From an uncultured Bacilli bacterium (GTDB taxonomy: Bacteria; Bacillota_I; Bacilli_A; RF39; UBA660): 64,000 bases of DNA. Shown here in pieces: positions 1 through 64,000 of the stretch. The DNA lies in assembly GCA_944358305.1 (NCBI GenBank), contig CALVQK010000007.1, positions 8,165 to 72,164 of the forward strand. The letters are read 5' to 3'. A program made the position numbers and the translations under genes. The notes under the pieces are model-generated. The model did no database searches. It had not been told where the DNA came from and was given only the letters and a program-made list of their open reading frames with translations. How positions within the stretch are numbered: the stretch's first letter is position 1; every line of letters begins with the position of its first letter.

Positions 1-1095
1 TTAATCTAATAAATTAGGGCTATCTATTTCCTTCGTATCTTTAAATTCTACTTTATTAATACTTTCAAACTTTTTACTAATTTTATCAGTGGTAATAGAA
101 ACGTTTTCTACATCTTTATTTACAGCTTGAATACTTCTTGAAAGTTTATCCCAACGTTCTTTATATCTTGCAAACTCTAAACTTAGTTTATTTAATTCTT
201 CATGAATAATAGAGGTATATTTATCTTTTTCCATATTTTTAATAATCATTTGAATTACAGTTAAAGTTGACATTAGAGTTGTAGGCGAAGTTATCCACAC
301 TCTTTTTTTATAAGCGTACTCTATTAAGTCTGGGTGATAGGCATTGATTTCTGCAAATATAGCTTCGGCAGGTAAAAACATAATGGCTTGATTACTAGTA
401 ACACCATCAATTATATATTTACTACTAATGGCATCGATATGTTTTTTTACATCCATCTTAAAAGCTTTGGTGGCATCTTCTCTTTCTCTTTTAGATAAAT
501 CTTTATCAACCATAATTTGATAATGTTCCAAAGGAAATTTAGAGTCAATAGCGATAGTACCAAGTGGCTCTGGAGCGAAAAGAATGGAGTCTGCAATTGT
601 ACCATTAGGAAGAGTGTATTGTAGTCTATAAATAGAATCATTTCCTTCACCAAAAATATTTACTAAGATGTGTTTTAAGTTAACTTCACCATAGATTCCT
701 CTTGTCTTTTTATCTGTTAAAATACTTTGTAATGAGATAATATCAGTAGATAGTGTATCTATCTTTTTTTGAGCCTCATCTATTTTACTAAGACGTTCTA
801 TAACAGAAGTAAAAGTTTTATTAGTCTTTTCAAAATTTTGATTAATTCTCTCATTTACTCCTTCGTTGATAGCAAGTAATCTTCTTTCTAGACTTTCATT
901 TAATTTAGTAAAATCGTCAGTTAAATTTTTTGTTAAATTATCTTTAAATTCATTCAATTCTTTAATAGTAGTTATCTCTAGATTATTAAGTCTATCTGTT
1001 ATTTTTGATTCATTAATATTTTTCATTAAAGAGATAACAATTAAAATAATTATTAATACAAGTAGTCCTATAATTAAGTAGTCCATAAAATTCAT
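1..1095 (-). CDS. rmuC: DNA recombination protein RmuC
   Basis: N-terminal TM helix and coiled coil, followed by RmuC motifs KTRGIYGE, IDSKFP, HIDAISSKYI and MFLPAEAIF. Confidence 0.92.
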   Translation of the reverse strand: MNFMDYLIIGLLVLIIILIVISLMKNINESKITDRLNNLEITTIKELNEFKDNLTKNLTDDFTKLNESLERRLLAINEGVNERINQNFEKTNKTFTSVIERLSKIDEAQKKIDTLSTDIISLQSILTDKKTRGIYGEVNLKHILVNIFGEGNDSIYRLQYTLPNGTIADSILFAPEPLGTIAIDSKFPLEHYQIMVDKDLSKREREDATKAFKMDVKKHIDAISSKYIIDGVTSNQAIMFLPAEAIFAEINAYHPDLIEYAYKKRVWITSPTTLMSTLTVIQMIIKNMEKDKYTSIIHEELNKLSLEFARYKERWDKLSRSIQAVNKDVENVSITTDKISKKFESINKVEFKDTKEIDSPNLLD

Positions 1096-1141
1096 CCTTT
1101 CTATATATAATATACATCATAGAACAAATTTTCGTCAAGAA

Positions 1142-1420
1142 TTATTTCTCATAACCATTTTTAATACTGTAAGTATGATAACCTTTATTATTTAGAATTG
1201 TAGATAATCTTTTACTATTAACCCCTGTCTCACAGATAAAATAGTATGTTTTATCAAATGATAAATATTTTTCGGGCATAGTTCTTAAAACTCTTAAAGG
1301 TATATTAATAGCATTTTTTATATGTCCTCTTTCATATAAGTAATGCTCTCTTATATCTATTAAATTAATATTTTCTAATAATTTAATCTCTTCATAATTT
1401 ATTTCCATACATAACACCAC
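1142..1420 (-). CDS. Rhodanese-like domain protein
   Basis: LIDIRE..YERGHIKNAINIP and CETGVNS active-site loop. Confidence 0.85.
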   Translation of the reverse strand: MVLCMEINYEEIKLLENINLIDIREHYLYERGHIKNAINIPLRVLRTMPEKYLSFDKTYYFICETGVNSKRLSTILNNKGYHTYSIKNGYEK

Positions 1421-1463
1421 TATATTATATGATGAAAAAGAAAAAGAGGTAATACCTCTTATA

Positions 1464-2312
1464 TTATAAATTATCTATTTCTTGACTGTTTAAGCCAGTA
1501 GCTTTCATTATATTTTCTTTAGATAAACCAATAGATAAAAGATTTTTTGCAATAGATAGTTCCCTTTCTTTGGCTCCCTCTTCTTTTCCTTTAATAATAC
1601 CATTATCATAACCTGCATCGTAACCATCAAGCCTTGCTGAATTTACTAGTTTCCTTTGCATTTCTTCAGCATCATAATATGTTCTAAATTCATCATCATC
1701 ACTTAATCTCTCTAACTCTTCCACTATTCTTAAAGCCTCCTTATTATCTCCTGAGATCTCCTTCATCTCTTCAAAGCTCTTCGCTCTAAATAACGCTAAG
1801 TATGTCTCTTTTTCGTTACTTCCATTATAGTGGATTTTATCTAAACTTGCAAGATATATATCATATATTTTTAGATCATCTATTACATCTTTATACTCTT
1901 CATTTATTAAGTCATATCCTACTGTTATGGCATTTCTATTCTCTTTATAACTTGCATTATTTATATTGATTAGGATCGTATGCATCTTCTTAAAGTCTTC
2001 TCCTTTCGCTAAGCCTCCTCCTGCTATACTATATAGATACTGCCTATTCTTTAATATGCTTCTTGTATCGACACTACTATTCATCTCGATTATTATAAAG
2101 TCTTTATCTTTTTTTAATAGTATATCTAGTCTATAATCTCTTCCTTTTGATCCACTATTTATTTCATTATCATATAATTCATATTCTTTTATATCTATAT
2201 TGGTTGTTAATTTTATTAGTCTTTCAAAAAATGGTCTATACTCTTCATTCTTAAACATGTATTTAAATGTTGTATCGGAAAGCAGACTAATGAAATTATC
2301 TTTTTGTTCCAT
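1464..2312 (-). CDS. Rpn family (PD-(D/E)XK nuclease/putative transposase) protein, copy 1
   Basis: SDTTFKYMF, RLDILL..IIIEMN, and C-terminal EGAKE..IAKNLL..TGL..EI tail; start moved to the ATG after an AGGAGG RBS. Confidence 0.85.
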   Translation of the reverse strand: MEQKDNFISLLSDTTFKYMFKNEEYRPFFERLIKLTTNIDIKEYELYDNEINSGSKGRDYRLDILLKKDKDFIIIEMNSSVDTRSILKNRQYLYSIAGGGLAKGEDFKKMHTILININNASYKENRNAITVGYDLINEEYKDVIDDLKIYDIYLASLDKIHYNGSNEKETYLALFRAKSFEEMKEISGDNKEALRIVEELERLSDDDEFRTYYDAEEMQRKLVNSARLDGYDAGYDNGIIKGKEEGAKERELSIAKNLLSIGLSKENIMKATGLNSQEIDNL

Positions 2313-2509
2313 ATATTCCTCCTTCATTTTTAGATTCACTTTTCGAAAAGTGATTTAAATCTATCACATGAAGAAATATTAATCAAAAGAGGAATTTTTT
2401 AAATTAACTTAAAAATGATAGGACAATTTATCAAATTCATCCTATCATTTTACCTTTTTCACACCTTAATTTTAGGTCAATTTTCAAAATTTATACTTTT
2501 TTTATTTTT
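1566..2509. repeat. ~940-bp near-identical repeat, copy A (Rpn body plus upstream terminator/promoter/leader)
   Basis: Matches 10562-11505 almost base for base (offset 8996). Confidence 0.9.
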
Positions 2510-3054
2510 TATCTAACTTGATCTCCTGTTATTCTAAGTTTTCCTTTCCAAACTTGACCACCAAAGTCTCCATCAACTTCGATTGTAGGCCAAACTCTTA
2601 AAATATAGTTATTTTCTTCACCACTATTAAGTGTTCCTTGATCTAATATTCTAGATCCATCTGCTCCTAAACTTTCTAAATATTCAGCAGTTCCTACAGT
2701 ATCATTCTTATCTAAACTATACTTTAAATACATATCATCCAATTTAACATCAGGAGAAGTAATTTCTACATTATCTAGATAAATTACATAATCAACATCA
2801 GCAGTGCCTGTATTTTCTAAAGTAAAGCTATAGCCATCTAAAGCAAGTCCTTCAGCATTTGTTAGTGGATAAGTATCTTCCAAATTAATTGTAGTTCCTT
2901 CTGTCAAAGTCAACTCTAGATTACCTAAAGTAACAACATTTTCTCTTTGGCCAGGACCAACGAATCTAAATGCTGCATAAGATAAAGCTATTATGGCTAT
3001 AATTAGAATTATTAATAAAACTATTATTGCAATTTTGTTTCTTTTTTCTTTCAT
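2509..3054 (-). CDS. SipW-type signal peptide protein, TasA/camelysin-like domain only
   Basis: Basic N-terminus, hydrophobic helix ending LSYAAF, then GNLELTL and FTLENTG motifs shared with the N-termini of the 31.7 and 33.5 kb proteins. Confidence 0.6.
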   Translation of the reverse strand: MKEKRNKIAIIVLLIILIIAIIALSYAAFRFVGPGQRENVVTLGNLELTLTEGTTINLEDTYPLTNAEGLALDGYSFTLENTGTADVDYVIYLDNVEITSPDVKLDDMYLKYSLDKNDTVGTAEYLESLGADGSRILDQGTLNSGEENNYILRVWPTIEVDGDFGGQVWKGKLRITGDQVR

Positions 3055-3113
3055 CTTCTCACCTACATTACAAATAAAGTATAACATTATTAACTTTATC
3101 TTTCAATACATTT

Positions 3114-4064
3114 TTAATTTAAGTTACTTCTTTTAACAGTTTCTATATCTTGACCTTCTACCTTAAAATTAATAGTATTTACAGAATAGTTAGCAAAAGC
3201 GGAATAGCTTAGCATATATAAAACCTCTTCCTTTATTTTATCATTATTATCAAATAAGGCATTATTAAAATTTAATATCAATAAATCATCATCTACTAAT
3301 TCTTTATCAATTAACCTGGTATTTTCATTTAAAATACTTTTCAAATTATCTTCATATATATAGCTAGTGGTTAGTTCTTCGACAATTATATTAATCTTAT
3401 CTTTATTATCGTTATTATTTAAATATTTAGTAACAGGAACATAATAAATATCATCATTTATATCTTCACCATAATATATTACAACTTTAGTAATATTATC
3501 TAAAGTATTATAAGTATATTCATTGTTTATACCAATTTCTCTCGTAATTGGCATAGTTAGTTTTTTATTACTATTTGGATATGTTTCTAAAGGCTTAGAT
3601 TCTACTGTAATATTTACCTTATTTATATCATCTATCTCGGTTATAGAAAAAACAATCGCTTCTATTAATTTAGTGGATAAATCTTCATCAACTTTTAATA
3701 ATTCTTTAGAAAAATCAAGGGTAACTGAATCATTTTCAATATTAACACTATTTAATTTAGTCTTTTCGGGTATTATACTTTCTAAATTATCAGGAAACTT
3801 ACTTTCATCACTTACTGTTAAGTTATTAATAATACTTTTTATATTATCTTCAACCTTTTCATTATCAAGTAGAATTTTAGTTTTAACCAAATAATTATTC
3901 TCATCTAATAAATAAATAGAAGAATTGGCAAGATCTGTTATATATTCAAATTCTAAATTAGTTTCTAATGTTTTTTCTGTTAGAGGTATTAGATAAATAG
4001 TCATAATTATAAAAAGGCTCATCGTTGTAATAAATATTTTTCTTAAAGCTTTTTTTCTTAGCAT
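3114..4064 (-). CDS. gerM: GerMN-domain sporulation/germination protein (GerM-like)
   Basis: YLLDENNYLV, VTLDFSKE, ITREIGIN and YYVPVT motifs in two GerMN-like repeats. Confidence 0.75.
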   Translation of the reverse strand: MLRKKALRKIFITTMSLFIIMTIYLIPLTEKTLETNLEFEYITDLANSSIYLLDENNYLVKTKILLDNEKVEDNIKSIINNLTVSDESKFPDNLESIIPEKTKLNSVNIENDSVTLDFSKELLKVDEDLSTKLIEAIVFSITEIDDINKVNITVESKPLETYPNSNKKLTMPITREIGINNEYTYNTLDNITKVVIYYGEDINDDIYYVPVTKYLNNNDNKDKINIIVEELTTSYIYEDNLKSILNENTRLIDKELVDDDLLILNFNNALFDNNDKIKEEVLYMLSYSAFANYSVNTINFKVEGQDIETVKRSNLN

Positions 4065-4110
4065 AAAATCACCTACTAAAGTATAGAACAAATAGAATAA
4101 AACAAGTTTT

Positions 4111-4206
4111 GTTTGTACCTTGTCGTTGCCTCCAAGGTTTCCTATTTCATAGATAGAGTAACATCACATCTTTATAGGTTTAAATTCCTTAAAACTCTAC
4201 CGTACT
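4111..4206 (-). ncRNA. Degenerate IS200/IS605-family right end / omega-RNA scaffold
   Basis: Minus strand reads AGTACGGTAG..GGAATTTAAACCTATAAAG..TGAAATAGGAA, then hairpin ACCTTG-N10-CAAGGT; lies just downstream of a TnpB C-terminal fragment. Confidence 0.55.
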
Positions 4207-4259
4207 AATTTACTTTTCTGTTTAATTATATTTCATCTAAAACATTATTATGCTAAAAT

Positions 4260-4445
4260 AACTAAATTATAATGTAACTTTAATCATTCTAATAATATGT
4301 TTAAACTAGCATTTATATCTTTATCATTATATACTCCATATTCTGGACAATCATATTCTCTTATACTTAAATTCTTTAATTCAATATTTTTATAACCACA
4401 TTGACTACATATTTGACTACTTGGATAATATGTATTTATTTTGAG
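4260..4445 (-). pseudogene. tnpB: TnpB C-terminal remnant (zinc ribbon + RuvC-III)
   Basis: Manual translation: KINTYYPSSQICSQCGYKNIELKNLSIREYDCPEYGVYNDKDINASLNILLE*LKLHY; no N-terminus, one Cys lost, internal stop. Confidence 0.85.
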
Positions 4446-4446
4446 C

Positions 4447-4475
4447 TAAAAAAAAGTACTTGTTTAGTACTTTTT
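4447..4475 (-). terminator. Rho-independent terminator of gerE
   Basis: AAAAAGTACT-loop-AGTACTTTTT hairpin with T-run. Confidence 0.7.
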
Positions 4476-4677
4476 ATAAGGCAATTTCATTCAATTTTAA
4501 TAGTTCTATAACAGCATTAGCTCTTCCTTTAACACCGAGCTTTTGCATAACATTTGAAATATGATTTCTAACTGTTTTTTCACTTATTTTTAAAGACTCT
4601 GCTATTTCTTTAGTAGTAAGGCCATTTACTAAAAGTTCAAAGACTTCTTTTTCTCTTGTTGTTAGTATTCCTCTCAT
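4474..4677 (-). CDS. gerE: Spore coat regulator GerE (LuxR-type HTH)
   Basis: LTTREKEVFELLV..TTKEIA..ISEKTVRNHISNVMQKLGVKGR closely matches B. subtilis GerE. Confidence 0.9.
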   Translation of the reverse strand: MRGILTTREKEVFELLVNGLTTKEIAESLKISEKTVRNHISNVMQKLGVKGRANAVIELLKLNEIAL

Positions 4678-4755
4678 AATTATCCCCTTTCCATAATTCT
4701 TGAAGCTTTCAATAGTAGTTTATGAGAAAAGGAATATTTGTTGTAGATAAAAGAA

Positions 4756-5286
4756 CTAGTTACCTTCGAATTTAACTGTTATAGTTTTTTTAGTATCATA
4801 TTCTCCTTGGATAGTTCTCATGATATTATTGGCAAGAGTAACATCATGTTCTTTTTTAGCAGCTACTACGGTAATAGTGTTATTATCTATTTTAACAAAG
4901 CTATCAATTTTATGTTCTTTTTTTATTAACTTCTCTAATTTTTCTTCTTCTCCTTCTATTACAGATAAATATTTTAATTGCTCGTAAGCATTATTTTTTT
5001 CATCAGTAGTAGAGTCTTCATTAGTCATGGTTGTTTTTAGTTCTTCTTTTTCTTTATCACGTTCTTCATCTAAGCTTACTCTTAAAGCGGTTAGGCTGTC
5101 AGCTTCATCTACATCACTAATAGTATCTTGATCTTCCTCTTTAGTATCATCTTCAGTATTATTTTCTTTTTGCTCGGTAGAATTACTAGCGATAAGTAAG
5201 TCATTAGGCATAGTTATATAATATACACTAAGGACTAGAATAAGACTAAAAAGAGTTAAAAACCATAAATTTTGTTTATTAATCAT
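4756..5286 (-). CDS. spoIIIAH: SpoIIIAH-like protein
   Basis: N-terminus KQNLWFLTLFSLILVLSVYYI typical of Bacillus SpoIIIAH, then coiled coil and ring-building motif. Confidence 0.85.
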   Translation of the reverse strand: MINKQNLWFLTLFSLILVLSVYYITMPNDLLIASNSTEQKENNTEDDTKEEDQDTISDVDEADSLTALRVSLDEERDKEKEELKTTMTNEDSTTDEKNNAYEQLKYLSVIEGEEEKLEKLIKKEHKIDSFVKIDNNTITVVAAKKEHDVTLANNIMRTIQGEYDTKKTITVKFEGN

Positions 5287-5310
5287 TTGCTTCCTCCCTT
5301 TTACTATTAC

Positions 5311-5340
5311 ACTTTATGAGGAAGACTTTACTTTTATGAC
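5311..5340 (-). promoter_or_regulatory. SigE-type promoter of spoIIIAH
   Basis: GTCATA-16 bp-CATAAAGT matches the ATA-N16-CATAnnnT consensus. Confidence 0.6.
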
Positions 5341-6569
5341 TTTAAATTAGAAACAGCTTTTATAACAGCAAGACGACCATAAGTATAAGTTAGAGAACCT
5401 TGCTGATAAGCAATATAGGGGCTTCTTAAGGGACCATCACAAGATAACTCTATAGATGATCCTTGGGTAAATGAACCACTAGCCATAATTATTTTATCAG
5501 TATATCCTGGCATATCATCAGGAATTGGTAGTGAGTTAGAATCAATTGGAGAATTCATTTGAATACCTTGTGTATATTTTATTAAGTCTCTTTCATTATT
5601 AAAAATAATATTTTGAACTATGTCTGCACGTTCTTCATTATATTTTGGTTCAACACTATAACCTAATTCTTCAAGTAAGCCAGCTGTGAATATGGCTGTT
5701 TTTAAAGATGAAGAAACTACTGATGGAGCCATAAATAGGCCTTGTAATATTTGTTTATTAATACCTAATGATGGTCCTACTTCTTTTCCTTCTCCTGGCA
5801 GAGTTAAGCGTTCGGCACAGGCGTTAATAAGATTACTCCTACCCACGATGTATGCACCATTAGGAGCAATTCCTCCTCCTAAGTTCTTAATTAAGGAACC
5901 AACAGCAATATCTGCTCCTACTTCTACTGGTTCTTTAGTACTAACAAATTCACAATAACAGTTATCAATCATAATAATTATTTCTTTATTTATAGACTTA
6001 ATAAATTTAATAACAGATTCTACCTTTTCAATAGTAAGACTACATCTCGTGGAATATCCTTTAGATCTTTGAATTTCTATTACTTTAATTTTATTATTAG
6101 TAATAACATCTTTAATTTTATCATAGTCAAAGTCATTATCAATTAAGTCAACTTGCATATAATTGATACCAAAACTTTTTAATGATGAAGGATTATCTAT
6201 AATACCTATTACTTCATCCATGGTGTCATATGGTTTACCTGTTATACTTAAAAGAGTATCTCCCGGACGAAGAAGTGCAAAGAAAGCGACAGTTAAAGCA
6301 TGAGAACCAGAAATAAACTGATTACGAACTAAAGCAGACTCAGCTTTAAATATATCAGCATATATTTTTTCTATTTTGTCACGTCCCATATCATTATAAC
6401 CATAACCAGTGGTAGCAAAAAAATCAGTCTCTGCCACTTGTTCTTTTATAAAGGCATTTAAGACTTTTTCGCTGTTCACTCTTTCTAAGTCATCAACCTT
6501 ACTTAGTTCATCTTTTATTTTTAAATCAACTTTTTCAATTAATTCTTCAAACACGTTTAACACCACCAT
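5334..6569 (-). CDS. Methionine gamma-lyase family / YnbB (aluminium resistance) PLP enzyme
   Basis: TTGYGYNDMGRD, QRSKGY, DNCYCEFV and GSLIKNLGGG motifs. Confidence 0.88.
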   Translation of the reverse strand: MVVLNVFEELIEKVDLKIKDELSKVDDLERVNSEKVLNAFIKEQVAETDFFATTGYGYNDMGRDKIEKIYADIFKAESALVRNQFISGSHALTVAFFALLRPGDTLLSITGKPYDTMDEVIGIIDNPSSLKSFGINYMQVDLIDNDFDYDKIKDVITNNKIKVIEIQRSKGYSTRCSLTIEKVESVIKFIKSINKEIIIMIDNCYCEFVSTKEPVEVGADIAVGSLIKNLGGGIAPNGAYIVGRSNLINACAERLTLPGEGKEVGPSLGINKQILQGLFMAPSVVSSSLKTAIFTAGLLEELGYSVEPKYNEERADIVQNIIFNNERDLIKYTQGIQMNSPIDSNSLPIPDDMPGYTDKIIMASGSFTQGSSIELSCDGPLRSPYIAYQQGSLTYTYGRLAVIKAVSNLKS

Positions 6570-7290
6570 CTATTCTAATAATAGAATCATTTATATAACT
6601 AGCTTTGTCAGTTCCAAGAAAATATGCTAGATTCGCAATTTCAGAGGGTTCTGCAAAACGATTAAGGAGGACTTTAGCTGTCTCTTCATCTACAAACTCT
6701 TTATCCAAATCTTTATTCATGTCTGTATTAACCCAACCTGGACATATAGTATTAACCCGAATATAAGGGGCAAAATAATTAGCAAGATTATGATTTAGGG
6801 AAATAACACCTGCTTTTGAAGCATCATAATCAATTGACTCAGGATAAGTTGTATCAAGTCCATTTGTTGAAGAAATGTTAATGATATTTCCTTTTTTAGC
6901 CTCTTTCATTTTAAGGCCTATTTTCTTAGATAAAAGATAAGTTCCTACTAAATTAACTTCTAAAGTTTTCATAAAATCTTCTTTAGTTTTTAGTTCAAAA
7001 TCTTGGTCTAAAGCAACACCTGCATTATTAACCAAAATGTCAAGATGACCAAACTCTTTATAGATTTTATCTATCATAGAATCAATATCACTTTCTTTAG
7101 ATATATCACATTTAATTACTAAAGCTTTCACTTTATAAGTAGATTCAACATAATATTTTAATTCTAAAGCTTCTTTTTCACTATTATTATAATTAATAAT
7201 AACATCATACCCATTTTTAGCATATTCTAAAATAATAGCTTTACCTATTCCTCTACTACTTCCTGTTACTAAAACATTCATTCTAATCAA
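6547..7290 (-). CDS. Short-chain dehydrogenase/reductase (FabG-like)
   Basis: TGSSRGIG, NNAG and YDASK motifs. Confidence 0.9.
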   Translation of the reverse strand: MIRMNVLVTGSSRGIGKAIILEYAKNGYDVIINYNNSEKEALELKYYVESTYKVKALVIKCDISKESDIDSMIDKIYKEFGHLDILVNNAGVALDQDFELKTKEDFMKTLEVNLVGTYLLSKKIGLKMKEAKKGNIINISSTNGLDTTYPESIDYDASKAGVISLNHNLANYFAPYIRVNTICPGWVNTDMNKDLDKEFVDEETAKVLLNRFAEPSEIANLAYFLGTDKASYINDSIIRIDGGVKRV

Positions 7291-7349
7291 CTCCTGCTAC
7301 TATTATAAAGATGTTTAAAAGAAAAATAAAGTGTTAATTACTCACCACT

Positions 7350-7712
7350 TTACTTTTCTATTCTCTCTACTGGCAATACTATACCTAAATCTATTTTTGA
7401 TTCTCTAGCTGCTTGCCAACAAGAGCCAATATTAAAACCGCCATCAGGCACCCAAGTCATTATTAAATTAACTAATGTTGGGAGAAAAAATATTATAATA
7501 GCTGCAACTAATTGTGATATTAATTTTCTTATAAAATGTTTTTGATCTGGATCAGTTATAACTTTAACAATTGTCCATGCCAAACTAAAAATTAAAATAA
7601 TAGGTACTGCTATACAGATAATATTGAAAGCAGTTTGAGTTAATGACAAAATATTGGCTAAAGCAATATCATCACATGCATCTGCTGTTGCTAAAATAAA
7701 CATATTAGGCAC
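7350..7712 (-). CDS. Small membrane protein, TrbC/VirB2 pilin-like
   Basis: Two TM helices (IAVPIILIF; AAIIIFFLPTLVNLI) flanked by Cys residues. Confidence 0.45.
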   Translation of the reverse strand: MPNMFILATADACDDIALANILSLTQTAFNIICIAVPIILIFSLAWTIVKVITDPDQKHFIRKLISQLVAAIIIFFLPTLVNLIMTWVPDGGFNIGSCWQAARESKIDLGIVLPVERIEK

Positions 7713-8322
7713 CTCCCCTGGTCTTTTTTTCGCTTACGGCTATTCCATCTCCTATATCGTAAATTGTTGTGTTGTAATCTTCATTTTCTTTTAAGAATGT
7801 GATATAGTCTTTTATCTTTCTTACTATGCCTCTTACATTTCTACTTTTTATTTCTTTTTCATTTTTTTGAACTAATCCGTGAAAATACATATTATCAGTA
7901 ATAATGAAACCACCTTCATTAAGATTTCTTTCAAATAGTTCAAAGAATTTAATATTTTGAGCTTTAGCGGCATCTATAAAAATCAAATCATACTTACCTT
8001 CTATTTTAGTTTTTAAAGCATCGTTAAAGATTAAAGTAATACGATCTTCTAAATCAAGTTTTTTTACATTTTTTATAGCTTCTAAGTATCTTTCTTCATC
8101 ACGTTCTATAGTTGTAACTTTTAGATTGGGACTGCATAAGGTCATCATAATTGCTGAATATCCTATAGCAGTTCCTAATTCTAAAACATTCTTTATTTGA
8201 TGTTTAATAATAAAAGTAGTTAAGAAATCAATTCCATCCTGTCTCATAATTGGGACTTTATTTTGAATGGCATATTCTTTGATTTCTTTGATAAGAGCAT
8301 AGTTGCTTTTTACCATATCCAA
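7705..8322 (-). CDS. O-methyltransferase YrrM/TrmR-like
   Basis: LELGTAIGYS and FIDAAK motifs; follows mltG as in Bacillus. Confidence 0.85.
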   Translation of the reverse strand: MDMVKSNYALIKEIKEYAIQNKVPIMRQDGIDFLTTFIIKHQIKNVLELGTAIGYSAIMMTLCSPNLKVTTIERDEERYLEAIKNVKKLDLEDRITLIFNDALKTKIEGKYDLIFIDAAKAQNIKFFELFERNLNEGGFIITDNMYFHGLVQKNEKEIKSRNVRGIVRKIKDYITFLKENEDYNTTIYDIGDGIAVSEKKTRGGA

Positions 8323-9371
8323 TCACCATTTTCTTTTAATTCTTGTACTTTTGCTTCATGTTCACTGGCACTTCTTGTAAAATAGACATTTCTATTTTTA
8401 TCAGCGACAAAGTATAGATAATCACTCGTTTCTGGATTTATTGCAGCTTCAATACTAGATAAAGATGGATTACATATTGGTCCTACAGGAAGTCGTCCAG
8501 CCATTTCACTACTTCTTGTATTATAAGGATTATAGGTATTAAACATTTCACTAGTTAGATCAGAATCCATCTCTTCATCAAAAGCATAGTATGTAGTTAC
8601 ATCACTACCTAAATTCATACCTTGTTCTAGTCTATTATTAAAAACACTTATTATAAGACGTCTATCCTCATCTTTAACTCCCTCTAGTTCTGCAATGCTT
8701 GCTAGAGTTATAATACTATGAACATCATTATTTTCTAAGATACTTTTATAAGGAGCTAGTTTTTCTTCTTCTTCATCTAGAAGTGTCCTTATTATTGTTT
8801 CACTGGTTAAGTTATTTTTATCAAAATCATAAGTGTCAGGGAAAAGGTATCCTTCTAAAGGATAATAAATATCTTCATTTAAAATACTATCTGTTAAAAA
8901 CCAATAATCATTTATTAAACTATTAAGTAACGTTGTATCTCTTGTAGCACTAATAAATTCTTCACTAGTAATATTAGTATTAGAAGCAATTAAGTCAGCA
9001 TAGTCACTAATGGTTTCACCTTCTCTAAAAGTTAATCTAATGCTATCTTCATTACCACTACCACTTTCTAAAGCGCTTACTATTTCGTCTAGGCTCATAC
9101 TTTTAGTTAGAAGATATGTTGAAGCTTTTAGACTGCTAATATTATTTAGCCTTAGATAAACTTTAAAAAAGAATTCACTTTTAATTAAATCTTTATCATG
9201 AAGTGTTTTAGCAATATTATCTGTTGACATTCCTTCTGGTATAACTACTTCAATATTAGCATTACTACTACTATCAACAGGGCTTGTATTATACTCATAA
9301 TAGACAAAACCTAGTATTAATAAGAGGCCGATAAAGCCAAGTATTAGGGCCAATATACGTGTTTTCTTCAT
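8310..9371 (-). CDS. mltG: Endolytic transglycosylase MltG
   Basis: LEGYLFPDTY, LASIAELE, SVFNNRL, PYNT, GPICNP and YLYFVA motifs. Confidence 0.93.
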   Translation of the reverse strand: MKKTRILALILGFIGLLLILGFVYYEYNTSPVDSSSNANIEVVIPEGMSTDNIAKTLHDKDLIKSEFFFKVYLRLNNISSLKASTYLLTKSMSLDEIVSALESGSGNEDSIRLTFREGETISDYADLIASNTNITSEEFISATRDTTLLNSLINDYWFLTDSILNEDIYYPLEGYLFPDTYDFDKNNLTSETIIRTLLDEEEEKLAPYKSILENNDVHSIITLASIAELEGVKDEDRRLIISVFNNRLEQGMNLGSDVTTYYAFDEEMDSDLTSEMFNTYNPYNTRSSEMAGRLPVGPICNPSLSSIEAAINPETSDYLYFVADKNRNVYFTRSASEHEAKVQELKENGDWIW

Positions 9372-9392
9372 ACTGCCAATCCCCTTTAATTA

Positions 9393-9698
9393 TTATGCTG
9401 CAGCACTACCTTCTTCGTTATTTCCAACCTGAGCTTTAACTTCTTCTTGAATTGTTTCAAGTATTTTTTCAATTACTTGCCATTCTTTATCAGTCTCAAT
9501 AGGATCTAATTTAGTTGAATCAGTTCCTGGATAGTAAACACTAGCATATACTTGAACATTTCCTTTATCATCTAAACTATTATCTGTATAAACTATATAA
9601 CTTTTTTTTGTTTCTTCATTATCAAAAGTAAATAATACATCATATACTGTTTCTTTACCATATTCATCTTTTAACTTAAATTGATTTTTTCCATCCAT
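9393..9698 (-). CDS. DUF1292 (YrzB-like) protein
   Basis: Acidic protein with PIETDKEW motif; ireB-yqgF-DUF1292-mltG synteny. Confidence 0.85.
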   Translation of the reverse strand: MDGKNQFKLKDEYGKETVYDVLFTFDNEETKKSYIVYTDNSLDDKGNVQVYASVYYPGTDSTKLDPIETDKEWQVIEKILETIQEEVKAQVGNNEEGSAAA

Positions 9699-9699
9699 A

Positions 9700-10116
9700 T
9701 TATTTTCTCCTTTTATCTAAAAATGATTGTAATATAATTGTAGCTGCTACTTTATCTATAACCTTTTTTCTTTTCTTTCGGCTAGTATCACCTTTAATTA
9801 AAAGTGATTCTGCACTTTTCGTAGTTAGACGTTCATCTTCCAAATATACAGGCAAACTAAGATTAGTCTCTAAAAAATCTTTATATTTTAAGGTAGATAA
9901 AGCTCTTTCTCCTAAAGTATTATTCATATTTTTTGGTAGTCCTAGAACAAGTGCTTCAATATCTAAAGACTCTATAATTGATTTTAAATCATCTAGACAG
10001 TCTTCAGGATTATTATCATGATGAAGTACTTTATAAGATGTTGCTATTAAGCCTGTTTTATCACTAATAGCAAGGCCAATGGTTTTAGTGCCTAAGTCTA
10101 AACCTAAATATCTCAT
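9700..10116 (-). CDS. ruvX: YqgF/RuvX pre-16S rRNA nuclease
   Basis: LGLDLGTKTIGLA, DERLTT and DKVAATIILQ motifs. Confidence 0.93.
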   Translation of the reverse strand: MRYLGLDLGTKTIGLAISDKTGLIATSYKVLHHDNNPEDCLDDLKSIIESLDIEALVLGLPKNMNNTLGERALSTLKYKDFLETNLSLPVYLEDERLTTKSAESLLIKGDTSRKKRKKVIDKVAATIILQSFLDKRRK

Positions 10117-10361
10117 TATTTATTTAACATACTAGTTAGTAAAACTTCTACAATTTTACTTCTATCAATTGTTTTAATTTTACTTCTAGCATCTTGATAA
10201 CTTGAAATATAGCCTAAATCTCCACTTATCAAATAACCTACTATTTGATCAATTGGGTTATATCCTCTTTCTTTTAGAGAATTATATACTTCAAGTAATG
10301 TTTTATGAACTTTTGCTTGATCATTACTAACTAGTTTGAATAATCTTGTTTTATCATCCAT
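10116..10361 (-). CDS. ireB: IreB family regulatory phosphoprotein
   Basis: GYNPIDQIVGYLISGD motif. Confidence 0.9.
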   Translation of the reverse strand: MDDKTRLFKLVSNDQAKVHKTLLEVYNSLKERGYNPIDQIVGYLISGDLGYISSYQDARSKIKTIDRSKIVEVLLTSMLNK

Positions 10362-10456
10362 GTTATCACCTCACTACAATTACTAAGATAAGTTTAGCAT
10401 TTTTTATAAATAAGTTCAAGTAAAAGAAAGAAAAAGCATATGACAAAGCATATACT

Positions 10457-11308
10457 TTATTTTAAATTTTCTAGTTCTTCTATACTTAATCCAGTATTCT
10501 TAGAAATAATTTCTAAGGGTATGCCATCTTTAATAAAGTTTTTGGCAATAACAATCTTTTCTTCTTTGGCTCCTTCTTCTTTTCCTTTAATAATACCATT
10601 ATCATAACCTGCATCGTAACCATCAAGCCTTGCTGAATTTACTAGTTTCCTTTGCATTTCTTCAGCATCATAATATGTTCTAAATTCATCATCATCACTT
10701 AATCTCTCTAACTCTTCCACTATTCTTAAAGCCTCCTTATTATCTCCTGAGATCTCCTTCATCTCTTCAAAGCTCTTCGCTCTAAATAATGCTAAATATG
10801 TCTCTTTTTCGTTACTTCCATTATAGTGGATTTCCTTTAAACTTTCAAGATATATATCATATATTTTTAGATCATCTATTACATCTTTATACTCTTCATT
10901 TATTAAATCATATCCTACTGTTATCGCATTCTTATTCTCTTTATAACTAGCATTATTTATATTGATTAAGATTGTATGCATCTTCTTAAAGTCTTCTCCT
11001 TTCGCTAAGCCTCCTCCTGCTATACTATATAGATACTGCCTATTCTTTAATATGCTTCTTGTATCGACACTACTATTCATCTCGATTATTATAAAGTCTT
11101 TATCTTTTTTTAATAGTATATCTAGTCTATAATCTCTTCCTTTTGATCCACTATTTATTTCATTATCATATAATTCATATTCTTTTATATCTATATTGGT
11201 TGTTAATTTTATTAGTCTTTCAAAAAATGGTCTATACTCTTCATTCTTAAACATGTATTTAAATGTTGTATCGGAAAGTAGACTAACAAATTTATCTTCT
11301 TTTAACAT
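10457..11308 (-). CDS. Rpn family protein, copy 2
   Basis: Nearly identical to 1464-2312 except the first ~8 and last ~33 residues; AGGAGG RBS. Confidence 0.85.
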   Translation of the reverse strand: MLKEDKFVSLLSDTTFKYMFKNEEYRPFFERLIKLTTNIDIKEYELYDNEINSGSKGRDYRLDILLKKDKDFIIIEMNSSVDTRSILKNRQYLYSIAGGGLAKGEDFKKMHTILININNASYKENKNAITVGYDLINEEYKDVIDDLKIYDIYLESLKEIHYNGSNEKETYLALFRAKSFEEMKEISGDNKEALRIVEELERLSDDDEFRTYYDAEEMQRKLVNSARLDGYDAGYDNGIIKGKEEGAKEEKIVIAKNFIKDGIPLEIISKNTGLSIEELENLK

Positions 11309-11505
11309 ATATTCCTCCTTCATTTTTAGATTCACTTTTCGAAAAGTGATTTCAATCTATCACATGAAGAAATATTAATCAAAAGAGGAATTTTTTAAAT
11401 TCACTTAAAAATGATAGGACAATTTATTAATTTCATCCTATCATTTTACCTTTTTCACACCTTAATTTTAGGTCAATTCACTAAATTCATACTTTTTTTA
11501 TTTTT
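10562..11505. repeat. ~940-bp near-identical repeat, copy B
   Basis: Matches 1566-2509. Confidence 0.9.
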
Positions 11506-11667
11506 AGCATATTCATATTTGCTATCATATTTCAAGAGATTTATTCGTAAAGGCATAATTTCTTCAATATCTGTTTTGTTAATCTCTTAATCATACTCTA
11601 CAACCTTTCTTTATACTAATTTTGACATATATAGTATAATGAAGGTAATAAAAGTGAGGAATGATTT

Positions 11668-12492
11668 ATGAATATATTAATAATAAGTAATGCTAGTAAT
11701 GATGAAATATTAGAAGATATATGGATTGCTAGAGCTTTTATTGAGGATGGTCATAAAGTAATAGTAGCTTCTATTGATTATGATGAAAGACTTGATGATA
11801 TAGTTGATATTATTATTAAGAGAAACTCTTGGTGTAATAATTCTAGTGATTTAAAGAACTATTATAAAACTGCTTTAGAAGTAAAGAAACGTATTATTGC
11901 TAAAGATAGTCCAAGAATTAATTTTGATGGAAAATTTGATGGTACTGATAAAAGTTATTTAGTTAAATTATTTAAAGAAGGATATACTGTTATTCCTAGT
12001 ATTGATAATATTAATGAAATTAATCTATTACCTGATAGTAATCTATATTTCTTAAAACCTAAAGAAAGTCATGATGGTATGGGGACTAAAAAGGTTAATA
12101 AAGATAACTTAAAAGATGAGTTTAATAATCATTATATAATACAACCTATTATAAAGTTTAAATCTGAAGTTCAATTTTACTTTATTAAAGATGAATTTCA
12201 ATATGCTTTAGAATTTATTCCTAGCAAAGTGCCTATTTATCCTTTAGCAATTAAATATCAATATAGTGATAAAGAGTTAAATCTTGCTAAAGAGTTTGCT
12301 AAGTTAAATAACAACTATTATGGAATACAAAGAATTGATTTTTTAAAATTAGAGAATAATGAACTATTATTAACAGAAATTGAAGATATTGCTCCTTATC
12401 TTGATTTAGATAGATTAAGTAAAATTGAAAGAGATAAATTTATTAATAATTATAAAAATATGGTATACGAATATTTAGACAAAAGAAAATAG
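11668..12492 (+). CDS. ATP-grasp fold protein (RimK/glutathione synthetase-like)
   Basis: FLKP..SHDG.G, YIIQP and RIDFL..LLLTEIEDIAPYL motifs. Confidence 0.7.
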   Translation: MNILIISNASNDEILEDIWIARAFIEDGHKVIVASIDYDERLDDIVDIIIKRNSWCNNSSDLKNYYKTALEVKKRIIAKDSPRINFDGKFDGTDKSYLVKLFKEGYTVIPSIDNINEINLLPDSNLYFLKPKESHDGMGTKKVNKDNLKDEFNNHYIIQPIIKFKSEVQFYFIKDEFQYALEFIPSKVPIYPLAIKYQYSDKELNLAKEFAKLNNNYYGIQRIDFLKLENNELLLTEIEDIAPYLDLDRLSKIERDKFINNYKNMVYEYLDKRK

Positions 12493-12506
12493 ATGGAGTT
12501 TTCCAT

Positions 12507-14324
12507 CTATTCTGTAACGCTTTCAAATTGTGAATTGTATAGTTCTGCATAGAAACCATTTTTCTTAAGTAATTCATCATGTGTTCCTTGTTCTACTATA
12601 TCTCCATCTTTCATTACTAATATTAAATTAGCATTTTTGATAGTTGATAATCTATGAGCGATAACGAAACTTGTTCTTCCTTCCATTAGGTTATCCATCG
12701 CTTCTTGGATTAACTGTTCCATTCTCGTATCTACACTACTAGTCGCTTCATCTAAAATCAATATTTTAGGATCTTTAAGAATAACTCTAGCGATAGTTAG
12801 CAATTGTTTTTGACCAGCTGATACGTTATCACTTTCTTCATTTAGAACCATATCATAACCTTCTGGCATTGTTCTAATAAAGTGATCAACGTGAGATGCT
12901 ATCGCTGCATCATATACGGCTTCATCATTAGCATTTAAATTACCATAACGAATATTTTCTTTAATAGTATCACTATAGAGCCAAGTATCTTGTAAAACCA
13001 TACCAAAGAGACTTCTTAAATCATCACGTTTCATATCTTTTATATCAACTCCATCTATTTTAATAGAACCAGAGTTAACATCATAGAATCTCATTAATAG
13101 TTTTACAATAGTTGTCTTACCTGCTCCTGTAGGTCCAACAATGGCAATCTTTTGTCCTTTATGCATTGTTGCATTAAAGTCGTTGATAATAATTTTATTT
13201 TTATTATAACCAAACTTAACATCTTCAAAAGTAACTGTATTACCCATCTTGTCTAAATCATATGTTACCTTCTTAACTTCAGGAACTTCTTCTTTTTCTT
13301 CTAAAAATTCAAAGACACGTTCTGCAGATGCAACCATTGATTGAATCATATTACCTATTTGGGCAATTTGGGCAAGGGGGTTCATGAAGTTTCTAATATA
13401 TTGTGTAAATGATAAGATATCACCTACTTCTATTTTATTCTTTATAACTAAATATCCTCCTAAAATAGATATTAAAACATAACCAATATTACCAATAAAG
13501 TTCATAATTGGATGCATCATTCCTGAAAAGAATTGAGCACGCCATGAAGAATCATATAACTTTTCATTAGTCTTACTAAAATCTTCAACAGTTTTATCTT
13601 CTCCATTAAATAATTTGACAACGGTATGTCCTGAATAAATTTCTTCAATAGTACCATTGATATCACCTAAATACTTTTGTTGATTCATAAAGTATTTTTG
13701 AGAGTGTTTCATAATAAAACTCATCATAAATAAAGCGATTGGTACAATAACTAAAGTTACTAAAGTCATTAAAGGACTAATTGTTAACATCATAACAATA
13801 ACACCAATTAGTGTAGTAACAGAAGTTAAGACTTGGGAGATTGATTGATCTAAACTCTGTGATAGAGTATCAACATCATTTGTAACTCTTGAAAGAATTT
13901 CTCCTGTTGTTTTACTTTCAAAATAAGAAAGAGGTAATTTATGCATTTTATGAGAGATTTGTTCCCTTAAATTAAAGGTAACTTTTTGGTTTACTCCACT
14001 CATTATGAAAGACTGTAAATATTGAAATATAGCACTTATTATATATAGAGATAGTAGAGTTAAAAGAATTGCTCCTACTTTAGAAAAATCAATACCACTA
14101 GTAGTACCAGTTACTTTACCAACAAGTCCATTAAATATTTCTGTTGTGGCTTGTCCTGAGATCTTAGGTCCAATTATTGAGAAAACAGCACTACAAATAG
14201 CAAAGATAATAACAAAGATTAAACTTATTTTATAAGTACCTAAGTATTTAAGTAATTTCTTTAAAGTACCTTTAAAGTCTTTAGCTTTTGCAGTTGTTCC
14301 CATTCCAGCTCTTCCACTAGGCAT
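12507..14324 (-). CDS. Heterodimeric ABC exporter subunit (permease + ATPase)
   Basis: TM domain, GPTGAGKT, SAGQKQ and LILDEATS. Confidence 0.93.
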   Translation of the reverse strand: MPSGRAGMGTTAKAKDFKGTLKKLLKYLGTYKISLIFVIIFAICSAVFSIIGPKISGQATTEIFNGLVGKVTGTTSGIDFSKVGAILLTLLSLYIISAIFQYLQSFIMSGVNQKVTFNLREQISHKMHKLPLSYFESKTTGEILSRVTNDVDTLSQSLDQSISQVLTSVTTLIGVIVMMLTISPLMTLVTLVIVPIALFMMSFIMKHSQKYFMNQQKYLGDINGTIEEIYSGHTVVKLFNGEDKTVEDFSKTNEKLYDSSWRAQFFSGMMHPIMNFIGNIGYVLISILGGYLVIKNKIEVGDILSFTQYIRNFMNPLAQIAQIGNMIQSMVASAERVFEFLEEKEEVPEVKKVTYDLDKMGNTVTFEDVKFGYNKNKIIINDFNATMHKGQKIAIVGPTGAGKTTIVKLLMRFYDVNSGSIKIDGVDIKDMKRDDLRSLFGMVLQDTWLYSDTIKENIRYGNLNANDEAVYDAAIASHVDHFIRTMPEGYDMVLNEESDNVSAGQKQLLTIARVILKDPKILILDEATSSVDTRMEQLIQEAMDNLMEGRTSFVIAHRLSTIKNANLILVMKDGDIVEQGTHDELLKKNGFYAELYNSQFESVTE

Positions 14325-16524
14325 TTTCTAACTCCTCCTTTGATAATTGTGATTCAGCGATTTCACGATAAACAGCACAATTCTTAACTAAATCTTTATG
14401 TGTACCTATACCAACTACTTTACCTTCATCAAGTACGACTATTTGGTCAGCTTTTAGTATGGTATTAATACGTTGAGCAACTATAAAGATAGTTGAATTT
14501 TTAGCATATTCGTATAAAGCTTTTCTTAGTTCAAAATCAGTCTTAAAGTCAAGTGCAGAGAAGCTATCATCGAATATGTAAATTTCTGGATCTTTAGCGA
14601 TTGCTCTTGCAATAGATAGCCTTTGCTTTTGTCCTCCAGATACGTTAGTACCTCCTTGACTAATAGGACTCTTATATCCTTCTTTTTTAGCAAGGATAAA
14701 CTCTTCTGCTTGAGCAATACGTGCTGCTTCTATCATCTTCTCATCAGACATAAATTCATTACTATATTTAATATTAGATTCTATTGTTCCAGAGAATAAT
14801 ACTCCTTTTTGAGGAACATAACCAATCTTATCATGTAAGTCCTTTTGGGTTACATCTTTAACATTAATACCATCAACTAATATTTCTCCTTTAGTTACAT
14901 CATAAAGTCTTGGTATTAGGTTAATAAGAGTACTTTTACCACTACCAGTAGAACCAATAAAAGCTGTTGTTGTTCCTGGTTTAGCTGTAAATGTTACATC
15001 TGTAATAACATCTTCATCACTATCAGGATATCTAAAGCTTACATTTTTAAACTCTACTAAACCTTTAATTCTCTTACTATATGTTTTAGGTTTTTCTGGA
15101 TCTTTAACCTCAACATCTGTTTCTAATACTTCCATGATACGGTTAGCAGAAACATTAGCACGTGGTAACATAATAGAAAACATTGATATCATTAAGAATG
15201 ACATAATTATTTGCATTGAGTATTGAATAAATGCTAACATATCTCCAACTTGTAATAAGCCTTCATCAATCTTATGAGCACCTATCCAGATAATTAGAAC
15301 AACAATACCATTCATAATAAACATCATACCTGGCATCATAAAGTTCATTACTCTATTAACAAAAAGGTTTGTTTTCTTTAAGTTAGTATTAGCTTTGCTA
15401 AATCTTTCTTCTTCATATTTTTGATTAGAGAAAGCTCTAATTACTGGAATACCTGTAATAATTTCTCTTGTTACTTGATTTAATTTATCAATAAGTTTTT
15501 GTACTCTCTTAAATTTAGGCATTGAAAGAGCAAATAAAGTAAATATTAATGTTAAAACACAAACTATTCCTAACCAAATAATATAAGTCATTGATGGTGC
15601 TGTTTCAAATACTTTTGAAACTGCACCGATTGCAATTATTGGAGCATAGATAAATAGTCTTAACGTCATAATAATCATCATTTGTACTTGTTGAATATCA
15701 TTAGTACTTCTAGTAATTAATGATGATATACCTATTTCTTTATACTCTGCTGTACCAAAGTTTAAGACTTTTTTAAACTCTTTCTTTCTAACTCGTTTAG
15801 ATAGACCAGAACCCACTCTAGCTCCTAATAGTACTGTTAGTATTGTTGATGCTACACTTATTAGAGATAGTCCTAACATTTTAAGACCTGTAATTATAAT
15901 GTAATTAGTTTGAATAGCATCAGTATCAAGGCCTACTTCAATATATTCTAATTTTATTGCTGAAACTGCGCTTTGACTTATGATACTATCAGGCATTTCA
16001 GAAAATTGCTCATTGATAGAGTTTCTCATATTCTTTAACATTTCATTAGGTAAGTTCTTAATGATATCAATTATAGCCATATTCTGCATAGACTCAGGCA
16101 TATCTTTTTTTAGTTCATTTTGAATATTAATAGCTTCCTTCTCTTTACTAGTTAACATATAATCTACAAGGATAGCCTTCTCTAAGTCACTATTAGAAAT
16201 ACTTTCATCTTTAATGACATAAACTGGCTCCTCATTTAAGATATCATAGTCATGTTCATCACTTTTTTCAGTAATTAACTCATAATTAGATAAAATCTCT
16301 TCTTTTTCTTTATCACTTACAAAAAGTAAAATCTCATCTAATTTAGATTTTCTAACTACTTTAGGATTAACTTCTGCAACTCCACCTTGTTGTACTCCTA
16401 CATTAATAATATTAGAAGTATACTGAGGTATAGTTAAATCGCAATTAGCTTGAACTATTAGTAGTAAAATAATTAGAATAACTGACAAAATATTATCTTT
16501 TAAATATCTAAATATTTTTAACAT
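14317..16524 (-). CDS. Heterodimeric ABC exporter subunit with large extracellular loop
   Basis: GSTGSGKS, SGGQKQR and degenerate Walker B IFDDSFS. Confidence 0.93.
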   Translation of the reverse strand: MLKIFRYLKDNILSVILIILLLIVQANCDLTIPQYTSNIINVGVQQGGVAEVNPKVVRKSKLDEILLFVSDKEKEEILSNYELITEKSDEHDYDILNEEPVYVIKDESISNSDLEKAILVDYMLTSKEKEAINIQNELKKDMPESMQNMAIIDIIKNLPNEMLKNMRNSINEQFSEMPDSIISQSAVSAIKLEYIEVGLDTDAIQTNYIIITGLKMLGLSLISVASTILTVLLGARVGSGLSKRVRKKEFKKVLNFGTAEYKEIGISSLITRSTNDIQQVQMMIIMTLRLFIYAPIIAIGAVSKVFETAPSMTYIIWLGIVCVLTLIFTLFALSMPKFKRVQKLIDKLNQVTREIITGIPVIRAFSNQKYEEERFSKANTNLKKTNLFVNRVMNFMMPGMMFIMNGIVVLIIWIGAHKIDEGLLQVGDMLAFIQYSMQIIMSFLMISMFSIMLPRANVSANRIMEVLETDVEVKDPEKPKTYSKRIKGLVEFKNVSFRYPDSDEDVITDVTFTAKPGTTTAFIGSTGSGKSTLINLIPRLYDVTKGEILVDGINVKDVTQKDLHDKIGYVPQKGVLFSGTIESNIKYSNEFMSDEKMIEAARIAQAEEFILAKKEGYKSPISQGGTNVSGGQKQRLSIARAIAKDPEIYIFDDSFSALDFKTDFELRKALYEYAKNSTIFIVAQRINTILKADQIVVLDEGKVVGIGTHKDLVKNCAVYREIAESQLSKEELENA

Positions 16525-16538
16525 AAATCATACTCCTC

Positions 16539-17147
16539 CTATTTCTTTTCTATACTGCACCCATATTTTAAAATATCTAGTTGTTCATAATAATCTTTAA
16601 GTATCTCTTCATCAAGACTATCGCTTTTTAACAACTTCATTAAAGTTACCATTAAAAGGTGCATATTAATGGCAAAAATTACTTCAATATGCTTTTTAGC
16701 ATTATCATTAAGTAATTCTAAATTGATGTTAGGAATAAGTTCTCTAAGTAGTCTCTTATCACGAAAACCAAAGGTTTTCTTAGACTCTTCCATAATAGTG
16801 ACATTTTCTAAAGATTTTTTAAAGAAATTAATATTATTATTTTTAAAGGAATTAAATTCTTCTTTAATGTTATTTTGAAACATTTTAAAAAGATCTCCCT
16901 TATTCTTTATTAAATCATTTTTCATATTATTAATAAGTATTTCTAAATGTTGTTCTAAAAGATAAAAATATAAGTCTTTTTTATCAATAAAATACATATA
17001 GAAACTTCCTCTTGAAATACCAGCTTCTTTAATGATTCTATTAATAGAGACATCATTAAAGTTATACAAAGAAAACTCTTTAAAGCTAGCATCTATTAAT
17101 TTTTTCTTTTTTTCATCATTTAATCTCAAGAATGTATCACTAGGCAT
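16539..17147 (-). CDS. TetR/AcrR family regulator
   Basis: SINRIIKEAGISRGSFYMYF HTH. Confidence 0.9.
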   Translation of the reverse strand: MPSDTFLRLNDEKKKKLIDASFKEFSLYNFNDVSINRIIKEAGISRGSFYMYFIDKKDLYFYLLEQHLEILINNMKNDLIKNKGDLFKMFQNNIKEEFNSFKNNNINFFKKSLENVTIMEESKKTFGFRDKRLLRELIPNINLELLNDNAKKHIEVIFAINMHLLMVTLMKLLKSDSLDEEILKDYYEQLDILKYGCSIEKK

Positions 17148-17175
17148 TATACTCCCTCCTAACAGTCACTATACC

Positions 17176-17204
17176 ATTATATGTGACAAGTTGTCATGTG
17201 TCAA
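17176..17204 (-). promoter_or_regulatory. Consensus SigA promoter with palindromic operator in the spacer
   Basis: TTGACA-17 bp-TATAAT; the spacer contains TGACAA-C-TTGTCA. Confidence 0.8.
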
Positions 17205-17230
17205 TAAAAAAATAAAAAGTAAGTAAAAAA

Positions 17231-17659
17231 TTACCTACTTAAACGATTTTCTCTTTTAAAAACTCTAGCACTTTTTCCTATACTATCGACTACTCTTCTA
17301 TTCATTTCATTTATTAGGGGAGAATCTAATGTTTCTTCCCCCATACTATTCAAGAATTGATGATATGAATGGGCTATTTTATATTGAGTTAAAAAAACAG
17401 CAAGATTCTCATCGGTTAAATTTGTAAGAAGAGCCTCTTTTTCTTGTCTTATTGTTCTGTAGCTTAATTGTAATATCTCATAACAAGTAGTATCTTCAGT
17501 TGTTAAATTTGTAATTCGTGAAATAAAAGCTTTTTCATTTTCGATTGATATGTCAGAAACTAACTCAATAGCTTTGACTGCTTCTATACATGGTACTGGT
17601 TCTTTATGGTCATAATAGTCATCTATTTTCTTTATTTGTTCTACTACTCTTGATTCCAT
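17231..17659 (-). CDS. Hypothetical helical protein (divergent paralog 3)
   Basis: Weak similarity to its neighbours (AIELVSDI, LTNLTDENL..LTQY). Confidence 0.55.
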   Translation of the reverse strand: MESRVVEQIKKIDDYYDHKEPVPCIEAVKAIELVSDISIENEKAFISRITNLTTEDTTCYEILQLSYRTIRQEKEALLTNLTDENLAVFLTQYKIAHSYHQFLNSMGEETLDSPLINEMNRRVVDSIGKSARVFKRENRLSR

Positions 17660-17660
17660 A

Positions 17661-18119
17661 CTAATTCCCCCTTTTTATTATTTTTTTAAATGTTTTATCT
17701 TTTTTTCGCATTTCTTCATTTATAGGCCTTAGAGCTTTTTTTGCTTTTCTTTCATCTGCTAGATGATTATTATACTCTTTTATATATTCATTTAAAGTTT
17801 TAAATTGACTAATGACTAATAAAAGAGAATCTAAAGTTAAGTCATCTAAAGCTGGTTCTATTTCTTCTAACAGTAATTTATATAGTTTATATAAGTTAGT
17901 TCTATTATCTACATAAGTAACTCCAAAGTTAGCGATATATCTTATAAGCTCTAGTGTGGTTACATAATCAATGGCACTTAAACTTTCATTTCTTTTAGTT
18001 TTATCTTCTATAAGCATTATATTTTTATCTAAAGCTTCTACTTTCTCTTTAGTTATTGGAATTTGGCTTAATATTTCTGTAAACTCTTTTATTATTCCTT
18101 TAGATTGATTATTATTCAT
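17661..18119 (-). CDS. Hypothetical helical protein (paralog 2)
   Basis: DYVT.LELIR and LEEIEPALDDLTL shared with 18141-18623. Confidence 0.7.
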   Translation of the reverse strand: MNNNQSKGIIKEFTEILSQIPITKEKVEALDKNIMLIEDKTKRNESLSAIDYVTTLELIRYIANFGVTYVDNRTNLYKLYKLLLEEIEPALDDLTLDSLLLVISQFKTLNEYIKEYNNHLADERKAKKALRPINEEMRKKDKTFKKIIKRGN

Positions 18120-18140
18120 AATACCCCTTTAAACTAAAAA

Positions 18141-18623
18141 TTATCCTTGATGTTTAGTTATTATTTTTTGAAATTTCTTGTGCTCTTCTGCTACTTTAGT
18201 TTCAGTTTGACTAATATAGTGGTTACGAGCTTTACCTTGACTTTGAAGTAGATTTTGTTCAAAAGATTGGACAGTATTAAATTGATTTATAACAATTTGT
18301 AAAGTACCTAATGTTAAATCATCTAAAGCTGGTTCTATTTCTTCTAATATTTTGCCATATATTTTTTCTTTTAGATTGTCATTTAATACAGAATTACTAC
18401 TTATATAAGTAACAATATTTCTAATTAGTTCAAGGATAGTTACATAATCTCTAGCACATAGATCATGCTCACCTTTACTGTTCATAGCATTTAACTCATA
18501 ATTTAGTGAAGCGATAGACTCTTCATATTTTTTTTCATTTTCTTCTTTAGCTTCAAGATCATCAAATAATGATGACATATGATTAAGAAAATCTTCAAAT
18601 GAAGTAAAACTATCAAATTCCAT
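18141..18623 (-). CDS. Hypothetical helical protein (paralog 1)
   Basis: Strong RBS (AGGGGGGAG); motifs shared with 17661-18119. Confidence 0.7.
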   Translation of the reverse strand: MEFDSFTSFEDFLNHMSSLFDDLEAKEENEKKYEESIASLNYELNAMNSKGEHDLCARDYVTILELIRNIVTYISSNSVLNDNLKEKIYGKILEEIEPALDDLTLGTLQIVINQFNTVQSFEQNLLQSQGKARNHYISQTETKVAEEHKKFQKIITKHQG

Positions 18624-18689
18624 AGTATATTCTCCCCCCTTTAAAGGTTCTTATATTATACACTATTTTTTAAAAAAATGCAATAAAAA

Positions 18690-18876
18690 AAGTCCAAAGA
18701 AACGTTTTGGATCTACGATAAAACCTATACTTATGTACAGGTGGGTGTATATAGTCAGTTCTTAGGATCCCTAACCAGTGGAAAGGTCTTCAACACGAAC
18801 GTGACAATCATCAATACTCCCTTATCGTCTCTTTAGTCGGTTTTATACTGAGTCATCCGCATCGTTTTCTTTAGAC
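18690..18876 (-). ncRNA. ssrS: 6S RNA (SsrS)
   Basis: GC-richer ~187 nt segment with paired ends (GTCTAAAGAAAACG / CGTTTCTTTGGAC), GGGAG and CACCCACCTGT motifs, and an upstream -10 box. Confidence 0.75.
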
Positions 18877-18904
18877 AATTATAGTATATCATATATATTT
18901 TAAA

Positions 18905-20239
18905 TTATTCAATATTTTCTAATGTTTTTGTAAAATTTTCAATCAAATGAGATACAGTAGCACAACCCATGAAAGCAACAACACCGTTTTTATCTTTTAC
19001 AACTTTGCTAACAGTATCATCATCGACAAGTTCACTATTTGGAATTAGTTCTATGATATCTTCTGATTTAATTTTAGGATAGTCTTTTGGATTTTCTCTA
19101 TCACATTTAATTGGGGTTAAGTATACTTTGTCAGCGACTTTTAGAGCATCAGCGAATTCATTTTTAAAGCGTGATGTCCTTGAATAAGTATTAGGACGAA
19201 AGACAACTGTTAATTTTTTATCAGGATATTTCTGTCTAATCGCTTCAAGAGTTACTTTAACTTCTGTTGGGTGATGAGCATAGTCATCTACTATGATAGT
19301 ATCTCCTACTATAGTTTCAGCAAAACGGCGATTAGCATTTTTAAAACTAGGTAATAGTTCTTTTATCTTTTCTTTACTAACACCTTCATCTAGAGCTTCA
19401 ATAATAGCACTAGCAGTATTCATAACCATATGATTACCATATAAAGGAACAGTGAAGGTATCGATTAACTCATCTTTTTTATATAAAGTAAATGTTGAAC
19501 CAGTAGTCTCTAATTTAATATTTTTAATAATGTAATCATTAGATTCATCTTCACCATAAAATATCACATTGTTTTTAAAATTAATCTTTCTTATATTTTT
19601 ATCATCACCATTGGCAATTACTGTTTTAGCTTTATTTGCAAACTCTTCAAAAGTTTTAATAGTGTCTTCTAGATCTTTATATATTTCTGTATGCTCAAGT
19701 TCAATGCAAGTAATAATAGCTTTCTTAGGATAATAGGCAAGAAAATGACGATTAAATTCATCTGACTCTATTATTAATAATCTATTTTTCATATCAATAT
19801 GACCAGTTCCATCTCCAATAAAATAATTACAACCTATAGTATTTTCAAATAAATGCTTTAAAAGTGATGTTGTTGTTGTCTTACCATGAGTTCCACAAAT
19901 GGAAATAGTATCAAATTCTTTAGTAATACTACCTACTACTTCATTATACGGTTTAAAAGTAAGGCCTAATTCTTTTATTCTTTTCATCTCAGGATGATCT
20001 TCACTAAAAGCACGTGATGCTGTTACGATGGTGTCTTTAGCTAATTCATGATTACCATCGTAAAATATTTTTATACCTCGCATCTTTAGTCCCTTCTCTG
20101 TAAACTTATAATCCTTAGCATCATCATAACCTGATACCTCATTACCCATATCATATAACATCTGAGCAAGTGTACTCATTCCTGTTCCTTTTATTCCGAT
20201 ACAATAATATTTCATAAGACTCCTTCTTTCTTTAATCAT
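18905..20239 (-). CDS. murC: UDP-N-acetylmuramate-L-alanine ligase
   Basis: IGIKGTGMS, GTHGKTTT and DDYAHHPTE motifs. Confidence 0.93.
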   Translation of the reverse strand: MIKERRSLMKYYCIGIKGTGMSTLAQMLYDMGNEVSGYDDAKDYKFTEKGLKMRGIKIFYDGNHELAKDTIVTASRAFSEDHPEMKRIKELGLTFKPYNEVVGSITKEFDTISICGTHGKTTTTSLLKHLFENTIGCNYFIGDGTGHIDMKNRLLIIESDEFNRHFLAYYPKKAIITCIELEHTEIYKDLEDTIKTFEEFANKAKTVIANGDDKNIRKINFKNNVIFYGEDESNDYIIKNIKLETTGSTFTLYKKDELIDTFTVPLYGNHMVMNTASAIIEALDEGVSKEKIKELLPSFKNANRRFAETIVGDTIIVDDYAHHPTEVKVTLEAIRQKYPDKKLTVVFRPNTYSRTSRFKNEFADALKVADKVYLTPIKCDRENPKDYPKIKSEDIIELIPNSELVDDDTVSKVVKDKNGVVAFMGCATVSHLIENFTKTLENIE

Positions 20240-20321
20240 TATACCTTATGTTATATAGATTTTCAAATATACATTTACTCGCTAATACTTGAAATTATTA
20301 TATATTTATGATACTATGAAT

Positions 20322-20436
20322 ATGTAAAAGAAATTTACATATTATAAAAAAAGAGGAATACCTAGTTCTGTGTCGGGTGTTACCTCTAAAAGATAGGTTG
20401 AGCACCCTAATTACAATGTTGTAATAGGGTGTCTTT
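20322..20436 (+). ncRNA. Putative antisense antitoxin sRNA (module 1)
   Basis: TTGAAA-17-TACTAT promoter (20289-20317), 5' hairpin and terminal hairpin at 20403-20431; convergent with a peptide ORF; ends approximate. Confidence 0.55.
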
Positions 20437-20505
20437 CTATCTAAAAATAATCAAGAGTATGATAATTATAATCAATGATGAAATTAAAAAGTCTTTCTTA
20501 TTCAT
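20437..20505 (-). CDS. Small hydrophobic peptide, putative type I toxin (MNKKDFLISSLIIIIILLIIFR)
   Basis: Manual translation; AAAGGGGA RBS; TTGATT-17-TATTAT promoter at 20587-20615. Confidence 0.65.
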   Translation of the reverse strand: MNKKDFLISSLIIIIILLIIFR

Positions 20506-20662
20506 AGACATTTCCCCTTTCTAACCCCCTATTTATTAAAGTGAAAGAAAGAGGCCAAACACCCATACTAGGTATTCCTAGTAGATATAATAATATATCT
20601 GATACTATCAATCAATCAAACATGATACAAAATTTTTGTTCTATAAAAGGAAGGTAATAACG

Positions 20663-21559
20663 ATGTTAAAATTATATAAAAAATGTAATTTATGTCCTAG
20701 AAAGTGTTTAATAGATAGAACTAAAACTATAGGATATTGTAAATCTAGTGATAAAGTTAAAGTGGCAAGAAGTGCACTACACTACTTTGAAGAACCATCT
20801 ATATCTGGTACTAATGGTAGTGGTACTATCTTTTTTAGTAATTGTAATTTAAAGTGTTGTTATTGTCAGAACAAAGAAATATCAACTGATGGTTTTGGAA
20901 AAGAAATATCTATAGAAAGGCTTTCAGAAATGATGTTAGAGTTAGAGAAAAACGGTGCTAACAACATTAATCTAGTTACTCCTACTCACTATGTTCCTAG
21001 TATTATTGAAGCAATTAAAATTGCAAGAAGTAAAGGATTATCTATTCCTATCGTTTATAATACTAGTGGTTATGAGAATGTGGAAACTTTAAAGCTATTA
21101 GAAGGATATATTGATATTTATCTAACAGATTTTAAATATTTTGATAATAAGTTAGGTAAAGATTTATCAAAATGCTCTAATTATTTTGAAGTAGCTAGTA
21201 AAGCGTTAGAAGAGATGTATAGACAAACTGGTAAAAATAAGTTTAATGATAATGGATTAATGACTAAAGGTATTATTGTTAGATGTTTGGTCTTACCTAC
21301 TAAAAGTGATGATACTAAAAAAATAATAAATTATTTATATAAAAAATACCAAGATAATATTTATCTTAGTATTATGAATCAGTATACTCCAGTTAATTAC
21401 ATTAAAGATTATCCATACTTAAATAAAACTATTAGTGATGATGAATATAATAAGGTAATAGATTATGCAATAGATTTAGGAGTAAAAAATGCTTATATAC
21501 AAGAAGGTGGTACTTGTAGTGAATCGTTTATACCAGCTTTTGATCTTGAAGGAGTTTAA
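20663..21559 (+). CDS. Radical SAM protein, PflX-like
   Basis: CNLCPRKC, EEPSISG.NGSGTIFFSNCNLKCCYCQN and NINLVTPTHY motifs. Confidence 0.88.
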   Translation: MLKLYKKCNLCPRKCLIDRTKTIGYCKSSDKVKVARSALHYFEEPSISGTNGSGTIFFSNCNLKCCYCQNKEISTDGFGKEISIERLSEMMLELEKNGANNINLVTPTHYVPSIIEAIKIARSKGLSIPIVYNTSGYENVETLKLLEGYIDIYLTDFKYFDNKLGKDLSKCSNYFEVASKALEEMYRQTGKNKFNDNGLMTKGIIVRCLVLPTKSDDTKKIINYLYKKYQDNIYLSIMNQYTPVNYIKDYPYLNKTISDDEYNKVIDYAIDLGVKNAYIQEGGTCSESFIPAFDLEGV

Positions 21560-22314
21560 TATAACTTCTTTTCTTTTACTTTAGAAAGCTTACTATTTAT
21601 TTCTAAGTATATATTTTTATTATCCTTATAAAACTCTTCAAACATATCAGTATTTTCTTTAAATAAATCTAAGCTTTGCTTAAGGTTTTGTTTTACTTTT
21701 TCCATTACCTCTTCTCTTGGCTTTTTTCTTATTGTTGGCATAATAATTCCATTGTTAATATCACTTAAAATCCAAACAGGATACTTTTTATCACTATCTT
21801 CATCTTTCATAAGTGAATAACCTACTATTTCGGGAAAGTCATTATCAGTGGGATTATATAGAAACGATAAATTATCACTAGTTATATAGTTAATAAGATG
21901 ATTGCCAAATAGTCTTGGCAGGATATTTACTAGTAAAGCCATTGTCTCAGGCTTGGCATTATATTCTCTTAAATCTACATTAGCAATATAACTTTTTATA
22001 TCTTTTAGAAATAGAAAATCTCTTAAGCCAAAAGAAATATTTCTACAAACACCATAACCAGTAGAGATAACAAAGCCTAAATCATTAGGTGGTAAAAGGA
22101 AAGTAGAAGCTTTAGATTTACTATATTCAAAATGATGTTTATAAGATAAATAACCATTATCATAAGCAAAATAATATAAAGCAAGGAGTCCTCCTATTTC
22201 GTCTATATTAAAATCTTTACCAAGATTACCTAAATTATAAAGATAAGAAAAATATAAATAGAATAAATCACTTCTAATTTGACTTTTTTTATATTCTTTT
22301 ATAAAATTACTCAT
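21556..22314 (-). CDS. Hypothetical protein, transglutaminase/papain-like
   Basis: GYGVCRN, GNHLINYI and LYNPT give a putative Cys-His-Asn triad. Confidence 0.5.
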   Translation of the reverse strand: MSNFIKEYKKSQIRSDLFYLYFSYLYNLGNLGKDFNIDEIGGLLALYYFAYDNGYLSYKHHFEYSKSKASTFLLPPNDLGFVISTGYGVCRNISFGLRDFLFLKDIKSYIANVDLREYNAKPETMALLVNILPRLFGNHLINYITSDNLSFLYNPTDNDFPEIVGYSLMKDEDSDKKYPVWILSDINNGIIMPTIRKKPREEVMEKVKQNLKQSLDLFKENTDMFEEFYKDNKNIYLEINSKLSKVKEKKLY

Positions 22315-22924
22315 TTTTTAATTTTTCTAACCTTTCTACTTTAGAGTAGATACAACCACAGTAGTCTTGACGATATAAATTATAGATATGAGATAACTCT
22401 ATACTTCTTTTATAACCATTTTTCTTTTTAAAGTCAGCATATAAATAATTAATATTATATTTTTTAGATAACTCCTCACCTATTTCATTTAACCATTTAC
22501 TATTCTTATAAGGACTTATTGATAAAGTGGTAGAAAAATAATCAAAATTGTGTATTTTAGCAAGTTTTGCTGTTTCTTCAAGTCTTAAGTTATAACACTT
22601 ATAACATCTAATGTCTCCTTCAGTTAAATCTTCTAAACCACGAGACATTTCTAAAAACTTTTCTTTATCATAATTACAATCTAATAGTTTTATATCATAA
22701 CCTACAAGGTTAATAAACTTTTCTAACTCTTCTTTCCTTTTAAGATACTCTTTATAATCAGTGATATTTGGATTATAAAAAAGAATAGTTATATCAAAGT
22801 ATTCTGATATTTTCTCTAAGACTGATGATGAGCATGGTGCACAACAAGCATGTAATAATAAAGAGGGTTTGTTATTTAAATCTATATTATTTAATACTTT
22901 TTCACATTCTAAGTTATAATTCAT
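22307..22924 (-). CDS. queH: Epoxyqueuosine reductase QueH
   Basis: LLLHACCAPCS, FYNPNI, RCYKCY..RL, TTLSISPYK and YRQDYCGC motifs. Confidence 0.92.
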   Translation of the reverse strand: MNYNLECEKVLNNIDLNNKPSLLLHACCAPCSSSVLEKISEYFDITILFYNPNITDYKEYLKRKEELEKFINLVGYDIKLLDCNYDKEKFLEMSRGLEDLTEGDIRCYKCYNLRLEETAKLAKIHNFDYFSTTLSISPYKNSKWLNEIGEELSKKYNINYLYADFKKKNGYKRSIELSHIYNLYRQDYCGCIYSKVERLEKLKNE

Positions 22925-23793
22925 TCTTCTTTTCGCCTCCTTATCAATTTTAGTTTTTTCTGTTCTTCATATAGTCCATTATAAGCTTCATTAATATTGT
23001 GGTAAAGCTCTTTATTATGTAAATAAAATTCTAAAAATAGGCTGTGATTCATTTTAAATTTTTCAAGATCATGATTAACTTTAGCATCTAGTTCTAAACA
23101 TTGTTCTTTAGTAAGAGGTTTAACTTTAGAGAAATCAAATTTCTTTATACCAAACTTATTATAATTATAAAGAGGTAAAACATTACTAAGTTTAGAATTA
23201 AAATTATGAGCTAAGCCTTTATCACCATAGAATAATAACATAGTTCCAATTGTTATATCTGCAAAAAATTCTAAATCTCCATCGTTTATATAGTTAAAAG
23301 TATGATTATTTCTATTATAACATACAGGCTTATGCCAAGTTTCATTTAGAAAGCGTAATATCTGTAATAAATTGTCATCAAGGTGATCCTGATTATAGTA
23401 AGTACTTACTGTTGCATTTTTAATATTGAAATTATCAAGAATAAGTTTTCCAAAACTAGCAGTATGACGGCAACAAGCTTCCCCACTAAAAACTTTCAAA
23501 CCCATATTAAAATCTTCTTTGGTTACTATAGTACATAAATCACCATCTATTTTCTTATAAGTATAACTTCCTTTTTCAGAAACAATACCATTATGAATCA
23601 TATAACCTGTAAGTGTAATTAGAGATATACCAGATTTAACATTAAGGGTATTAGCAAAAGATGTGAAATTGTCTAAAAATATAGCAAAGTTTTTAAATAA
23701 AGATGCTTGTTTAGCATTTCCATAATAATCATCTAGATATTTTCTTTGAGCTTTTTTTAGTTTTCTTGCTTCTATTTTATCTTTTATTATCAT
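22921..23793 (-). CDS. Hypothetical protein, transglutaminase-like
   Basis: GEACCRH, NHTFNYI and FADIT give a putative Cys-His-Asp triad. Confidence 0.5.
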   Translation of the reverse strand: MIIKDKIEARKLKKAQRKYLDDYYGNAKQASLFKNFAIFLDNFTSFANTLNVKSGISLITLTGYMIHNGIVSEKGSYTYKKIDGDLCTIVTKEDFNMGLKVFSGEACCRHTASFGKLILDNFNIKNATVSTYYNQDHLDDNLLQILRFLNETWHKPVCYNRNNHTFNYINDGDLEFFADITIGTMLLFYGDKGLAHNFNSKLSNVLPLYNYNKFGIKKFDFSKVKPLTKEQCLELDAKVNHDLEKFKMNHSLFLEFYLHNKELYHNINEAYNGLYEEQKKLKLIRRRKEE

Positions 23794-23934
23794 GATACTC
23801 TCCCCTTTGTTGTAGTGATTATTTTAACACAAATCTCATATGACATCAATTAAAAAGCAGTATATATTATTTGTTTATAATTGAAAAATATTTAAAGTAA
23901 TATTATAATACAACAAATAAAGGAGTTAGTAATT

Positions 23935-24456
23935 ATGAGAGTTATCTTTTTAGATGTAGATGGAGTTTTAAATAATTTAGAATTTTTAAAAAAGAGACAG
24001 AAATTACTTAGAGTTTATAAAGATATGTATTTACCAAGACTAGATGACAATAATTTTATAGTTTTAAAAGAGCTTGTAGATAAAACTGAGGCTAAATTAG
24101 TTTTATCATCTAGTTGGCGTATGTTTTTTAATGAAGATTTAAGCCCTAATGATAATTCCTTTGATAGTCCTGGAAGAAATTTAATAGAAAAACTTAATAG
24201 TTATGGACTTTCTCTAGATGGTAGAACTGAACTTAAAGGTAGGCATGAAGGTTATTTAAGAGGAGACTTTATTAGAGACTATTTAGAAGAGCATCCTTTG
24301 ATAGATAGTTTTGTCATTCTTGATGATGATAATGATATGAGAGAATTTACAGATACTAATTTAATAAGGACAGACTCTCTTAAAGGATTAACTCGGGATG
24401 ATATTATGAAAGCTGAAACTATTTTTAAAAAACAAGAAAAATCTAAAAGATTGTAA
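23935..24456 (+). CDS. HAD domain protein (Swiss-army-knife RNA-repair-like HAD)
   Basis: IFLDVDGVLN, VLSSSWR and FVILDDD motifs. Confidence 0.85.
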   Translation: MRVIFLDVDGVLNNLEFLKKRQKLLRVYKDMYLPRLDDNNFIVLKELVDKTEAKLVLSSSWRMFFNEDLSPNDNSFDSPGRNLIEKLNSYGLSLDGRTELKGRHEGYLRGDFIRDYLEEHPLIDSFVILDDDNDMREFTDTNLIRTDSLKGLTRDDIMKAETIFKKQEKSKRL

Positions 24457-24496
24457 TATTATTTATTCTTTTAGCATATCTATTACTGGTGATATT

Positions 24497-25261
24497 ATGG
24501 CTAGTTTTAGTTATGCTTTTATTTTGTCTACTTTAGCGGGATTATCTACTTTAATTGGCTTTGTTCCTTTACTTTTTAATTTAAAGAATGAAAAGACTAT
24601 TATTATGGCTTCTTTGGCTTTTGCTAGTGGAGTAATGATTTGTGTATCGATAACTGATCTAATACCAGAATCTTTTAATTTACTAACATCTATTTTTAAA
24701 GCCTTCCCTGCCCTTTTATTTTTATTAATATTTATATCTCTTGGAGTTATAATATCAATGTTAATAGATAAATTCTTACCTAAAAGTGAAAATAAAAATG
24801 TAAGTAATAAAAAACTATATAGGCTTGGTCTTGTATCTATGCTTGCTATTATTATGCATAATATTCCTGAAGGGGTTGCTACTTTTCTTTCTAGTTCTAC
24901 TAATGAGAGTTTAGGATTATCACTTGCTCTTGCCATTAGTTTTCATAATATTCCAGAAGGAATAAGTATTGCTATACCAATTTACTTTAGTACTAAATCA
25001 AAATTTAAAGCCTTTATTTATACTTTAATATCTGGTTTATCTGAGCCTCTTGGCGCTATATTAGCTTACTTTTTTCTTGCAAGTATTATTAATAACTTTA
25101 TTATGAGTATAATTTTGTCAATAATCTCAGGTATTATGATACATATTAGTATTTATGAGTTATTAAGTGAATCATTAAGTTATAAAAGACGTAACTTTAC
25201 TTTTGTTTTCTTTGGTGTTGGTTTTATTTTTATGTTAATTTCACATTTCTTACTAGGATAA
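24497..25261 (+). CDS. ZIP family metal transporter (ZupT-like)
   Basis: Two HNIPEG motifs, multiple TM helices. Confidence 0.92.
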   Translation: MASFSYAFILSTLAGLSTLIGFVPLLFNLKNEKTIIMASLAFASGVMICVSITDLIPESFNLLTSIFKAFPALLFLLIFISLGVIISMLIDKFLPKSENKNVSNKKLYRLGLVSMLAIIMHNIPEGVATFLSSSTNESLGLSLALAISFHNIPEGISIAIPIYFSTKSKFKAFIYTLISGLSEPLGAILAYFFLASIINNFIMSIILSIISGIMIHISIYELLSESLSYKRRNFTFVFFGVGFIFMLISHFLLG

Positions 25262-25311
25262 TTTTAGGTTATGTTTGATATGAGGCAAATTTTATAGTAC
25301 AATATTTTTAG

Positions 25312-25545
25312 GTGTTAAATATGAAGAGAATCTTAATTAAATTAATTCGTCTTTATCAAAAGATGCCACTAGCAAGTCATGGGGCTTGTCATTTTTATCC
25401 AACTTGTTCTAATTATATGATTGAAGCGATAGAAGAATATGGTTCTATTAAAGGATGTTTTCTTGGCTTTAAAAGAATATTAAGATGTCATCCAGGAGCA
25501 AGATATGGATATGATCCAGTTATTAGAAATGAGGGAAAAGAATGA
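25312..25545 (+). CDS. yidD: Membrane protein insertion efficiency factor YidD
   Basis: CHFYPTCSNY and RILRCHP..GYDPV motifs. Confidence 0.92.
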   Translation: MLNMKRILIKLIRLYQKMPLASHGACHFYPTCSNYMIEAIEEYGSIKGCFLGFKRILRCHPGARYGYDPVIRNEGKE

Positions 25546-26432
25546 AAAGAAGTGTTAAAAAAATAGGAAAAATTGCTTTTCTTAGTGTTGCTATAATGCT
25601 TAGTGCAACGGGTTGTAAAAGTGATGATATGGAAGATATTGAAATATATGCTACTAATTATCCTAACGAATATATTATTGAAAGACTTTATGGCGATCAT
25701 GCTAAAATAAGTAATATCTATCCTGATAGCGTTGATGTTAATGATTATGATTTTACTAATAAACAAAAAAGAGACTTTGCTAGTAAAGATTTATTTATCT
25801 ATACTGGTTTAGTGGAAAGAGAAAGAGAACTTACTGTGGATTTATTAGATTATAATAATGATCTACGAATAATTGATAGTTCATATGTCCTTGATAATGA
25901 TTATAATATGGAAGAAGTTTGGTTAGATCCATCATTTATGTTAATGATGAGTCAAAATGTTAGAATTGGATTAGATGAATATATTGAAAATAATTACTTG
26001 AAAGAGGAAATTGATGAAAACTATGAAGATTTAAAAGTAGACATTTCAGAGTTAGATGCTAATATTAGATTAACTGTTGAAAATGCTCCTTATAAAACTA
26101 TAGTTGCTACTGATAATAATTATAGATTTTTAGAAAAGTATGGATTAACAGTATATATATTAAATGATGATACTAGTGAAAAAGATTTAGTTACTATTAA
26201 TAATTTAATAGAAGAAGGATCTATTACAAAAATATTTAGTTACGAAGATATAGAAACTACTACTAATGTACAAAATTTAATTAATACTTATCCTAATAGT
26301 TTAGAAATAGTTAATTCTAATAGAATAACAGTTTTGACAGAATCAGAAAGAGAAACTAATGCAGATTATATAACTTTGATGAATCAAAATTTAGATATTC
26401 TTAATGAAGAATTATATCATAGTAATAGTTAG
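25542..26432 (+). CDS. Metal ABC transporter substrate-binding lipoprotein (ZnuA/AdcA-like)
   Basis: Lipobox ATGC, IYATNYP, DLFIYTG and VWLDP; the usual His ligands are not evident. Confidence 0.7.
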   Translation: MKRSVKKIGKIAFLSVAIMLSATGCKSDDMEDIEIYATNYPNEYIIERLYGDHAKISNIYPDSVDVNDYDFTNKQKRDFASKDLFIYTGLVERERELTVDLLDYNNDLRIIDSSYVLDNDYNMEEVWLDPSFMLMMSQNVRIGLDEYIENNYLKEEIDENYEDLKVDISELDANIRLTVENAPYKTIVATDNNYRFLEKYGLTVYILNDDTSEKDLVTINNLIEEGSITKIFSYEDIETTTNVQNLINTYPNSLEIVNSNRITVLTESERETNADYITLMNQNLDILNEELYHSNS

Positions 26433-26443
26433 GTCAGTTTAAG

Positions 26444-27574
26444 ATGAAAAAAAGCTTTAAAATTTTATATGTTGTTAATCTAGCTTTAATTATAATTTGT
26501 TTTGTTTTTAATTTATTTAGTGTGTTTTCTGAAAGTTTAGGGTCATATTTGTTACTAACAATTTTTACAATTTTAATTATAATATTAACTCTTATAATGT
26601 TAGTTATATGTATAATTATGGGGATAATTAATATTAAACAAAATATGATTATTAAGAAAAAGATTATTTTTATGTTATTTATTTTGGTATTGTTATTATT
26701 TACAAGTATTTTGGCACCACAGTTTATTAAAAATGTCTATAATTCATTTATAAAAAAAGATTTAGAAGATATTTCTACAATATTAGTAAAAGAAGTAAAA
26801 CAAGAGTCTCTAAACAAATATGTTTATTTTTATAATGACTTAGCAAACTATTATAGCAATATTAATAATACTGATATAAAAGAAAACTCATATATAACTA
26901 ATTATGAAGATAAAGTATATATTTGTTTATCAAATGGTAAACATAAATTAGAAGGATATGAAGATGATCTAAAATTAAAAAAGATTAATTCTTTTAATAA
27001 AGATTGTAACTATGAATTTTCTTCTGTTTATCTAGAAGATGGTTCATATAAAGCAGATGGAGAGACATATTTAAAAGCATATCTTGAAAATAAATATAAT
27101 ATTAGAATTTCTGATGTGAAAGTTAATTATGAGTGTGGTTTATTTGAATGTAATATTGATGATTATGATGTAACTACAGCAGATGTAATTTTCAAAGCTA
27201 ATGCTGATGTTAAAAATAATAATATTATAGTTACTGATAATTATTATGAAACTATAAATAATTTGAATGATAAAGATAAAGTTATTTATAGCATTAATAA
27301 TTATACACTCAATTATTTAAATGCTGATAGCATAACTATACATACTAGTATATATGAGATATATTGGTTAAACGATTCACAAATTATAATTAGTACAACA
27401 TATAGTAAAGATGATGCATATAAATATTTACAAAGTTTAGGAGAATATTTAAAAAATAATGATATTGATTGTAATATCATTATAAATAGAAAGATCATTG
27501 AAAATAATACTGTTGGTATAGATTATGCAATGAATTTAATAGTAAGTGATAATAATTTTGTGATAAATGAATAA
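26444..27574 (+). CDS. Hypothetical membrane protein
   Basis: Three N-terminal TM helices followed by an Asn/Tyr-rich domain. Confidence 0.6.
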   Translation: MKKSFKILYVVNLALIIICFVFNLFSVFSESLGSYLLLTIFTILIIILTLIMLVICIIMGIINIKQNMIIKKKIIFMLFILVLLLFTSILAPQFIKNVYNSFIKKDLEDISTILVKEVKQESLNKYVYFYNDLANYYSNINNTDIKENSYITNYEDKVYICLSNGKHKLEGYEDDLKLKKINSFNKDCNYEFSSVYLEDGSYKADGETYLKAYLENKYNIRISDVKVNYECGLFECNIDDYDVTTADVIFKANADVKNNNIIVTDNYYETINNLNDKDKVIYSINNYTLNYLNADSITIHTSIYEIYWLNDSQIIISTTYSKDDAYKYLQSLGEYLKNNDIDCNIIINRKIIENNTVGIDYAMNLIVSDNNFVINE

Positions 27575-27629
27575 AGTGTATGACTACAAAAGTTCATACA
27601 CTTTTTATTTTTTTCATTTTATGTTTATA

Positions 27630-28667
27630 CTAAAATAATCTCAATATATCATAGAATGTTACATAAATCATTAAGAGCATTAACAAGAATAAGCCAACAG
27701 CATGAAACTTAGCTTCGGTTTCAGGCTTTACAGGACTACCTTTAATCTTTTCTATAATTATAAATAAGATATGACCACCATCAAAAGCTGGTAATGGTAA
27801 AAGATTGATAAAGCCAACATTTATTGATAGAAATGAGAATAAATATAACAAACTAGCTAGCCCACCACTTGCTTGAGCACCAACTACTTCATAGATACCT
27901 ACAGGACCACTTAATTGGCTTAATCTAATTCCTCCTGTAAATAGATTTAAAACAGTAACCCACATTTGTTTAAATAAAGAGCCTGTTTTTGTAATCGTAT
28001 AATCTATAGCGGCTAGAAAGCCATGTTCTTCTTCTCCTTGCATTCCTATACCATAAATATAACTAGTATCTCCATCATCAGTTTTTACTTTTTCTGGTTT
28101 TATATTATAAGTTTCAACATCGCCATTTTCTTTTTTTATAACAAATTCATTTTCTTCTTCAGGATCAGAAATAGTTATATATAATGATATATCATCTATA
28201 GTCCAAATATCATGACCATTAATTTCTAATATTTCATCTCCAGCCCTAAGTCCTGCATCATAGGCAGGGCTACCCTTCTCTACACTAGATAGAATTGGTT
28301 CTGTCGAAGTTGCGCCCCATATTATAGCGATAAAAAATAAAACTAAAATTGCAGAGATAAAATTAAAGCCAGCTCCAAAGAACATTACTAGAAACTTTTG
28401 CCAAGGTTTCTTACCCGGTAAAGTTCGGTCCTTCGGTAAGTTTTCATCTTCTCCTTCTTCTCCGGCTAATTGACAAAAACCACCAATTGGTATGGCTCTT
28501 AGAGAATATTCCGTTTCACCTTTTTTAAAACTAAATAATTTAGGTCCCATACCAAGAGCGAATTCATAGACATAAATACCTGTTAATTTGGCAAATAAGA
28601 AGTGTCCTCCTTCGTGAATAAAGATAATTGAACCTAGTAAGATTATGAATAATATTAATGTAACCAT
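27630..28667 (-). CDS. rseP: RIP metalloprotease RseP
   Basis: HEGGH, PDZ domain and NLLPLPAFDGG. Confidence 0.93.
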   Translation of the reverse strand: MVTLILFIILLGSIIFIHEGGHFLFAKLTGIYVYEFALGMGPKLFSFKKGETEYSLRAIPIGGFCQLAGEEGEDENLPKDRTLPGKKPWQKFLVMFFGAGFNFISAILVLFFIAIIWGATSTEPILSSVEKGSPAYDAGLRAGDEILEINGHDIWTIDDISLYITISDPEEENEFVIKKENGDVETYNIKPEKVKTDDGDTSYIYGIGMQGEEEHGFLAAIDYTITKTGSLFKQMWVTVLNLFTGGIRLSQLSGPVGIYEVVGAQASGGLASLLYLFSFLSINVGFINLLPLPAFDGGHILFIIIEKIKGSPVKPETEAKFHAVGLFLLMLLMIYVTFYDILRLF

Positions 28668-28677
28668 GAAGTTCCTC

Positions 28678-29499
28678 CTAAATCAATCCCATTACTAATA
28701 TAAATGCTAAAATAACAAAAATTAGACTATCAAAACGATCTAATATACCTCCATGACCTGGTATTAAATTTGAGAAATCTTTAACATCATATGTTCTCTT
28801 GATGCTTGAGAATACTAAGTCTCCAAGTTGTCCTACAACGGCTAAGAAAAAAGTTGTAAGAATTAAAATTGCTAAAGATATATTTGGATCTATTACGGTA
28901 AAATAAAAGGTAGTAGCGACAAATGTTCCCATTAAAACTCCACCAACAAAGCCTTCGACTGTTTTATGAGGGCTAATGGTTGGTGCAAGTTTTGTTTTAC
29001 CTATATACATACCTGTTATAAGGGCAAAAGTATCGGTTATAACTGTTATAAGTAATAGATAAATCAAATAATCTAAACTATAATTTCTAACTACTAATAT
29101 TAAATTAAAAGCTATATTAATAAAAAGAAGAGATCCAACTAAATAAAGCGCATCATTAATATCATAGTTCATCTTTTTCTTATCATTTAATAAAATTGGT
29201 AATAAGAAAATTAAAACTATAAAACTTATTAATTGATAACTCATAGTGTAACTAAATATATTTTGATTATAAGTTAGAACACTAGAAAAAATAACTAATA
29301 AATAAGATGCAACTTTTACTAATGGAGGAAACTTTTTCTTTTTCTCTCTTATTGTCATTAATTCATGCATAGATGCTACAGCAAGTAAGGTCATGAGAAT
29401 TGCAAAAGGTATACCTCCTATCAATAATAAAGGTACAAAAATTAAAATCATAATAACAGCACTTAAGATACGTTTTTTCATAAACACCATATCCTCCAA
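28678..29499 (-). CDS. cdsA: Phosphatidate cytidylyltransferase
   Basis: ISPHKTVEG and KDFSNLIPGHGGILDRFDS motifs. Confidence 0.93.
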   Translation of the reverse strand: MEDMVFMKKRILSAVIMILIFVPLLLIGGIPFAILMTLLAVASMHELMTIREKKKKFPPLVKVASYLLVIFSSVLTYNQNIFSYTMSYQLISFIVLIFLLPILLNDKKKMNYDINDALYLVGSLLFINIAFNLILVVRNYSLDYLIYLLLITVITDTFALITGMYIGKTKLAPTISPHKTVEGFVGGVLMGTFVATTFYFTVIDPNISLAILILTTFFLAVVGQLGDLVFSSIKRTYDVKDFSNLIPGHGGILDRFDSLIFVILAFILVMGLI

Positions 29500-29549
29500 T
29501 CTTATATTAAGTATAATATAAATTTAGTTTTTATACAAGTTTTTAGTAA

Positions 29550-30467
29550 TTAAAGATCTTTTATTTTTCTTTTTACCATAGCATTTTTTAAAAAATCAGT
29601 ATGTTCTTCTAAAGTATAATCTTTATGACTAAAAAAAGCTTCTTTAAATAAGGCATATCCTAAATGATGAGAATAATCTTTAGGAGGAAAATAAGATTCT
29701 TTATAGTATTTAATTAGACCTTCTTGTGCTATAGGATTTAACTTAGGTAAGTCTATATCACTATTTATTAGAGAACAGATATGGCTATAAAACATCTCTT
29801 CTTTTATTTCTTCTTCTGTTCTTGATAATGCTAAATTTAAATCAGATGAAGAGACAACTTTATTTTTAAAAAGATAAAGAGCAAATAAAGCTTCATTATA
29901 ATAAGCAAGCATCTCTGTAATTATATCAGTATCATTTTTGAATTCTTCTCCTAATTTATAATAATGAATTTTATGAGTATATTCATGGACTGCGTTTAAT
30001 ATTGTTTCTAAAGTATTTAAATCTAATAAATGTATTTGCCAGTAATCTTCATAGATAGGATAAAAAAAGACACCAAAACTTTCTAATAATTTAAGACATT
30101 CTTCTGTTGAAATATTAACACGACTTTTCATAATTCCTTCTATATTCATGGTTTCACTATATTCTATGAATTCTAATAATTGTTCTCTTGAATAAATCAA
30201 TATTCTTGTATCTATACTTTCTATAAATTCAGAATCTCCATAGTATTTTTTGAAGAATTCATCTATTAGACTGTAAAATTCTTCTTTATTAATAGCTCTT
30301 AAAGGGCCCATTATAGGACTATTAAACGTTAAATATCTAAGGTGTTCTTCTATATAGTCACTATTTTCTTTAAAGAATTTATCATTATTTAAATCTTTAT
30401 AATTCCTTTTAATATATCTAACTATGGCTCTATTCATTTTTATCCCCCTATATGGAAAAAGAATCAC
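29550..30467 (-). CDS. Hypothetical zinc metallopeptidase-like protein
   Basis: AVHEYTH with downstream ITEMLA (gluzincin-like). Confidence 0.5.
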   Translation of the reverse strand: MILFPYRGIKMNRAIVRYIKRNYKDLNNDKFFKENSDYIEEHLRYLTFNSPIMGPLRAINKEEFYSLIDEFFKKYYGDSEFIESIDTRILIYSREQLLEFIEYSETMNIEGIMKSRVNISTEECLKLLESFGVFFYPIYEDYWQIHLLDLNTLETILNAVHEYTHKIHYYKLGEEFKNDTDIITEMLAYYNEALFALYLFKNKVVSSSDLNLALSRTEEEIKEEMFYSHICSLINSDIDLPKLNPIAQEGLIKYYKESYFPPKDYSHHLGYALFKEAFFSHKDYTLEEHTDFLKNAMVKRKIKDL

Positions 30468-30479
30468 TAAACAGTGATT

Positions 30480-30728
30480 CTAAAACTTGTCAATGTTGAT
30501 TTTTACAAATTTACCATCTTTTAGAGAGCTACTAGCTTGAATTAGGGTTCTAATAGCATTAGCTGTCCTACCATTCTTACCAATAACTCTACCAATATCA
30601 GATTCTGAAACTAATACTTCTATAATAATTTCTTTATCGTTTTCACTAGGAAATTCTTTTACAGAAACAGCTTCTTCATCTTTAACAATATTTTTAATTA
30701 TTTTCTCTGTTAATTCTACTAAAGTCAT
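30480..30728 (-). CDS. khpA: KH domain RNA-binding protein KhpA
   Basis: DIGRVIGKNGRTANAIRT; follows rpsP. Confidence 0.92.
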   Translation of the reverse strand: MTLVELTEKIIKNIVKDEEAVSVKEFPSENDKEIIIEVLVSESDIGRVIGKNGRTANAIRTLIQASSSLKDGKFVKINIDKF

Positions 30729-31009
30729 TATTTTGTTTCCTTTTTATCTTTAGATTCAGCGAATTTTTTCATAATACCTGCATCTTTAAATAGACTTCTA
30801 ACAGTATCAGATGGAATAGCTCCATTATTTAACCATTTAAGAGCAACTTCTTCATTGATTTTAACATCTTTTTCACTATTAATTGGATTATAAGTGCCAA
30901 TTAATTCTAGATATTCTCCATCTCTTCTACTTCTTGAGTCTGTTGCAACGATACGATAAAATGGTCTTTTCTTAGCTCCCATTCTCATTAATCTTAATTT
31001 TACTGCCAT
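30728..31009 (-). CDS. rpsP: 30S ribosomal protein S16
   Basis: [21 protein letters not shown]. Confidence 0.97.
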
Positions 31010-31095
31010 AATAATAGCTCCTTTCTTTTTACTGTTATAATTATACACAAACAAATAAAGACTGTCAACCTTTTTTTATTGACAGTCTCTAGGAA

Positions 31096-31629
31096 CTATT
31101 CAGTGGGATTATCTAGATAGTCTTCATTTACTTCTTCATCTATTTTTTCATCAATAGTAGCATCACTATCCATTATCTCTTCCCAATCATCTACTTCATC
31201 TAATGTGTTTATACGCACCTTTGTGTCACCTACTAATTCAATTCCTAAAGTTTTATCGATAGTACAATTAATAACACTACCATTTATTTCTGCTTTACTA
31301 CAACTTGGTCCACTTAAACTTCTGATAATTACTTCTTCATTTTCGGTATCAGAATTTCCTTGAACATTAATAGTTTCCGTATAGTTTTTAGTGTCTTTTA
31401 GGACTTCAGTTTTAGTATCATTATCATAAGAGTACCAAATATTAACATCATAACTTCCATTTATAGTAACAGTTCCATTAGAAAAACTACCAGAGAAATT
31501 ATGATTTATTACCCAACAACCAAGAATTGTATTAGGACTATTAGTTACTTGTAATGATAAGTTATCAGTAAATTGTTTTTTGCCTTTACCAATAACGGCT
31601 TTTGTTACTATTTCTTTAAAAGCTGGCAT
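31096..31629 (-). CDS. cotE: Spore coat morphogenetic protein CotE
   Basis: KEIVTKAVIGKG, ILGCWVINH and YDVNIWYSY motifs. Confidence 0.9.
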   Translation of the reverse strand: MPAFKEIVTKAVIGKGKKQFTDNLSLQVTNSPNTILGCWVINHNFSGSFSNGTVTINGSYDVNIWYSYDNDTKTEVLKDTKNYTETINVQGNSDTENEEVIIRSLSGPSCSKAEINGSVINCTIDKTLGIELVGDTKVRINTLDEVDDWEEIMDSDATIDEKIDEEVNEDYLDNPTE

Positions 31630-31706
31630 GTATTTCCCTCCTCTAATTTAATCTATGCTTTTAACCCATAAAAAGTACATAAAATTAAAGAAAAAGAACT
31701 AAGTAA

Positions 31707-33551
31707 TTAGTTACTTAGTTCAATCTCAAAAGGATCTTCTTTTGTACCTGTCCCAGATGTTATAACAACATTTGATTTTAGATTTAGAGATGGTTTAATA
31801 CCATTGGGCACTGATAAACTATGAATGTTTATATAACCATTACCACTTACACTCCAGATCGTTGGAGTTAAACTAAAATATGATGTATTTAGAGGAGCTA
31901 TATTAATTTGACTTGCCATTAATTCTCCATATCTTAATAATCCTACTTTGGCATTGGTACTTATAGCAACCTCTCTCATAGTTATATCACTATATTTAGC
32001 TAATTTATAGTTACTTCCATTATTTATAGTACCTAAATACCAAATAGTGTTATCTTCTATCATATTTAATTGTTCACTATTCATATAAAATCCACTAGTT
32101 AAATATTCGCCATTTAAAAAATCTCCTATTATATTACTACTAGAGTAATTAACACTATCTCCAAATAATATTGTTTTAAAACTATCATTTTCTTTTAATG
32201 GCTCAGCACTCGTTATTTTTGTTAAGCCTCTTGTTTCATGGCTTATTATTCTATACAAATTATTTTCTCCAGTTCCAAATTTTATATATTCTCCGCTATA
32301 TCTTGTATTTAATTTAGCATCTAATAAATCCTCATCATTATCCCCCATTAATCTATATGGGTCATCTTCTGTTCCAGTTCCTGATACAATTTTCACATCA
32401 CTTTTTAAATTTATTGAAGGGCGTACCCCATATGAATTGATAGGATTGCTACTGTTCGCGTTGCCATAGTTACCCACACTCCACACAGCAGACGTACTAT
32501 ATGGTGTTAAGGTCCACCAGTAAAGTTCGTTATTTAAATATCCATTACTATAATTTGTTCCTCTATAACTTGTCTGATATTCATAAATATTTAATAAACC
32601 CACTGGATCTTCTACTACTGTTGATTCAGATGGTTTACTTATATCACTCATCATTGTTGCGTTCCACTTTGCATCTGTTACTATAAATCTTTCATAGTCT
32701 CTTAAATTGCCAAGAAATCCATCTACTGTTGCATCATTTAACCATTCTTCCATATAACTGCCTTCAAAAGCTGTATTTCCGCTTTCGTTATAAGTAACTG
32801 CACTTATATTCCATTGAGTTACCAATTTAACTGTCTTCGCTTCATTATTTACTGATACTGCTCTCCATAATTTACCACTATACCATATATAATTGTTAGG
32901 ATTTTCTCCTGTTATAAATGTCTGTTCAGGATCATCTGTATTTATATTATTAGAACTATCTGCTAGTAAAACGTCAGCGACAGGCTCTCCTACTGGTTGT
33001 GTTGCTACTACTCTTAACTTTCCTTTAAATACTTTACCACTTGCTTCTTCAGTAGTTGCATCATAGTCTATCCAGATCTTTAAGGTGTAGTTAATAGTTT
33101 CATCAGGTGCGATTGTTCCAAAGTCTACTCTTCTATTTGGATTACTTCCCATGGTTGTCATATTCCTAGTCATAAATGTTTCATCATTTTTTGTTAGACT
33201 ATATCTTATACTAGAGTCTGGTATTCTACTTTCTCCTTCACTTAATTCCATATCATCTAAATAAATTGTATAATCTGTATCTATCTTTCCATTATTTACT
33301 AAACTAAAGCTAAAACCATTAAGATTCATTCCTTCATTATCTGAAATTGGTATTTGTTTCTCTAAAGTAAGTTCATTTCCTTCATCCAACACTAAATCAA
33401 GAGTTCCTGCTCTTACCAAATATTCTTTATCGCCTTGTAATGTTGTTGTTAGGTAAGCGAATGCTATTCCTATTAAAAGAAGAATTATTATTACAATTCC
33501 TATTATTATATATTTCTTATTTTTCTTTATTGCTTCTTTCATTATATTCAC
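31707..33551 (-). CDS. Surface protein: SipW-type signal, TasA-like N-domain and two DUF6273-like repeats
   Basis: IAFAYLT; repeats NNYIWYSGKLWR..WWTLTP..GVRPSINLK..GTGTEDDPY. Confidence 0.6.
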   Translation of the reverse strand: MNIMKEAIKKNKKYIIIGIVIIILLLIGIAFAYLTTTLQGDKEYLVRAGTLDLVLDEGNELTLEKQIPISDNEGMNLNGFSFSLVNNGKIDTDYTIYLDDMELSEGESRIPDSSIRYSLTKNDETFMTRNMTTMGSNPNRRVDFGTIAPDETINYTLKIWIDYDATTEEASGKVFKGKLRVVATQPVGEPVADVLLADSSNNINTDDPEQTFITGENPNNYIWYSGKLWRAVSVNNEAKTVKLVTQWNISAVTYNESGNTAFEGSYMEEWLNDATVDGFLGNLRDYERFIVTDAKWNATMMSDISKPSESTVVEDPVGLLNIYEYQTSYRGTNYSNGYLNNELYWWTLTPYSTSAVWSVGNYGNANSSNPINSYGVRPSINLKSDVKIVSGTGTEDDPYRLMGDNDEDLLDAKLNTRYSGEYIKFGTGENNLYRIISHETRGLTKITSAEPLKENDSFKTILFGDSVNYSSSNIIGDFLNGEYLTSGFYMNSEQLNMIEDNTIWYLGTINNGSNYKLAKYSDITMREVAISTNAKVGLLRYGELMASQINIAPLNTSYFSLTPTIWSVSGNGYINIHSLSVPNGIKPSLNLKSNVVITSGTGTKEDPFEIELSN

Positions 33552-35345
33552 CTACCTTATTGTCGCTACTAAACGGAAAGTTATAGAAGAACGTGAATTT
33601 CCCTTTTCTTCTGTAACACTATAAGAAAATATTCCTGCACCTACATTATTTATAAAACTACCACCACGTAGCAACCAAGGATAATTTTCACTTAATGTAT
33701 CATGATAATCATTACCCCAACCCCACGTTTCTGATAAGCCATGACTTGTACATGCACTTCCATTACATGCTGTATTTATATTTGATGTTGCATATTTATC
33801 ATAATATTTTGACTCTGGCATTCTTATAAATCCACTATTGCCTGTTACATCATTATAATTACCCATTACGTACTCCCAGGCTCCTCCACTCGTATCATAT
33901 ATTCCATAGATATTTCCTGTGGTTGAAGCTCCTGTTCCATTTATCTCTACATTATATTGATATTGACATCCATAATCTGTATTTGTATTTGAAGAACTCC
34001 CATAACTACATCCTGTTATAAATTGATCTGATTTATTTTGATATATCTCTTTATTTGATCCAGTAAAACTACTATTTCCTAACTTTCCATATTTTGATTG
34101 AGATAAATATGCTACTACAGCCCATTCACTACTCTTCATCATATGGGTATCTGTTGTACTCTCTATCCCATATCTATTTCCATTATTATTCATTTTCGAG
34201 CTTAAATTAAAAGCGTTACTTACATTTATATACTGCCAACTAGTCACATTTGGTTTTATCATGGCATCTAAATCAGTTGTATTTCCTCCTCCATTTTCCG
34301 CACTTGGATTACTACTACTTGTCTCAAACTTTCCTACCCATATTCCTCTTAACTCTTCATCTCCAAATGTAAAAGCATCAGGTGTATACCAATCATCATC
34401 ACTTATTCCTTCACTTACTATGTATTTTGCACTTCCTCTATCTTTTGTATTCTCACTAACAAACTTTACATCTATTTCTCCTGGTAAGACCTGGGTTGGT
34501 GTTGTATCTAAATAATCTCCTTGTTTTCCATAATAATACGTCCCATCTTCACTTCCTATAGAGTAACTATACCTTGGTATCCATACCCACATTGTCTCTA
34601 TATCATCCATATTTACTACTGTCCCTACATTTGCATTCTTATATGTACTTCTACTACTTTCACTTACTGTTACTGCATTCGCCCACATTAAATCATTATA
34701 GTTATGCCAACTATTATTTAAGTTTGTTCTATCTGCTTTTACCCAGTTACTTCCATCATATGTTACTGGTATCATTCCTTCATCTAACATTGGCGCATTT
34801 GGACTGTTTTGTTCTCTATCATAACTTGTTACTACGATCTTACTTTGATATATTGTTCCTTGTGCTTCATTCCCTGCATCCTCATCTAACCACATATACA
34901 AAGTATATGTTACTGTATCGCTTGGCTCTAATACATCTTCTCCTATTATTTCAAAAGAACCTATCCCATAATCACTTACTCTTATTACTCCACTATCATA
35001 GCCATTATTTCCTGTTATTTTCATCTTTAAATTTGAATTACTTAATGTATTATTACTATCTTCTTCTAATGATACATGGTAATAAGCATTTATATTTCCT
35101 GTATTTGTTACTGTAAAAGTATAAGGAGTTGTTTGTAGACCTTCTTTATCAGACATAGGAGCGCTATTTTCTATACTTATATTATCACCTTCACTAAAAT
35201 CAACTTTTAGTATTCCTGCTGTTAGAGTTATTTCTTTATCTCCCTCTATAGTCATTGTTAATAAGGCATAACTTGCACCTATTAATGCTATTATACTTAT
35301 TAATATTATTACTACTGATATTACTATATATTTTTTCTTTGTCAT
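33552..35345 (-). CDS. Surface protein: SipW-type signal, TasA-like N-domain and C-type-lectin/FGE-like C-domain
   Basis: ASYALLT; MWVWIPRY, WVGKFE, GIYDTSGGAWEYV, RGG and TFRLV motifs. Confidence 0.6.
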   Translation of the reverse strand: MTKKKYIVISVVIILISIIALIGASYALLTMTIEGDKEITLTAGILKVDFSEGDNISIENSAPMSDKEGLQTTPYTFTVTNTGNINAYYHVSLEEDSNNTLSNSNLKMKITGNNGYDSGVIRVSDYGIGSFEIIGEDVLEPSDTVTYTLYMWLDEDAGNEAQGTIYQSKIVVTSYDREQNSPNAPMLDEGMIPVTYDGSNWVKADRTNLNNSWHNYNDLMWANAVTVSESSRSTYKNANVGTVVNMDDIETMWVWIPRYSYSIGSEDGTYYYGKQGDYLDTTPTQVLPGEIDVKFVSENTKDRGSAKYIVSEGISDDDWYTPDAFTFGDEELRGIWVGKFETSSSNPSAENGGGNTTDLDAMIKPNVTSWQYINVSNAFNLSSKMNNNGNRYGIESTTDTHMMKSSEWAVVAYLSQSKYGKLGNSSFTGSNKEIYQNKSDQFITGCSYGSSSNTNTDYGCQYQYNVEINGTGASTTGNIYGIYDTSGGAWEYVMGNYNDVTGNSGFIRMPESKYYDKYATSNINTACNGSACTSHGLSETWGWGNDYHDTLSENYPWLLRGGSFINNVGAGIFSYSVTEEKGNSRSSITFRLVATIR

Positions 35346-35457
35346 ATCTGTAACTCCTTTACTACTTAGGTTACCCATTTTCTTATACTTATATTCTATC
35401 TATTAATAATATTAACACATAGAGTCCAATATTTCAATTTAAAAAAAAGCAATAACT

Positions 35458-35814
35458 TTAGTTATTACTTTCATTTAAAAGCTTATTAAATATTATATTT
35501 AATCCTTCATTTATATTATTTAAAATTTTATTTATTTCTTTTTCCTTTGCTAAATATTCTTGATATAAAGAATTTTGTTCTAATTCTTTTAATAAACTAT
35601 TTAACTTAGTTTCTATTTCTTTGTCTAAATATGCTCCTTTGACATATTCTTTTTGTAATCTTTTTACCTCTTGCATTTTAGACATAATATCTTTATTATC
35701 TTTTAACTTTTCTCTTAAGTTTATATACTCTTTATATTTATCATCATCTTTAATAGCTTGAACTAACTCTTTCGCTTTGTTTTCTATTTCCTCATTACTT
35801 ACTAACTTTTCCAT
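35458..35814 (-). CDS. YmcA/YlbF (RicA/RicF) family protein
   Basis: Helical protein; miaB-ymcA-(cotE) synteny as in Bacillus. Confidence 0.7.
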   Translation of the reverse strand: MEKLVSNEEIENKAKELVQAIKDDDKYKEYINLREKLKDNKDIMSKMQEVKRLQKEYVKGAYLDKEIETKLNSLLKELEQNSLYQEYLAKEKEINKILNNINEGLNIIFNKLLNESNN

Positions 35815-37201
35815 CTAAACTCCATGTTTTCGCTTCTGTAATTTCTACAGGAATAATATTACCAAGTTCTACATCATCACCTGTAAAATTAACTAACTTA
35901 TTAGTATCACTATAACCAAAATATTCATTTTTTTTATCACTAATTCCTTCTACTAAAACAGGAACAGTCTTACCTACAAGTTTTTCGTTATTCTCTTTAA
36001 AATAAGAATTTACTATTTCATTGAGCTTATAAAGTCTTTGTTCCTTTTCTTCTTTAGTAACATTATCAGGAAGTTTTGCAGCAGGAGTGCCAACTCTAGG
36101 TGAATAAATAAAAGTATAAGCATTATCATATTTACATTCTTTAACTAAGTTTAATGTTTCTTCAAAGTCACTATCTGTTTCTCCAGGAAATCCTACTATT
36201 ATATCAGTAGATATAGCACAGTTAGGAATCATTTCTTTCATCTTATGAAATAAAGTTAAATACTTTTCTTTAGTATAACGTCTTCCCATTAATTTTAAAA
36301 TTCTATCACTACCTGATTGAACTGGTAAATGAATACTTGGCATAATATTAGGATACTTGGCAATTACTTCTATCATTTCATCAGTAAAATCCCAAGGATG
36401 ACTTGTCATAAATCTAATCCTAGGTATGTTTGTTTTAGCTACATCTTCTAGAAGTTCTGCTAGAGAATAATTATCATATAAGTCTTTACCATAAGCATTA
36501 ACATTTTGACCTAGTAGTGTTACTTCTTTATAGCCCTCTTTAATAAGATTATCTATTTCTTTTAAAATATCTTCTTTTTCTCTACTTCTTTGTCTTCCCC
36601 TTGTATAAGGAACAATGCAATAAGTACAGAATTTATCACAGCCATAAATAATATTAACGTAAGCTTTATATTTACTAGTTCTATCTACAGGTAGACTTTC
36701 TATTAAATCTCCTTCTCTTGAATATACTTCTATTTGTTGTTTATCTTCGCTTCTTTCTAATATTTCTGGTAGCTCATAAAAATTATGCGTACCTATTACA
36801 AAATTAACAAAAGGATATTTTGTTATAATAGTATTAACAACTATTTCTTCTTGAGCCATACAACCACATAAACCTATCTTTAAATCCTTTTTAGTCTGTT
36901 TTAAGTGCTTTGCTCTACCAAGTAATCCAAAAGCCTTATTATGGGCATTTTCTCTAATAGAACAAGTATTTAATAAAACTAAATCAGCTTCATCCATATC
37001 ATCTGTAAAAGTATAGCCTAATAATTCTAATATTCCTTTAATATTTTCACTATCATGTTCATTCATTTGACAACCATAAGTTTTTAAATAACACTTCTTA
37101 CCTTTATATTTATTAAGATATTTTGAATCTAATTTATAATCAATTTTCTTATAATCTATTTTTGTACTACTACGAGCGACTTTAAAATCTGGTAAATGCA
37201 T
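35795..37201 (-). CDS. miaB: tRNA methylthiotransferase MiaB
   Basis: TYGCQMNEHDSE, CDKFCTYCIVPYTRG and C-terminal TRAM domain. Confidence 0.95.
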   Translation of the reverse strand: MHLPDFKVARSSTKIDYKKIDYKLDSKYLNKYKGKKCYLKTYGCQMNEHDSENIKGILELLGYTFTDDMDEADLVLLNTCSIRENAHNKAFGLLGRAKHLKQTKKDLKIGLCGCMAQEEIVVNTIITKYPFVNFVIGTHNFYELPEILERSEDKQQIEVYSREGDLIESLPVDRTSKYKAYVNIIYGCDKFCTYCIVPYTRGRQRSREKEDILKEIDNLIKEGYKEVTLLGQNVNAYGKDLYDNYSLAELLEDVAKTNIPRIRFMTSHPWDFTDEMIEVIAKYPNIMPSIHLPVQSGSDRILKLMGRRYTKEKYLTLFHKMKEMIPNCAISTDIIVGFPGETDSDFEETLNLVKECKYDNAYTFIYSPRVGTPAAKLPDNVTKEEKEQRLYKLNEIVNSYFKENNEKLVGKTVPVLVEGISDKKNEYFGYSDTNKLVNFTGDDVELGNIIPVEITEAKTWSLDGKVSK

Positions 37202-37213
37202 TTTATCACGTCC

Positions 37214-37801
37214 TTACAAATTTAATTTTAAAACTTTTTCTACTTCTTTCATCGTATTATCTAAATTACTGCCATTATTGATAATACTTGTAATGTGTCT
37301 TTTATTAATATTTTCTTCCGAAAAATCAAGAGAATCTGCTAAAAATCTTCTACATAGTTCTTGATATTTAGGATTTTTTTCTCTTTTTTCCCTATCTAGA
37401 GCCCTTTGTAGTCTAAGGCCATCATCAATTGTTACTAAAAGAGAGATAATGTTTTCTATTCCATAAAATTTTACAAATTGATCTAAACCTTCTAAAGTAT
37501 TACTACCTACATAATTATAATTATCTAAATCAATACTAGAACTAGTTGTAAAATAATGCCAAGGACCATAAGCGGTCTTATATGTTCTTTTTTCAATTAT
37601 TTTACCTTCTTTTTCTAACTCTAACATTTCTTCTACAGTCTTAAAATAGTATTCTCTTCCCTCTACTTCTCCTGTTCTCATAGGTCTTGTTGTAGACATT
37701 ATCATTTCTTTAAGTGCAAATTTATTCTCTTTAATTAATCTTCTTTTAATAGTATCTTTTCCAGAAGAAGATGGTCCCATAAATAAAATTATTTTACCCA
37801 T
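37214..37801 (-). CDS. Guanylate kinase-like protein
   Basis: GPSSSGKD and TTRPMRTGEVEGREYYF motifs. Confidence 0.85.
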   Translation of the reverse strand: MGKIILFMGPSSSGKDTIKRRLIKENKFALKEMIMSTTRPMRTGEVEGREYYFKTVEEMLELEKEGKIIEKRTYKTAYGPWHYFTTSSSIDLDNYNYVGSNTLEGLDQFVKFYGIENIISLLVTIDDGLRLQRALDREKREKNPKYQELCRRFLADSLDFSEENINKRHITSIINNGSNLDNTMKEVEKVLKLNL

Positions 37802-37875
37802 AGTCTTTCACTTCTTTCTAAACAGTTTTATTTTACCATAGAAGCATTAAAAAAAGAAGAATTTATTTTCCTCTT

Positions 37876-38571
37876 TTAAACTGCAACTTCCATTATGACA
37901 TTTTTTACTATATTGTCCATGAAAGTTAATTTATTATTCATAAGTTCATTTTTGATAATGTCAAAATTCTTCTTAACTAAATCTACTATTTCTTTTACTT
38001 TAGGTAATAATCTAGTTTTCTTAGATAATTCTTTTACAATAGTCTCTAAATTAGTTAATTTAGTATATTTACCAAAGTTATCACTTTTAATAAATGTATT
38101 ATATAAATTATTAAATGAAACTAAATCGATATTATTAAATCTTTTATCTTCTAGAAGTTTTAAGGTTGTACATAAATTACCTGTTGAAATAGCAAGATCA
38201 AGAATTGTTTTTCCTTCATTATTTCTAATATTAGGATCAAGTTCTTTATTTCTTTTTAATTTTTTTATGATATTAGCAGTATGAAGATAGTTTTTAGTTG
38301 CAAGCAAATGAGCGAAAGTATTACCATCTTTATTTTGATGATTAATATCACTATTAGTATCATTAATATACTTTTCTACTAAATCATATTTTTTACTCTT
38401 TAATAGTCTCATTAAAATAGTATTACCACCCTCGTCTATTGTATTTAAACTAACTATTTTCTTCTTTATTAGTTTATCTACTAATTCTAGATGTCCTTCT
38501 TTTATAAGTTCAAATATCAAGGACGAGTCTTCTTCACAAGCATTAGTTGCTTGTGTCTCATCGTAAAACAT
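37876..38571 (-). CDS. Ankyrin repeat protein
   Basis: GNTILM, GNTFAH and GKTILD repeats; TTGACA-17-TACAAT promoter upstream. Confidence 0.8.
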   Translation of the reverse strand: MFYDETQATNACEEDSSLIFELIKEGHLELVDKLIKKKIVSLNTIDEGGNTILMRLLKSKKYDLVEKYINDTNSDINHQNKDGNTFAHLLATKNYLHTANIIKKLKRNKELDPNIRNNEGKTILDLAISTGNLCTTLKLLEDKRFNNIDLVSFNNLYNTFIKSDNFGKYTKLTNLETIVKELSKKTRLLPKVKEIVDLVKKNFDIIKNELMNNKLTFMDNIVKNVIMEVAV

Positions 38572-38709
38572 TTAAAACACCTCTTCTTTTACGTGCGGTA
38601 TTTATTGTACCATACGTCTGTTGTTTTGTCAATTTTACTACCTACTATCAGTATGAACAGTTACTTGATATTTATACATTCTTATTATAATAAATTTATT
38701 GTTACATAC

Positions 38710-38745
38710 GAAAAATCAAGCCTATACATAGCTTGATTTTTATCG
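38710..38745 (-). terminator. Terminator closing the recombinase-associated locus
   Basis: AAAAATCAAGC..GCTTGATTTTT inverted repeat. Confidence 0.65.
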
Positions 38746-38750
38746 TATTA

Positions 38751-39902
38751 TTATTTTTTCTTTATAGTTAAAACAGCTGGATTTACGGTACCTTTTACTT
38801 CTTCATCTTCAATACCATATTGTTTATTCCAATATACTCTATAAGCTTCACCATTTTTAGCGAAATGTGATAGAGCATTAGCGGTAGCGCTAGCCATAAA
38901 ACCACTTAAACCAAGTTCTTCACTATATACTTGTTTTTCTGCTTCTTCAAAAGAAACTCCTTCTGCAAATTTTTTCATCATAGAAATAGTCGCTTTTACT
39001 ACAAATACAGAATAACCATCATTGGTATTGGCATCAGCGAATTGTAACCACTCTTCAGTTGTTTCCGGATTAATTAAAGTTAAGCCTTCTTTCATAAGGG
39101 TATACTTCATTTTTTTGGCTTCTAAATCACTTTTTTCTTTATATTCAGCCCATTCTTTATCTCTTTGTGCTTTTAGAGCCTCTTCTTTATCAACTATACT
39201 ATCTCCAAATATTAAGCGTTTAGAAGCAAATATATCTTTATCAGATCTTCTATCATAACCATATTCAATATTGGGGTTTGAATATAATACTTCACCATCT
39301 TTTGAAGTAATGTTAGAAATTGCTGCACCATATCCAACAAATGGAATACCACTACAACCAATTTCTACATTTACGAAATCAGTTACATTTTTTAATTCTG
39401 CTGTTTCTTCTTGTTTAACACCATACCACCAACCGGTATAGGATACATCTTCACCAATATGCTCTCTTAATTTGTCAAACATTGCTTTAGCTAGGGCCTC
39501 TTTATCTTGTTCTTTAGTAGCGACAAACTCTTCAAAGGTCATATCTCCTTCTTCAAGTGGTAAGAATGAACCAACTTGAGTATGACAAACATATTTGTAG
39601 TCGTTAGCTTCCATATTGAAAATTAAGGTTCTGTAATCTGGATTATTTCCATATTGCTCTTTAACTTCATCAAAACTCATTCTTTTACCATAATAAATCC
39701 AGTTAGAATAATTTGATGTTTCTCCATCATAAGTTTTTTCACCGTCTATAACAAATTCTTTGTCATAAAAACGGAATCCTTGCATTTTTCCATCATTTTC
39801 AACTTTCATTGGATCTTTCTTTTCAATTTCTTCTACAGATGATTCACTAAATAGTAAACCTCTATAAATTTTTTCAACGTAACTTTTTGTTACTTTTTCC
39901 AT
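38751..39902 (-). CDS. Hypothetical protein (cargo of switch 1)
   Basis: 383-aa ORF with AAGGGGG RBS; no family recognised. Confidence 0.7.
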   Translation of the reverse strand: MEKVTKSYVEKIYRGLLFSESSVEEIEKKDPMKVENDGKMQGFRFYDKEFVIDGEKTYDGETSNYSNWIYYGKRMSFDEVKEQYGNNPDYRTLIFNMEANDYKYVCHTQVGSFLPLEEGDMTFEEFVATKEQDKEALAKAMFDKLREHIGEDVSYTGWWYGVKQEETAELKNVTDFVNVEIGCSGIPFVGYGAAISNITSKDGEVLYSNPNIEYGYDRRSDKDIFASKRLIFGDSIVDKEEALKAQRDKEWAEYKEKSDLEAKKMKYTLMKEGLTLINPETTEEWLQFADANTNDGYSVFVVKATISMMKKFAEGVSFEEAEKQVYSEELGLSGFMASATANALSHFAKNGEAYRVYWNKQYGIEDEEVKGTVNPAVLTIKKK

Positions 39903-39925
39903 ATCAATTTTCCCCCTTCAACTAT

Positions 39926-40100
39926 CGCAAAGTGTAATACTATAAGAAAAACAGCAATAGATACTATTTACCTTGTGGTTGATTGCTGTTTTCTTTTGTA
40001 TGAATCACAAACTTTAGGTGGTCAAAGTTGACAAATTGATAATTTTATGATAGAATTTATGCCATATCAAGCAGAAAATCTCAAAGTATTACACTTTGAG
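39926..40100. promoter_or_regulatory. Putative invertible promoter, switch 1 (OFF as assembled)
   Basis: Left site CGCAAAGT-GTAAT-ACTATAAG, right site CTCAAAGT-ATTAC-ACTTTGAG (inverted cores); internal TTGACA-17-TAGAAT (40028-40056) points away from the gene. Confidence 0.8.
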
Positions 40101-40112
40101 ATTTTTATTTGT

Positions 40113-40574
40113 TTATAATGATTTTCTGTTACTATTTTCTGCTTCCATTCTTTCATGAATCTTTGGAACTACAACTTCTCTATTAGCTTTAAGATACTCA
40201 TCCCATTTAGCATCCATTGGTCCAAATTTCTCATCATATGAAGGTACTCCTTCTATTTGAATCGAATCATCTAAGAAAGGTAAGGCATAAGTTAATCCTA
40301 AGTTTTCTTGAATTTCTTCTTCTGAATAAGCTCCACATCTTAAAGCCATTAAAGTTCTATTAAACTTTCCTTCATTCTTACCACAACTATCACTATAAAG
40401 CATCCAAACTTTTGATCCTCTAATATCTAGTGTGTCTAGTAGAAGAATATCCATAAAACCTCTTGGGTCTTGTATCATTTGCATTAAGACTGTTAATGCT
40501 CCGGGATTGCCTTCTGACATAACCATCATTAGATCCATAATACTCATATCACTTGTTATCTTCTCATTACTCAT
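40113..40574 (-). CDS. Hypothetical protein (cargo of switch 2)
   Basis: 153 aa; SEGNPGA..LDTLDIRGSKVWMLYSDSC motif resembles small phage-type proteins; AAGGGGG RBS. Confidence 0.7.
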   Translation of the reverse strand: MSNEKITSDMSIMDLMMVMSEGNPGALTVLMQMIQDPRGFMDILLLDTLDIRGSKVWMLYSDSCGKNEGKFNRTLMALRCGAYSEEEIQENLGLTYALPFLDDSIQIEGVPSYDEKFGPMDAKWDEYLKANREVVVPKIHERMEAENSNRKSL

Positions 40575-40599
40575 ATATAATTCCCCCTTATTTAACTAT

Positions 40600-40773
40600 C
40601 GCAAAGTTAAAAACTAAAAGAAATTATAGAGTTTTTTAAGATATTATTATAATTTATACTTCTAATGTTATAACAAAGTAAATATAATTTGTGGTCAAAA
40701 TTTGACAAAACTCGCTTTATATGTTAGAATTTATGCCATATCAACGAGTTATCTCAAAGTTTTTAACTTTGAG
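40600..40773. promoter_or_regulatory. Putative invertible promoter, switch 2 (OFF as assembled)
   Basis: Left site CGCAAAGT-TAAAA-ACTAAAAG, right site CTCAAAGT-TTTTA-ACTTTGAG; internal TTGACA-17-TAGAAT (40702-40730) points away from the gene. Confidence 0.8.
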
Positions 40774-40802
40774 AAAATAAAAAATCTCAAACACTTGAGA
40801 TT

Positions 40803-41285
40803 TTATTTTTTTAATCTTTTTGGAAGACTATTAATTGTATCTGTTAAAGCCTGTTCTAATATTGTTTTATCAAAGCCAAAGTCTTTATAACCTTCCATAC
40901 ATGTTGTTATATATTCTTCTGAAGGAAGATGATAGTCAAAGTCCTTATTCATTACATAGATTAAGGCTTTTTTATTTTTATCGCCTATTTTTATAGGTAT
41001 ATAGTACTTTGAATAAACGCTTGGATAGCCTTCATAATTATCTAAAGAGAAAATATCTAACATAGAAACTTCATATAAACCTAAAGGCACACTAGAATTC
41101 TTACACTTTTCTATCGTTAAATACGCAAAGCTATCTTCTCTTCCTTTATATACTAGTCTATATCCATTTAAATTAAGTGTACTAATAGGTCTAGAATTTG
41201 GGCATCTAAATGCCATTTGTTCTAAATTTAAATTACTTCCATAAGCTAAATAATATTTTTTTAACATACTACACCTACTTAACAA
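40803..41285 (-). CDS. Gamma-glutamylcyclotransferase (AIG2-like)
   Basis: YLAYGSNLN..QMAFRCP and LDNYEGYP motifs. Confidence 0.88.
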   Translation of the reverse strand: MLSRCSMLKKYYLAYGSNLNLEQMAFRCPNSRPISTLNLNGYRLVYKGREDSFAYLTIEKCKNSSVPLGLYEVSMLDIFSLDNYEGYPSVYSKYYIPIKIGDKNKKALIYVMNKDFDYHLPSEEYITTCMEGYKDFGFDKTILEQALTDTINSLPKRLKK

Positions 41286-42273
41286 ACTTTTTAGCTTTGA
41301 CAGCTGTCTTTATTCCATAATTGTTTTGAAAGTTTTTTAAATATTGTCTTAAAAAATATATTTTATCTAAATTATTATCAAATACTAAATCAACAAATTC
41401 TAAGACATTTTTTAAATTAACATTATTATACAGATATTTATTTTCAGAATATGGTAAGTATTCATGTTCTAATTTATAATCTAAGAACTCTTCATCCATT
41501 ACTTTATCTCTAGATGCTACTAACATTTTAGTAAAGGTATTTATATTATTTTGCCATATTACGGCATTAGTAGTGGCATTGGGACTTCTAAATTCTAAAG
41601 TATTATGTTCATATATTTGTCCTGGGTTTGAAAAACTTACATTACGGAAATTTAAAGCAGCATATCTTTCATATGTTGGTAAAGCCCAATTGATCTCTGA
41701 TAAAGTATAAGCTTCCTTAATACTTCGCATTACTCTATATAAGGAATCTGCGATTGGTGGGGCATATTTAGATAATCTTTTTCGGCCACTAATTTTATCT
41801 CCATATACAAATCTAAAAATTATGTTTTCATAAGCTGTATAGAGTTTTAAAAAACTCTTCCATGCCTCTATATCTTCTCCTAATACATGTACCCCTACAT
41901 GAATATGCCCACCGGCATTATGTAAGGTATCAGCTTTTCTTTTTGAAAGATGGTTACAAACTTTTTGTAATTCCTGCCAATACTTAATTTCATCTGTCAT
42001 AATAGGAGAAGTTATCTCTCCTCCTGAACTTAGGGATCCATCTCCAGCAGAGTACCATCCTTTTAAATTTTTATCTACAAATCTATTAGTTATAAGTCTT
42101 AGAGCTTTTTCATACTCTATTTCAACACCAAATGTTATATCATCTGGTAAATTTAGTTTATCTCTATACTCTAATAAATAATTTTCAGTTTCAACTAATA
42201 AATCTTGTAAATCTATACCTCTTAAAAGAGAAAATTCATCATTTCTTTTCTCGTTTATAAATGTGCTATTCAT
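41275..42273 (-). CDS. Putative amidoligase (COOH-NH2 ligase, Amidoligase_2-like)
   Basis: TFGVEIE, DGSL, EITSPI, AGGHIHVG, RYAALN and TLEFR motifs. Confidence 0.85.
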   Translation of the reverse strand: MNSTFINEKRNDEFSLLRGIDLQDLLVETENYLLEYRDKLNLPDDITFGVEIEYEKALRLITNRFVDKNLKGWYSAGDGSLSSGGEITSPIMTDEIKYWQELQKVCNHLSKRKADTLHNAGGHIHVGVHVLGEDIEAWKSFLKLYTAYENIIFRFVYGDKISGRKRLSKYAPPIADSLYRVMRSIKEAYTLSEINWALPTYERYAALNFRNVSFSNPGQIYEHNTLEFRSPNATTNAVIWQNNINTFTKMLVASRDKVMDEEFLDYKLEHEYLPYSENKYLYNNVNLKNVLEFVDLVFDNNLDKIYFLRQYLKNFQNNYGIKTAVKAKKFVK

Positions 42274-42285
42274 ATAATCATCCCC

Positions 42286-43149
42286 TTATAATTTTCTTAA
42301 TCTATAGGAATGTCCTTCTCTTGTTTCAAAATTATTTGACTCACCGTTTATCATTGCTAAATTTTCTTGTTTTACTTTAAGAATCTTTTTCATAGTTTCT
42401 AATTCTTCTTTAGTTATAGGTCTAAATAAAGGTACATATTCTTCTAATTTATCTCTTATATATGTTTTGATAAATAAATTACCTATACTTTTAAAGTTAT
42501 TACCCCAACATAATGATAAAACAATATAGTATATAGAATTCCAAATATTTTCACCTGATGTTTCTAATCTTGTAATAGTTTCATCTAAAGATTCATAATG
42601 ATTTACAACAATTGTTGCATCTTTGTCATAAATACTATCTTCAGGATTTAAAGTATTTTTCTTTATAGTCTTTATATTTGTTATAACTAAAGCTTGATCT
42701 ATTTCTTCTTTTGACATAGACATAATTTTTTCTGTATCAGATAAATCTAATTCATCATTTAATCTATATGAAGTAACTGTTCTTTCATATAGACCTTTAT
42801 CATTTTTAATCCAACCTGTTGAATATTCAATTAGCTCATCTTCATAACTAAAATCATAAGAGATATGTTCAATATGGATACCAGAAGAAGTATCTATCAT
42901 TTCAATTTCAGCTGGTTCTTCGATTTCATCTATACGAAATGGAGCATCTCCAGAAGCTGTTTTTGCCCAGCCAATAATTATAGTAGCGGCAATAAAAGGA
43001 AGAGCATAATCTAAAGCTATACCACTTTTTAATAGTGATTTAACTAGTAAATTACGGATATTATAAAATTTTCTATATTGTATTTTATTTTGTAATTTAT
43101 TGGCGTCTTTGGTAAGTTTACTTACTAATTCATTGTTATTCATTAACAT
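42286..43149 (-). CDS. Hypothetical membrane protein (paralog of the upstream gene)
   Basis: Coiled coil, YNIRNL, ALPFI, PFRIDEI, YSTGW and a second hydrophobic segment. Confidence 0.7.
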   Translation of the reverse strand: MLMNNNELVSKLTKDANKLQNKIQYRKFYNIRNLLVKSLLKSGIALDYALPFIAATIIIGWAKTASGDAPFRIDEIEEPAEIEMIDTSSGIHIEHISYDFSYEDELIEYSTGWIKNDKGLYERTVTSYRLNDELDLSDTEKIMSMSKEEIDQALVITNIKTIKKNTLNPEDSIYDKDATIVVNHYESLDETITRLETSGENIWNSIYYIVLSLCWGNNFKSIGNLFIKTYIRDKLEEYVPLFRPITKEELETMKKILKVKQENLAMINGESNNFETREGHSYRLRKL

Positions 43150-44020
43150 TACCCCCTTTTTTTCTTAAAAGGGATAATATTTTTTCATTTGTTTCTTCTA
43201 ATTCTTGTTTAAGTGGTTCTATTGCGTAAATTTTATAAGCATAGTATTCATTAGTTTGTCTTAACTCATAACGAAAATCAAAATCTCTAAAATGGGCAAT
43301 TGCTCCACCAATTCCTAAACTTAGAACTAGTTCAATAATAGTTATTACTATATTTTTTAAAGCTGTTTCATCATATTTTAAAACATCTTCTTTATTAAAC
43401 ATGTGAAGACTAGCTTCCATAAAGTAACCGTTTTTCTCTTCAGGATTAATTTCATTTACTATTTGTTTTTCTTCTTGATAATCTTTTAAGTTTAGAGAAA
43501 TATAATTATAATCTTCATCTAAAACAGCATTATATAAATCTAAGGTTGTTGTATCTTCAAGATTATATTCTCTTTTATATCTTATATATTGTTCATCTTG
43601 TTCTTCCCATGGTGTATAGATGACTAAACTATTATCTGGTAGTAATTCATCAAATAGTTGGTCTGTTCTATATTCTTCATCCATAGTTATATTGCCTTCT
43701 GTTTGAAAGTCTAAATTATAAACTTTATATTTAGTTATTTCATCAGAATGAAAAGGAAAACCGCCGCCAAATAATTTAAATAAACCAATAGTAATTCCCG
43801 TTGATATGACAAAAGGTGCTGCAAAATTACAGGCATTAGCAAAAACTTTTAAATTTCTTATATTAAATTGTTTAAAGTTCTCTTTTTTTTGCTCGGATAT
43901 TTTATTTTCTAGCTCTAAAACTTTTAATTTTAACTCTTCTAGTTCCTTAATTTTTGTTTTACGAATTTCTTCTCTTTTTTGTGCAAGTATTTTTTGTTTT
44001 CTTGTTTTTCTATTACTCAT
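43136..44020 (-). CDS. Hypothetical two-TM membrane protein (first gene after switch 3)
   Basis: Coiled coil, FNIRNL, AAPFV, PFHSDEI and YTPW; AGGGGG RBS before the ATG at 44020. Confidence 0.7.
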   Translation of the reverse strand: MSNRKTRKQKILAQKREEIRKTKIKELEELKLKVLELENKISEQKKENFKQFNIRNLKVFANACNFAAPFVISTGITIGLFKLFGGGFPFHSDEITKYKVYNLDFQTEGNITMDEEYRTDQLFDELLPDNSLVIYTPWEEQDEQYIRYKREYNLEDTTTLDLYNAVLDEDYNYISLNLKDYQEEKQIVNEINPEEKNGYFMEASLHMFNKEDVLKYDETALKNIVITIIELVLSLGIGGAIAHFRDFDFRYELRQTNEYYAYKIYAIEPLKQELEETNEKILSLLRKKGGNVNE

Positions 44021-44039
44021 TTCTAATCCCCCTATTATT

Positions 44040-44238
44040 CTCAAAGTACATTACTTTAGGATTTCCCCCTTTGAATGCCCTATATATTACTATATTTTTC
44101 GTGCAAAGTCAAGTTTAAAGTTTACTTTTAGTTTAATTTCTTCAGAATGCCTTTTAATATAAAGATGTGGTCAAGAGGCATAAATAACATGAAAGTACCC
44201 ATACTTTTTTCCCTTTTCTAAAAGTAATGTACTTTAGG
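44040..44238. promoter_or_regulatory. Putative invertible promoter, switch 3 (ON as assembled)
   Basis: Left site CTCAAAGT-ACATT-ACTTTAGG, right site CTAAAAGT-AATGT-ACTTTAGG; minus-strand TTGACT-17-TAATAT (44112-44084) points into the operon. Confidence 0.8.
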
Positions 44239-44249
44239 ATATAAAAAAA

Positions 44250-44285
44250 TAACCATTGATGGAATTAATGCCATCAATGGTTTTA
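44250..44285 (-). terminator. Terminator of the recombinase gene
   Basis: AACCATTGATGG-loop-CCATCAATGGTT hairpin followed by a T-run on the minus strand. Confidence 0.75.
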
Positions 44286-45368
44286 TTAATATAAAGGTTT
44301 TAATTGATTCATCATTATGACTTTATTTTCATAATTAGGATGAACATATCTTTCTAATGTAATTTTCACACTAGAATGTCCTAATATTTCACTAAGTGTT
44401 TTAGAATCACAGCCATTTTCTATACATCTAGTGGCAAAAGTATGTCTTAAAGCATGAAAATTATAAAACGCTAAATCTAATTTTTTCATAGTTTTTTTAT
44501 ATTTATTAAAATAAGTTCTTGTTTCTATAAATTTTTCTGTACCAGTTATTAGAAAGATATTAGGCGTTATATTAACGTTTAATTTTTCTATTAATGGAAT
44601 TAGGAAATCAGGTATTGGTATTTCTCTAATTGAAGCAGAAGATTTAGGTTCATCAATAATAATAATTGTTTTCTTTTTAGAAGTTTCATCCGGATTTTTT
44701 ATTCTAATTATAGTTTGTCTAACATATATTTTTTTATTTTGTAAATCAATATTTTTCCATTGAAGAGCACATAACTCTCCTATTCTTAGGCCTGTATAAA
44801 GACAAAAATAAATGCCAAAAGACATTGTATTTAAATTACTTAATAATTCTCCTTCTAACTTTATTTGCTCATCTTTCTTTAATATTTGTATTTCACTTTT
44901 AGGTATTTTAGGCATTGGAATCTTTAAATTAATATTTCCAGTTTTTAAAATTTGTTGAAGAATTATTAGTATATCTTTAACACTTTTCGCTGCTAAACCT
45001 TCATTAAGTAAATCCGAAGTAAATTTATTTATAAGTTCTATTGATATTGCTTTTTTCTTAACTTTGGCAAAGTTAGGAATTATTCTTGATTTAAGAATAT
45101 ATTGATAGTTTGAATATGTTGACTTTTTATTTTTTATTTTAGAGTTATGCATCCAAGAGTTAATATCATAACCAATATAACTCTTATCAAATATTAATAA
45201 GTCATTATTTTTAAATAAATATTCAATTTTATTTTTATAATTTTTAACTACTTCTTCTTTACTGTTGCCATAAACAGATTTATAATTGGCCGAGCCATCT
45301 TCTTTATAGCCATAATGATACCTTATTTCAAACCTTCCATCTTTTCTTAAATAGATATTTTCTTTCAT
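44286..45368 (-). CDS. Tyrosine recombinase/integrase with N-terminal arm-binding-like domain
   Basis: Intact catalytic set TGLRIGEL, PKS, HALRHTFAT, LGHSS, RYVH; N-terminal NIYLRKDGRFE..YKSVYG. Confidence 0.93.
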   Translation of the reverse strand: MKENIYLRKDGRFEIRYHYGYKEDGSANYKSVYGNSKEEVVKNYKNKIEYLFKNNDLLIFDKSYIGYDINSWMHNSKIKNKKSTYSNYQYILKSRIIPNFAKVKKKAISIELINKFTSDLLNEGLAAKSVKDILIILQQILKTGNINLKIPMPKIPKSEIQILKKDEQIKLEGELLSNLNTMSFGIYFCLYTGLRIGELCALQWKNIDLQNKKIYVRQTIIRIKNPDETSKKKTIIIIDEPKSSASIREIPIPDFLIPLIEKLNVNITPNIFLITGTEKFIETRTYFNKYKKTMKKLDLAFYNFHALRHTFATRCIENGCDSKTLSEILGHSSVKITLERYVHPNYENKVIMMNQLKPLY

Positions 45369-45472
45369 ATAAATTCTCCTTTCACCTATATAATACATTT
45401 ACTTAAATAATGTTAAAGTGAAAAGAAATTATAGATTATAAAAAAGCCATCTAAGATGACTTTTAAATATAT

Positions 45473-46762
45473 TTATTTATTTTTAGGAGTAATTACTTCT
45501 AAACCTCCCATATATGGTCTTAATGCTTCTGGTACTGTTACACTTCCGTCTTCATTATAGTTATTTTCAATTACAGCAATTAGGCCACGTGGTGATGCTA
45601 CTACAGTGTTGTTTAGTGTATGAACAAAGTATGTACCATTTTCTCCCTTAGTTCTAATTCCTAAACGTCTTGCTTGAGCATCTCCTAAAGTTGAACAACT
45701 ACCTACTTCAAAGTATTTTTGTTGTCTTGGACTCCAAGCTTCAACATCACATGATTTTACTTTTAGATCGGCAAGATCACCACTACAACATTCTAATTGT
45801 CTAACAGGGACATTCATATTTCTAAATACTTCAACAGTGTAACGCCACATCTTTTCATACCAGTCCATAGAGTCTTCTGGTTTACAGATAACAATCATTT
45901 CTTCTTTTTCAAATTGATGAACGCGATAAAGTCCTCTTTCTTCTAGGCCATGAGAACCTCCTTCTTTTCTAAAACATGGTGAATATGAAGTTAGTGTTAA
46001 AGGTAAGTCTTCTTCTTTAATAATTTGTCCTTTATATCTACCTATCATAGAATGTTCACTAGTACCAATTAGATATAAATCTTCTCCTTCTATTTTATAC
46101 ATCATCGCTTCCATTTCAGGGAAAGACATAACTCCTGTTACAACATCACTATGAATCATAAAAGGTGGAACACAATAAGTAAAGCCTTTATCTATCATAT
46201 AATCTCTGGCATAGGCAATCATTGCTTCATGAAGTCTTGCAATATCACCTGTTAAAAAGTAAAATCCTTCACCAGATGTTCTTCCTGCAGATTCTTTATC
46301 CATACCATTAAGTCTTGTTATAATATCAGCATGATATGGTATTTCAAACTCAGGTTTATAGGCATCTCCAAAACGTTCTACTTCTACATTTTCACTATCA
46401 TCTTTACCTATAGGAACACTCTCATCCATAATATTAGGAATTACCATCATTTTACTTCTTAACTCATCATTAAGAGCTTTCTCATCATTTTCAATAGTTA
46501 CCAATTTTTCATTGATCTTTTTTACTTCTTCTTTCTTTTTATTAGCTTCATCTATCTTTTTATCTTTCATTAAAAGACCAATAGAACTACTCTCTTCATT
46601 ACGTTTTTTACGTAATTCATCGCCTTCTTGTTTTAAATTTCTGATCTTTTCATCTAGTTCTACTACTTCATCTACTAGAGGTAGTTTTTCATCTTGAAAT
46701 TTCTTTTTAATATTTTCTTTAACTAATTCCTTATTTTCTCTTACAAATTTAATATCTAACAT
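45473..46762 (-). CDS. serS: Seryl-tRNA synthetase
   Basis: MLDIKFVREN, LIGTSEH, PCFRKE, RVHQFEK and HTLNNT motifs. Confidence 0.96.
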   Translation of the reverse strand: MLDIKFVRENKELVKENIKKKFQDEKLPLVDEVVELDEKIRNLKQEGDELRKKRNEESSSIGLLMKDKKIDEANKKKEEVKKINEKLVTIENDEKALNDELRSKMMVIPNIMDESVPIGKDDSENVEVERFGDAYKPEFEIPYHADIITRLNGMDKESAGRTSGEGFYFLTGDIARLHEAMIAYARDYMIDKGFTYCVPPFMIHSDVVTGVMSFPEMEAMMYKIEGEDLYLIGTSEHSMIGRYKGQIIKEEDLPLTLTSYSPCFRKEGGSHGLEERGLYRVHQFEKEEMIVICKPEDSMDWYEKMWRYTVEVFRNMNVPVRQLECCSGDLADLKVKSCDVEAWSPRQQKYFEVGSCSTLGDAQARRLGIRTKGENGTYFVHTLNNTVVASPRGLIAVIENNYNEDGSVTVPEALRPYMGGLEVITPKNK

Positions 46763-46787
46763 AATTCCTCCCTTTCTAGCCGATAAA

Positions 46788-46985
46788 ACAAAAAAAGAAT
46801 GGCTTTTAAGGAGCTTTACAATAAAGTAAAGCGGTGCCATCCTTATTATACTTAATTTAGATAACGGTAATGCCCGGATATAAAATCATCTAAAGAGGAG
46901 ATAGTTAAGATTTTATTACTGTTCTCACCAACCACAGTATCTCTTAAATAAAATTTCTTAACATTGTCTCTTGTCATCGACTTGA
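46788..46985 (-). promoter_or_regulatory. T-box riboswitch leader of serS
   Basis: AGAGA..GGTTGGTGAGAAC stem I, CCGTTATC, T-box AAGGATGGCACCGC; specifier region contains TCT/TCC (Ser). Confidence 0.85.
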
Positions 46986-47025
46986 TTTTATTATAAGCAT
47001 TATTTTTATTTTTTACAAGTATTTT

Positions 47026-47286
47026 TTACTTTGTTTCGATTATTAATTTGATTGCTGTTCTTTCTTCTCCATCAATTGCTATATCAGTGAAAGCTGGGAT
47101 GCATACAATATTTTTACCTGCTGGGGCAAGAAAACCTCTTGCTATTGCTACGGCTTTAATTGCTTGATTTAAAGCCCCTGCTCCTACTGCTTGTATTTCT
47201 ACACTGCCACTTGCTCTAAAAACATTGGCTAATGCCCCTGCTACTGAGTTAGGGTTTGATTTTGATGAAACTTTTAGTGTTTCCAT
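47026..47286 (-). CDS. spoVS: Stage V sporulation protein S
   Basis: METLKVSSKSNPNSVAGALA..GAGALNQAIKAVAIARG. Confidence 0.95.
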   Translation of the reverse strand: METLKVSSKSNPNSVAGALANVFRASGSVEIQAVGAGALNQAIKAVAIARGFLAPAGKNIVCIPAFTDIAIDGEERTAIKLIIETK

Positions 47287-47366
47287 AATTTTATCATCCT
47301 TTCTTGTTCTAACTTATTGTATGAGCAAGTCTTAAAAGAAAGAACAAAAAAAGAGTAAAATTACTC

Positions 47367-48380
47367 TTAGAATAAACTTTCTACTTCTACTTCTTTTTTA
47401 GGCCCAACATTTGGCACAATTGTTTCTTTTTCTACTTTAGGCTCTTCAGAAGAAACAGTTGGGATAACTGGTTCTGCTGCTGGGTTATTTTCAACTGTAG
47501 GAGTAACTATATTTTCAACTTCAGGAGTCTTTGGTGTTTCTACAGTCGGTGTGATAGTAGGAATTGCTGAAGTTTCTTCTTCTACATGTCTATTAGCAAT
47601 TGGAATACTTTGAGTATTCTCTAATGGATTAGCTCCACCATATATAGGACGATGTTGTTCTCCTGCTACTTCAATCTTAGGAATTACAGGACTAACTCCA
47701 CCATAAATTGGTTTAGATTCTTCCTCTACTACTTTAGGTTCTTCATTTACGATTGTAATAGCAGGAGAATCTGCTACCTCTGTTGGAGTACTATTATCAA
47801 CAACATTAACAGGATTATCAGTAGGAACATTTATATTCTCTACCTTTGGCTCTTCACTTACTATTTGTACAGGTTCTACAGCAGCAACAGCTGAATCTGC
47901 TACAGGTGTTACATTAACTACTGGGGCAACGCTTTCTACAGGTTGAACCTCAGGCATAGCAGGTATATCAGTAGGGATATTAGCTGGCTCTATAGGATTA
48001 ACAGGTGTTGTTTCTACAACAGCTTCACTTGGTTCTACTACTTGTGTAGTAGGAGTACTCTCTACAACAGGAGCTTCTACGCTTTGAACTTCAGGTGCTA
48101 CTGAAATTGCCTCATTTGCAACAACAGCTGGATTAGGATCCATATTATTAACAGGTGCTGCAACCTCAGGGGTTGTATTTACAGCATTAACACTATTTTC
48201 AACTGTAGGAGTCTCACTTACTATAGGCTCAACGCTCTCTTCCTTTTTATTTTTCTTTCCTTTTTTACTTCCTGTTGCAATAAAGATAATTAGTGCAATT
48301 AAAAGTAATAAAACGCCTCCAGTAATTAACATTCCTGGAATTGTTGTGAAAAAACTTAAATTAAAATCGGCTAGTATCAT
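47367..48380 (-). CDS. Membrane-anchored low-complexity Pro/Val/Glu/Thr-rich protein
   Basis: Single N-terminal TM helix, then a disordered tail with a twice-repeated PIYGG motif. Confidence 0.7.
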   Translation of the reverse strand: MILADFNLSFFTTIPGMLITGGVLLLLIALIIFIATGSKKGKKNKKEESVEPIVSETPTVENSVNAVNTTPEVAAPVNNMDPNPAVVANEAISVAPEVQSVEAPVVESTPTTQVVEPSEAVVETTPVNPIEPANIPTDIPAMPEVQPVESVAPVVNVTPVADSAVAAVEPVQIVSEEPKVENINVPTDNPVNVVDNSTPTEVADSPAITIVNEEPKVVEEESKPIYGGVSPVIPKIEVAGEQHRPIYGGANPLENTQSIPIANRHVEEETSAIPTITPTVETPKTPEVENIVTPTVENNPAAEPVIPTVSSEEPKVEKETIVPNVGPKKEVEVESLF

Positions 48381-48488
48381 ATAACTTCCATCTCCCTTAT
48401 CTTATACTACTTAAATCATAGCAAAAAAAGGGGTAAAAAGCAAATCTTTTTTACAACGTTAGACAAATGTTGTAAAAATGCCTTGATT

Positions 48489-49067
48489 CTATGCGGTTAA
48501 AACATTTGTTTTTTCGTGTAAAGTTTCTCTTTCTGGAATTTCTCCTACTAAATAATCTCTATTACAAAAGTCTAAAAATTTACGAATTTCTTTTTCTTTT
48601 AAAAATATACTCATACCATTGTATAAAGGATGAAATGCCAATAATTCACTATCAAATAAATCTTGATCTAAAACGACATTTACTTTTTTATCTTGATCAA
48701 ATATTAAGTTAAAAATTGACACATTTCCTGGGGTTGTTTGTAATAAATCTTGCATTTTTTCGCTACTTGCAAACTCTAATTTACTAGTTCCTAATCTTTC
48801 TTTTAATTCTTTTAAATCAACTTGTTTTTCCATTGGAACTATTACTAAGAAGGTTCTCTTCTCTCCTTTTCTTTCTTTTAAAAATAAGTTTTTACAGATA
48901 CAATAGTCATCACCAATAAAATATTTATAGCGATCATAGTAATTAGCAGACTCATCGCATCCTAATACTTCTTTATGTTTAATACAATAATCATAGTGAA
49001 TATCGTGTTCTTCTAAATATTCACAAAAAGATCTTCCTACAATAATTTTTCTTTTTCTCTCATCCAT
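48489..49067 (-). CDS. YbaK/ProX family aminoacyl-tRNA deacylase-like protein
   Basis: CKNLFLK, PGNVSIFNL and FHPLYN motifs. Confidence 0.82.
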   Translation of the reverse strand: MDERKRKIIVGRSFCEYLEEHDIHYDYCIKHKEVLGCDESANYYDRYKYFIGDDYCICKNLFLKERKGEKRTFLVIVPMEKQVDLKELKERLGTSKLEFASSEKMQDLLQTTPGNVSIFNLIFDQDKKVNVVLDQDLFDSELLAFHPLYNGMSIFLKEKEIRKFLDFCNRDYLVGEIPERETLHEKTNVLTA

Positions 49068-49097
49068 AATAAATCAATACCTTTCTTTCTTAGAATA

Positions 49098-49375
49098 ATA
49101 AAAGACTAGTTACATTCCCCAAAACTTTGGGACGAAACTAGTCTTTAACCTTCCGCGGTACCACCCAATTTATCATAGATATTATGATCACTTTTATAGG
49201 TTCCATCAAACCCTGTACTTGATAACGGCATACTTCCCGGCTTAGTCTACTTGAATAAATTCTTTCGGTAAGCAACTCTGAAGTGTTCTTTCTATAAACT
49301 TTATTTCTCTAGCTCCCACCATCCTAGATTCGCTTTAAATAAATGTTTATATACTTTTCTTCTTCACTGTTTTTA
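49098..49375 (-). promoter_or_regulatory. T-box riboswitch leader of the YbaK/ProX gene
   Basis: AATTGGGTGGTACCGCGG T-box, TTTCGTCCC antiterminator arm, terminator AAAGACTAGT..ACTAGTCTTTT, AGCGA..GGATGGTGGGAG stem I, CCGTTATC. Confidence 0.9.
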
Positions 49376-49452
49376 TCATAATATTTTATATTTCATTATA
49401 TGCACTTCTTTTTAAGAAGATACTAGGATGTTATCACTAAATTATTAATTTG

Positions 49453-50046
49453 TCAATGTTTATTAGATTTTTTTATTAACAGATATTTATCATATACATC
49501 ATACCAACTATAAGCTCTATAGATGTTTCTTCCTTTACAAGATATATTATGTTCAGCATGAAAGCAAATAACTGGAAGTGATTTAGCAATAGCATTTATA
49601 TTTTCTTTTTTATCATCAATCATTATATCAATATTATTCTCAAGACAAGTTTTTAATTTGTCAGCTGATTTTAATATCAATTTATCATAAACAATATCAT
49701 TTTTCTTTAACCAAAGTTTTACAATGTCTTCCATATCATTGTTAGGATTAGCATAGCTTTCAGAACATCTAGCAGTAATTATATAAATTTTATTGCCTTC
49801 AGATTTTAGTTTCTTAATAATTTCTTTAGCAAAGGGTCTTGCCTTTTCTTTTGTAGCATAATCATGAACAAGAGCAAGCCAACACTCTTTATCATCTTCT
49901 TTACTTACATTATACATATCTTCTAATGACCAAGCTACTTTAATATCTATTTTTTTATATTTTTCATAAAAGTATTTACTACCATAATCTAAGATATATC
50001 TTGTTATATCAGTAAGTACGCCATCTATATCTATTCCTATATTCAT
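49453..50046 (-). CDS. HAD family 5'(3')-nucleotidase-like protein
   Basis: IGIDIDGVL, IITAR and MIDD motifs. Confidence 0.85.
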   Translation of the reverse strand: MNIGIDIDGVLTDITRYILDYGSKYFYEKYKKIDIKVAWSLEDMYNVSKEDDKECWLALVHDYATKEKARPFAKEIIKKLKSEGNKIYIITARCSESYANPNNDMEDIVKLWLKKNDIVYDKLILKSADKLKTCLENNIDIMIDDKKENINAIAKSLPVICFHAEHNISCKGRNIYRAYSWYDVYDKYLLIKKSNKH

Positions 50047-50059
50047 GTTACCACAGTCC

Positions 50060-50749
50060 TTATTTAATATTATTTATAACTTCTTTATATTTAGAAAAAT
50101 AGCCATCTATTGGCAAAGAAGTAAACTCTAGTTTTTCTTTAGTAGTAGGATGTGTGAATGCTAATTTATAAGCGTATAAAGCGATAGGAAAGGTGCCTTT
50201 TTTACCATACTTATCATCCCCTAATAAAGGATGATTACGAGAAGCAAACTGAACTCTTATTTGGTGATGGCGTCCTGTTTCTAAATTTATTTTAAGAAGT
50301 GTAGTATTATCTTTACTAGCAAGAACTTTAAAAGTAAGACTAGCAAGTTTACCATTATCTTTAGTTCCTATAAAACTACGATATTCTTCTCTTTTTAAAT
50401 AATCAAGATACTTGCCATCATCTTTAATAATACCATTACAAACAGCTAAATAGCTTTTAGAAAACTCTTTATTTCTAATTTGTTCTGATAGTCTACTAGC
50501 AGCTTTAGAAGTTTTAGCAAAGACCATTACTCCTCCTACATTTTTATCAAGGCGATGAACTAGTCCTAAATAGACATTACCAGGTTTATGATATTTTTCT
50601 TTTAAATATTGTTTCAAAATAGTTAACATGTCAGGAGTATTAGTACCATCACTTTGGCTTAATATTCCTACTTTTTTCTCTACTACTAATAAATGATTAT
50701 CTTCATATAAAATATTAATCATAACTTTCCCATCTTCCATAAATACCAC
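50060..50749 (-). CDS. RluA family pseudouridine synthase
   Basis: HRLDKNVGG, TGRHHQIRV and GDDKYG motifs. Confidence 0.92.
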   Translation of the reverse strand: MVFMEDGKVMINILYEDNHLLVVEKKVGILSQSDGTNTPDMLTILKQYLKEKYHKPGNVYLGLVHRLDKNVGGVMVFAKTSKAASRLSEQIRNKEFSKSYLAVCNGIIKDDGKYLDYLKREEYRSFIGTKDNGKLASLTFKVLASKDNTTLLKINLETGRHHQIRVQFASRNHPLLGDDKYGKKGTFPIALYAYKLAFTHPTTKEKLEFTSLPIDGYFSKYKEVINNIK

Positions 50750-51587
50750 AAGGTAATACTAAGTTATTATCTTTTATTTTAAGCCCTATTTCATCACTAG
50801 AGACAATACCTTTATATTTTTTATTTACTGTTGTTAGTAAAAGATTTTCTAAAGATGTTTTAGACAAGCCTGTTGTATAAGAATTTATAATAAAAAATAA
50901 AGGTTTATCACTTAAAATAGACAAGCAAAGATTAACAAGATTAGCAAGATCTTTTTCTATATCCCATACTTCTCCATTAGCACCTCTCCCATAACTTGGT
51001 GGGTCCATAACTATAGCATCATAAGTATTACCTCTTCTTATTTCTCTTTTAACAAACTTAAGAACATCATCTACTAAATATCTAATAGGTTTATCTTTAA
51101 GATTAGAAGATATGGCATTTTCTTTACAAACTTCTACCATTCCACGTGAGGCATCTACATGAGTAACATGAGCTCCTTTACTAAGACAAGCGATGGAAGC
51201 ACAACCTGTATAGCCAAAAAGATTTAATACTTTTATAGGCCTTTTAGCTTTTTCTATTTTATTCATCATGTAATCCCAATTAACGGCTTGTTCTGGGAAT
51301 ATTCCAGTATGTTTAAAGCCCATTTGTTTAATATTAAAAGTTAAGTTTTGATAATTAATAGTCCAAGTGCTAGGAATCTTTTTTAAGTTTTCCCAGTGTC
51401 CTCCTCCTTTATTAGAACGATAATATACAGCATCTATTTTACCTTTATATTTTTCTAGTAAATTGCCATTATCCCATATTATAGTTGGATCTGGTCTTAA
51501 TAGTATATATTTACCAAAACGTTCTAATTTTTCACCATTAGAGGCATCTATAAGTTCATAATCTTTAAAATTATTAGGTGTTATCAT
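50715..51587 (-). CDS. Class I SAM-dependent RNA methyltransferase (RlmI/K-like)
   Basis: KHTGIFPEQ, LNLFGYTG and MDPPSYG motifs. Confidence 0.88.
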   Translation of the reverse strand: MITPNNFKDYELIDASNGEKLERFGKYILLRPDPTIIWDNGNLLEKYKGKIDAVYYRSNKGGGHWENLKKIPSTWTINYQNLTFNIKQMGFKHTGIFPEQAVNWDYMMNKIEKAKRPIKVLNLFGYTGCASIACLSKGAHVTHVDASRGMVEVCKENAISSNLKDKPIRYLVDDVLKFVKREIRRGNTYDAIVMDPPSYGRGANGEVWDIEKDLANLVNLCLSILSDKPLFFIINSYTTGLSKTSLENLLLTTVNKKYKGIVSSDEIGLKIKDNNLVLPCGIYGRWESYD

Positions 51588-51607
51588 TTTATCACTTCCT
51601 TACTTAA

Positions 51608-52138
51608 CTACTTTAAATTATACTCCTTTACTTCACAATTGTTCAACCCAAGAGTTAAAAAATGTCCATCTTTAGGAATGCCATTAAAGTAAGCATAGAA
51701 AGCTTTAGAAACACCACTATGACCTACAACTAGAACGCTATTATAATCTTTTGTTTTTAAATCATCTAAAAAATTATATATTTTATTAAAGAAAGACTTT
51801 ATATCTTCAGAAGTACCATATTTAATAGTTGAATAATAATTCCAATACTCTTCACGATTAGTTACTTCTAGAGGTTGTCCTGATAGGCTACCAGGATTTC
51901 TTTCTTCTAATCTTTTATCTATTATAATTTCTTTATTATTAACATTTATAAGCTCTGCAGTGTGTTTAGCTCTTAATAAGGGAGAAGAATAAATAATATC
52001 ATAATCAATATTTTTAATTTTTTCTCTTAGTTCAAGAGCTTCTTTTATACCAGTTTCATTTAAATCTTCATCTTCATTACTATATATTTTATATAAATTT
52101 TTATCTACTTGACCATGTCTTACTAAATATATTTTCAT
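51608..52138 (-). CDS. Histidine phosphatase family protein
   Basis: LVRHGQ, SSPLLRA and VGHSG motifs. Confidence 0.9.
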   Translation of the reverse strand: MKIYLVRHGQVDKNLYKIYSNEDEDLNETGIKEALELREKIKNIDYDIIYSSPLLRAKHTAELINVNNKEIIIDKRLEERNPGSLSGQPLEVTNREEYWNYYSTIKYGTSEDIKSFFNKIYNFLDDLKTKDYNSVLVVGHSGVSKAFYAYFNGIPKDGHFLTLGLNNCEVKEYNLK

Positions 52139-52165
52139 TAGAACCTCCTTAAACTATATAATACA

Positions 52166-52657
52166 TTAACAATAATCTTTAATACAGCAAGAATTATAGT
52201 GATAATACTTTATAAAATAATATTTTACTAAAGATATACCTAAATAGTAAAGATTTATTATATTGTCTATAGTATCATTAATTTTTTTAGCAATAGATAA
52301 AAAATCATATTCTTGAAAAAGATGTAAATCTATTATTCTTTTTAAATTATTAGGTAAAGTATTAAAAGCTTTATTAACGCAAAAAACTTGTTCTTTTCTT
52401 ATTATTATTTTAAAGGGATCTATATAATCTCTTCCAAAGTAATAAAACTCTAAATTATTTAAAGATGGCGTTATATCACTTTTAAACATTAATTCTTTGG
52501 CAATTACAAGTCCAGTATATTTAGATAAGTTTTTGTTATACTTAATTGTATCTAATACTACAGTATTTTTAAAATAATCACTTTTTGTAGTAGATTCTAA
52601 ATTTAAAAGAATTGTTTTAATATAACTATAAATATTTAAATTTTCTAAATCATTCAT
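52166..52657 (-). CDS. Sigma-70 region 4-like HTH protein
   Basis: C-terminal NKAFNTLP..KRIIDLHL..FLSIAKKI..I..LYYLGISLVK pattern. Confidence 0.5.
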   Translation of the reverse strand: MNDLENLNIYSYIKTILLNLESTTKSDYFKNTVVLDTIKYNKNLSKYTGLVIAKELMFKSDITPSLNNLEFYYFGRDYIDPFKIIIRKEQVFCVNKAFNTLPNNLKRIIDLHLFQEYDFLSIAKKINDTIDNIINLYYLGISLVKYYFIKYYHYNSCCIKDYC

Positions 52658-52727
52658 TATTTTTTCTCTTTCTATTCTTATTATTAAATATTTTTTAACA
52701 GAGTTAAAGCAATTGCTTAATTATTTT

Positions 52728-53534
52728 TCATAAATATTCATTAGAAATTGTTTCTAAGTATGTTACATCATCATATTTATTCGCAAATAATGATAAAGCT
52801 TGATCTTCTTTTTTGAGCTTTTTTAATAAATTTATTAAATGGCCCCTTAAATGAAGATTATAATATTTCATAATCTCGGGGATAGTCCTACTACAATTTT
52901 TATGAAAAATCTCTAGTTGTTTTAATAGTAACTCTTGGTATATGTCAAAGAATAAATCTTTGTTTAAATCAAATAAAGTTAGATATTTAAAAATTAATTT
53001 TGTCATATAGTTTTTTCTTTTTTCAAGGAAAAAGTCATAATAGTCTTTATACCCAATATTTATAAAACAGATTATAAACAAATCATCTACTTCACCCATA
53101 TCTTTATTCTTTAAAAGTTGACAAATCTTTTTTAATTGTTTGGTAGAAATAGCTAATTTACCTTTTTTATCTTTCTTATCAGATAAAAACCATAATATTT
53201 TAATCGCTTGAACTTTAGTAAAGTTAAAAGACTCTATTTTTCTTAGAGCATTATAGTTTAGATTTAATTCTTTAGAAATATAAGTTAAGTTTAATTTTTT
53301 GTTATTATTTAAATAGAAAAAGACCTTTTTTATTCTTTTTATTTCTTTTAACTTTAGTTGTTTTATTATAACTGTATCTATTATTTCATTTAAATTTTTA
53401 TTAGATTCATTATCTTTTTTATTGTGATAGCGAATACACCTTGCAACATTTTGATACTCTAATTCATTTGCTTTACAATAGGTATAAACTGTTTCATTTT
53501 TATAAAAATACTTCTTACCGCTTATTTTTATCAC
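52728..53534 (-). CDS. Hypothetical basic protein with sigma region 2/3-like C-terminus
   Basis: DIYQELLL..KYYNLHLRGHLINLLKK..LSL..DDVTYLETI. Confidence 0.45.
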   Translation of the reverse strand: MIKISGKKYFYKNETVYTYCKANELEYQNVARCIRYHNKKDNESNKNLNEIIDTVIIKQLKLKEIKRIKKVFFYLNNNKKLNLTYISKELNLNYNALRKIESFNFTKVQAIKILWFLSDKKDKKGKLAISTKQLKKICQLLKNKDMGEVDDLFIICFINIGYKDYYDFFLEKRKNYMTKLIFKYLTLFDLNKDLFFDIYQELLLKQLEIFHKNCSRTIPEIMKYYNLHLRGHLINLLKKLKKEDQALSLFANKYDDVTYLETISNEYL

Positions 53535-53696
53535 TACCTTTTTTTAATATTATCATAAATAGATATTTAGAAAAAGCTTAAAGGTAGAAACAATTGGTTA
53601 CTTGACATAATGTTACAAATAGTTAATTTCTTTATTTATTTTAAAAGAAAAAATCAACTTTTTATAAGTTGATAATATATTTAGAAATATAAAAAA

Positions 53697-53783
53697 TGGT
53701 GCCTGTATCCGGACTCGAACCGGAACTCTATTGCTAGAAGTAGATTTTGAGTCTACCGCGTCTACCAATTCCGCCATACAGGC
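53697..53783 (-). tRNA. tRNA-Leu (CAA)
   Basis: GCCTGTATGGCGGAATTGGTAGACGCG-GTAGA-CTCAAAA-TCTAC..GGTTCGAGTCC..ACAGGCACCA; long variable arm, encoded CCA. Confidence 0.97.
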
Positions 53784-53860
53784 ATATTTAGATTATAACA
53801 TATTTTTATTAAATTTAGTAAAAAAATATGATAAAATTAAAAATACAAGGAGTGATTATT

Positions 53861-54325
53861 ATGCTTATAAGAGATAAGAAGGATCTTGATCCACATACAC
53901 CTGGTCTTGTTATTAAGCCTGATGGTAGTATTATAACAATGGAAGATGAGAACCATGCTACTTTTTTTCAAAATATAATAGGACCAGAATTTCGAAAAAT
54001 GGGTCTTAATGCAAGAAGTTTAATTGGTCAAGATAATTTAGCCATTTTAATGAAAATATTATTAGAACAATTAAATATTTTACCTTATCAAGGCTGTGAG
54101 TCAGGAACAAGACAATATAGTGGTGGTTCTTTATATATTAATGATTTAGATAAATTATCTATTAATCAGTTAATAAGTATAATCGATGTATACACTGTTA
54201 TTAATGATAGTTATGATATGGTTATCGTGGAAGTTGCTGAAAACGATAAAAGCGATAGATTTGTTAATATAACTGAGATTGCTAAAAAGTTAGAAGAAAA
54301 AAGTAAAGGATCTATAAGAAAATAA
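53861..54325 (+). CDS. Hypothetical protein
   Basis: ORF with AGGAG RBS; no family recognised. Confidence 0.6.
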   Translation: MLIRDKKDLDPHTPGLVIKPDGSIITMEDENHATFFQNIIGPEFRKMGLNARSLIGQDNLAILMKILLEQLNILPYQGCESGTRQYSGGSLYINDLDKLSINQLISIIDVYTVINDSYDMVIVEVAENDKSDRFVNITEIAKKLEEKSKGSIRK

Positions 54326-54333
54326 TAGGTCCT

Positions 54334-54909
54334 TTATTTTGTTTCTTTATATTTTGATTGATATAGATCAACATCTTCTTCTTTCTCTACTTCTTCTTGT
54401 AGAAATTCTCGCATATCAGGTAAATCATCTATAGAAGATAAGCCAAAATAATCTAAAAATTCACTAGTAGTCTCATAAAGAATCGGTCTACCAGGTAAAT
54501 TACTGCGACCACTTTCTTTAATAAGACCTTTTGCTACTAATTTTCTTATAATATGGCTGTTTGATATACCTCTTAATTCATCTATTTTAATTCTTGTAAT
54601 AGGTTCATTATAAGCGATAATAGCAAGTGTTTCTAATGCTGCTTGGCTAAGTGTAGTATTATCTTCATTAGTTAATAATTTTTGATAATACATATTATGT
54701 TCTTTTTTAGTAGTTAATTTTAATTTATCACCAAGAAAACCTATTCTAATACCTCTAGCATTACTTTGATAATCGTTTTGTAATTCTTTAATTAATTCTT
54801 TAGTTTCTTCTTTAGATATTTCTAATATTTTACTTATCTCATCTAAATCTAGGCCATCTTCTCCTACTACAAAAAGTAAGCCTTCAATTACTGCTTTTAA
54901 ATTCATCAA
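54334..54909 (-). CDS. scpB: SMC-Scp complex subunit ScpB
   Basis: LSQAALETLAIIAY.EPITR and GRPILYETT..FLDYFGL motifs. Confidence 0.95.
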   Translation of the reverse strand: MMNLKAVIEGLLFVVGEDGLDLDEISKILEISKEETKELIKELQNDYQSNARGIRIGFLGDKLKLTTKKEHNMYYQKLLTNEDNTTLSQAALETLAIIAYNEPITRIKIDELRGISNSHIIRKLVAKGLIKESGRSNLPGRPILYETTSEFLDYFGLSSIDDLPDMREFLQEEVEKEEDVDLYQSKYKETK

Positions 54910-55619
54910 GACATCACCTCACAAATTATGTCACTAAATAAGTCTTCTTGTTTAATTAATAATTCTTTATTTCTTGCCATATCAAGAATAGCTAGAAAGG
55001 TTGCAACTATATATTCTCTTGTTGTAATTGGAAAAAGTTTAAAGAAACTTACTTTCTTTTCTTTTTTTAAAATATTTCTTATCTCTAATTTTCTACTTGA
55101 TACAGTTATTTCTTTCATAGTTACTTTAGTAGATAAAGGCTTTTCTTCATTTTTTCTTTCAAGAAATTTCTTAAAAGCATCTACTAGTAAATCAAGAGAG
55201 CCTTCTCCTTTTATAACTGTATTCTCTTCAAGATAGTTATTTATATTCTCAGGTAACTTAGTATGAACTTTTTGACGTTTACTTTCGTTTTCTTTTAGAG
55301 TTTTTGTTATTTCTTTATAAGCTTGATATTCTAATAGCCTTGACACTAATTCTTCACGAGGATCTCCTTCTTCCTCTTCTTCACTTTCTATTTTAGGTTT
55401 AGGAAGAAGCATTCTTGCTTTTATTAATGTAAGTTCACTAGCCATCACTAAATATGATGATGCTATATCTAGGTTTTGTTCTTTCATTTTATGAATATAA
55501 TCTAAATATTGTTTAGTAATACTTTCTATTTCAATATCAAAAATATCCATTTTATTTTCTTTTATCAAGTGAAGGAGCAAATCAAGTGGTCCTTCAAATA
55601 CGTCTAATTTTAAATCCAT
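54906..55619 (-). CDS. scpA: Segregation/condensation protein ScpA
   Basis: FEGPLDLLLHLI and DPREELVSRLLEY motifs. Confidence 0.95.
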   Translation of the reverse strand: MDLKLDVFEGPLDLLLHLIKENKMDIFDIEIESITKQYLDYIHKMKEQNLDIASSYLVMASELTLIKARMLLPKPKIESEEEEEGDPREELVSRLLEYQAYKEITKTLKENESKRQKVHTKLPENINNYLEENTVIKGEGSLDLLVDAFKKFLERKNEEKPLSTKVTMKEITVSSRKLEIRNILKKEKKVSFFKLFPITTREYIVATFLAILDMARNKELLIKQEDLFSDIICEVMS

Positions 55620-55969
55620 AATAAGCTCCTTACCTTTCTAGTTGTATTATAGCAAGGATAAAGACTTTTTTCAAATTATTTACATTAATTCAGGTGTCGA
55701 TATTTGATTATAAAGAAATATTTTTCTATAAAGTTTGAGATTTTCTTCTTAAAAAATGATAATCAGTTGTACGAAAAAATCGTATGACTGAAACTAAAAG
55801 TTGACGATATAATAAATAGTGATAAAAAAGAAATAGAAAGAAAATTAAAAAAGCCTACTGTTACTAGCGAAAACTATATAAAATTAACAGAAGATAATAA
55901 CTTAAAACTCCCTAATTGATAAAGATAAGAAATAATTATATAATATCATTATTAGATGGGAAGTTAATT

Positions 55970-57655
55970 ATGAAAATAAAAGAGAAATTAGAAAAAGTAA
56001 TTATTAATGAAGATACAATGAACAATATAGAAATTAGTTTAAAAAGAACTCTTGAAGGATTAAAGAGTTGTCCTAATTTTGATAAAGAAAAGGAACTAAT
56101 TATTGAATTTAATAAAGTTAGAGATCATTACTTAACTTTATATTGGGTTAGTTATATTGGCTATTTAAAGGATACTAAAGATGAAAAATATTTAGAAACA
56201 GAAAAGATTATGGGGAAATATGAACCTATTATCAATAACTTAATATACGATTATTATAAAGCTTTATCTTCATCTAAAAATAAAGAAAAATTAGAAAAGT
56301 TTGTTGGTAAGAAAACTCTTGATATAGCAGCTAATCAAGCAAAGTTAAAAAGTGATAAAACTGTTTCTTTACAAACTAGAGAAAAAGAATTATGTTCTAA
56401 GTATCAAAGATTAATTATTGGTACAAAGTTTAATTTCTTAGATAAAGAGATAAATCTTTCTTCGCTTAGTATCTACTATAATGGTGATGATAGAGACTTA
56501 AGAAAAAAAGCATATGATAAGAGATTTGAAATATTAGAAAGTTTAGAAAAAGAAATAGATGTAATTATAGATGAATTAATTAATGTTAGAAATTCTATGG
56601 CTAAAACTCTTGGTTTTAATTCTTATAGTGAAATGTCTTTTGTAAAAATGAATCGTTTAGGTTATAGTAAAGAAGATTTAGCTATCTTTAAAGATGAAAT
56701 AAAAAAATATGTTGTTCCCCTATTTAAATTATTAAAAGAACAACAAAAAGAAAGATTAGGATTAGAAAAGTTAGAATATTATGATAGTAATTACTTATTT
56801 AAAGATGGCAATGCTAAAATAAAAGGAAATTTAAATGATGTCTTAAATAACTTTAAATCAGTTTTGAAAGAACATGCTACTGTAAGTTATGATTTATTTT
56901 GTATGATGTTAGATGAAGGTCTAATAGATTTAGATAATAGAGAAAATAAATCAAATGGTGGTATTACTACTTACCTTCCCGATTATAAAGTGCCTTTATT
57001 TATAAAGAAGTATATGGGATTAGAAAGTAATATAACTAGTATTTTTCATGAATTTGGTCATTCTAATCAGCTATATTTAAGTAAAGATTTATTATTTCAT
57101 GAGAATAGGTGGCCTACTTTTGATATTTGTGAAATACATTCTACTAGTATGGAATATTTAATGTATCCTTTTATGGATTTATTCTTTGGTAGTGATGAAG
57201 TTAAATATAAAATTAAACATCTAACTAATAATATTTCTTTAATGATAAATATGGCTATCGCTGATGACTTTTGGAGTTTTGTTTATGATAATAATTTAGA
57301 TAGTAAAGAAAGAAAAAGAAAATGGCTAGATATAAGACGTCAATATAATTTAGATAGTTATGATAATGAATACTTCAAAAGAGGTGCTGAATATCAAGCA
57401 GATACTAATAGAATAGTTGATCCTTTCTATACAATAGATTATTCCCTTGACAATTTAATCGCTTTATCATTTTATAAAAAAGAAAAAGAAGATATTAAAG
57501 AAGCTTTTGATTTATATATAAATTTATGTAAAGATGGTGGCTCTTTATTGTTAAAAGAGATTATTGATAAATATAATTTAGATAACCCATTTGAAAAGGA
57601 TTCTTTAAAAAATATGTGTGAAATTATTAAAGAAGATATAAAAAAATTAAATTAA
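55970..57655 (+). CDS. M3 family oligoendopeptidase (PepF-like)
   Basis: HEFGH, EIHSTSME and PFYTIDY motifs; start uncertain. Confidence 0.85.
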   Translation: MKIKEKLEKVIINEDTMNNIEISLKRTLEGLKSCPNFDKEKELIIEFNKVRDHYLTLYWVSYIGYLKDTKDEKYLETEKIMGKYEPIINNLIYDYYKALSSSKNKEKLEKFVGKKTLDIAANQAKLKSDKTVSLQTREKELCSKYQRLIIGTKFNFLDKEINLSSLSIYYNGDDRDLRKKAYDKRFEILESLEKEIDVIIDELINVRNSMAKTLGFNSYSEMSFVKMNRLGYSKEDLAIFKDEIKKYVVPLFKLLKEQQKERLGLEKLEYYDSNYLFKDGNAKIKGNLNDVLNNFKSVLKEHATVSYDLFCMMLDEGLIDLDNRENKSNGGITTYLPDYKVPLFIKKYMGLESNITSIFHEFGHSNQLYLSKDLLFHENRWPTFDICEIHSTSMEYLMYPFMDLFFGSDEVKYKIKHLTNNISLMINMAIADDFWSFVYDNNLDSKERKRKWLDIRRQYNLDSYDNEYFKRGAEYQADTNRIVDPFYTIDYSLDNLIALSFYKKEKEDIKEAFDLYINLCKDGGSLLLKEIIDKYNLDNPFEKDSLKNMCEIIKEDIKKLN

Positions 57656-57668
57656 AAAGGAAGTAGTT

Positions 57669-57968
57669 ATGAAAAGATTTACAATGAAAGATGAAGAATT
57701 TATTTGTGAAAATTGTGGTAAGAAAGTATTACCTTTAAAGTATAGTGCAAGAGATCACTGTCCCTATTGTCTTTACTCAAAACATGTTGATATTATGCCT
57801 GGTGATAGACTAAATGAGTGTAAAGGTCTATTAAAGCCTATTGGTATTGAAAAGTTTAAAGATACTTATAAAATTATTTATAAGTGTGAAAAATGTAAAG
57901 AGATACATAAAAATATTATGGCTAATGATGATGATATGGATATGATAATTGAGATAAGTAAAATGTAA
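57669..57968 (+). CDS. RNHCP domain zinc-binding protein
   Basis: FICENCG, RDHCPYCLYSKHVD..PGDR..C motifs. Confidence 0.88.
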   Translation: MKRFTMKDEEFICENCGKKVLPLKYSARDHCPYCLYSKHVDIMPGDRLNECKGLLKPIGIEKFKDTYKIIYKCEKCKEIHKNIMANDDDMDMIIEISKM

Positions 57969-58058
57969 TGGAGTGTTAGTTATGACGCTAATCTTTTAAT
58001 TAAATATGCTAAAGAAAATAGAATTTTGACAAAAATTAATATTTATGATACTATGAAT

Positions 58059-58170
58059 ATGTAAAAGAAATTTACATATTATAAAAAAGGGAATACCTAG
58101 CTTGCTCTGTTAGGTACCATCCCTAAAAAATTTTTGGTTAGGTACCTACTAAGGAGTAGGTACTATTTTT
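58059..58170 (+). ncRNA. Putative antisense antitoxin sRNA (module 2)
   Basis: TTGACA-17-TACTAT (58026-58054), same 5' hairpin as module 1, terminator GTACCTACT-AAGG-AGTAGGTAC followed by T-run. Confidence 0.55.
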
Positions 58171-58250
58171 ATTAACATAAATAATAAAACTATTATTACG
58201 AAAATAAGTGAAAATATGATATAACATAGAAACTTTTCTGTTTTTCTCAT
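58149..58250 (-). CDS. Small hydrophobic peptide, putative type I toxin (MRKTEKFLCYIIFSLIFVIIVLLFMLIKIVPTP)
   Basis: Manual translation; AAAGGGGAG RBS; TTGATT-17-TACTAT promoter at 58330-58358. Confidence 0.65.
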   Translation of the reverse strand: MRKTEKFLCYIIFSLIFVIIVLLFMLIKIVPTP

Positions 58251-58394
58251 ATTATCAGCTCCCCTTTCACATTATTTATTAGATAAGTTTAGGGGGATAG
58301 TACCTAACTAGCTAAGTATTCCTACAACAATAGTATCACAGATAATTCGCTAAATCAATCGAACATGATACATTTTTTATAAAAAATATGTTCG

Positions 58395-58610
58395 TTAAAT
58401 TCTCTTAAAAATTGATAATACTTTCTTTTTAACATTTTCTTTTAGTTGTTCTTTTTCAATATCTTTTATAATTTTATTTTCTCTTTCTAAAAATTCATTT
58501 CTAGCTTCTTCAGCAGTAATCCCTGCCCTTATAAAAGTACCATCTTCAAGCATTACTTTCTTACATTTTGGTACATTTATAAACATTGAATGTTCTCCAT
58601 TGTCAATCAT
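58395..58610 (-). CDS. Small hypothetical protein, possibly 5'-frameshifted
   Basis: 71-aa ORF; an ATG at 58642 is one base out of frame across an A-run. Confidence 0.45.
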   Translation of the reverse strand: MIDNGEHSMFINVPKCKKVMLEDGTFIRAGITAEEARNEFLERENKIIKDIEKEQLKENVKKKVLSIFKRI

Positions 58611-58720
58611 TACTCTAACATTTTTATTTTAGATTTTTTCATAATGTGATTATTCTTTTGTTTCTATATTAATTTTTTAAACAATTAAACTCTTCTTACA
58701 TAGATTATATTGGTGATATA

Positions 58721-59653
58721 ATGAATAAAATTGATTATGAGTTTTATAGTTTAATTAAGAAGTTAGAGTTAATGAGTAAAGAAGAAGTATATTTAAATAT
58801 TAAGAATAGATATCTAAGTCTTAATGAAGAGTTAAGAAATAATATTGAGATTTTTCTTAATAGTTTTAACTACTGGGGTAAGTTAGATTATATTAATAAT
58901 GACTATGAAGAAATTGAAATGGTAGTTAATCTTTTAAAAAACAACTTAACTGATTTAGTAGTACTTTATCAGAATCTAAAAGATTATAAATCTAAAAAGA
59001 TATTACTAGCAATACTTAGAAATTATTATTACTATGATTTTACGATGTTACATGAAGTTATTGATACTTGTTATAAACATTACTTTGATCCTGATTTAGT
59101 TAAAACTACTAAAGATACAGTTTATGTAGATGTTGGTAGTTATATAGGAGATAGTGTTGATGACTTTTTAGATACTTATTTAGAAGAATATAAGAAGATT
59201 TATTGTTATGAAGTTACAGATTCTTCAGTCTCTACTTTAAAAGAGAAGTTTATCTTTAATGAAGATATTATTATAAGAGATAAAGCCTTATATAGTAAAC
59301 CTACTACTTTAAGTCTTAATACTAGTAGTGTTGATAATTCTGCTAATACTATTAGTGATGATAAAGGTGATATTGAAGCAGTTACTTTAGATGAGGATAT
59401 AAAAGAGAAAGTAGATATTATTAAAATGGATATTGAAGGTGCAGAGTTTAAAGCTTTAGAGGGAGCTAAAAAGCATATTAAGAATGATAGCCCTACTCTA
59501 TTAATATCTATTTATCATAGTTTTGATGATTTAATTAGGATACCTAAATTAATTAAGAGTATCAATAAGAATTATAACTTTTATTTAAGGTATTATGGTG
59601 GTAATATCTTCCCTACGGAAATTGTTTTAATATGTAAGAAGAAAGCTAGCTAA
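58721..59653 (+). CDS. FkbM family methyltransferase
   Basis: YVDVGSYIGD, IKMDIEGAE and ISIYH motifs. Confidence 0.9.
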   Translation: MNKIDYEFYSLIKKLELMSKEEVYLNIKNRYLSLNEELRNNIEIFLNSFNYWGKLDYINNDYEEIEMVVNLLKNNLTDLVVLYQNLKDYKSKKILLAILRNYYYYDFTMLHEVIDTCYKHYFDPDLVKTTKDTVYVDVGSYIGDSVDDFLDTYLEEYKKIYCYEVTDSSVSTLKEKFIFNEDIIIRDKALYSKPTTLSLNTSSVDNSANTISDDKGDIEAVTLDEDIKEKVDIIKMDIEGAEFKALEGAKKHIKNDSPTLLISIYHSFDDLIRIPKLIKSINKNYNFYLRYYGGNIFPTEIVLICKKKAS

Positions 59654-59705
59654 TTATTTTTCCCTCTTTTAGTTTGTATGTATATATTATTATGGTAAAA
59701 TAAAT

Positions 59706-60320
59706 ATGGAGGGATTTATGAAATTAACAGAAATAAATACAGAAAATATATCAGATGATATAATTAAAAAAGTTTTCTTTAATACAACAGAAAAAGATTT
59801 TTCCAAAGCAGATTGTCTTATAATTTTTGGCTGCCATATAAAATCAATACTTGATGAAAGATTAGAATGTGCTCTTAATCTTTTAGCAGAAAAACAAATT
59901 TACAAAGTGTTAATAAGTGGCGGTATTGGTGTTAAAGGAAATTTTAATGAAGCAGAATATATGAAAGAAAGTCTACTAAATAATGGTTTAGAAGAAAATA
60001 AAATTTTAATAGAAAATAAGTCAACTACTACAGAAGAAAATATAATTAACTCTATACAAATATTAAAGAGTAAAAATTTGATAGAAAATAAAACTATTGT
60101 CTTAGTTTCTAACCAAATACATTTAAAAAGAATTGGAATGGAGATAAAAAGGCAACTTTCTAATTCTAATACTAATATTATTTATGAATATCCACTAAAT
60201 GATAGTTTTTCTTTTACTAAAATTATAACTAATAATAACTTAAGAGAATTAGCAGAAAACGAAATAAAGAAAATAAAACGATTTATTCAAAATGGAATCG
60301 TTGATGATGAGAAAATTTAA
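59706..60320 (+). CDS. YdcF/DUF218 (ElyC/SanA-like) protein
   Basis: LISGG, EAEYM, IENKSTTTEEN and HLKR motifs. Confidence 0.85.
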   Translation: MEGFMKLTEINTENISDDIIKKVFFNTTEKDFSKADCLIIFGCHIKSILDERLECALNLLAEKQIYKVLISGGIGVKGNFNEAEYMKESLLNNGLEENKILIENKSTTTEENIINSIQILKSKNLIENKTIVLVSNQIHLKRIGMEIKRQLSNSNTNIIYEYPLNDSFSFTKIITNNNLRELAENEIKKIKRFIQNGIVDDEKI

Positions 60321-60390
60321 TATTAGACTGTAAAGAATAAGAATTTAGTATTACTAACTCCTTATTATGTGCTAGAATTAAAATAAGGAG

Positions 60391-61434
60391 ATGATGTTAA
60401 TGAATGATACAAATATGTTAAAAGAAATTAGAGAAGTTACAGCTTTAGAGGCCTGTATAGAAAAAAATAAAGATGTAATTCCTACTATTGCTAAAGAAAT
60501 TAAAGAATTTAATCCTAAAAACTTTATGATAGTAGCAAGGGGTACTTCTACTCATGGAGGTATATTTGGGAAATATTTCTTAGAACTACACTATAAAAAA
60601 CCAGTAGAAATGGCAGATCCATCTATATTTACTGTTTATGATAGTAATATGGATTTATCAAATACGGTTGTTATTGCTATTTCTCAGTCTGGTAAAGGAT
60701 ATGATGTTAGTACTGTTTTAAAGAAAGCGAAAGAAAGCGGAGCTTACACTTTTGCTATTACTAATAATCCTGATTCATTAGTGGCAGAGGCTACTGATAA
60801 ACATATCTTTAATGAAATTGGTGAAACTAATGCCGGAGCTGCTACGAAAGGATATACTACTACTTTATATATCTTAACTAAACTAGCTTTATGTTTAAGT
60901 GGTGAAAAGAATAGTTTTGATGATGATAAATATATTGAAGCAGTTAAAAGAGCTTTAGATCTTTATGATGATGTTAAACCTATGGCTAATGAATTAATTT
61001 CTATGGAAATGGGCTTTTCTATTGCTAGAGGTTATAGTTACTCTCTTGCTAAGGAATTTGCCTTAAAAGTTATGGAAACCCTTCTAGTTCCAGTTATTCC
61101 ATATAAAGCAAGTGAATTCTGTCATGGTCCTCTTGCTTCAACAAGTTCCAAAACTCCTATAGTTTTATTTGCAGTAGATGATAAAACAAATGAAGATATT
61201 AAAAGAGTTGTTACTTATTTAAAAGATACAAAAGCTAAAAGTTATGTAATCACTAATGATAAAGAAATTGCTGATATTAGTGATATGGCTATTATGATAG
61301 ATGAAACTGAAAGTATTTATGCCTTTTATCAAGCTGCTATTGTAATGCAACTACTTTCTTGTGAAATGGCATTTACTAAAGGAACTTATCAAGATCATGT
61401 GCCTGTATTAAAAGGACGTACTAATACATTTTAA
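60391..61434 (+). CDS. SIS-domain sugar-phosphate isomerase/deaminase (GlmS C-terminal-like)
   Basis: ARGTS, ISQSG, ATKGY, EFALKVME and EFCHGP motifs. Confidence 0.88.
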   Translation: MMLMNDTNMLKEIREVTALEACIEKNKDVIPTIAKEIKEFNPKNFMIVARGTSTHGGIFGKYFLELHYKKPVEMADPSIFTVYDSNMDLSNTVVIAISQSGKGYDVSTVLKKAKESGAYTFAITNNPDSLVAEATDKHIFNEIGETNAGAATKGYTTTLYILTKLALCLSGEKNSFDDDKYIEAVKRALDLYDDVKPMANELISMEMGFSIARGYSYSLAKEFALKVMETLLVPVIPYKASEFCHGPLASTSSKTPIVLFAVDDKTNEDIKRVVTYLKDTKAKSYVITNDKEIADISDMAIMIDETESIYAFYQAAIVMQLLSCEMAFTKGTYQDHVPVLKGRTNTF

Positions 61435-61446
61435 AAAAATGAAGAA

Positions 61447-62142
61447 TTAATCTTCATTTTTATTTTGCTTTCTTTTATCACTTGGATAATTTAATTTTTT
61501 ACTAAGACCTTTTTCTTTATAACGTTTATAAGCTTTTTCGTATTCTAAAGGTGACGTTTCTAGTAAGTTTGGTAGAAAGTTATATTCAACATCATATTTT
61601 TCTTCAATTGGAACTGTATCTAAGACTCCACTTAGACATTCATAAAAGAGATTCTCAATGTCTTCTTTTAATTTATATTCTAATGACATACCACAATATC
61701 TTTTAACAAACCTAGTTAAAACCTTTTGATAGCTTTCCCAACTTCTTAAATATTCTGTTGGTGCTATTTTAGGATGACAATCAAATCTACTAGTAGCAGG
61801 TATTAAATTAGCACCTGCACTTGGTCTGTTTTTAAAATCATAGTAACAGCCATCTTCTCTTAACATACTACATGTTTTCTTTATTGAGACTAAATCTACA
61901 ATATCTCTATCTATATTTCTCGCTCTTAAATAAAGAAGTGGTGTATAAACTAAATTTCCTTTTGGCATTCGTTGAAAATCTAAAGCTGCGACAATAGAAA
62001 TATTCCCTTCACTTAAAATTTTAGTTAAACCATTAAAAGATAAATCTTTAAAATCTTCGGGGTAATAATCACAACCACATTTCTTACAACAGTAACCTCC
62101 ACAAGCTGTACAATATTCTTTATTTTCTAATATTTCTTCCAT
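61447..62142 (-). CDS. Cys-cluster protein (CxxCxxxCC, YkgJ-like)
   Basis: CTACGGYCCKKCGC and CSML..GC..RP motifs. Confidence 0.55.
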   Translation of the reverse strand: MEEILENKEYCTACGGYCCKKCGCDYYPEDFKDLSFNGLTKILSEGNISIVAALDFQRMPKGNLVYTPLLYLRARNIDRDIVDLVSIKKTCSMLREDGCYYDFKNRPSAGANLIPATSRFDCHPKIAPTEYLRSWESYQKVLTRFVKRYCGMSLEYKLKEDIENLFYECLSGVLDTVPIEEKYDVEYNFLPNLLETSPLEYEKAYKRYKEKGLSKKLNYPSDKRKQNKNED

Positions 62143-62208
62143 ATACTACACCTCTAAATCGTTGTTTATTATATTAAGAATTAATTTTAGTGTCAAGAAA
62201 AAAGAAAT

Positions 62209-62637
62209 CTAGATTCCTTCGCTAGTTTCTTTTTCATCATTATTTATTACTTTTTCTAATGGGATAACTGATTTAATAGAGGCATCTTTACAAGATGTTT
62301 TTAATTCTTTTATACTCATCTTATCTAATTTCATTGAAGTATCTATTAATCCTCCTAAGTTAATACCTGTTACTACTTCATAAGTATTATTAGAAAAAGC
62401 TAATTTAGATGCTACTTTAAAGGGAGTACCTCCCATTAAGTCACATGCAAATAATATTTCTTTATCTTTATTGTCTTCAATTATTTTATTAAATTTTTCT
62501 TCTAAAGAGTTATCATTATCATCATTTAAAAAATCAACTGCATAGACATTATCTTTAGTACCAGCAATCATGGTAAGAGAACTTAAAATACCACTAGCAA
62601 AGTTATTATGTCCTGTTATTATTATAATTTGTTTCAT
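62209..62637 (-). CDS. PTS mannose-family IIA component
   Basis: ITGHNNFASG, DLMGGTPF and GINL motifs. Confidence 0.9.
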   Translation of the reverse strand: MKQIIIITGHNNFASGILSSLTMIAGTKDNVYAVDFLNDDNDNSLEEKFNKIIEDNKDKEILFACDLMGGTPFKVASKLAFSNNTYEVVTGINLGGLIDTSMKLDKMSIKELKTSCKDASIKSVIPLEKVINNDEKETSEGI

Positions 62638-62706
62638 AAAACACTACCTTTCTAAAAGAATTATATCATTTTTAGACAAAAAGAAAAAGCCTTAAGAGGC
62701 TTTTTA

Positions 62707-63519
62707 CTAAAGTATTCCAAAGAATGAGAATACAATTGATACTATTATAATACCTACTATTAATACAGTTGTATTTACTTTCTTTCTTAATAAGAAATAA
62801 ACTAAGAAAGTAAAAGCAAATGGTAATAAGTTAGGTAAAATTTTATCGAAGAAATCTGTTTGTAAGCTTACAGTAGCATCATGGCCAATATCAATAGTTG
62901 TCTTAACTGTTAGTGATACATAACTAGCGATTAATCCACCTAATATTGTAACACCTAAAACTGAGGCAGCATTACTTACTCTTTTTGTATTCTCTTGAAT
63001 TTTATCTAATGCTGCAGTACCTGTTTTATAACCCATTCTAGCTAATGGAAAACGAAGTAAGAAAGCTACTAAGAATACTAAGAAGAATAATACTGGTCCT
63101 AATACATTTCCTTGATCAGATAAAGATGCACAAATTCCTGCTGTTATAGGTAATAAAGTAAACCAGAATAAGGCATCACCTATACCTGCTAAAGGTCCAA
63201 ATAAAGATATTTTAATCTTTTTGACTGTTTCAGGATCTTCTCCACCTTCATATAAAGATAACATTAATCCTTGTAAATAAGGTAATAAAGTATTATGGGT
63301 ATTAATAAACTCTAAGTTATCATTTAATACTTTAGATAAAGTTTTAGGATCATTTTTATATATCTTCTTTAAAGCTGGTCCCATTGATGCTGTAAAACCA
63401 ATACTTTGCATTCTTTCATAGTTGAAGCAAGATTGATTTAAAACAGAAAGTAAAGCTAAATCATTTAAATCAGCGTCTGTTACAACTCTTTTACGCTTTT
63501 TTGTTTGTTTAGATGCCAC
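62707..63519 (-). CDS. PTS mannose-family IID component
   Basis: FNYERMQ, FINTH and GPLAGIGDALFW motifs. Confidence 0.93.
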   Translation of the reverse strand: MASKQTKKRKRVVTDADLNDLALLSVLNQSCFNYERMQSIGFTASMGPALKKIYKNDPKTLSKVLNDNLEFINTHNTLLPYLQGLMLSLYEGGEDPETVKKIKISLFGPLAGIGDALFWFTLLPITAGICASLSDQGNVLGPVLFFLVFLVAFLLRFPLARMGYKTGTAALDKIQENTKRVSNAASVLGVTILGGLIASYVSLTVKTTIDIGHDATVSLQTDFFDKILPNLLPFAFTFLVYFLLRKKVNTTVLIVGIIIVSIVFSFFGIL

Positions 63520-64000
63520 TCTTCTTACCTTCCTTTCCGCTAGTGCTTGCAGTAGCTACGGCTACTTCTTTTTCACCACTTCTATAATATTCCATTAAAG
63601 CAAATGCTACACCCATAATAGCAACTGGTAAAACGTTGTCTATTTGAATGAAAGTTGCGAATAGGAATCCTGCAAGTAAATAAGGTACATATCTTGCTTT
63701 TAAAGTTACACGAAGTAACATAGCAAATCCAACAGCAGGAAGTAAGCCTCCGGCTACTTGGAATCCATTAATTAACCAATCTGGCATTGCTTCTACTAAA
63801 GCTCTTAATGGTTCTTGAGCAGCATATACTGATAAGAATGTTAATATTCCTGTAGCAATACTAGTAATAGCTATTCCATAAAAACATAGTTTGAATAAAC
63901 CTTTAATATTTCCTTCTTTAGCATAACGTTCTGCAGGACGGTTGAAAGAAACAAAAGCTGTATTTCTAACAGTCCATAAGAATTGTAATAATACTCCAAA
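63509..64000 (-). CDS. PTS mannose-family IIC component (partial, starts beyond the window)
   Basis: Frame stays open to the window edge; GGLLPAVGFAMLL motif. Confidence 0.9.
   Translation of the reverse strand, partial: FGVLLQFLWTVRNTAFVSFNRPAERYAKEGNIKGLFKLCFYGIAITSIATGILTFLSVYAAQEPLRALVEAMPDWLINGFQVAGGLLPAVGFAMLLRVTLKARYVPYLLAGFLFATFIQIDNVLPVAIMGVAFALMEYYRSGEKEVAVATASTSGKEGKKSGI

Follow-up and report, generated by a model that had tools for sequence, protein, structure and literature searches.

A probable tandem array of three invertible promoter cassettes beside a tyrosine recombinase gene in an uncultured member of the Bacilli

Genes and features of the locus

The window analysed here is a stretch of 64,000 nucleotides from contig CALVQK010000007.1 of an uncultured Bacilli bacterium. 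Within it, gene 1, gene 2 and a four-gene operon are each headed by a short segment (switches 1, 2 and 3) that is bounded by inverted repeats, and a tyrosine recombinase gene lies beside switch 3 (Table 1). This array is flanked on one side by serS, with the tyrosine recombinase gene adjoining it, and on the other by a conserved ankyrin-repeat gene.

Table 1. Genes, sites, promoters and hairpin of the switch array (window coordinates)
Feature	Coordinates	Strand	Remarks
Gene 1, target of switch 1	38751..39902	-	383 aa; C-terminal Tad4-like domain
Switch 1 gene-proximal site	39925..39947	.	TCGC AAAGT GTAAT ACTAT AAGA; core 39934-39938; AAAGT-GTAAT-ACT 39929-39941; degenerate inner arm ACTAT
P1, in switch 1	40028..40056	+	TTGACA-17-TAGAAT, TG-extended -10, score 11/12; away from gene 1 (OFF)
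Switch 1 distal site	40079..40101	.	TCTC AAAGT ATTAC ACTTT GAGA; core 40088-40092; AAAGT-ATTAC-ACT 40083-40095
Gene 2, target of switch 2	40113..40574	-	153 aa; no family match
Switch 2 gene-proximal site	40599..40621	.	TCGC AAAGT TAAAA ACTAA AAGA; core 40608-40612; AAAGT-TAAAA-ACT 40603-40615
P2, in switch 2	40702..40730	+	TTGACA-17-TAGAAT, TG-extended -10, score 11/12; away from gene 2 (OFF)
Switch 2 distal site	40752..40774	.	TCTC AAAGT TTTTA ACTTT GAGA; core 40761-40765; AAAGT-TTTTA-ACT 40756-40768
Four-gene operon, target of switch 3	40803..44020	-	Pfam, PHROGs, BLASTP
GGACT gamma-glutamyl cyclotransferase-like protein	40803-41285	-	Pfam PF06094
Amidoligase_2 protein	41275-42273	-	Pfam PF12224
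Predicted membrane protein, paralogue of first	42286-43149	-	Hydrophobic segments
Predicted membrane protein	43136-44020	-	Hydrophobic segments; first operon gene
Switch 3 gene-proximal site	44039..44061	.	TCTC AAAGT ACATT ACTTT AGGA; core 44048-44052; AAAGT-ACATT-ACT 44043-44055
P3, in switch 3	44084..44112	-	TTGACT-17-TAATAT, score 9/12; into operon (ON)
Switch 3 recombinase-proximal site	44217..44239	.	TCTA AAAGT AATGT ACTTT AGGA; core 44226-44230; AAAGT-AATGT-ACT 44221-44233
Terminator-like hairpin, 12 pairs	44251..44282	.	Lies between switch 3 and the stop codon of the recombinase gene; scored for either strand
Tyrosine recombinase	44286..45368	-	Pfam PF00589 (91.7 bits) and PF14659; ORF intact

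Residues 282-382 of the gene 1 product match the Pfam family PF25186 (Tad4) at 63.7 bits (cut-off 25) and also phrog_9822; its N-terminal 280 aa gave no family match. The gene 2 product found nothing in Pfam, PADLOC, PHROGs or NCBIfam, and the Atlas gave no usable lead. The two membrane proteins predicted for the operon are paralogous (BLASTP, 25% identity over 271 aa, E 2e-09), and an operon product matches phrog_2520 at 2.2e-39. The TTG at 44044 was rejected as the start of the first operon gene, which begins at ATG 44020. The cargo thus comprises accessory genes for membrane proteins together with an amidoligase and a GGACT protein, for a 153-aa protein and for a protein with a Tad4-like domain; at a guess, and with low confidence, they may be related to conflict or to the envelope.

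The recombinase gene, intact as the preliminary description had it, probably starts at ATG 45368 behind AGGAGAA; the longest open reading frame reaches 45398, and homologues align from residue 5-13 onward. Its best PDB match is 6en0 Int (E 8.7e-15), with which the motif blocks GLRIGEL, EPKS, HALRHTF, GHSS and ERYVH align as conserved catalytic blocks, and which is a Tn1549-type integrase, reportedly tolerant of core mismatches or non-homologous overlap regions. The NCBIfam models for tyrosine-type DNA invertases score 22.8 and 21.2 bits against it, far under their cut-offs of 221 and 222, and the recombinase is therefore not a member of that family. A paralogue of 61% identity lies on contig C4 of the same genome, next to a switch of its own whose arms are of the type seen here (CTCAAAGT...CTTTAAG).

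Recombination sites, promoters and hairpins

Three segments bounded by six 21-bp sites, with shared arms and with cores that are reverse-complementary within a pair and different between pairs, had been claimed for the locus. All were found to the base (39925-40101, 40599-40774 and 44039-44239), with one correction: the conserved positions, TCnnAAAGT-N5-ACTTTnnGA in all three pairs, make each site 23 bp long. The motif CAAAGT-N5-ACT occurs eight times in the window against 0.75 expected, a number reached in 0 of 100 shuffles, and seven of the eight matches fall within the switches; AAAGT-N5-ACTTT occurs six times (0.43 expected), four of them within the switches. Among the 141 AAGT-N5-ACT sites on the + strand of the whole 26-contig, 1.36-Mb assembly, exactly three pairs 30-3000 bp apart have reverse-complementary cores, and these are switches 1, 2 and 3.

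Each segment contains one promoter with 17-bp spacing, oriented as described beforehand, and the ribosome-binding sites and ATGs of the target genes (39902, 40574 and 44020) do lie beyond the left sites, at distances of 18-24 bp from these 23-bp sites. As read from these promoters, the window state of switches 1, 2 and 3 is OFF, OFF and ON. P1 and P2 are among the three best promoter-like sites of 38600-45500, in a scan that overall gave no enrichment for this AT-rich region (52 sites against 47 expected), and a 28-nt block of the P2 region shares 93% identity with that of P1. Switches 1 and 2 also contain weaker promoter-like sites on the opposite strand (10/12), and the OFF state may therefore be leaky. 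P3 itself is only a modest match; its homologue in the genomes G006 and G032 reads TTGACT-17-TATAAT and scores 11/12.

The distal site of switch 1 is enclosed by a 14-pair terminator-like hairpin (40074-40106) and scores as an intrinsic terminator, and after the distal site of switch 2 comes a second hairpin, likewise followed by T runs (approximately 40785-40812). In the folds of the predicted OFF-state transcripts, the switch 1 hairpin is followed by seven T in 10 nt, and a second, 10-pair helix of switch 2 by six T in 10 nt. Folding energies predicted for switches 1, 2 and 3 are -17.6, -20.1 and -16.9 kcal/mol in the OFF state, the tails of switches 1 and 2 being rich in T, versus -12.4, -9.1 and -6.1 kcal/mol, and no T runs, in the ON state. 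The gene-proximal sites are imperfect hairpins without a T run. The sequence of the hairpin next to the recombinase gene is kept in G006 and G032.

Both orientations in natural DNA

Switches 3 and 2 occur in both orientations in natural DNA. The read evidence consists of assembled contigs, with one orientation per contig. Three DNA runs, each from a different study, have bridging contigs that carry switch 3 in the inverted state, broken within the sites. Contig 1 of run X10 (2667 nt) aligns to 41893-44057 (-), 44058-44220 (+) and 44221-44559 (-) with 0-1 mismatches; contig 6 of X12 (5929 nt) aligns to 39498-44042 (+), 44043-44235 (-) and 44243-45400 (+); and contig 13 of X16 (3812 nt) repeats the pattern. 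Fifteen letters are common at each switch 3 joint in these runs, and the breakpoints, including those of run X19, lie at 44042-44058 on the gene-proximal side and 44220-44243 on the recombinase-proximal side. For switch 2, a contig of the RNA run X19 gives an inverted joint at 40602/40772 (opposite strands, side 100, 14 letters common), and a 16-letter loose end at 40615 in the same run equals the right end of the switch 2 interior, reverse-complemented.

The earlier claim that the segments invert thus holds for switch 3, and for switch 2 with X19 and the sister species G014. Switch 1 was seen in the window orientation only, in both of the two bridging DNA contigs and with no relative inverted; it may nevertheless be active. 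Contig 6 of X12 and contig 12 of X16 run collinearly with the window through switches 1 and 2 and have switch 3 inverted, so that switch 3 flips independently of the other two. This part of the preliminary claim of independent switches stands; the differing cores, proposed there as the cause of independence, may account for it. None of the eight listed joints links sites of different switches.

The switch family in related genomes

Comparison with related genomes, a check that had been proposed, gave the same picture for switches 3 and 2. In the sister species G006 and G032 the switch 3 homologue lies in opposite orientations with the inner arms exactly swapped, and in G014 a switch 2 homologue with the core TAAAA lies in the ON orientation, inverted with respect to the window, before a gene 2 homologue (90% DNA identity); no recombinase adjoins it. 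A relative of switch 1 in G012 has unmatched cores (ACTGC versus ATTAC), and its homologous hairpin stem is kept by the paired arm changes AGAGT and ACTCT. In G071 the promoter of a gene 1 homologue (83% DNA identity) is fixed, and the switch is missing.

An arm-only scan of 21 related loci gave 49 sites, 38 of which form 19 pairs, all with spacings of 140-178 bp. The cores are reverse-complementary at all five positions in each of the 19 pairs, comprise 11 distinct sequences and include no half-converted pair; when partners were permuted at random, 1.7 pairs matched on average and nine at most (100,000 trials; kin are not independent). Two further cores, TAGAA and AATCA, occur in pairs with one degenerate arm. 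Where a genome has several switches, the cores all differ (four in G000, two in G256), and among recombinases 76-80% identical the cores are ACATT, GAATT, TTAAA, AATCT, TATTT and AAAAT. A switch pair adjoins the 3' end of the recombinase gene in 17 of 20 homologue loci (54-100% identity). By best promoter, six of the 19 cassettes are ON and 13 OFF. In G018 and G322 a single site lies at a contig end, the contig breaking exactly in the site, which is what a mixture of the two orientations in those samples would lead one to expect. The relatives' cargo comprises a metallophosphoesterase, sigma factors, a Fic protein or a Tad4-like protein, the last being a 381-aa protein in G448 that scores 23.8 bits, slightly below the cut-off. 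The site type is thus linked to this recombinase clade family-wide, with strict covariation of the cores within pairs.

Proposed mechanism and alternatives

These data support the view that the segments are invertible promoters bounded by core sites of the tyrosine recombinase type, and the locus is very probably a tandem array of three such cassettes (invertons), with flipping, an ON/OFF scheme and putative core-based insulation. Each cassette comprises approximately 176-201 bp with an inverted 23-bp site at either end, a site consisting of two 9-bp inverted arms (TCnnAAAGT and ACTTTnnGA) around a pair-specific 5-bp core, with presumably one recombinase monomer per arm and a strand-exchange overlap that probably reaches one base beyond the core in both directions. 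Recombination within a pair would invert the cassette and its single sigma-70-type promoter; in the natural alleles of switches 3 and 2 the crossover lies in the 14-15 bp common to both sites. A transcript of the ON state would pass a hybrid site without a T run and reach the ribosome-binding site and ATG just outside; one of the OFF state would end at the distal site, a perfect palindrome, or at a hairpin with T runs close by, termination thereby keeping the OFF state silent. A requirement for overlap homology, together with the differing cores, would block recombination between switches and hence deletion or inversion of the cargo genes. The adjacent recombinase may be the one catalyst for all three.

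The insulating role of the cores is where a possible, if doubtful, alternative departs from this scheme. It accepts inversion and holds that a heterology-tolerant recombinase, like those of Tn916 and Tn1549, joins only sites approximately 150 bp apart through synapse geometry or accessory factors. Repeated rounds within a pair would then make its two cores alike via heteroduplex segregation, so that matched cores would follow from pairing and would not be required for it. The resemblance to 6en0 Int suits this account, since the tolerance of heterology reported for that integrase weakens the premise of required core identity. So do the tight spacing of all 19 pairs and the rapid core turnover among closely similar recombinases, which would be easier to account for were a single mismatch tolerable and able to pass on to the other site of the pair. 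It sits poorly with the complete matching of all 19 pairs, with the differing cores of both multi-switch genomes, and with the need for overlap homology in most characterised tyrosine recombinases, established for Cre/lox and Flp/FRT.

It is unlikely that the flipping is, in part or entirely, the work of another recombinase (the C4 paralogue or a further tyrosine recombinase of the genome), acting by itself or with the adjacent enzyme, adjacency then being only historical. The switch of the C4 paralogue does have the same arms, the recombinase query has five matches in G000, the G014 switch is retained without an adjoining recombinase, and some C. difficile switches need more than RecV, according to the available text of PMC5903667. 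The G014 switch may simply be locked, however, and the position of the switch directly behind the gene in 17 of 20 loci argues for a cis-linked unit of enzyme and site. That the quasi-palindromes are mainly terminators or operators, and that the orientation differences reflect rare polymorphisms fixed in strains instead of a phase-variation programme, is highly improbable: the terminator score of the switch 1 distal site, the G012 stem kept beside an unmatched partner core and the single orientation per contig would fit, but precise within-site breakpoints in four runs and three species comparisons, gene-proximal hairpins lacking T runs, covariation of cores across 19 pairs, tight linkage of the sites to the recombinase gene and the contig breaks in G018 and G322 all speak against it.

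Comparison with known systems

Engineered spacer variants of lox and FRT (lox2272, loxN, F3 and F5) have the same arms and different spacers and form mutually incompatible pairs for one recombinase; those are man-made, whereas the arrangement here is natural and its incompatibility putative. Escherichia coli fimS (FimB/FimE) is an invertible promoter adjoining tyrosine recombinase genes, with the target ribosome-binding site outside the element, as here. Unlike the present array, fimS is a single switch with two recombinases, and the recombinase here falls outside the NCBIfam family of tyrosine-type DNA invertases.

Inversion of the mpl (P35) promoters of Mycoplasma penetrans with MYPE2900 was reportedly described by Horino in 2003 and 2009. 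In the available text on that system, the 12-bp inverted repeats of 30 mpl promoters are all different, and a single tyrosine recombinase, MYPE2900, encoded near the cluster, acts on them (PMC3047005), and clustered genes, each with its own small invertible promoter, are switched independently (PMC2268961). The locus here is alike in these respects. The mpl targets form a single family of 38 paralogous lipoprotein genes, whereas the cargo here is heterogeneous. In Clostridioides difficile the tyrosine recombinase RecV flips a number of short regulatory segments (cwpV, flgB and others), each bordered by inverted repeats; as far as the available portion of the source goes, it is encoded away from dispersed targets with mostly unrelated repeats (PMC5903667), unlike the array here with its clustering by the gene and its conserved arms. 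The same portion presents Mpi of Bacteroides fragilis as one master recombinase serving many independent polysaccharide promoters in combinatorial states (PMC5903667). Mpi differs in being a serine recombinase. Its sites, unlike those here, are scattered over the genome and follow one common repeat consensus.

The clustered arrangement had been thought undescribed; precedent exists in mpl/MYPE2900 (PMC3047005, PMC2268961), and RecV and Mpi each serve several switches (PMC5903667, in the text available). The system adds a new member to an established kind of phase variation and does not represent a new kind.

Organization of the locus

The locus combines a tyrosine recombinase gene with three short, intergenic segments (switches 1, 2 and 3), each of which is bounded by inverted repeats and has a promoter inside (P1, P2 and P3) and the RBS and ATG of its target outside, i.e. 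the layout of an inverton. The targets are gene 1, gene 2 and a four-gene operon, respectively, and a switch is designated ON when its promoter points toward its target and OFF when it points away. All of the genes lie on the minus strand, in the order serS, recombinase, terminator-like hairpin, switch 3, operon, switch 2, gene 2, switch 1, gene 1 and ankyrin-repeat gene. When the region 38500-45600 was read, the six quasi-palindromic sites were present where the preliminary description had placed them, and the promoter scan bore out its directions, with P1 and P2 facing away from their own genes and P3 facing into the operon.

Features of the recombinase locus and related loci (positions are those of the window unless a locus is named)
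Feature	Position	Strand	Details
serS	45473-46840	-	T-box leader 46806-46986 (Rfam)
Tyrosine recombinase	44286-45398	-	likely start ATG 45368
Terminator-like hairpin	44251-44282		scored on both strands
Switch 3 sites	44042-44055; 44221-44235		cores ACATT; AATGT (pattern search)
P3	44112-44084	-	TTGACT-17-TAATAT, 9/12
Four-gene operon	44020-40803	-	two paralogous predicted membrane proteins, Amidoligase_2 protein, GGACT protein
Switch 2 sites	40602-40615; 40755-40768		cores TAAAA; TTTTA (pattern search)
P2	40702-40730	+	TTGACA-17-TAGAAT, TG-extended -10, 11/12
Gene 2	40574-40113	-	153 aa, no family match
Switch 1 sites	39928-39941; 40082-40095		CAAAGT-GTAAT-ACT; partner core ATTAC (pattern search)
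P1	40028-40056	+	TTGACA-17-TAGAAT, TG-extended -10, 11/12
Hairpin containing distal site 1	40074-40106		14 pairs, terminator-like
Gene 1	39902-38751	-	383 aa, C-terminal Tad4-like domain
Ankyrin-repeat gene	37876-38571	-	231 aa, conserved; strong promoter at 38632-38604
Degenerate inner arms	39925-39947; 40599-40621		also in loci L031, L047, L038
Cargo genes of relatives	L049, L053, L056, L021/L023/L031

The sites are far more frequent in the window than its composition would predict. The pattern CAAAGT-N5-ACT has eight matches against 0.75 expected, a number reached in 0 of 100 shuffles, and AAAGT-N5-ACTTT has six against 0.43. Single AAAGT-N5-ACTTT matches at 15757-15771 and 36252-36266 lie inside coding regions without a partner and are probably due to chance. 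In the whole assembly (26 contigs, 1,361,223 bp, approximately 27 % GC), AAGT-N5-ACT occurs 141 times on the plus strand, with reverse-complementary cores within 30-3000 bp in only three pairs. The preliminary description had proposed a genome scan for further pairs; by this pattern, switches 1-3 were the only ones recovered, and a fourth switch is known from behind a recombinase paralogue on another contig (see below).

P1 and P2 are two of the three best promoter-like matches in 38600-45500. Since the promoter scan was not enriched overall (52 found versus 47 expected), the argument for the promoters rests on their position and their conservation in relatives and not on counts. For each switch, RNA folding was also modelled for the initial 75 nt of the transcript expected in either orientation. 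For switches 1, 2 and 3, the OFF-state folds are predicted at -17.6, -20.1 and -16.9 kcal/mol, with T-rich tails at switches 1 and 2, whereas the ON-state folds are weaker (-12.4, -9.1 and -6.1 kcal/mol) and have no T run. From these models we infer that OFF-state transcripts would terminate at the distal site, which at switch 1 is contained in a terminator-like hairpin.

Paralogy among the cargo proteins of the window is limited to the two membrane proteins of the operon, and NCBIfam named none of the six. A tblastn search with gene 1 against a phage collection gave no match, and a protein Atlas search with gene 2 returned non-specific neighbours only (scores ≤0.92, few shared features). Rfam had no match within the switches, the serS T-box leader being the sole hit. 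No tRNA gene was found within 30000-52000, and there is thus no sign in that region of tRNA-targeted island integration.

The recombinase matches the Pfam Phage_integrase domain PF00589 over residues 196-357 (91.7 bits vs 27.1) and the SAM-like N-terminal domain PF14659 (24.0 vs 22.6). In an alignment with the Int protein of PDB structure 6en0, the closest solved relative, its blocks GLRIGEL, EPKSS, HALRHTF, GHSS and ERYVH correspond column by column, and we take them to supply the catalytic roles R, K, H-x-x-R, H/W and Y. More specific assignments failed, namely a FimB/FimE-type invertase (NCBIfam PRK09870 and PRK09871; 22.8 and 21.2 bits vs cut-offs of 221 and 222), a Xer recombinase (models XerA, XerC, XerD and XerS; best XerA, 83.3 bits vs 220) and an integron integrase (TIGR02249; 48.5 vs 265).

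Inversion within the species

Twenty of 24 listed public sequencing runs, from 10 studies, contain all or part of the stretch and were kept as assembled contigs, and four runs from four studies (X10, X12, X16 and the RNA library X19) were compared over 38700-45400. Switch 3 is inverted in all four. In contig 1 of X10, 41893-44057 (-) is followed by 44058-44220 (+) and 44221-44559 (-), with 0-1 mismatches; in contig 6 of X12, 39498-44042 (+) is followed by 44043-44235 (-) and 44243-45400 (+); and contig 13 of X16 has the same pattern. The joints in these three contigs share the 15 letters AAAGTACATTACTTT, which places the crossover inside the site. Contig 6 of X12 and contig 12 of X16 (39362-41075) are collinear with the window through switches 1 and 2, so switch 3 changes state alone. 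In X10, 38700-41835 is uncovered except for a trace in one bin and was left uninterpreted.

For switch 2, positions 40602 and 40772 are joined across opposite strands in an X19 contig, with a side of 100 and 14 shared letters, and a 16-letter loose end at 40615 is identical, in reverse complement, to the right end of the switch interior; both junctions of an inverted, i.e. ON, switch 2 therefore exist. The inverted form of switch 1 was not seen, two of two bridging contigs having the orientation of the window, and none of the eight listed joints connects one switch with another. Inverted alleles thus exist in nature; the contigs speak to their existence and not to their coexistence in one population. 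The inversion proposed for all three switches in the preliminary description is upheld for switch 3 (X10, X12, X16 and X19, as well as the related genomes G006 and G032 discussed below) and for switch 2 (X19 and the related genome G014), but switch 1 has appeared in the window orientation only.

Several other features of the contigs were set aside. Joints at 40323/45217, 43085/44727 and 44449/44718 have sides of 21-30 letters and were taken as pieces of related organisms. The depth of X19 was rejected as a sign of expression, contigs giving neither RNA levels nor transcript ends, and the end of its contig 17 at 39936, in the left site 1, was rejected as a sign of switch-1 heterogeneity, which contigs cannot reveal. 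When metagenome and genome contigs were scanned for the 20-nt block common to P1 and P2, chance matches alone were obtained (two marine scaffolds and one unrelated MAG).

Sites across the recombinase family

Recombinase matches were present in eight of 53 genomes of the genus (E ≤1e-60) and in 51 of 401 genomes drawn from the order (E ≤1e-50). Sites were surveyed by their arms only (AAAG[TC]-N5-[AG]CT[TA], core unconstrained) in 21 loci, i.e. 20 with a recombinase homologue (54-100 % tblastn identity) plus that of G014. The scan yielded 49 sites, 38 of which form 19 pairs with a spacing of 140-178 bp, and the cores are reverse complements in 19 of 19 pairs. Upon permutation of partners, a mean of 1.7 and a maximum of nine matched pairs were obtained in 100,000 trials, a figure that is descriptive only, because orthologous switches are not independent. 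The 11 orphan sites comprise two at contig ends (G018 and G322), two with degenerate-arm partners and seven away from switches, of which two (in G032) lie inside genes. Once the degenerate-arm pairs, whose cores also match (TAGAA/TTCTA in G391 and AATCA/TGATT in G306), are added to 15 loci with strict pairs, 17 of the 20 recombinase loci have a pair; the other three are G018 and G322, with their contig ends, and G423, where the recombinase is a pseudogene fragment. Distant homologues (≤46 % identity; loci L058-L073) had no pair of the AAAGT site type.

The consensus of the 38 aligned sites is TTTC-T-[CT]-AAAGT-N5-ACTTT-[AG]-A-GA, in which T at -4 and C at -3 do not vary and G at +17 and A at +18 hardly do; a site is thus defined as a 9-bp arm, a 5-bp core and a 9-bp arm. 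There are 11 distinct cores among the 19 pairs, or 13 when the two degenerate-arm pairs are counted. Judged by the best interior promoter, 13 cassettes are OFF and six ON, several of the promoter calls being weak. In P1/P2-type cassettes one of the inner arms is consistently degenerate (ACTA[AT]AAGA or ACTAATAGA, as opposed to the usual ACTTTnAGA; 5 of 38 sites), and switching might be biased in direction as a result.

Variation of the locus among relatives

Homologues 76-80 % identical to the recombinase occur in G006, G018, G032, G034 and G065, which belong to the eight matching genomes of the genus. The order in G006 is serS, recombinase, one switch, a 447-aa metallophosphoesterase gene, the ankyrin gene and a radical-SAM gene, which marks the locus as a conserved hotspot with variable cargo. 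The ankyrin-repeat gene forms the far edge of this hotspot, being kept in G006 at the least and, judged by ORF size, also in G034 and G065. A cassette with core ACATT is common to G006 and G032 but has opposite orientations in the two; the inner arms are exactly exchanged, and the TTGACT-17-TATAAT promoter faces the cargo in G006 and the other way in G032. In G034, the core pair has covaried to GAATT/AATTC.

In G014 (L038, G014:C4, 1340-2000), a switch-2 homologue with core TAAAA is ON between serS and a gene-2 homologue. No recombinase gene was found at this locus, in a genome that is only about 85 % complete, and the switch may be a locked-ON orphan. In G071, the gene-1 homologue is preceded by a fixed promoter and lacks a switch. 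In G012 (L039, G012:C4, 1460-1590), a P1-type promoter stands between two hairpins with unmatched cores, the right one having core ATTAC and paired arm changes (AGAGT and ACTCT) and the left one core ACTGC; from its sequence, we read this element as either a decayed switch whose sites would survive as terminators or a plain terminator pair. In G018 (L024, G018:C99, position 1) and G322 (L052, G322:C67, 2578-2596), the metagenome-assembled contig ends exactly in a site beside the recombinase gene, as would be expected of an assembly graph that branches because a sample contained both orientations. G256 (L050, G256:C3) has a recombinase of 56 % identity with one in-frame TGA and a switch on each side, at 1098-1271 and 3370-3531 (cores TTTTA/TAAAA and CTTTT/AAAAG).

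Metallophosphoesterases of 430-450 aa are the cargo in G006, G034 and G391, as confirmed by Pfam, and probably in G032, by a shared N-terminus, and G065, by ORF size only. For the G006 protein, the only NCBIfam match was YaeI, at 20.7 bits versus a cut-off of 188. Other cargo includes a 381-aa Tad4-like protein (G448) and a Fic/DOC protein (G306). Cargo thus recurs from a small set that has a flavour of phage-host conflict; PADLOC found nothing for the six cargo proteins of the window.

Proposed mechanism and possible role of the core

By the mechanism envisaged, two recombinase monomers would bind the arms of each site, and a cassette's two inverted sites would then come together in a synapse, with strand exchange over the core. 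The match of cores within pairs, together with their difference between neighbouring pairs, indicates that recombination takes place within a pair and not between neighbouring ones. The core difference may be the cause of this isolation, as the preliminary description had it, and spacer variants of lox and FRT agree with such a code. Alternatively, matched cores would be an outcome, with repeated recombination within a pair homogenizing both cores and homology not being required; in its favour, the 6en0 enzyme, the nearest solved relative, presumably tolerates heterology.

One enzyme may likewise serve all three switches, as the preliminary description proposed. On contig C4 of the same assembly (approximately 48945-51667; locus L026, 4946-7668), a paralogue 61 % identical to the recombinase lies downstream of a valS fragment and is followed by the fourth switch, with sites CTCAAAGT-ATTTT-GCTTAAAG and CTCAAAGC-AAAAT-ACTTTAAG and a promoter in the OFF orientation. 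These sites have arms of the window's type, and the C4 paralogue may be a catalyst of the window's switches. In the C4 pair the base beside N5 is also pair-specific, which suggests an exchanged overlap of more than 5 bp. The C4 switch precedes genes for a 460-aa SigK/SigE-like sigma factor (NCBIfam sigma-factor models) and a PepSY protein, so the locus looks like a phase-variable sigma factor. An equivalent recombinase and switch (core TTAAA) occur in G068, and in G350 a switch stands before an RpoD-like sigma factor. No repeat pair of the AAAGT type flanks a third paralogue, of 309 aa and 48 % identity, on contig C3.

A broader reading, which we hold to be speculative and rather unlikely, treats the recombinase clade, together with its TCnnAAAGT-N5-ACTTTnnGA sites, as an address system that is natural and able to evolve. 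The conserved arms would recruit one enzyme and a freely drifting overlap of 5-7 bp would be the sole address, such that switch-plus-gene modules could be duplicated or captured next to one another at a hotspot behind the recombinase, in the manner of an integron, without mutual deletion. The cell would then have a combinatorial memory of 2^n expression states for sigma factors and conflict-type accessory genes. If this holds, one small recombinase would come with a ready-made set of at least 13 orthogonal site pairs.

Comparison with known systems and significance

Invertible promoters driven by tyrosine recombinases are known, including fimS. According to the passages available, RecV is a tyrosine recombinase of this type (PMC5903667), and in Mycoplasma penetrans the majority of the 38 mpl genes undergo independent switching by adjacent invertible promoters (PMC2268961), with the 12-bp repeats of 30 mpl genes having "all differed from each other" and recombinase MYPE2900 serving them (PMC3047005). 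The preliminary description had not recognized the arrangement as a described system; however, the mpl array, with its differing repeats and one recombinase, is a precedent for it (PMC2268961, PMC3047005), and, as far as these passages go, is the closest. By its description there, the mpl array likewise has tandem genes, each with its own invertible promoter and repeat, and a tyrosine recombinase nearby; the comparison was made on the three cassettes of the window, with cores GTAAT, TAAAA and ACATT, and on a switch 3 that flips alone. Unlike the mpl targets, a paralogous family of surface lipoproteins, the window's cargo is heterogeneous. Among the listings and passages from literature searches, there was no account of this recombinase-site family or of a natural core-coded array besides mpl. 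The novelty lies in the recombinase-site family, in an explicit arm-core-arm layout for which many cores occur naturally, in cargo that is heterogeneous and not of the lipoprotein kind, and in the lineage.

The findings document promoter inversion as a means of phase variation in an uncultured gut bacterial lineage with a small genome (1.36 Mb, 27 % GC), and they do so with support from public assemblies, beyond prediction alone. The pairing of recombinase and site had no earlier characterization, and its clean arm-core-arm layout, with 13 natural core variants, lets a simple reporter assay ask if core identity alone accounts for orthogonality; if it suffices, the family would amount to a small, naturally occurring set of tools for orthogonal inversion. 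The genes under switch control also differ from the usual surface antigens, encompassing a Tad4-like protein, metallophosphoesterases, a Fic protein, an amidoligase/GGACT operon and SigK/E-like sigma factors, and this may point to bet-hedging of conflict-related or regulatory functions in these bacteria.
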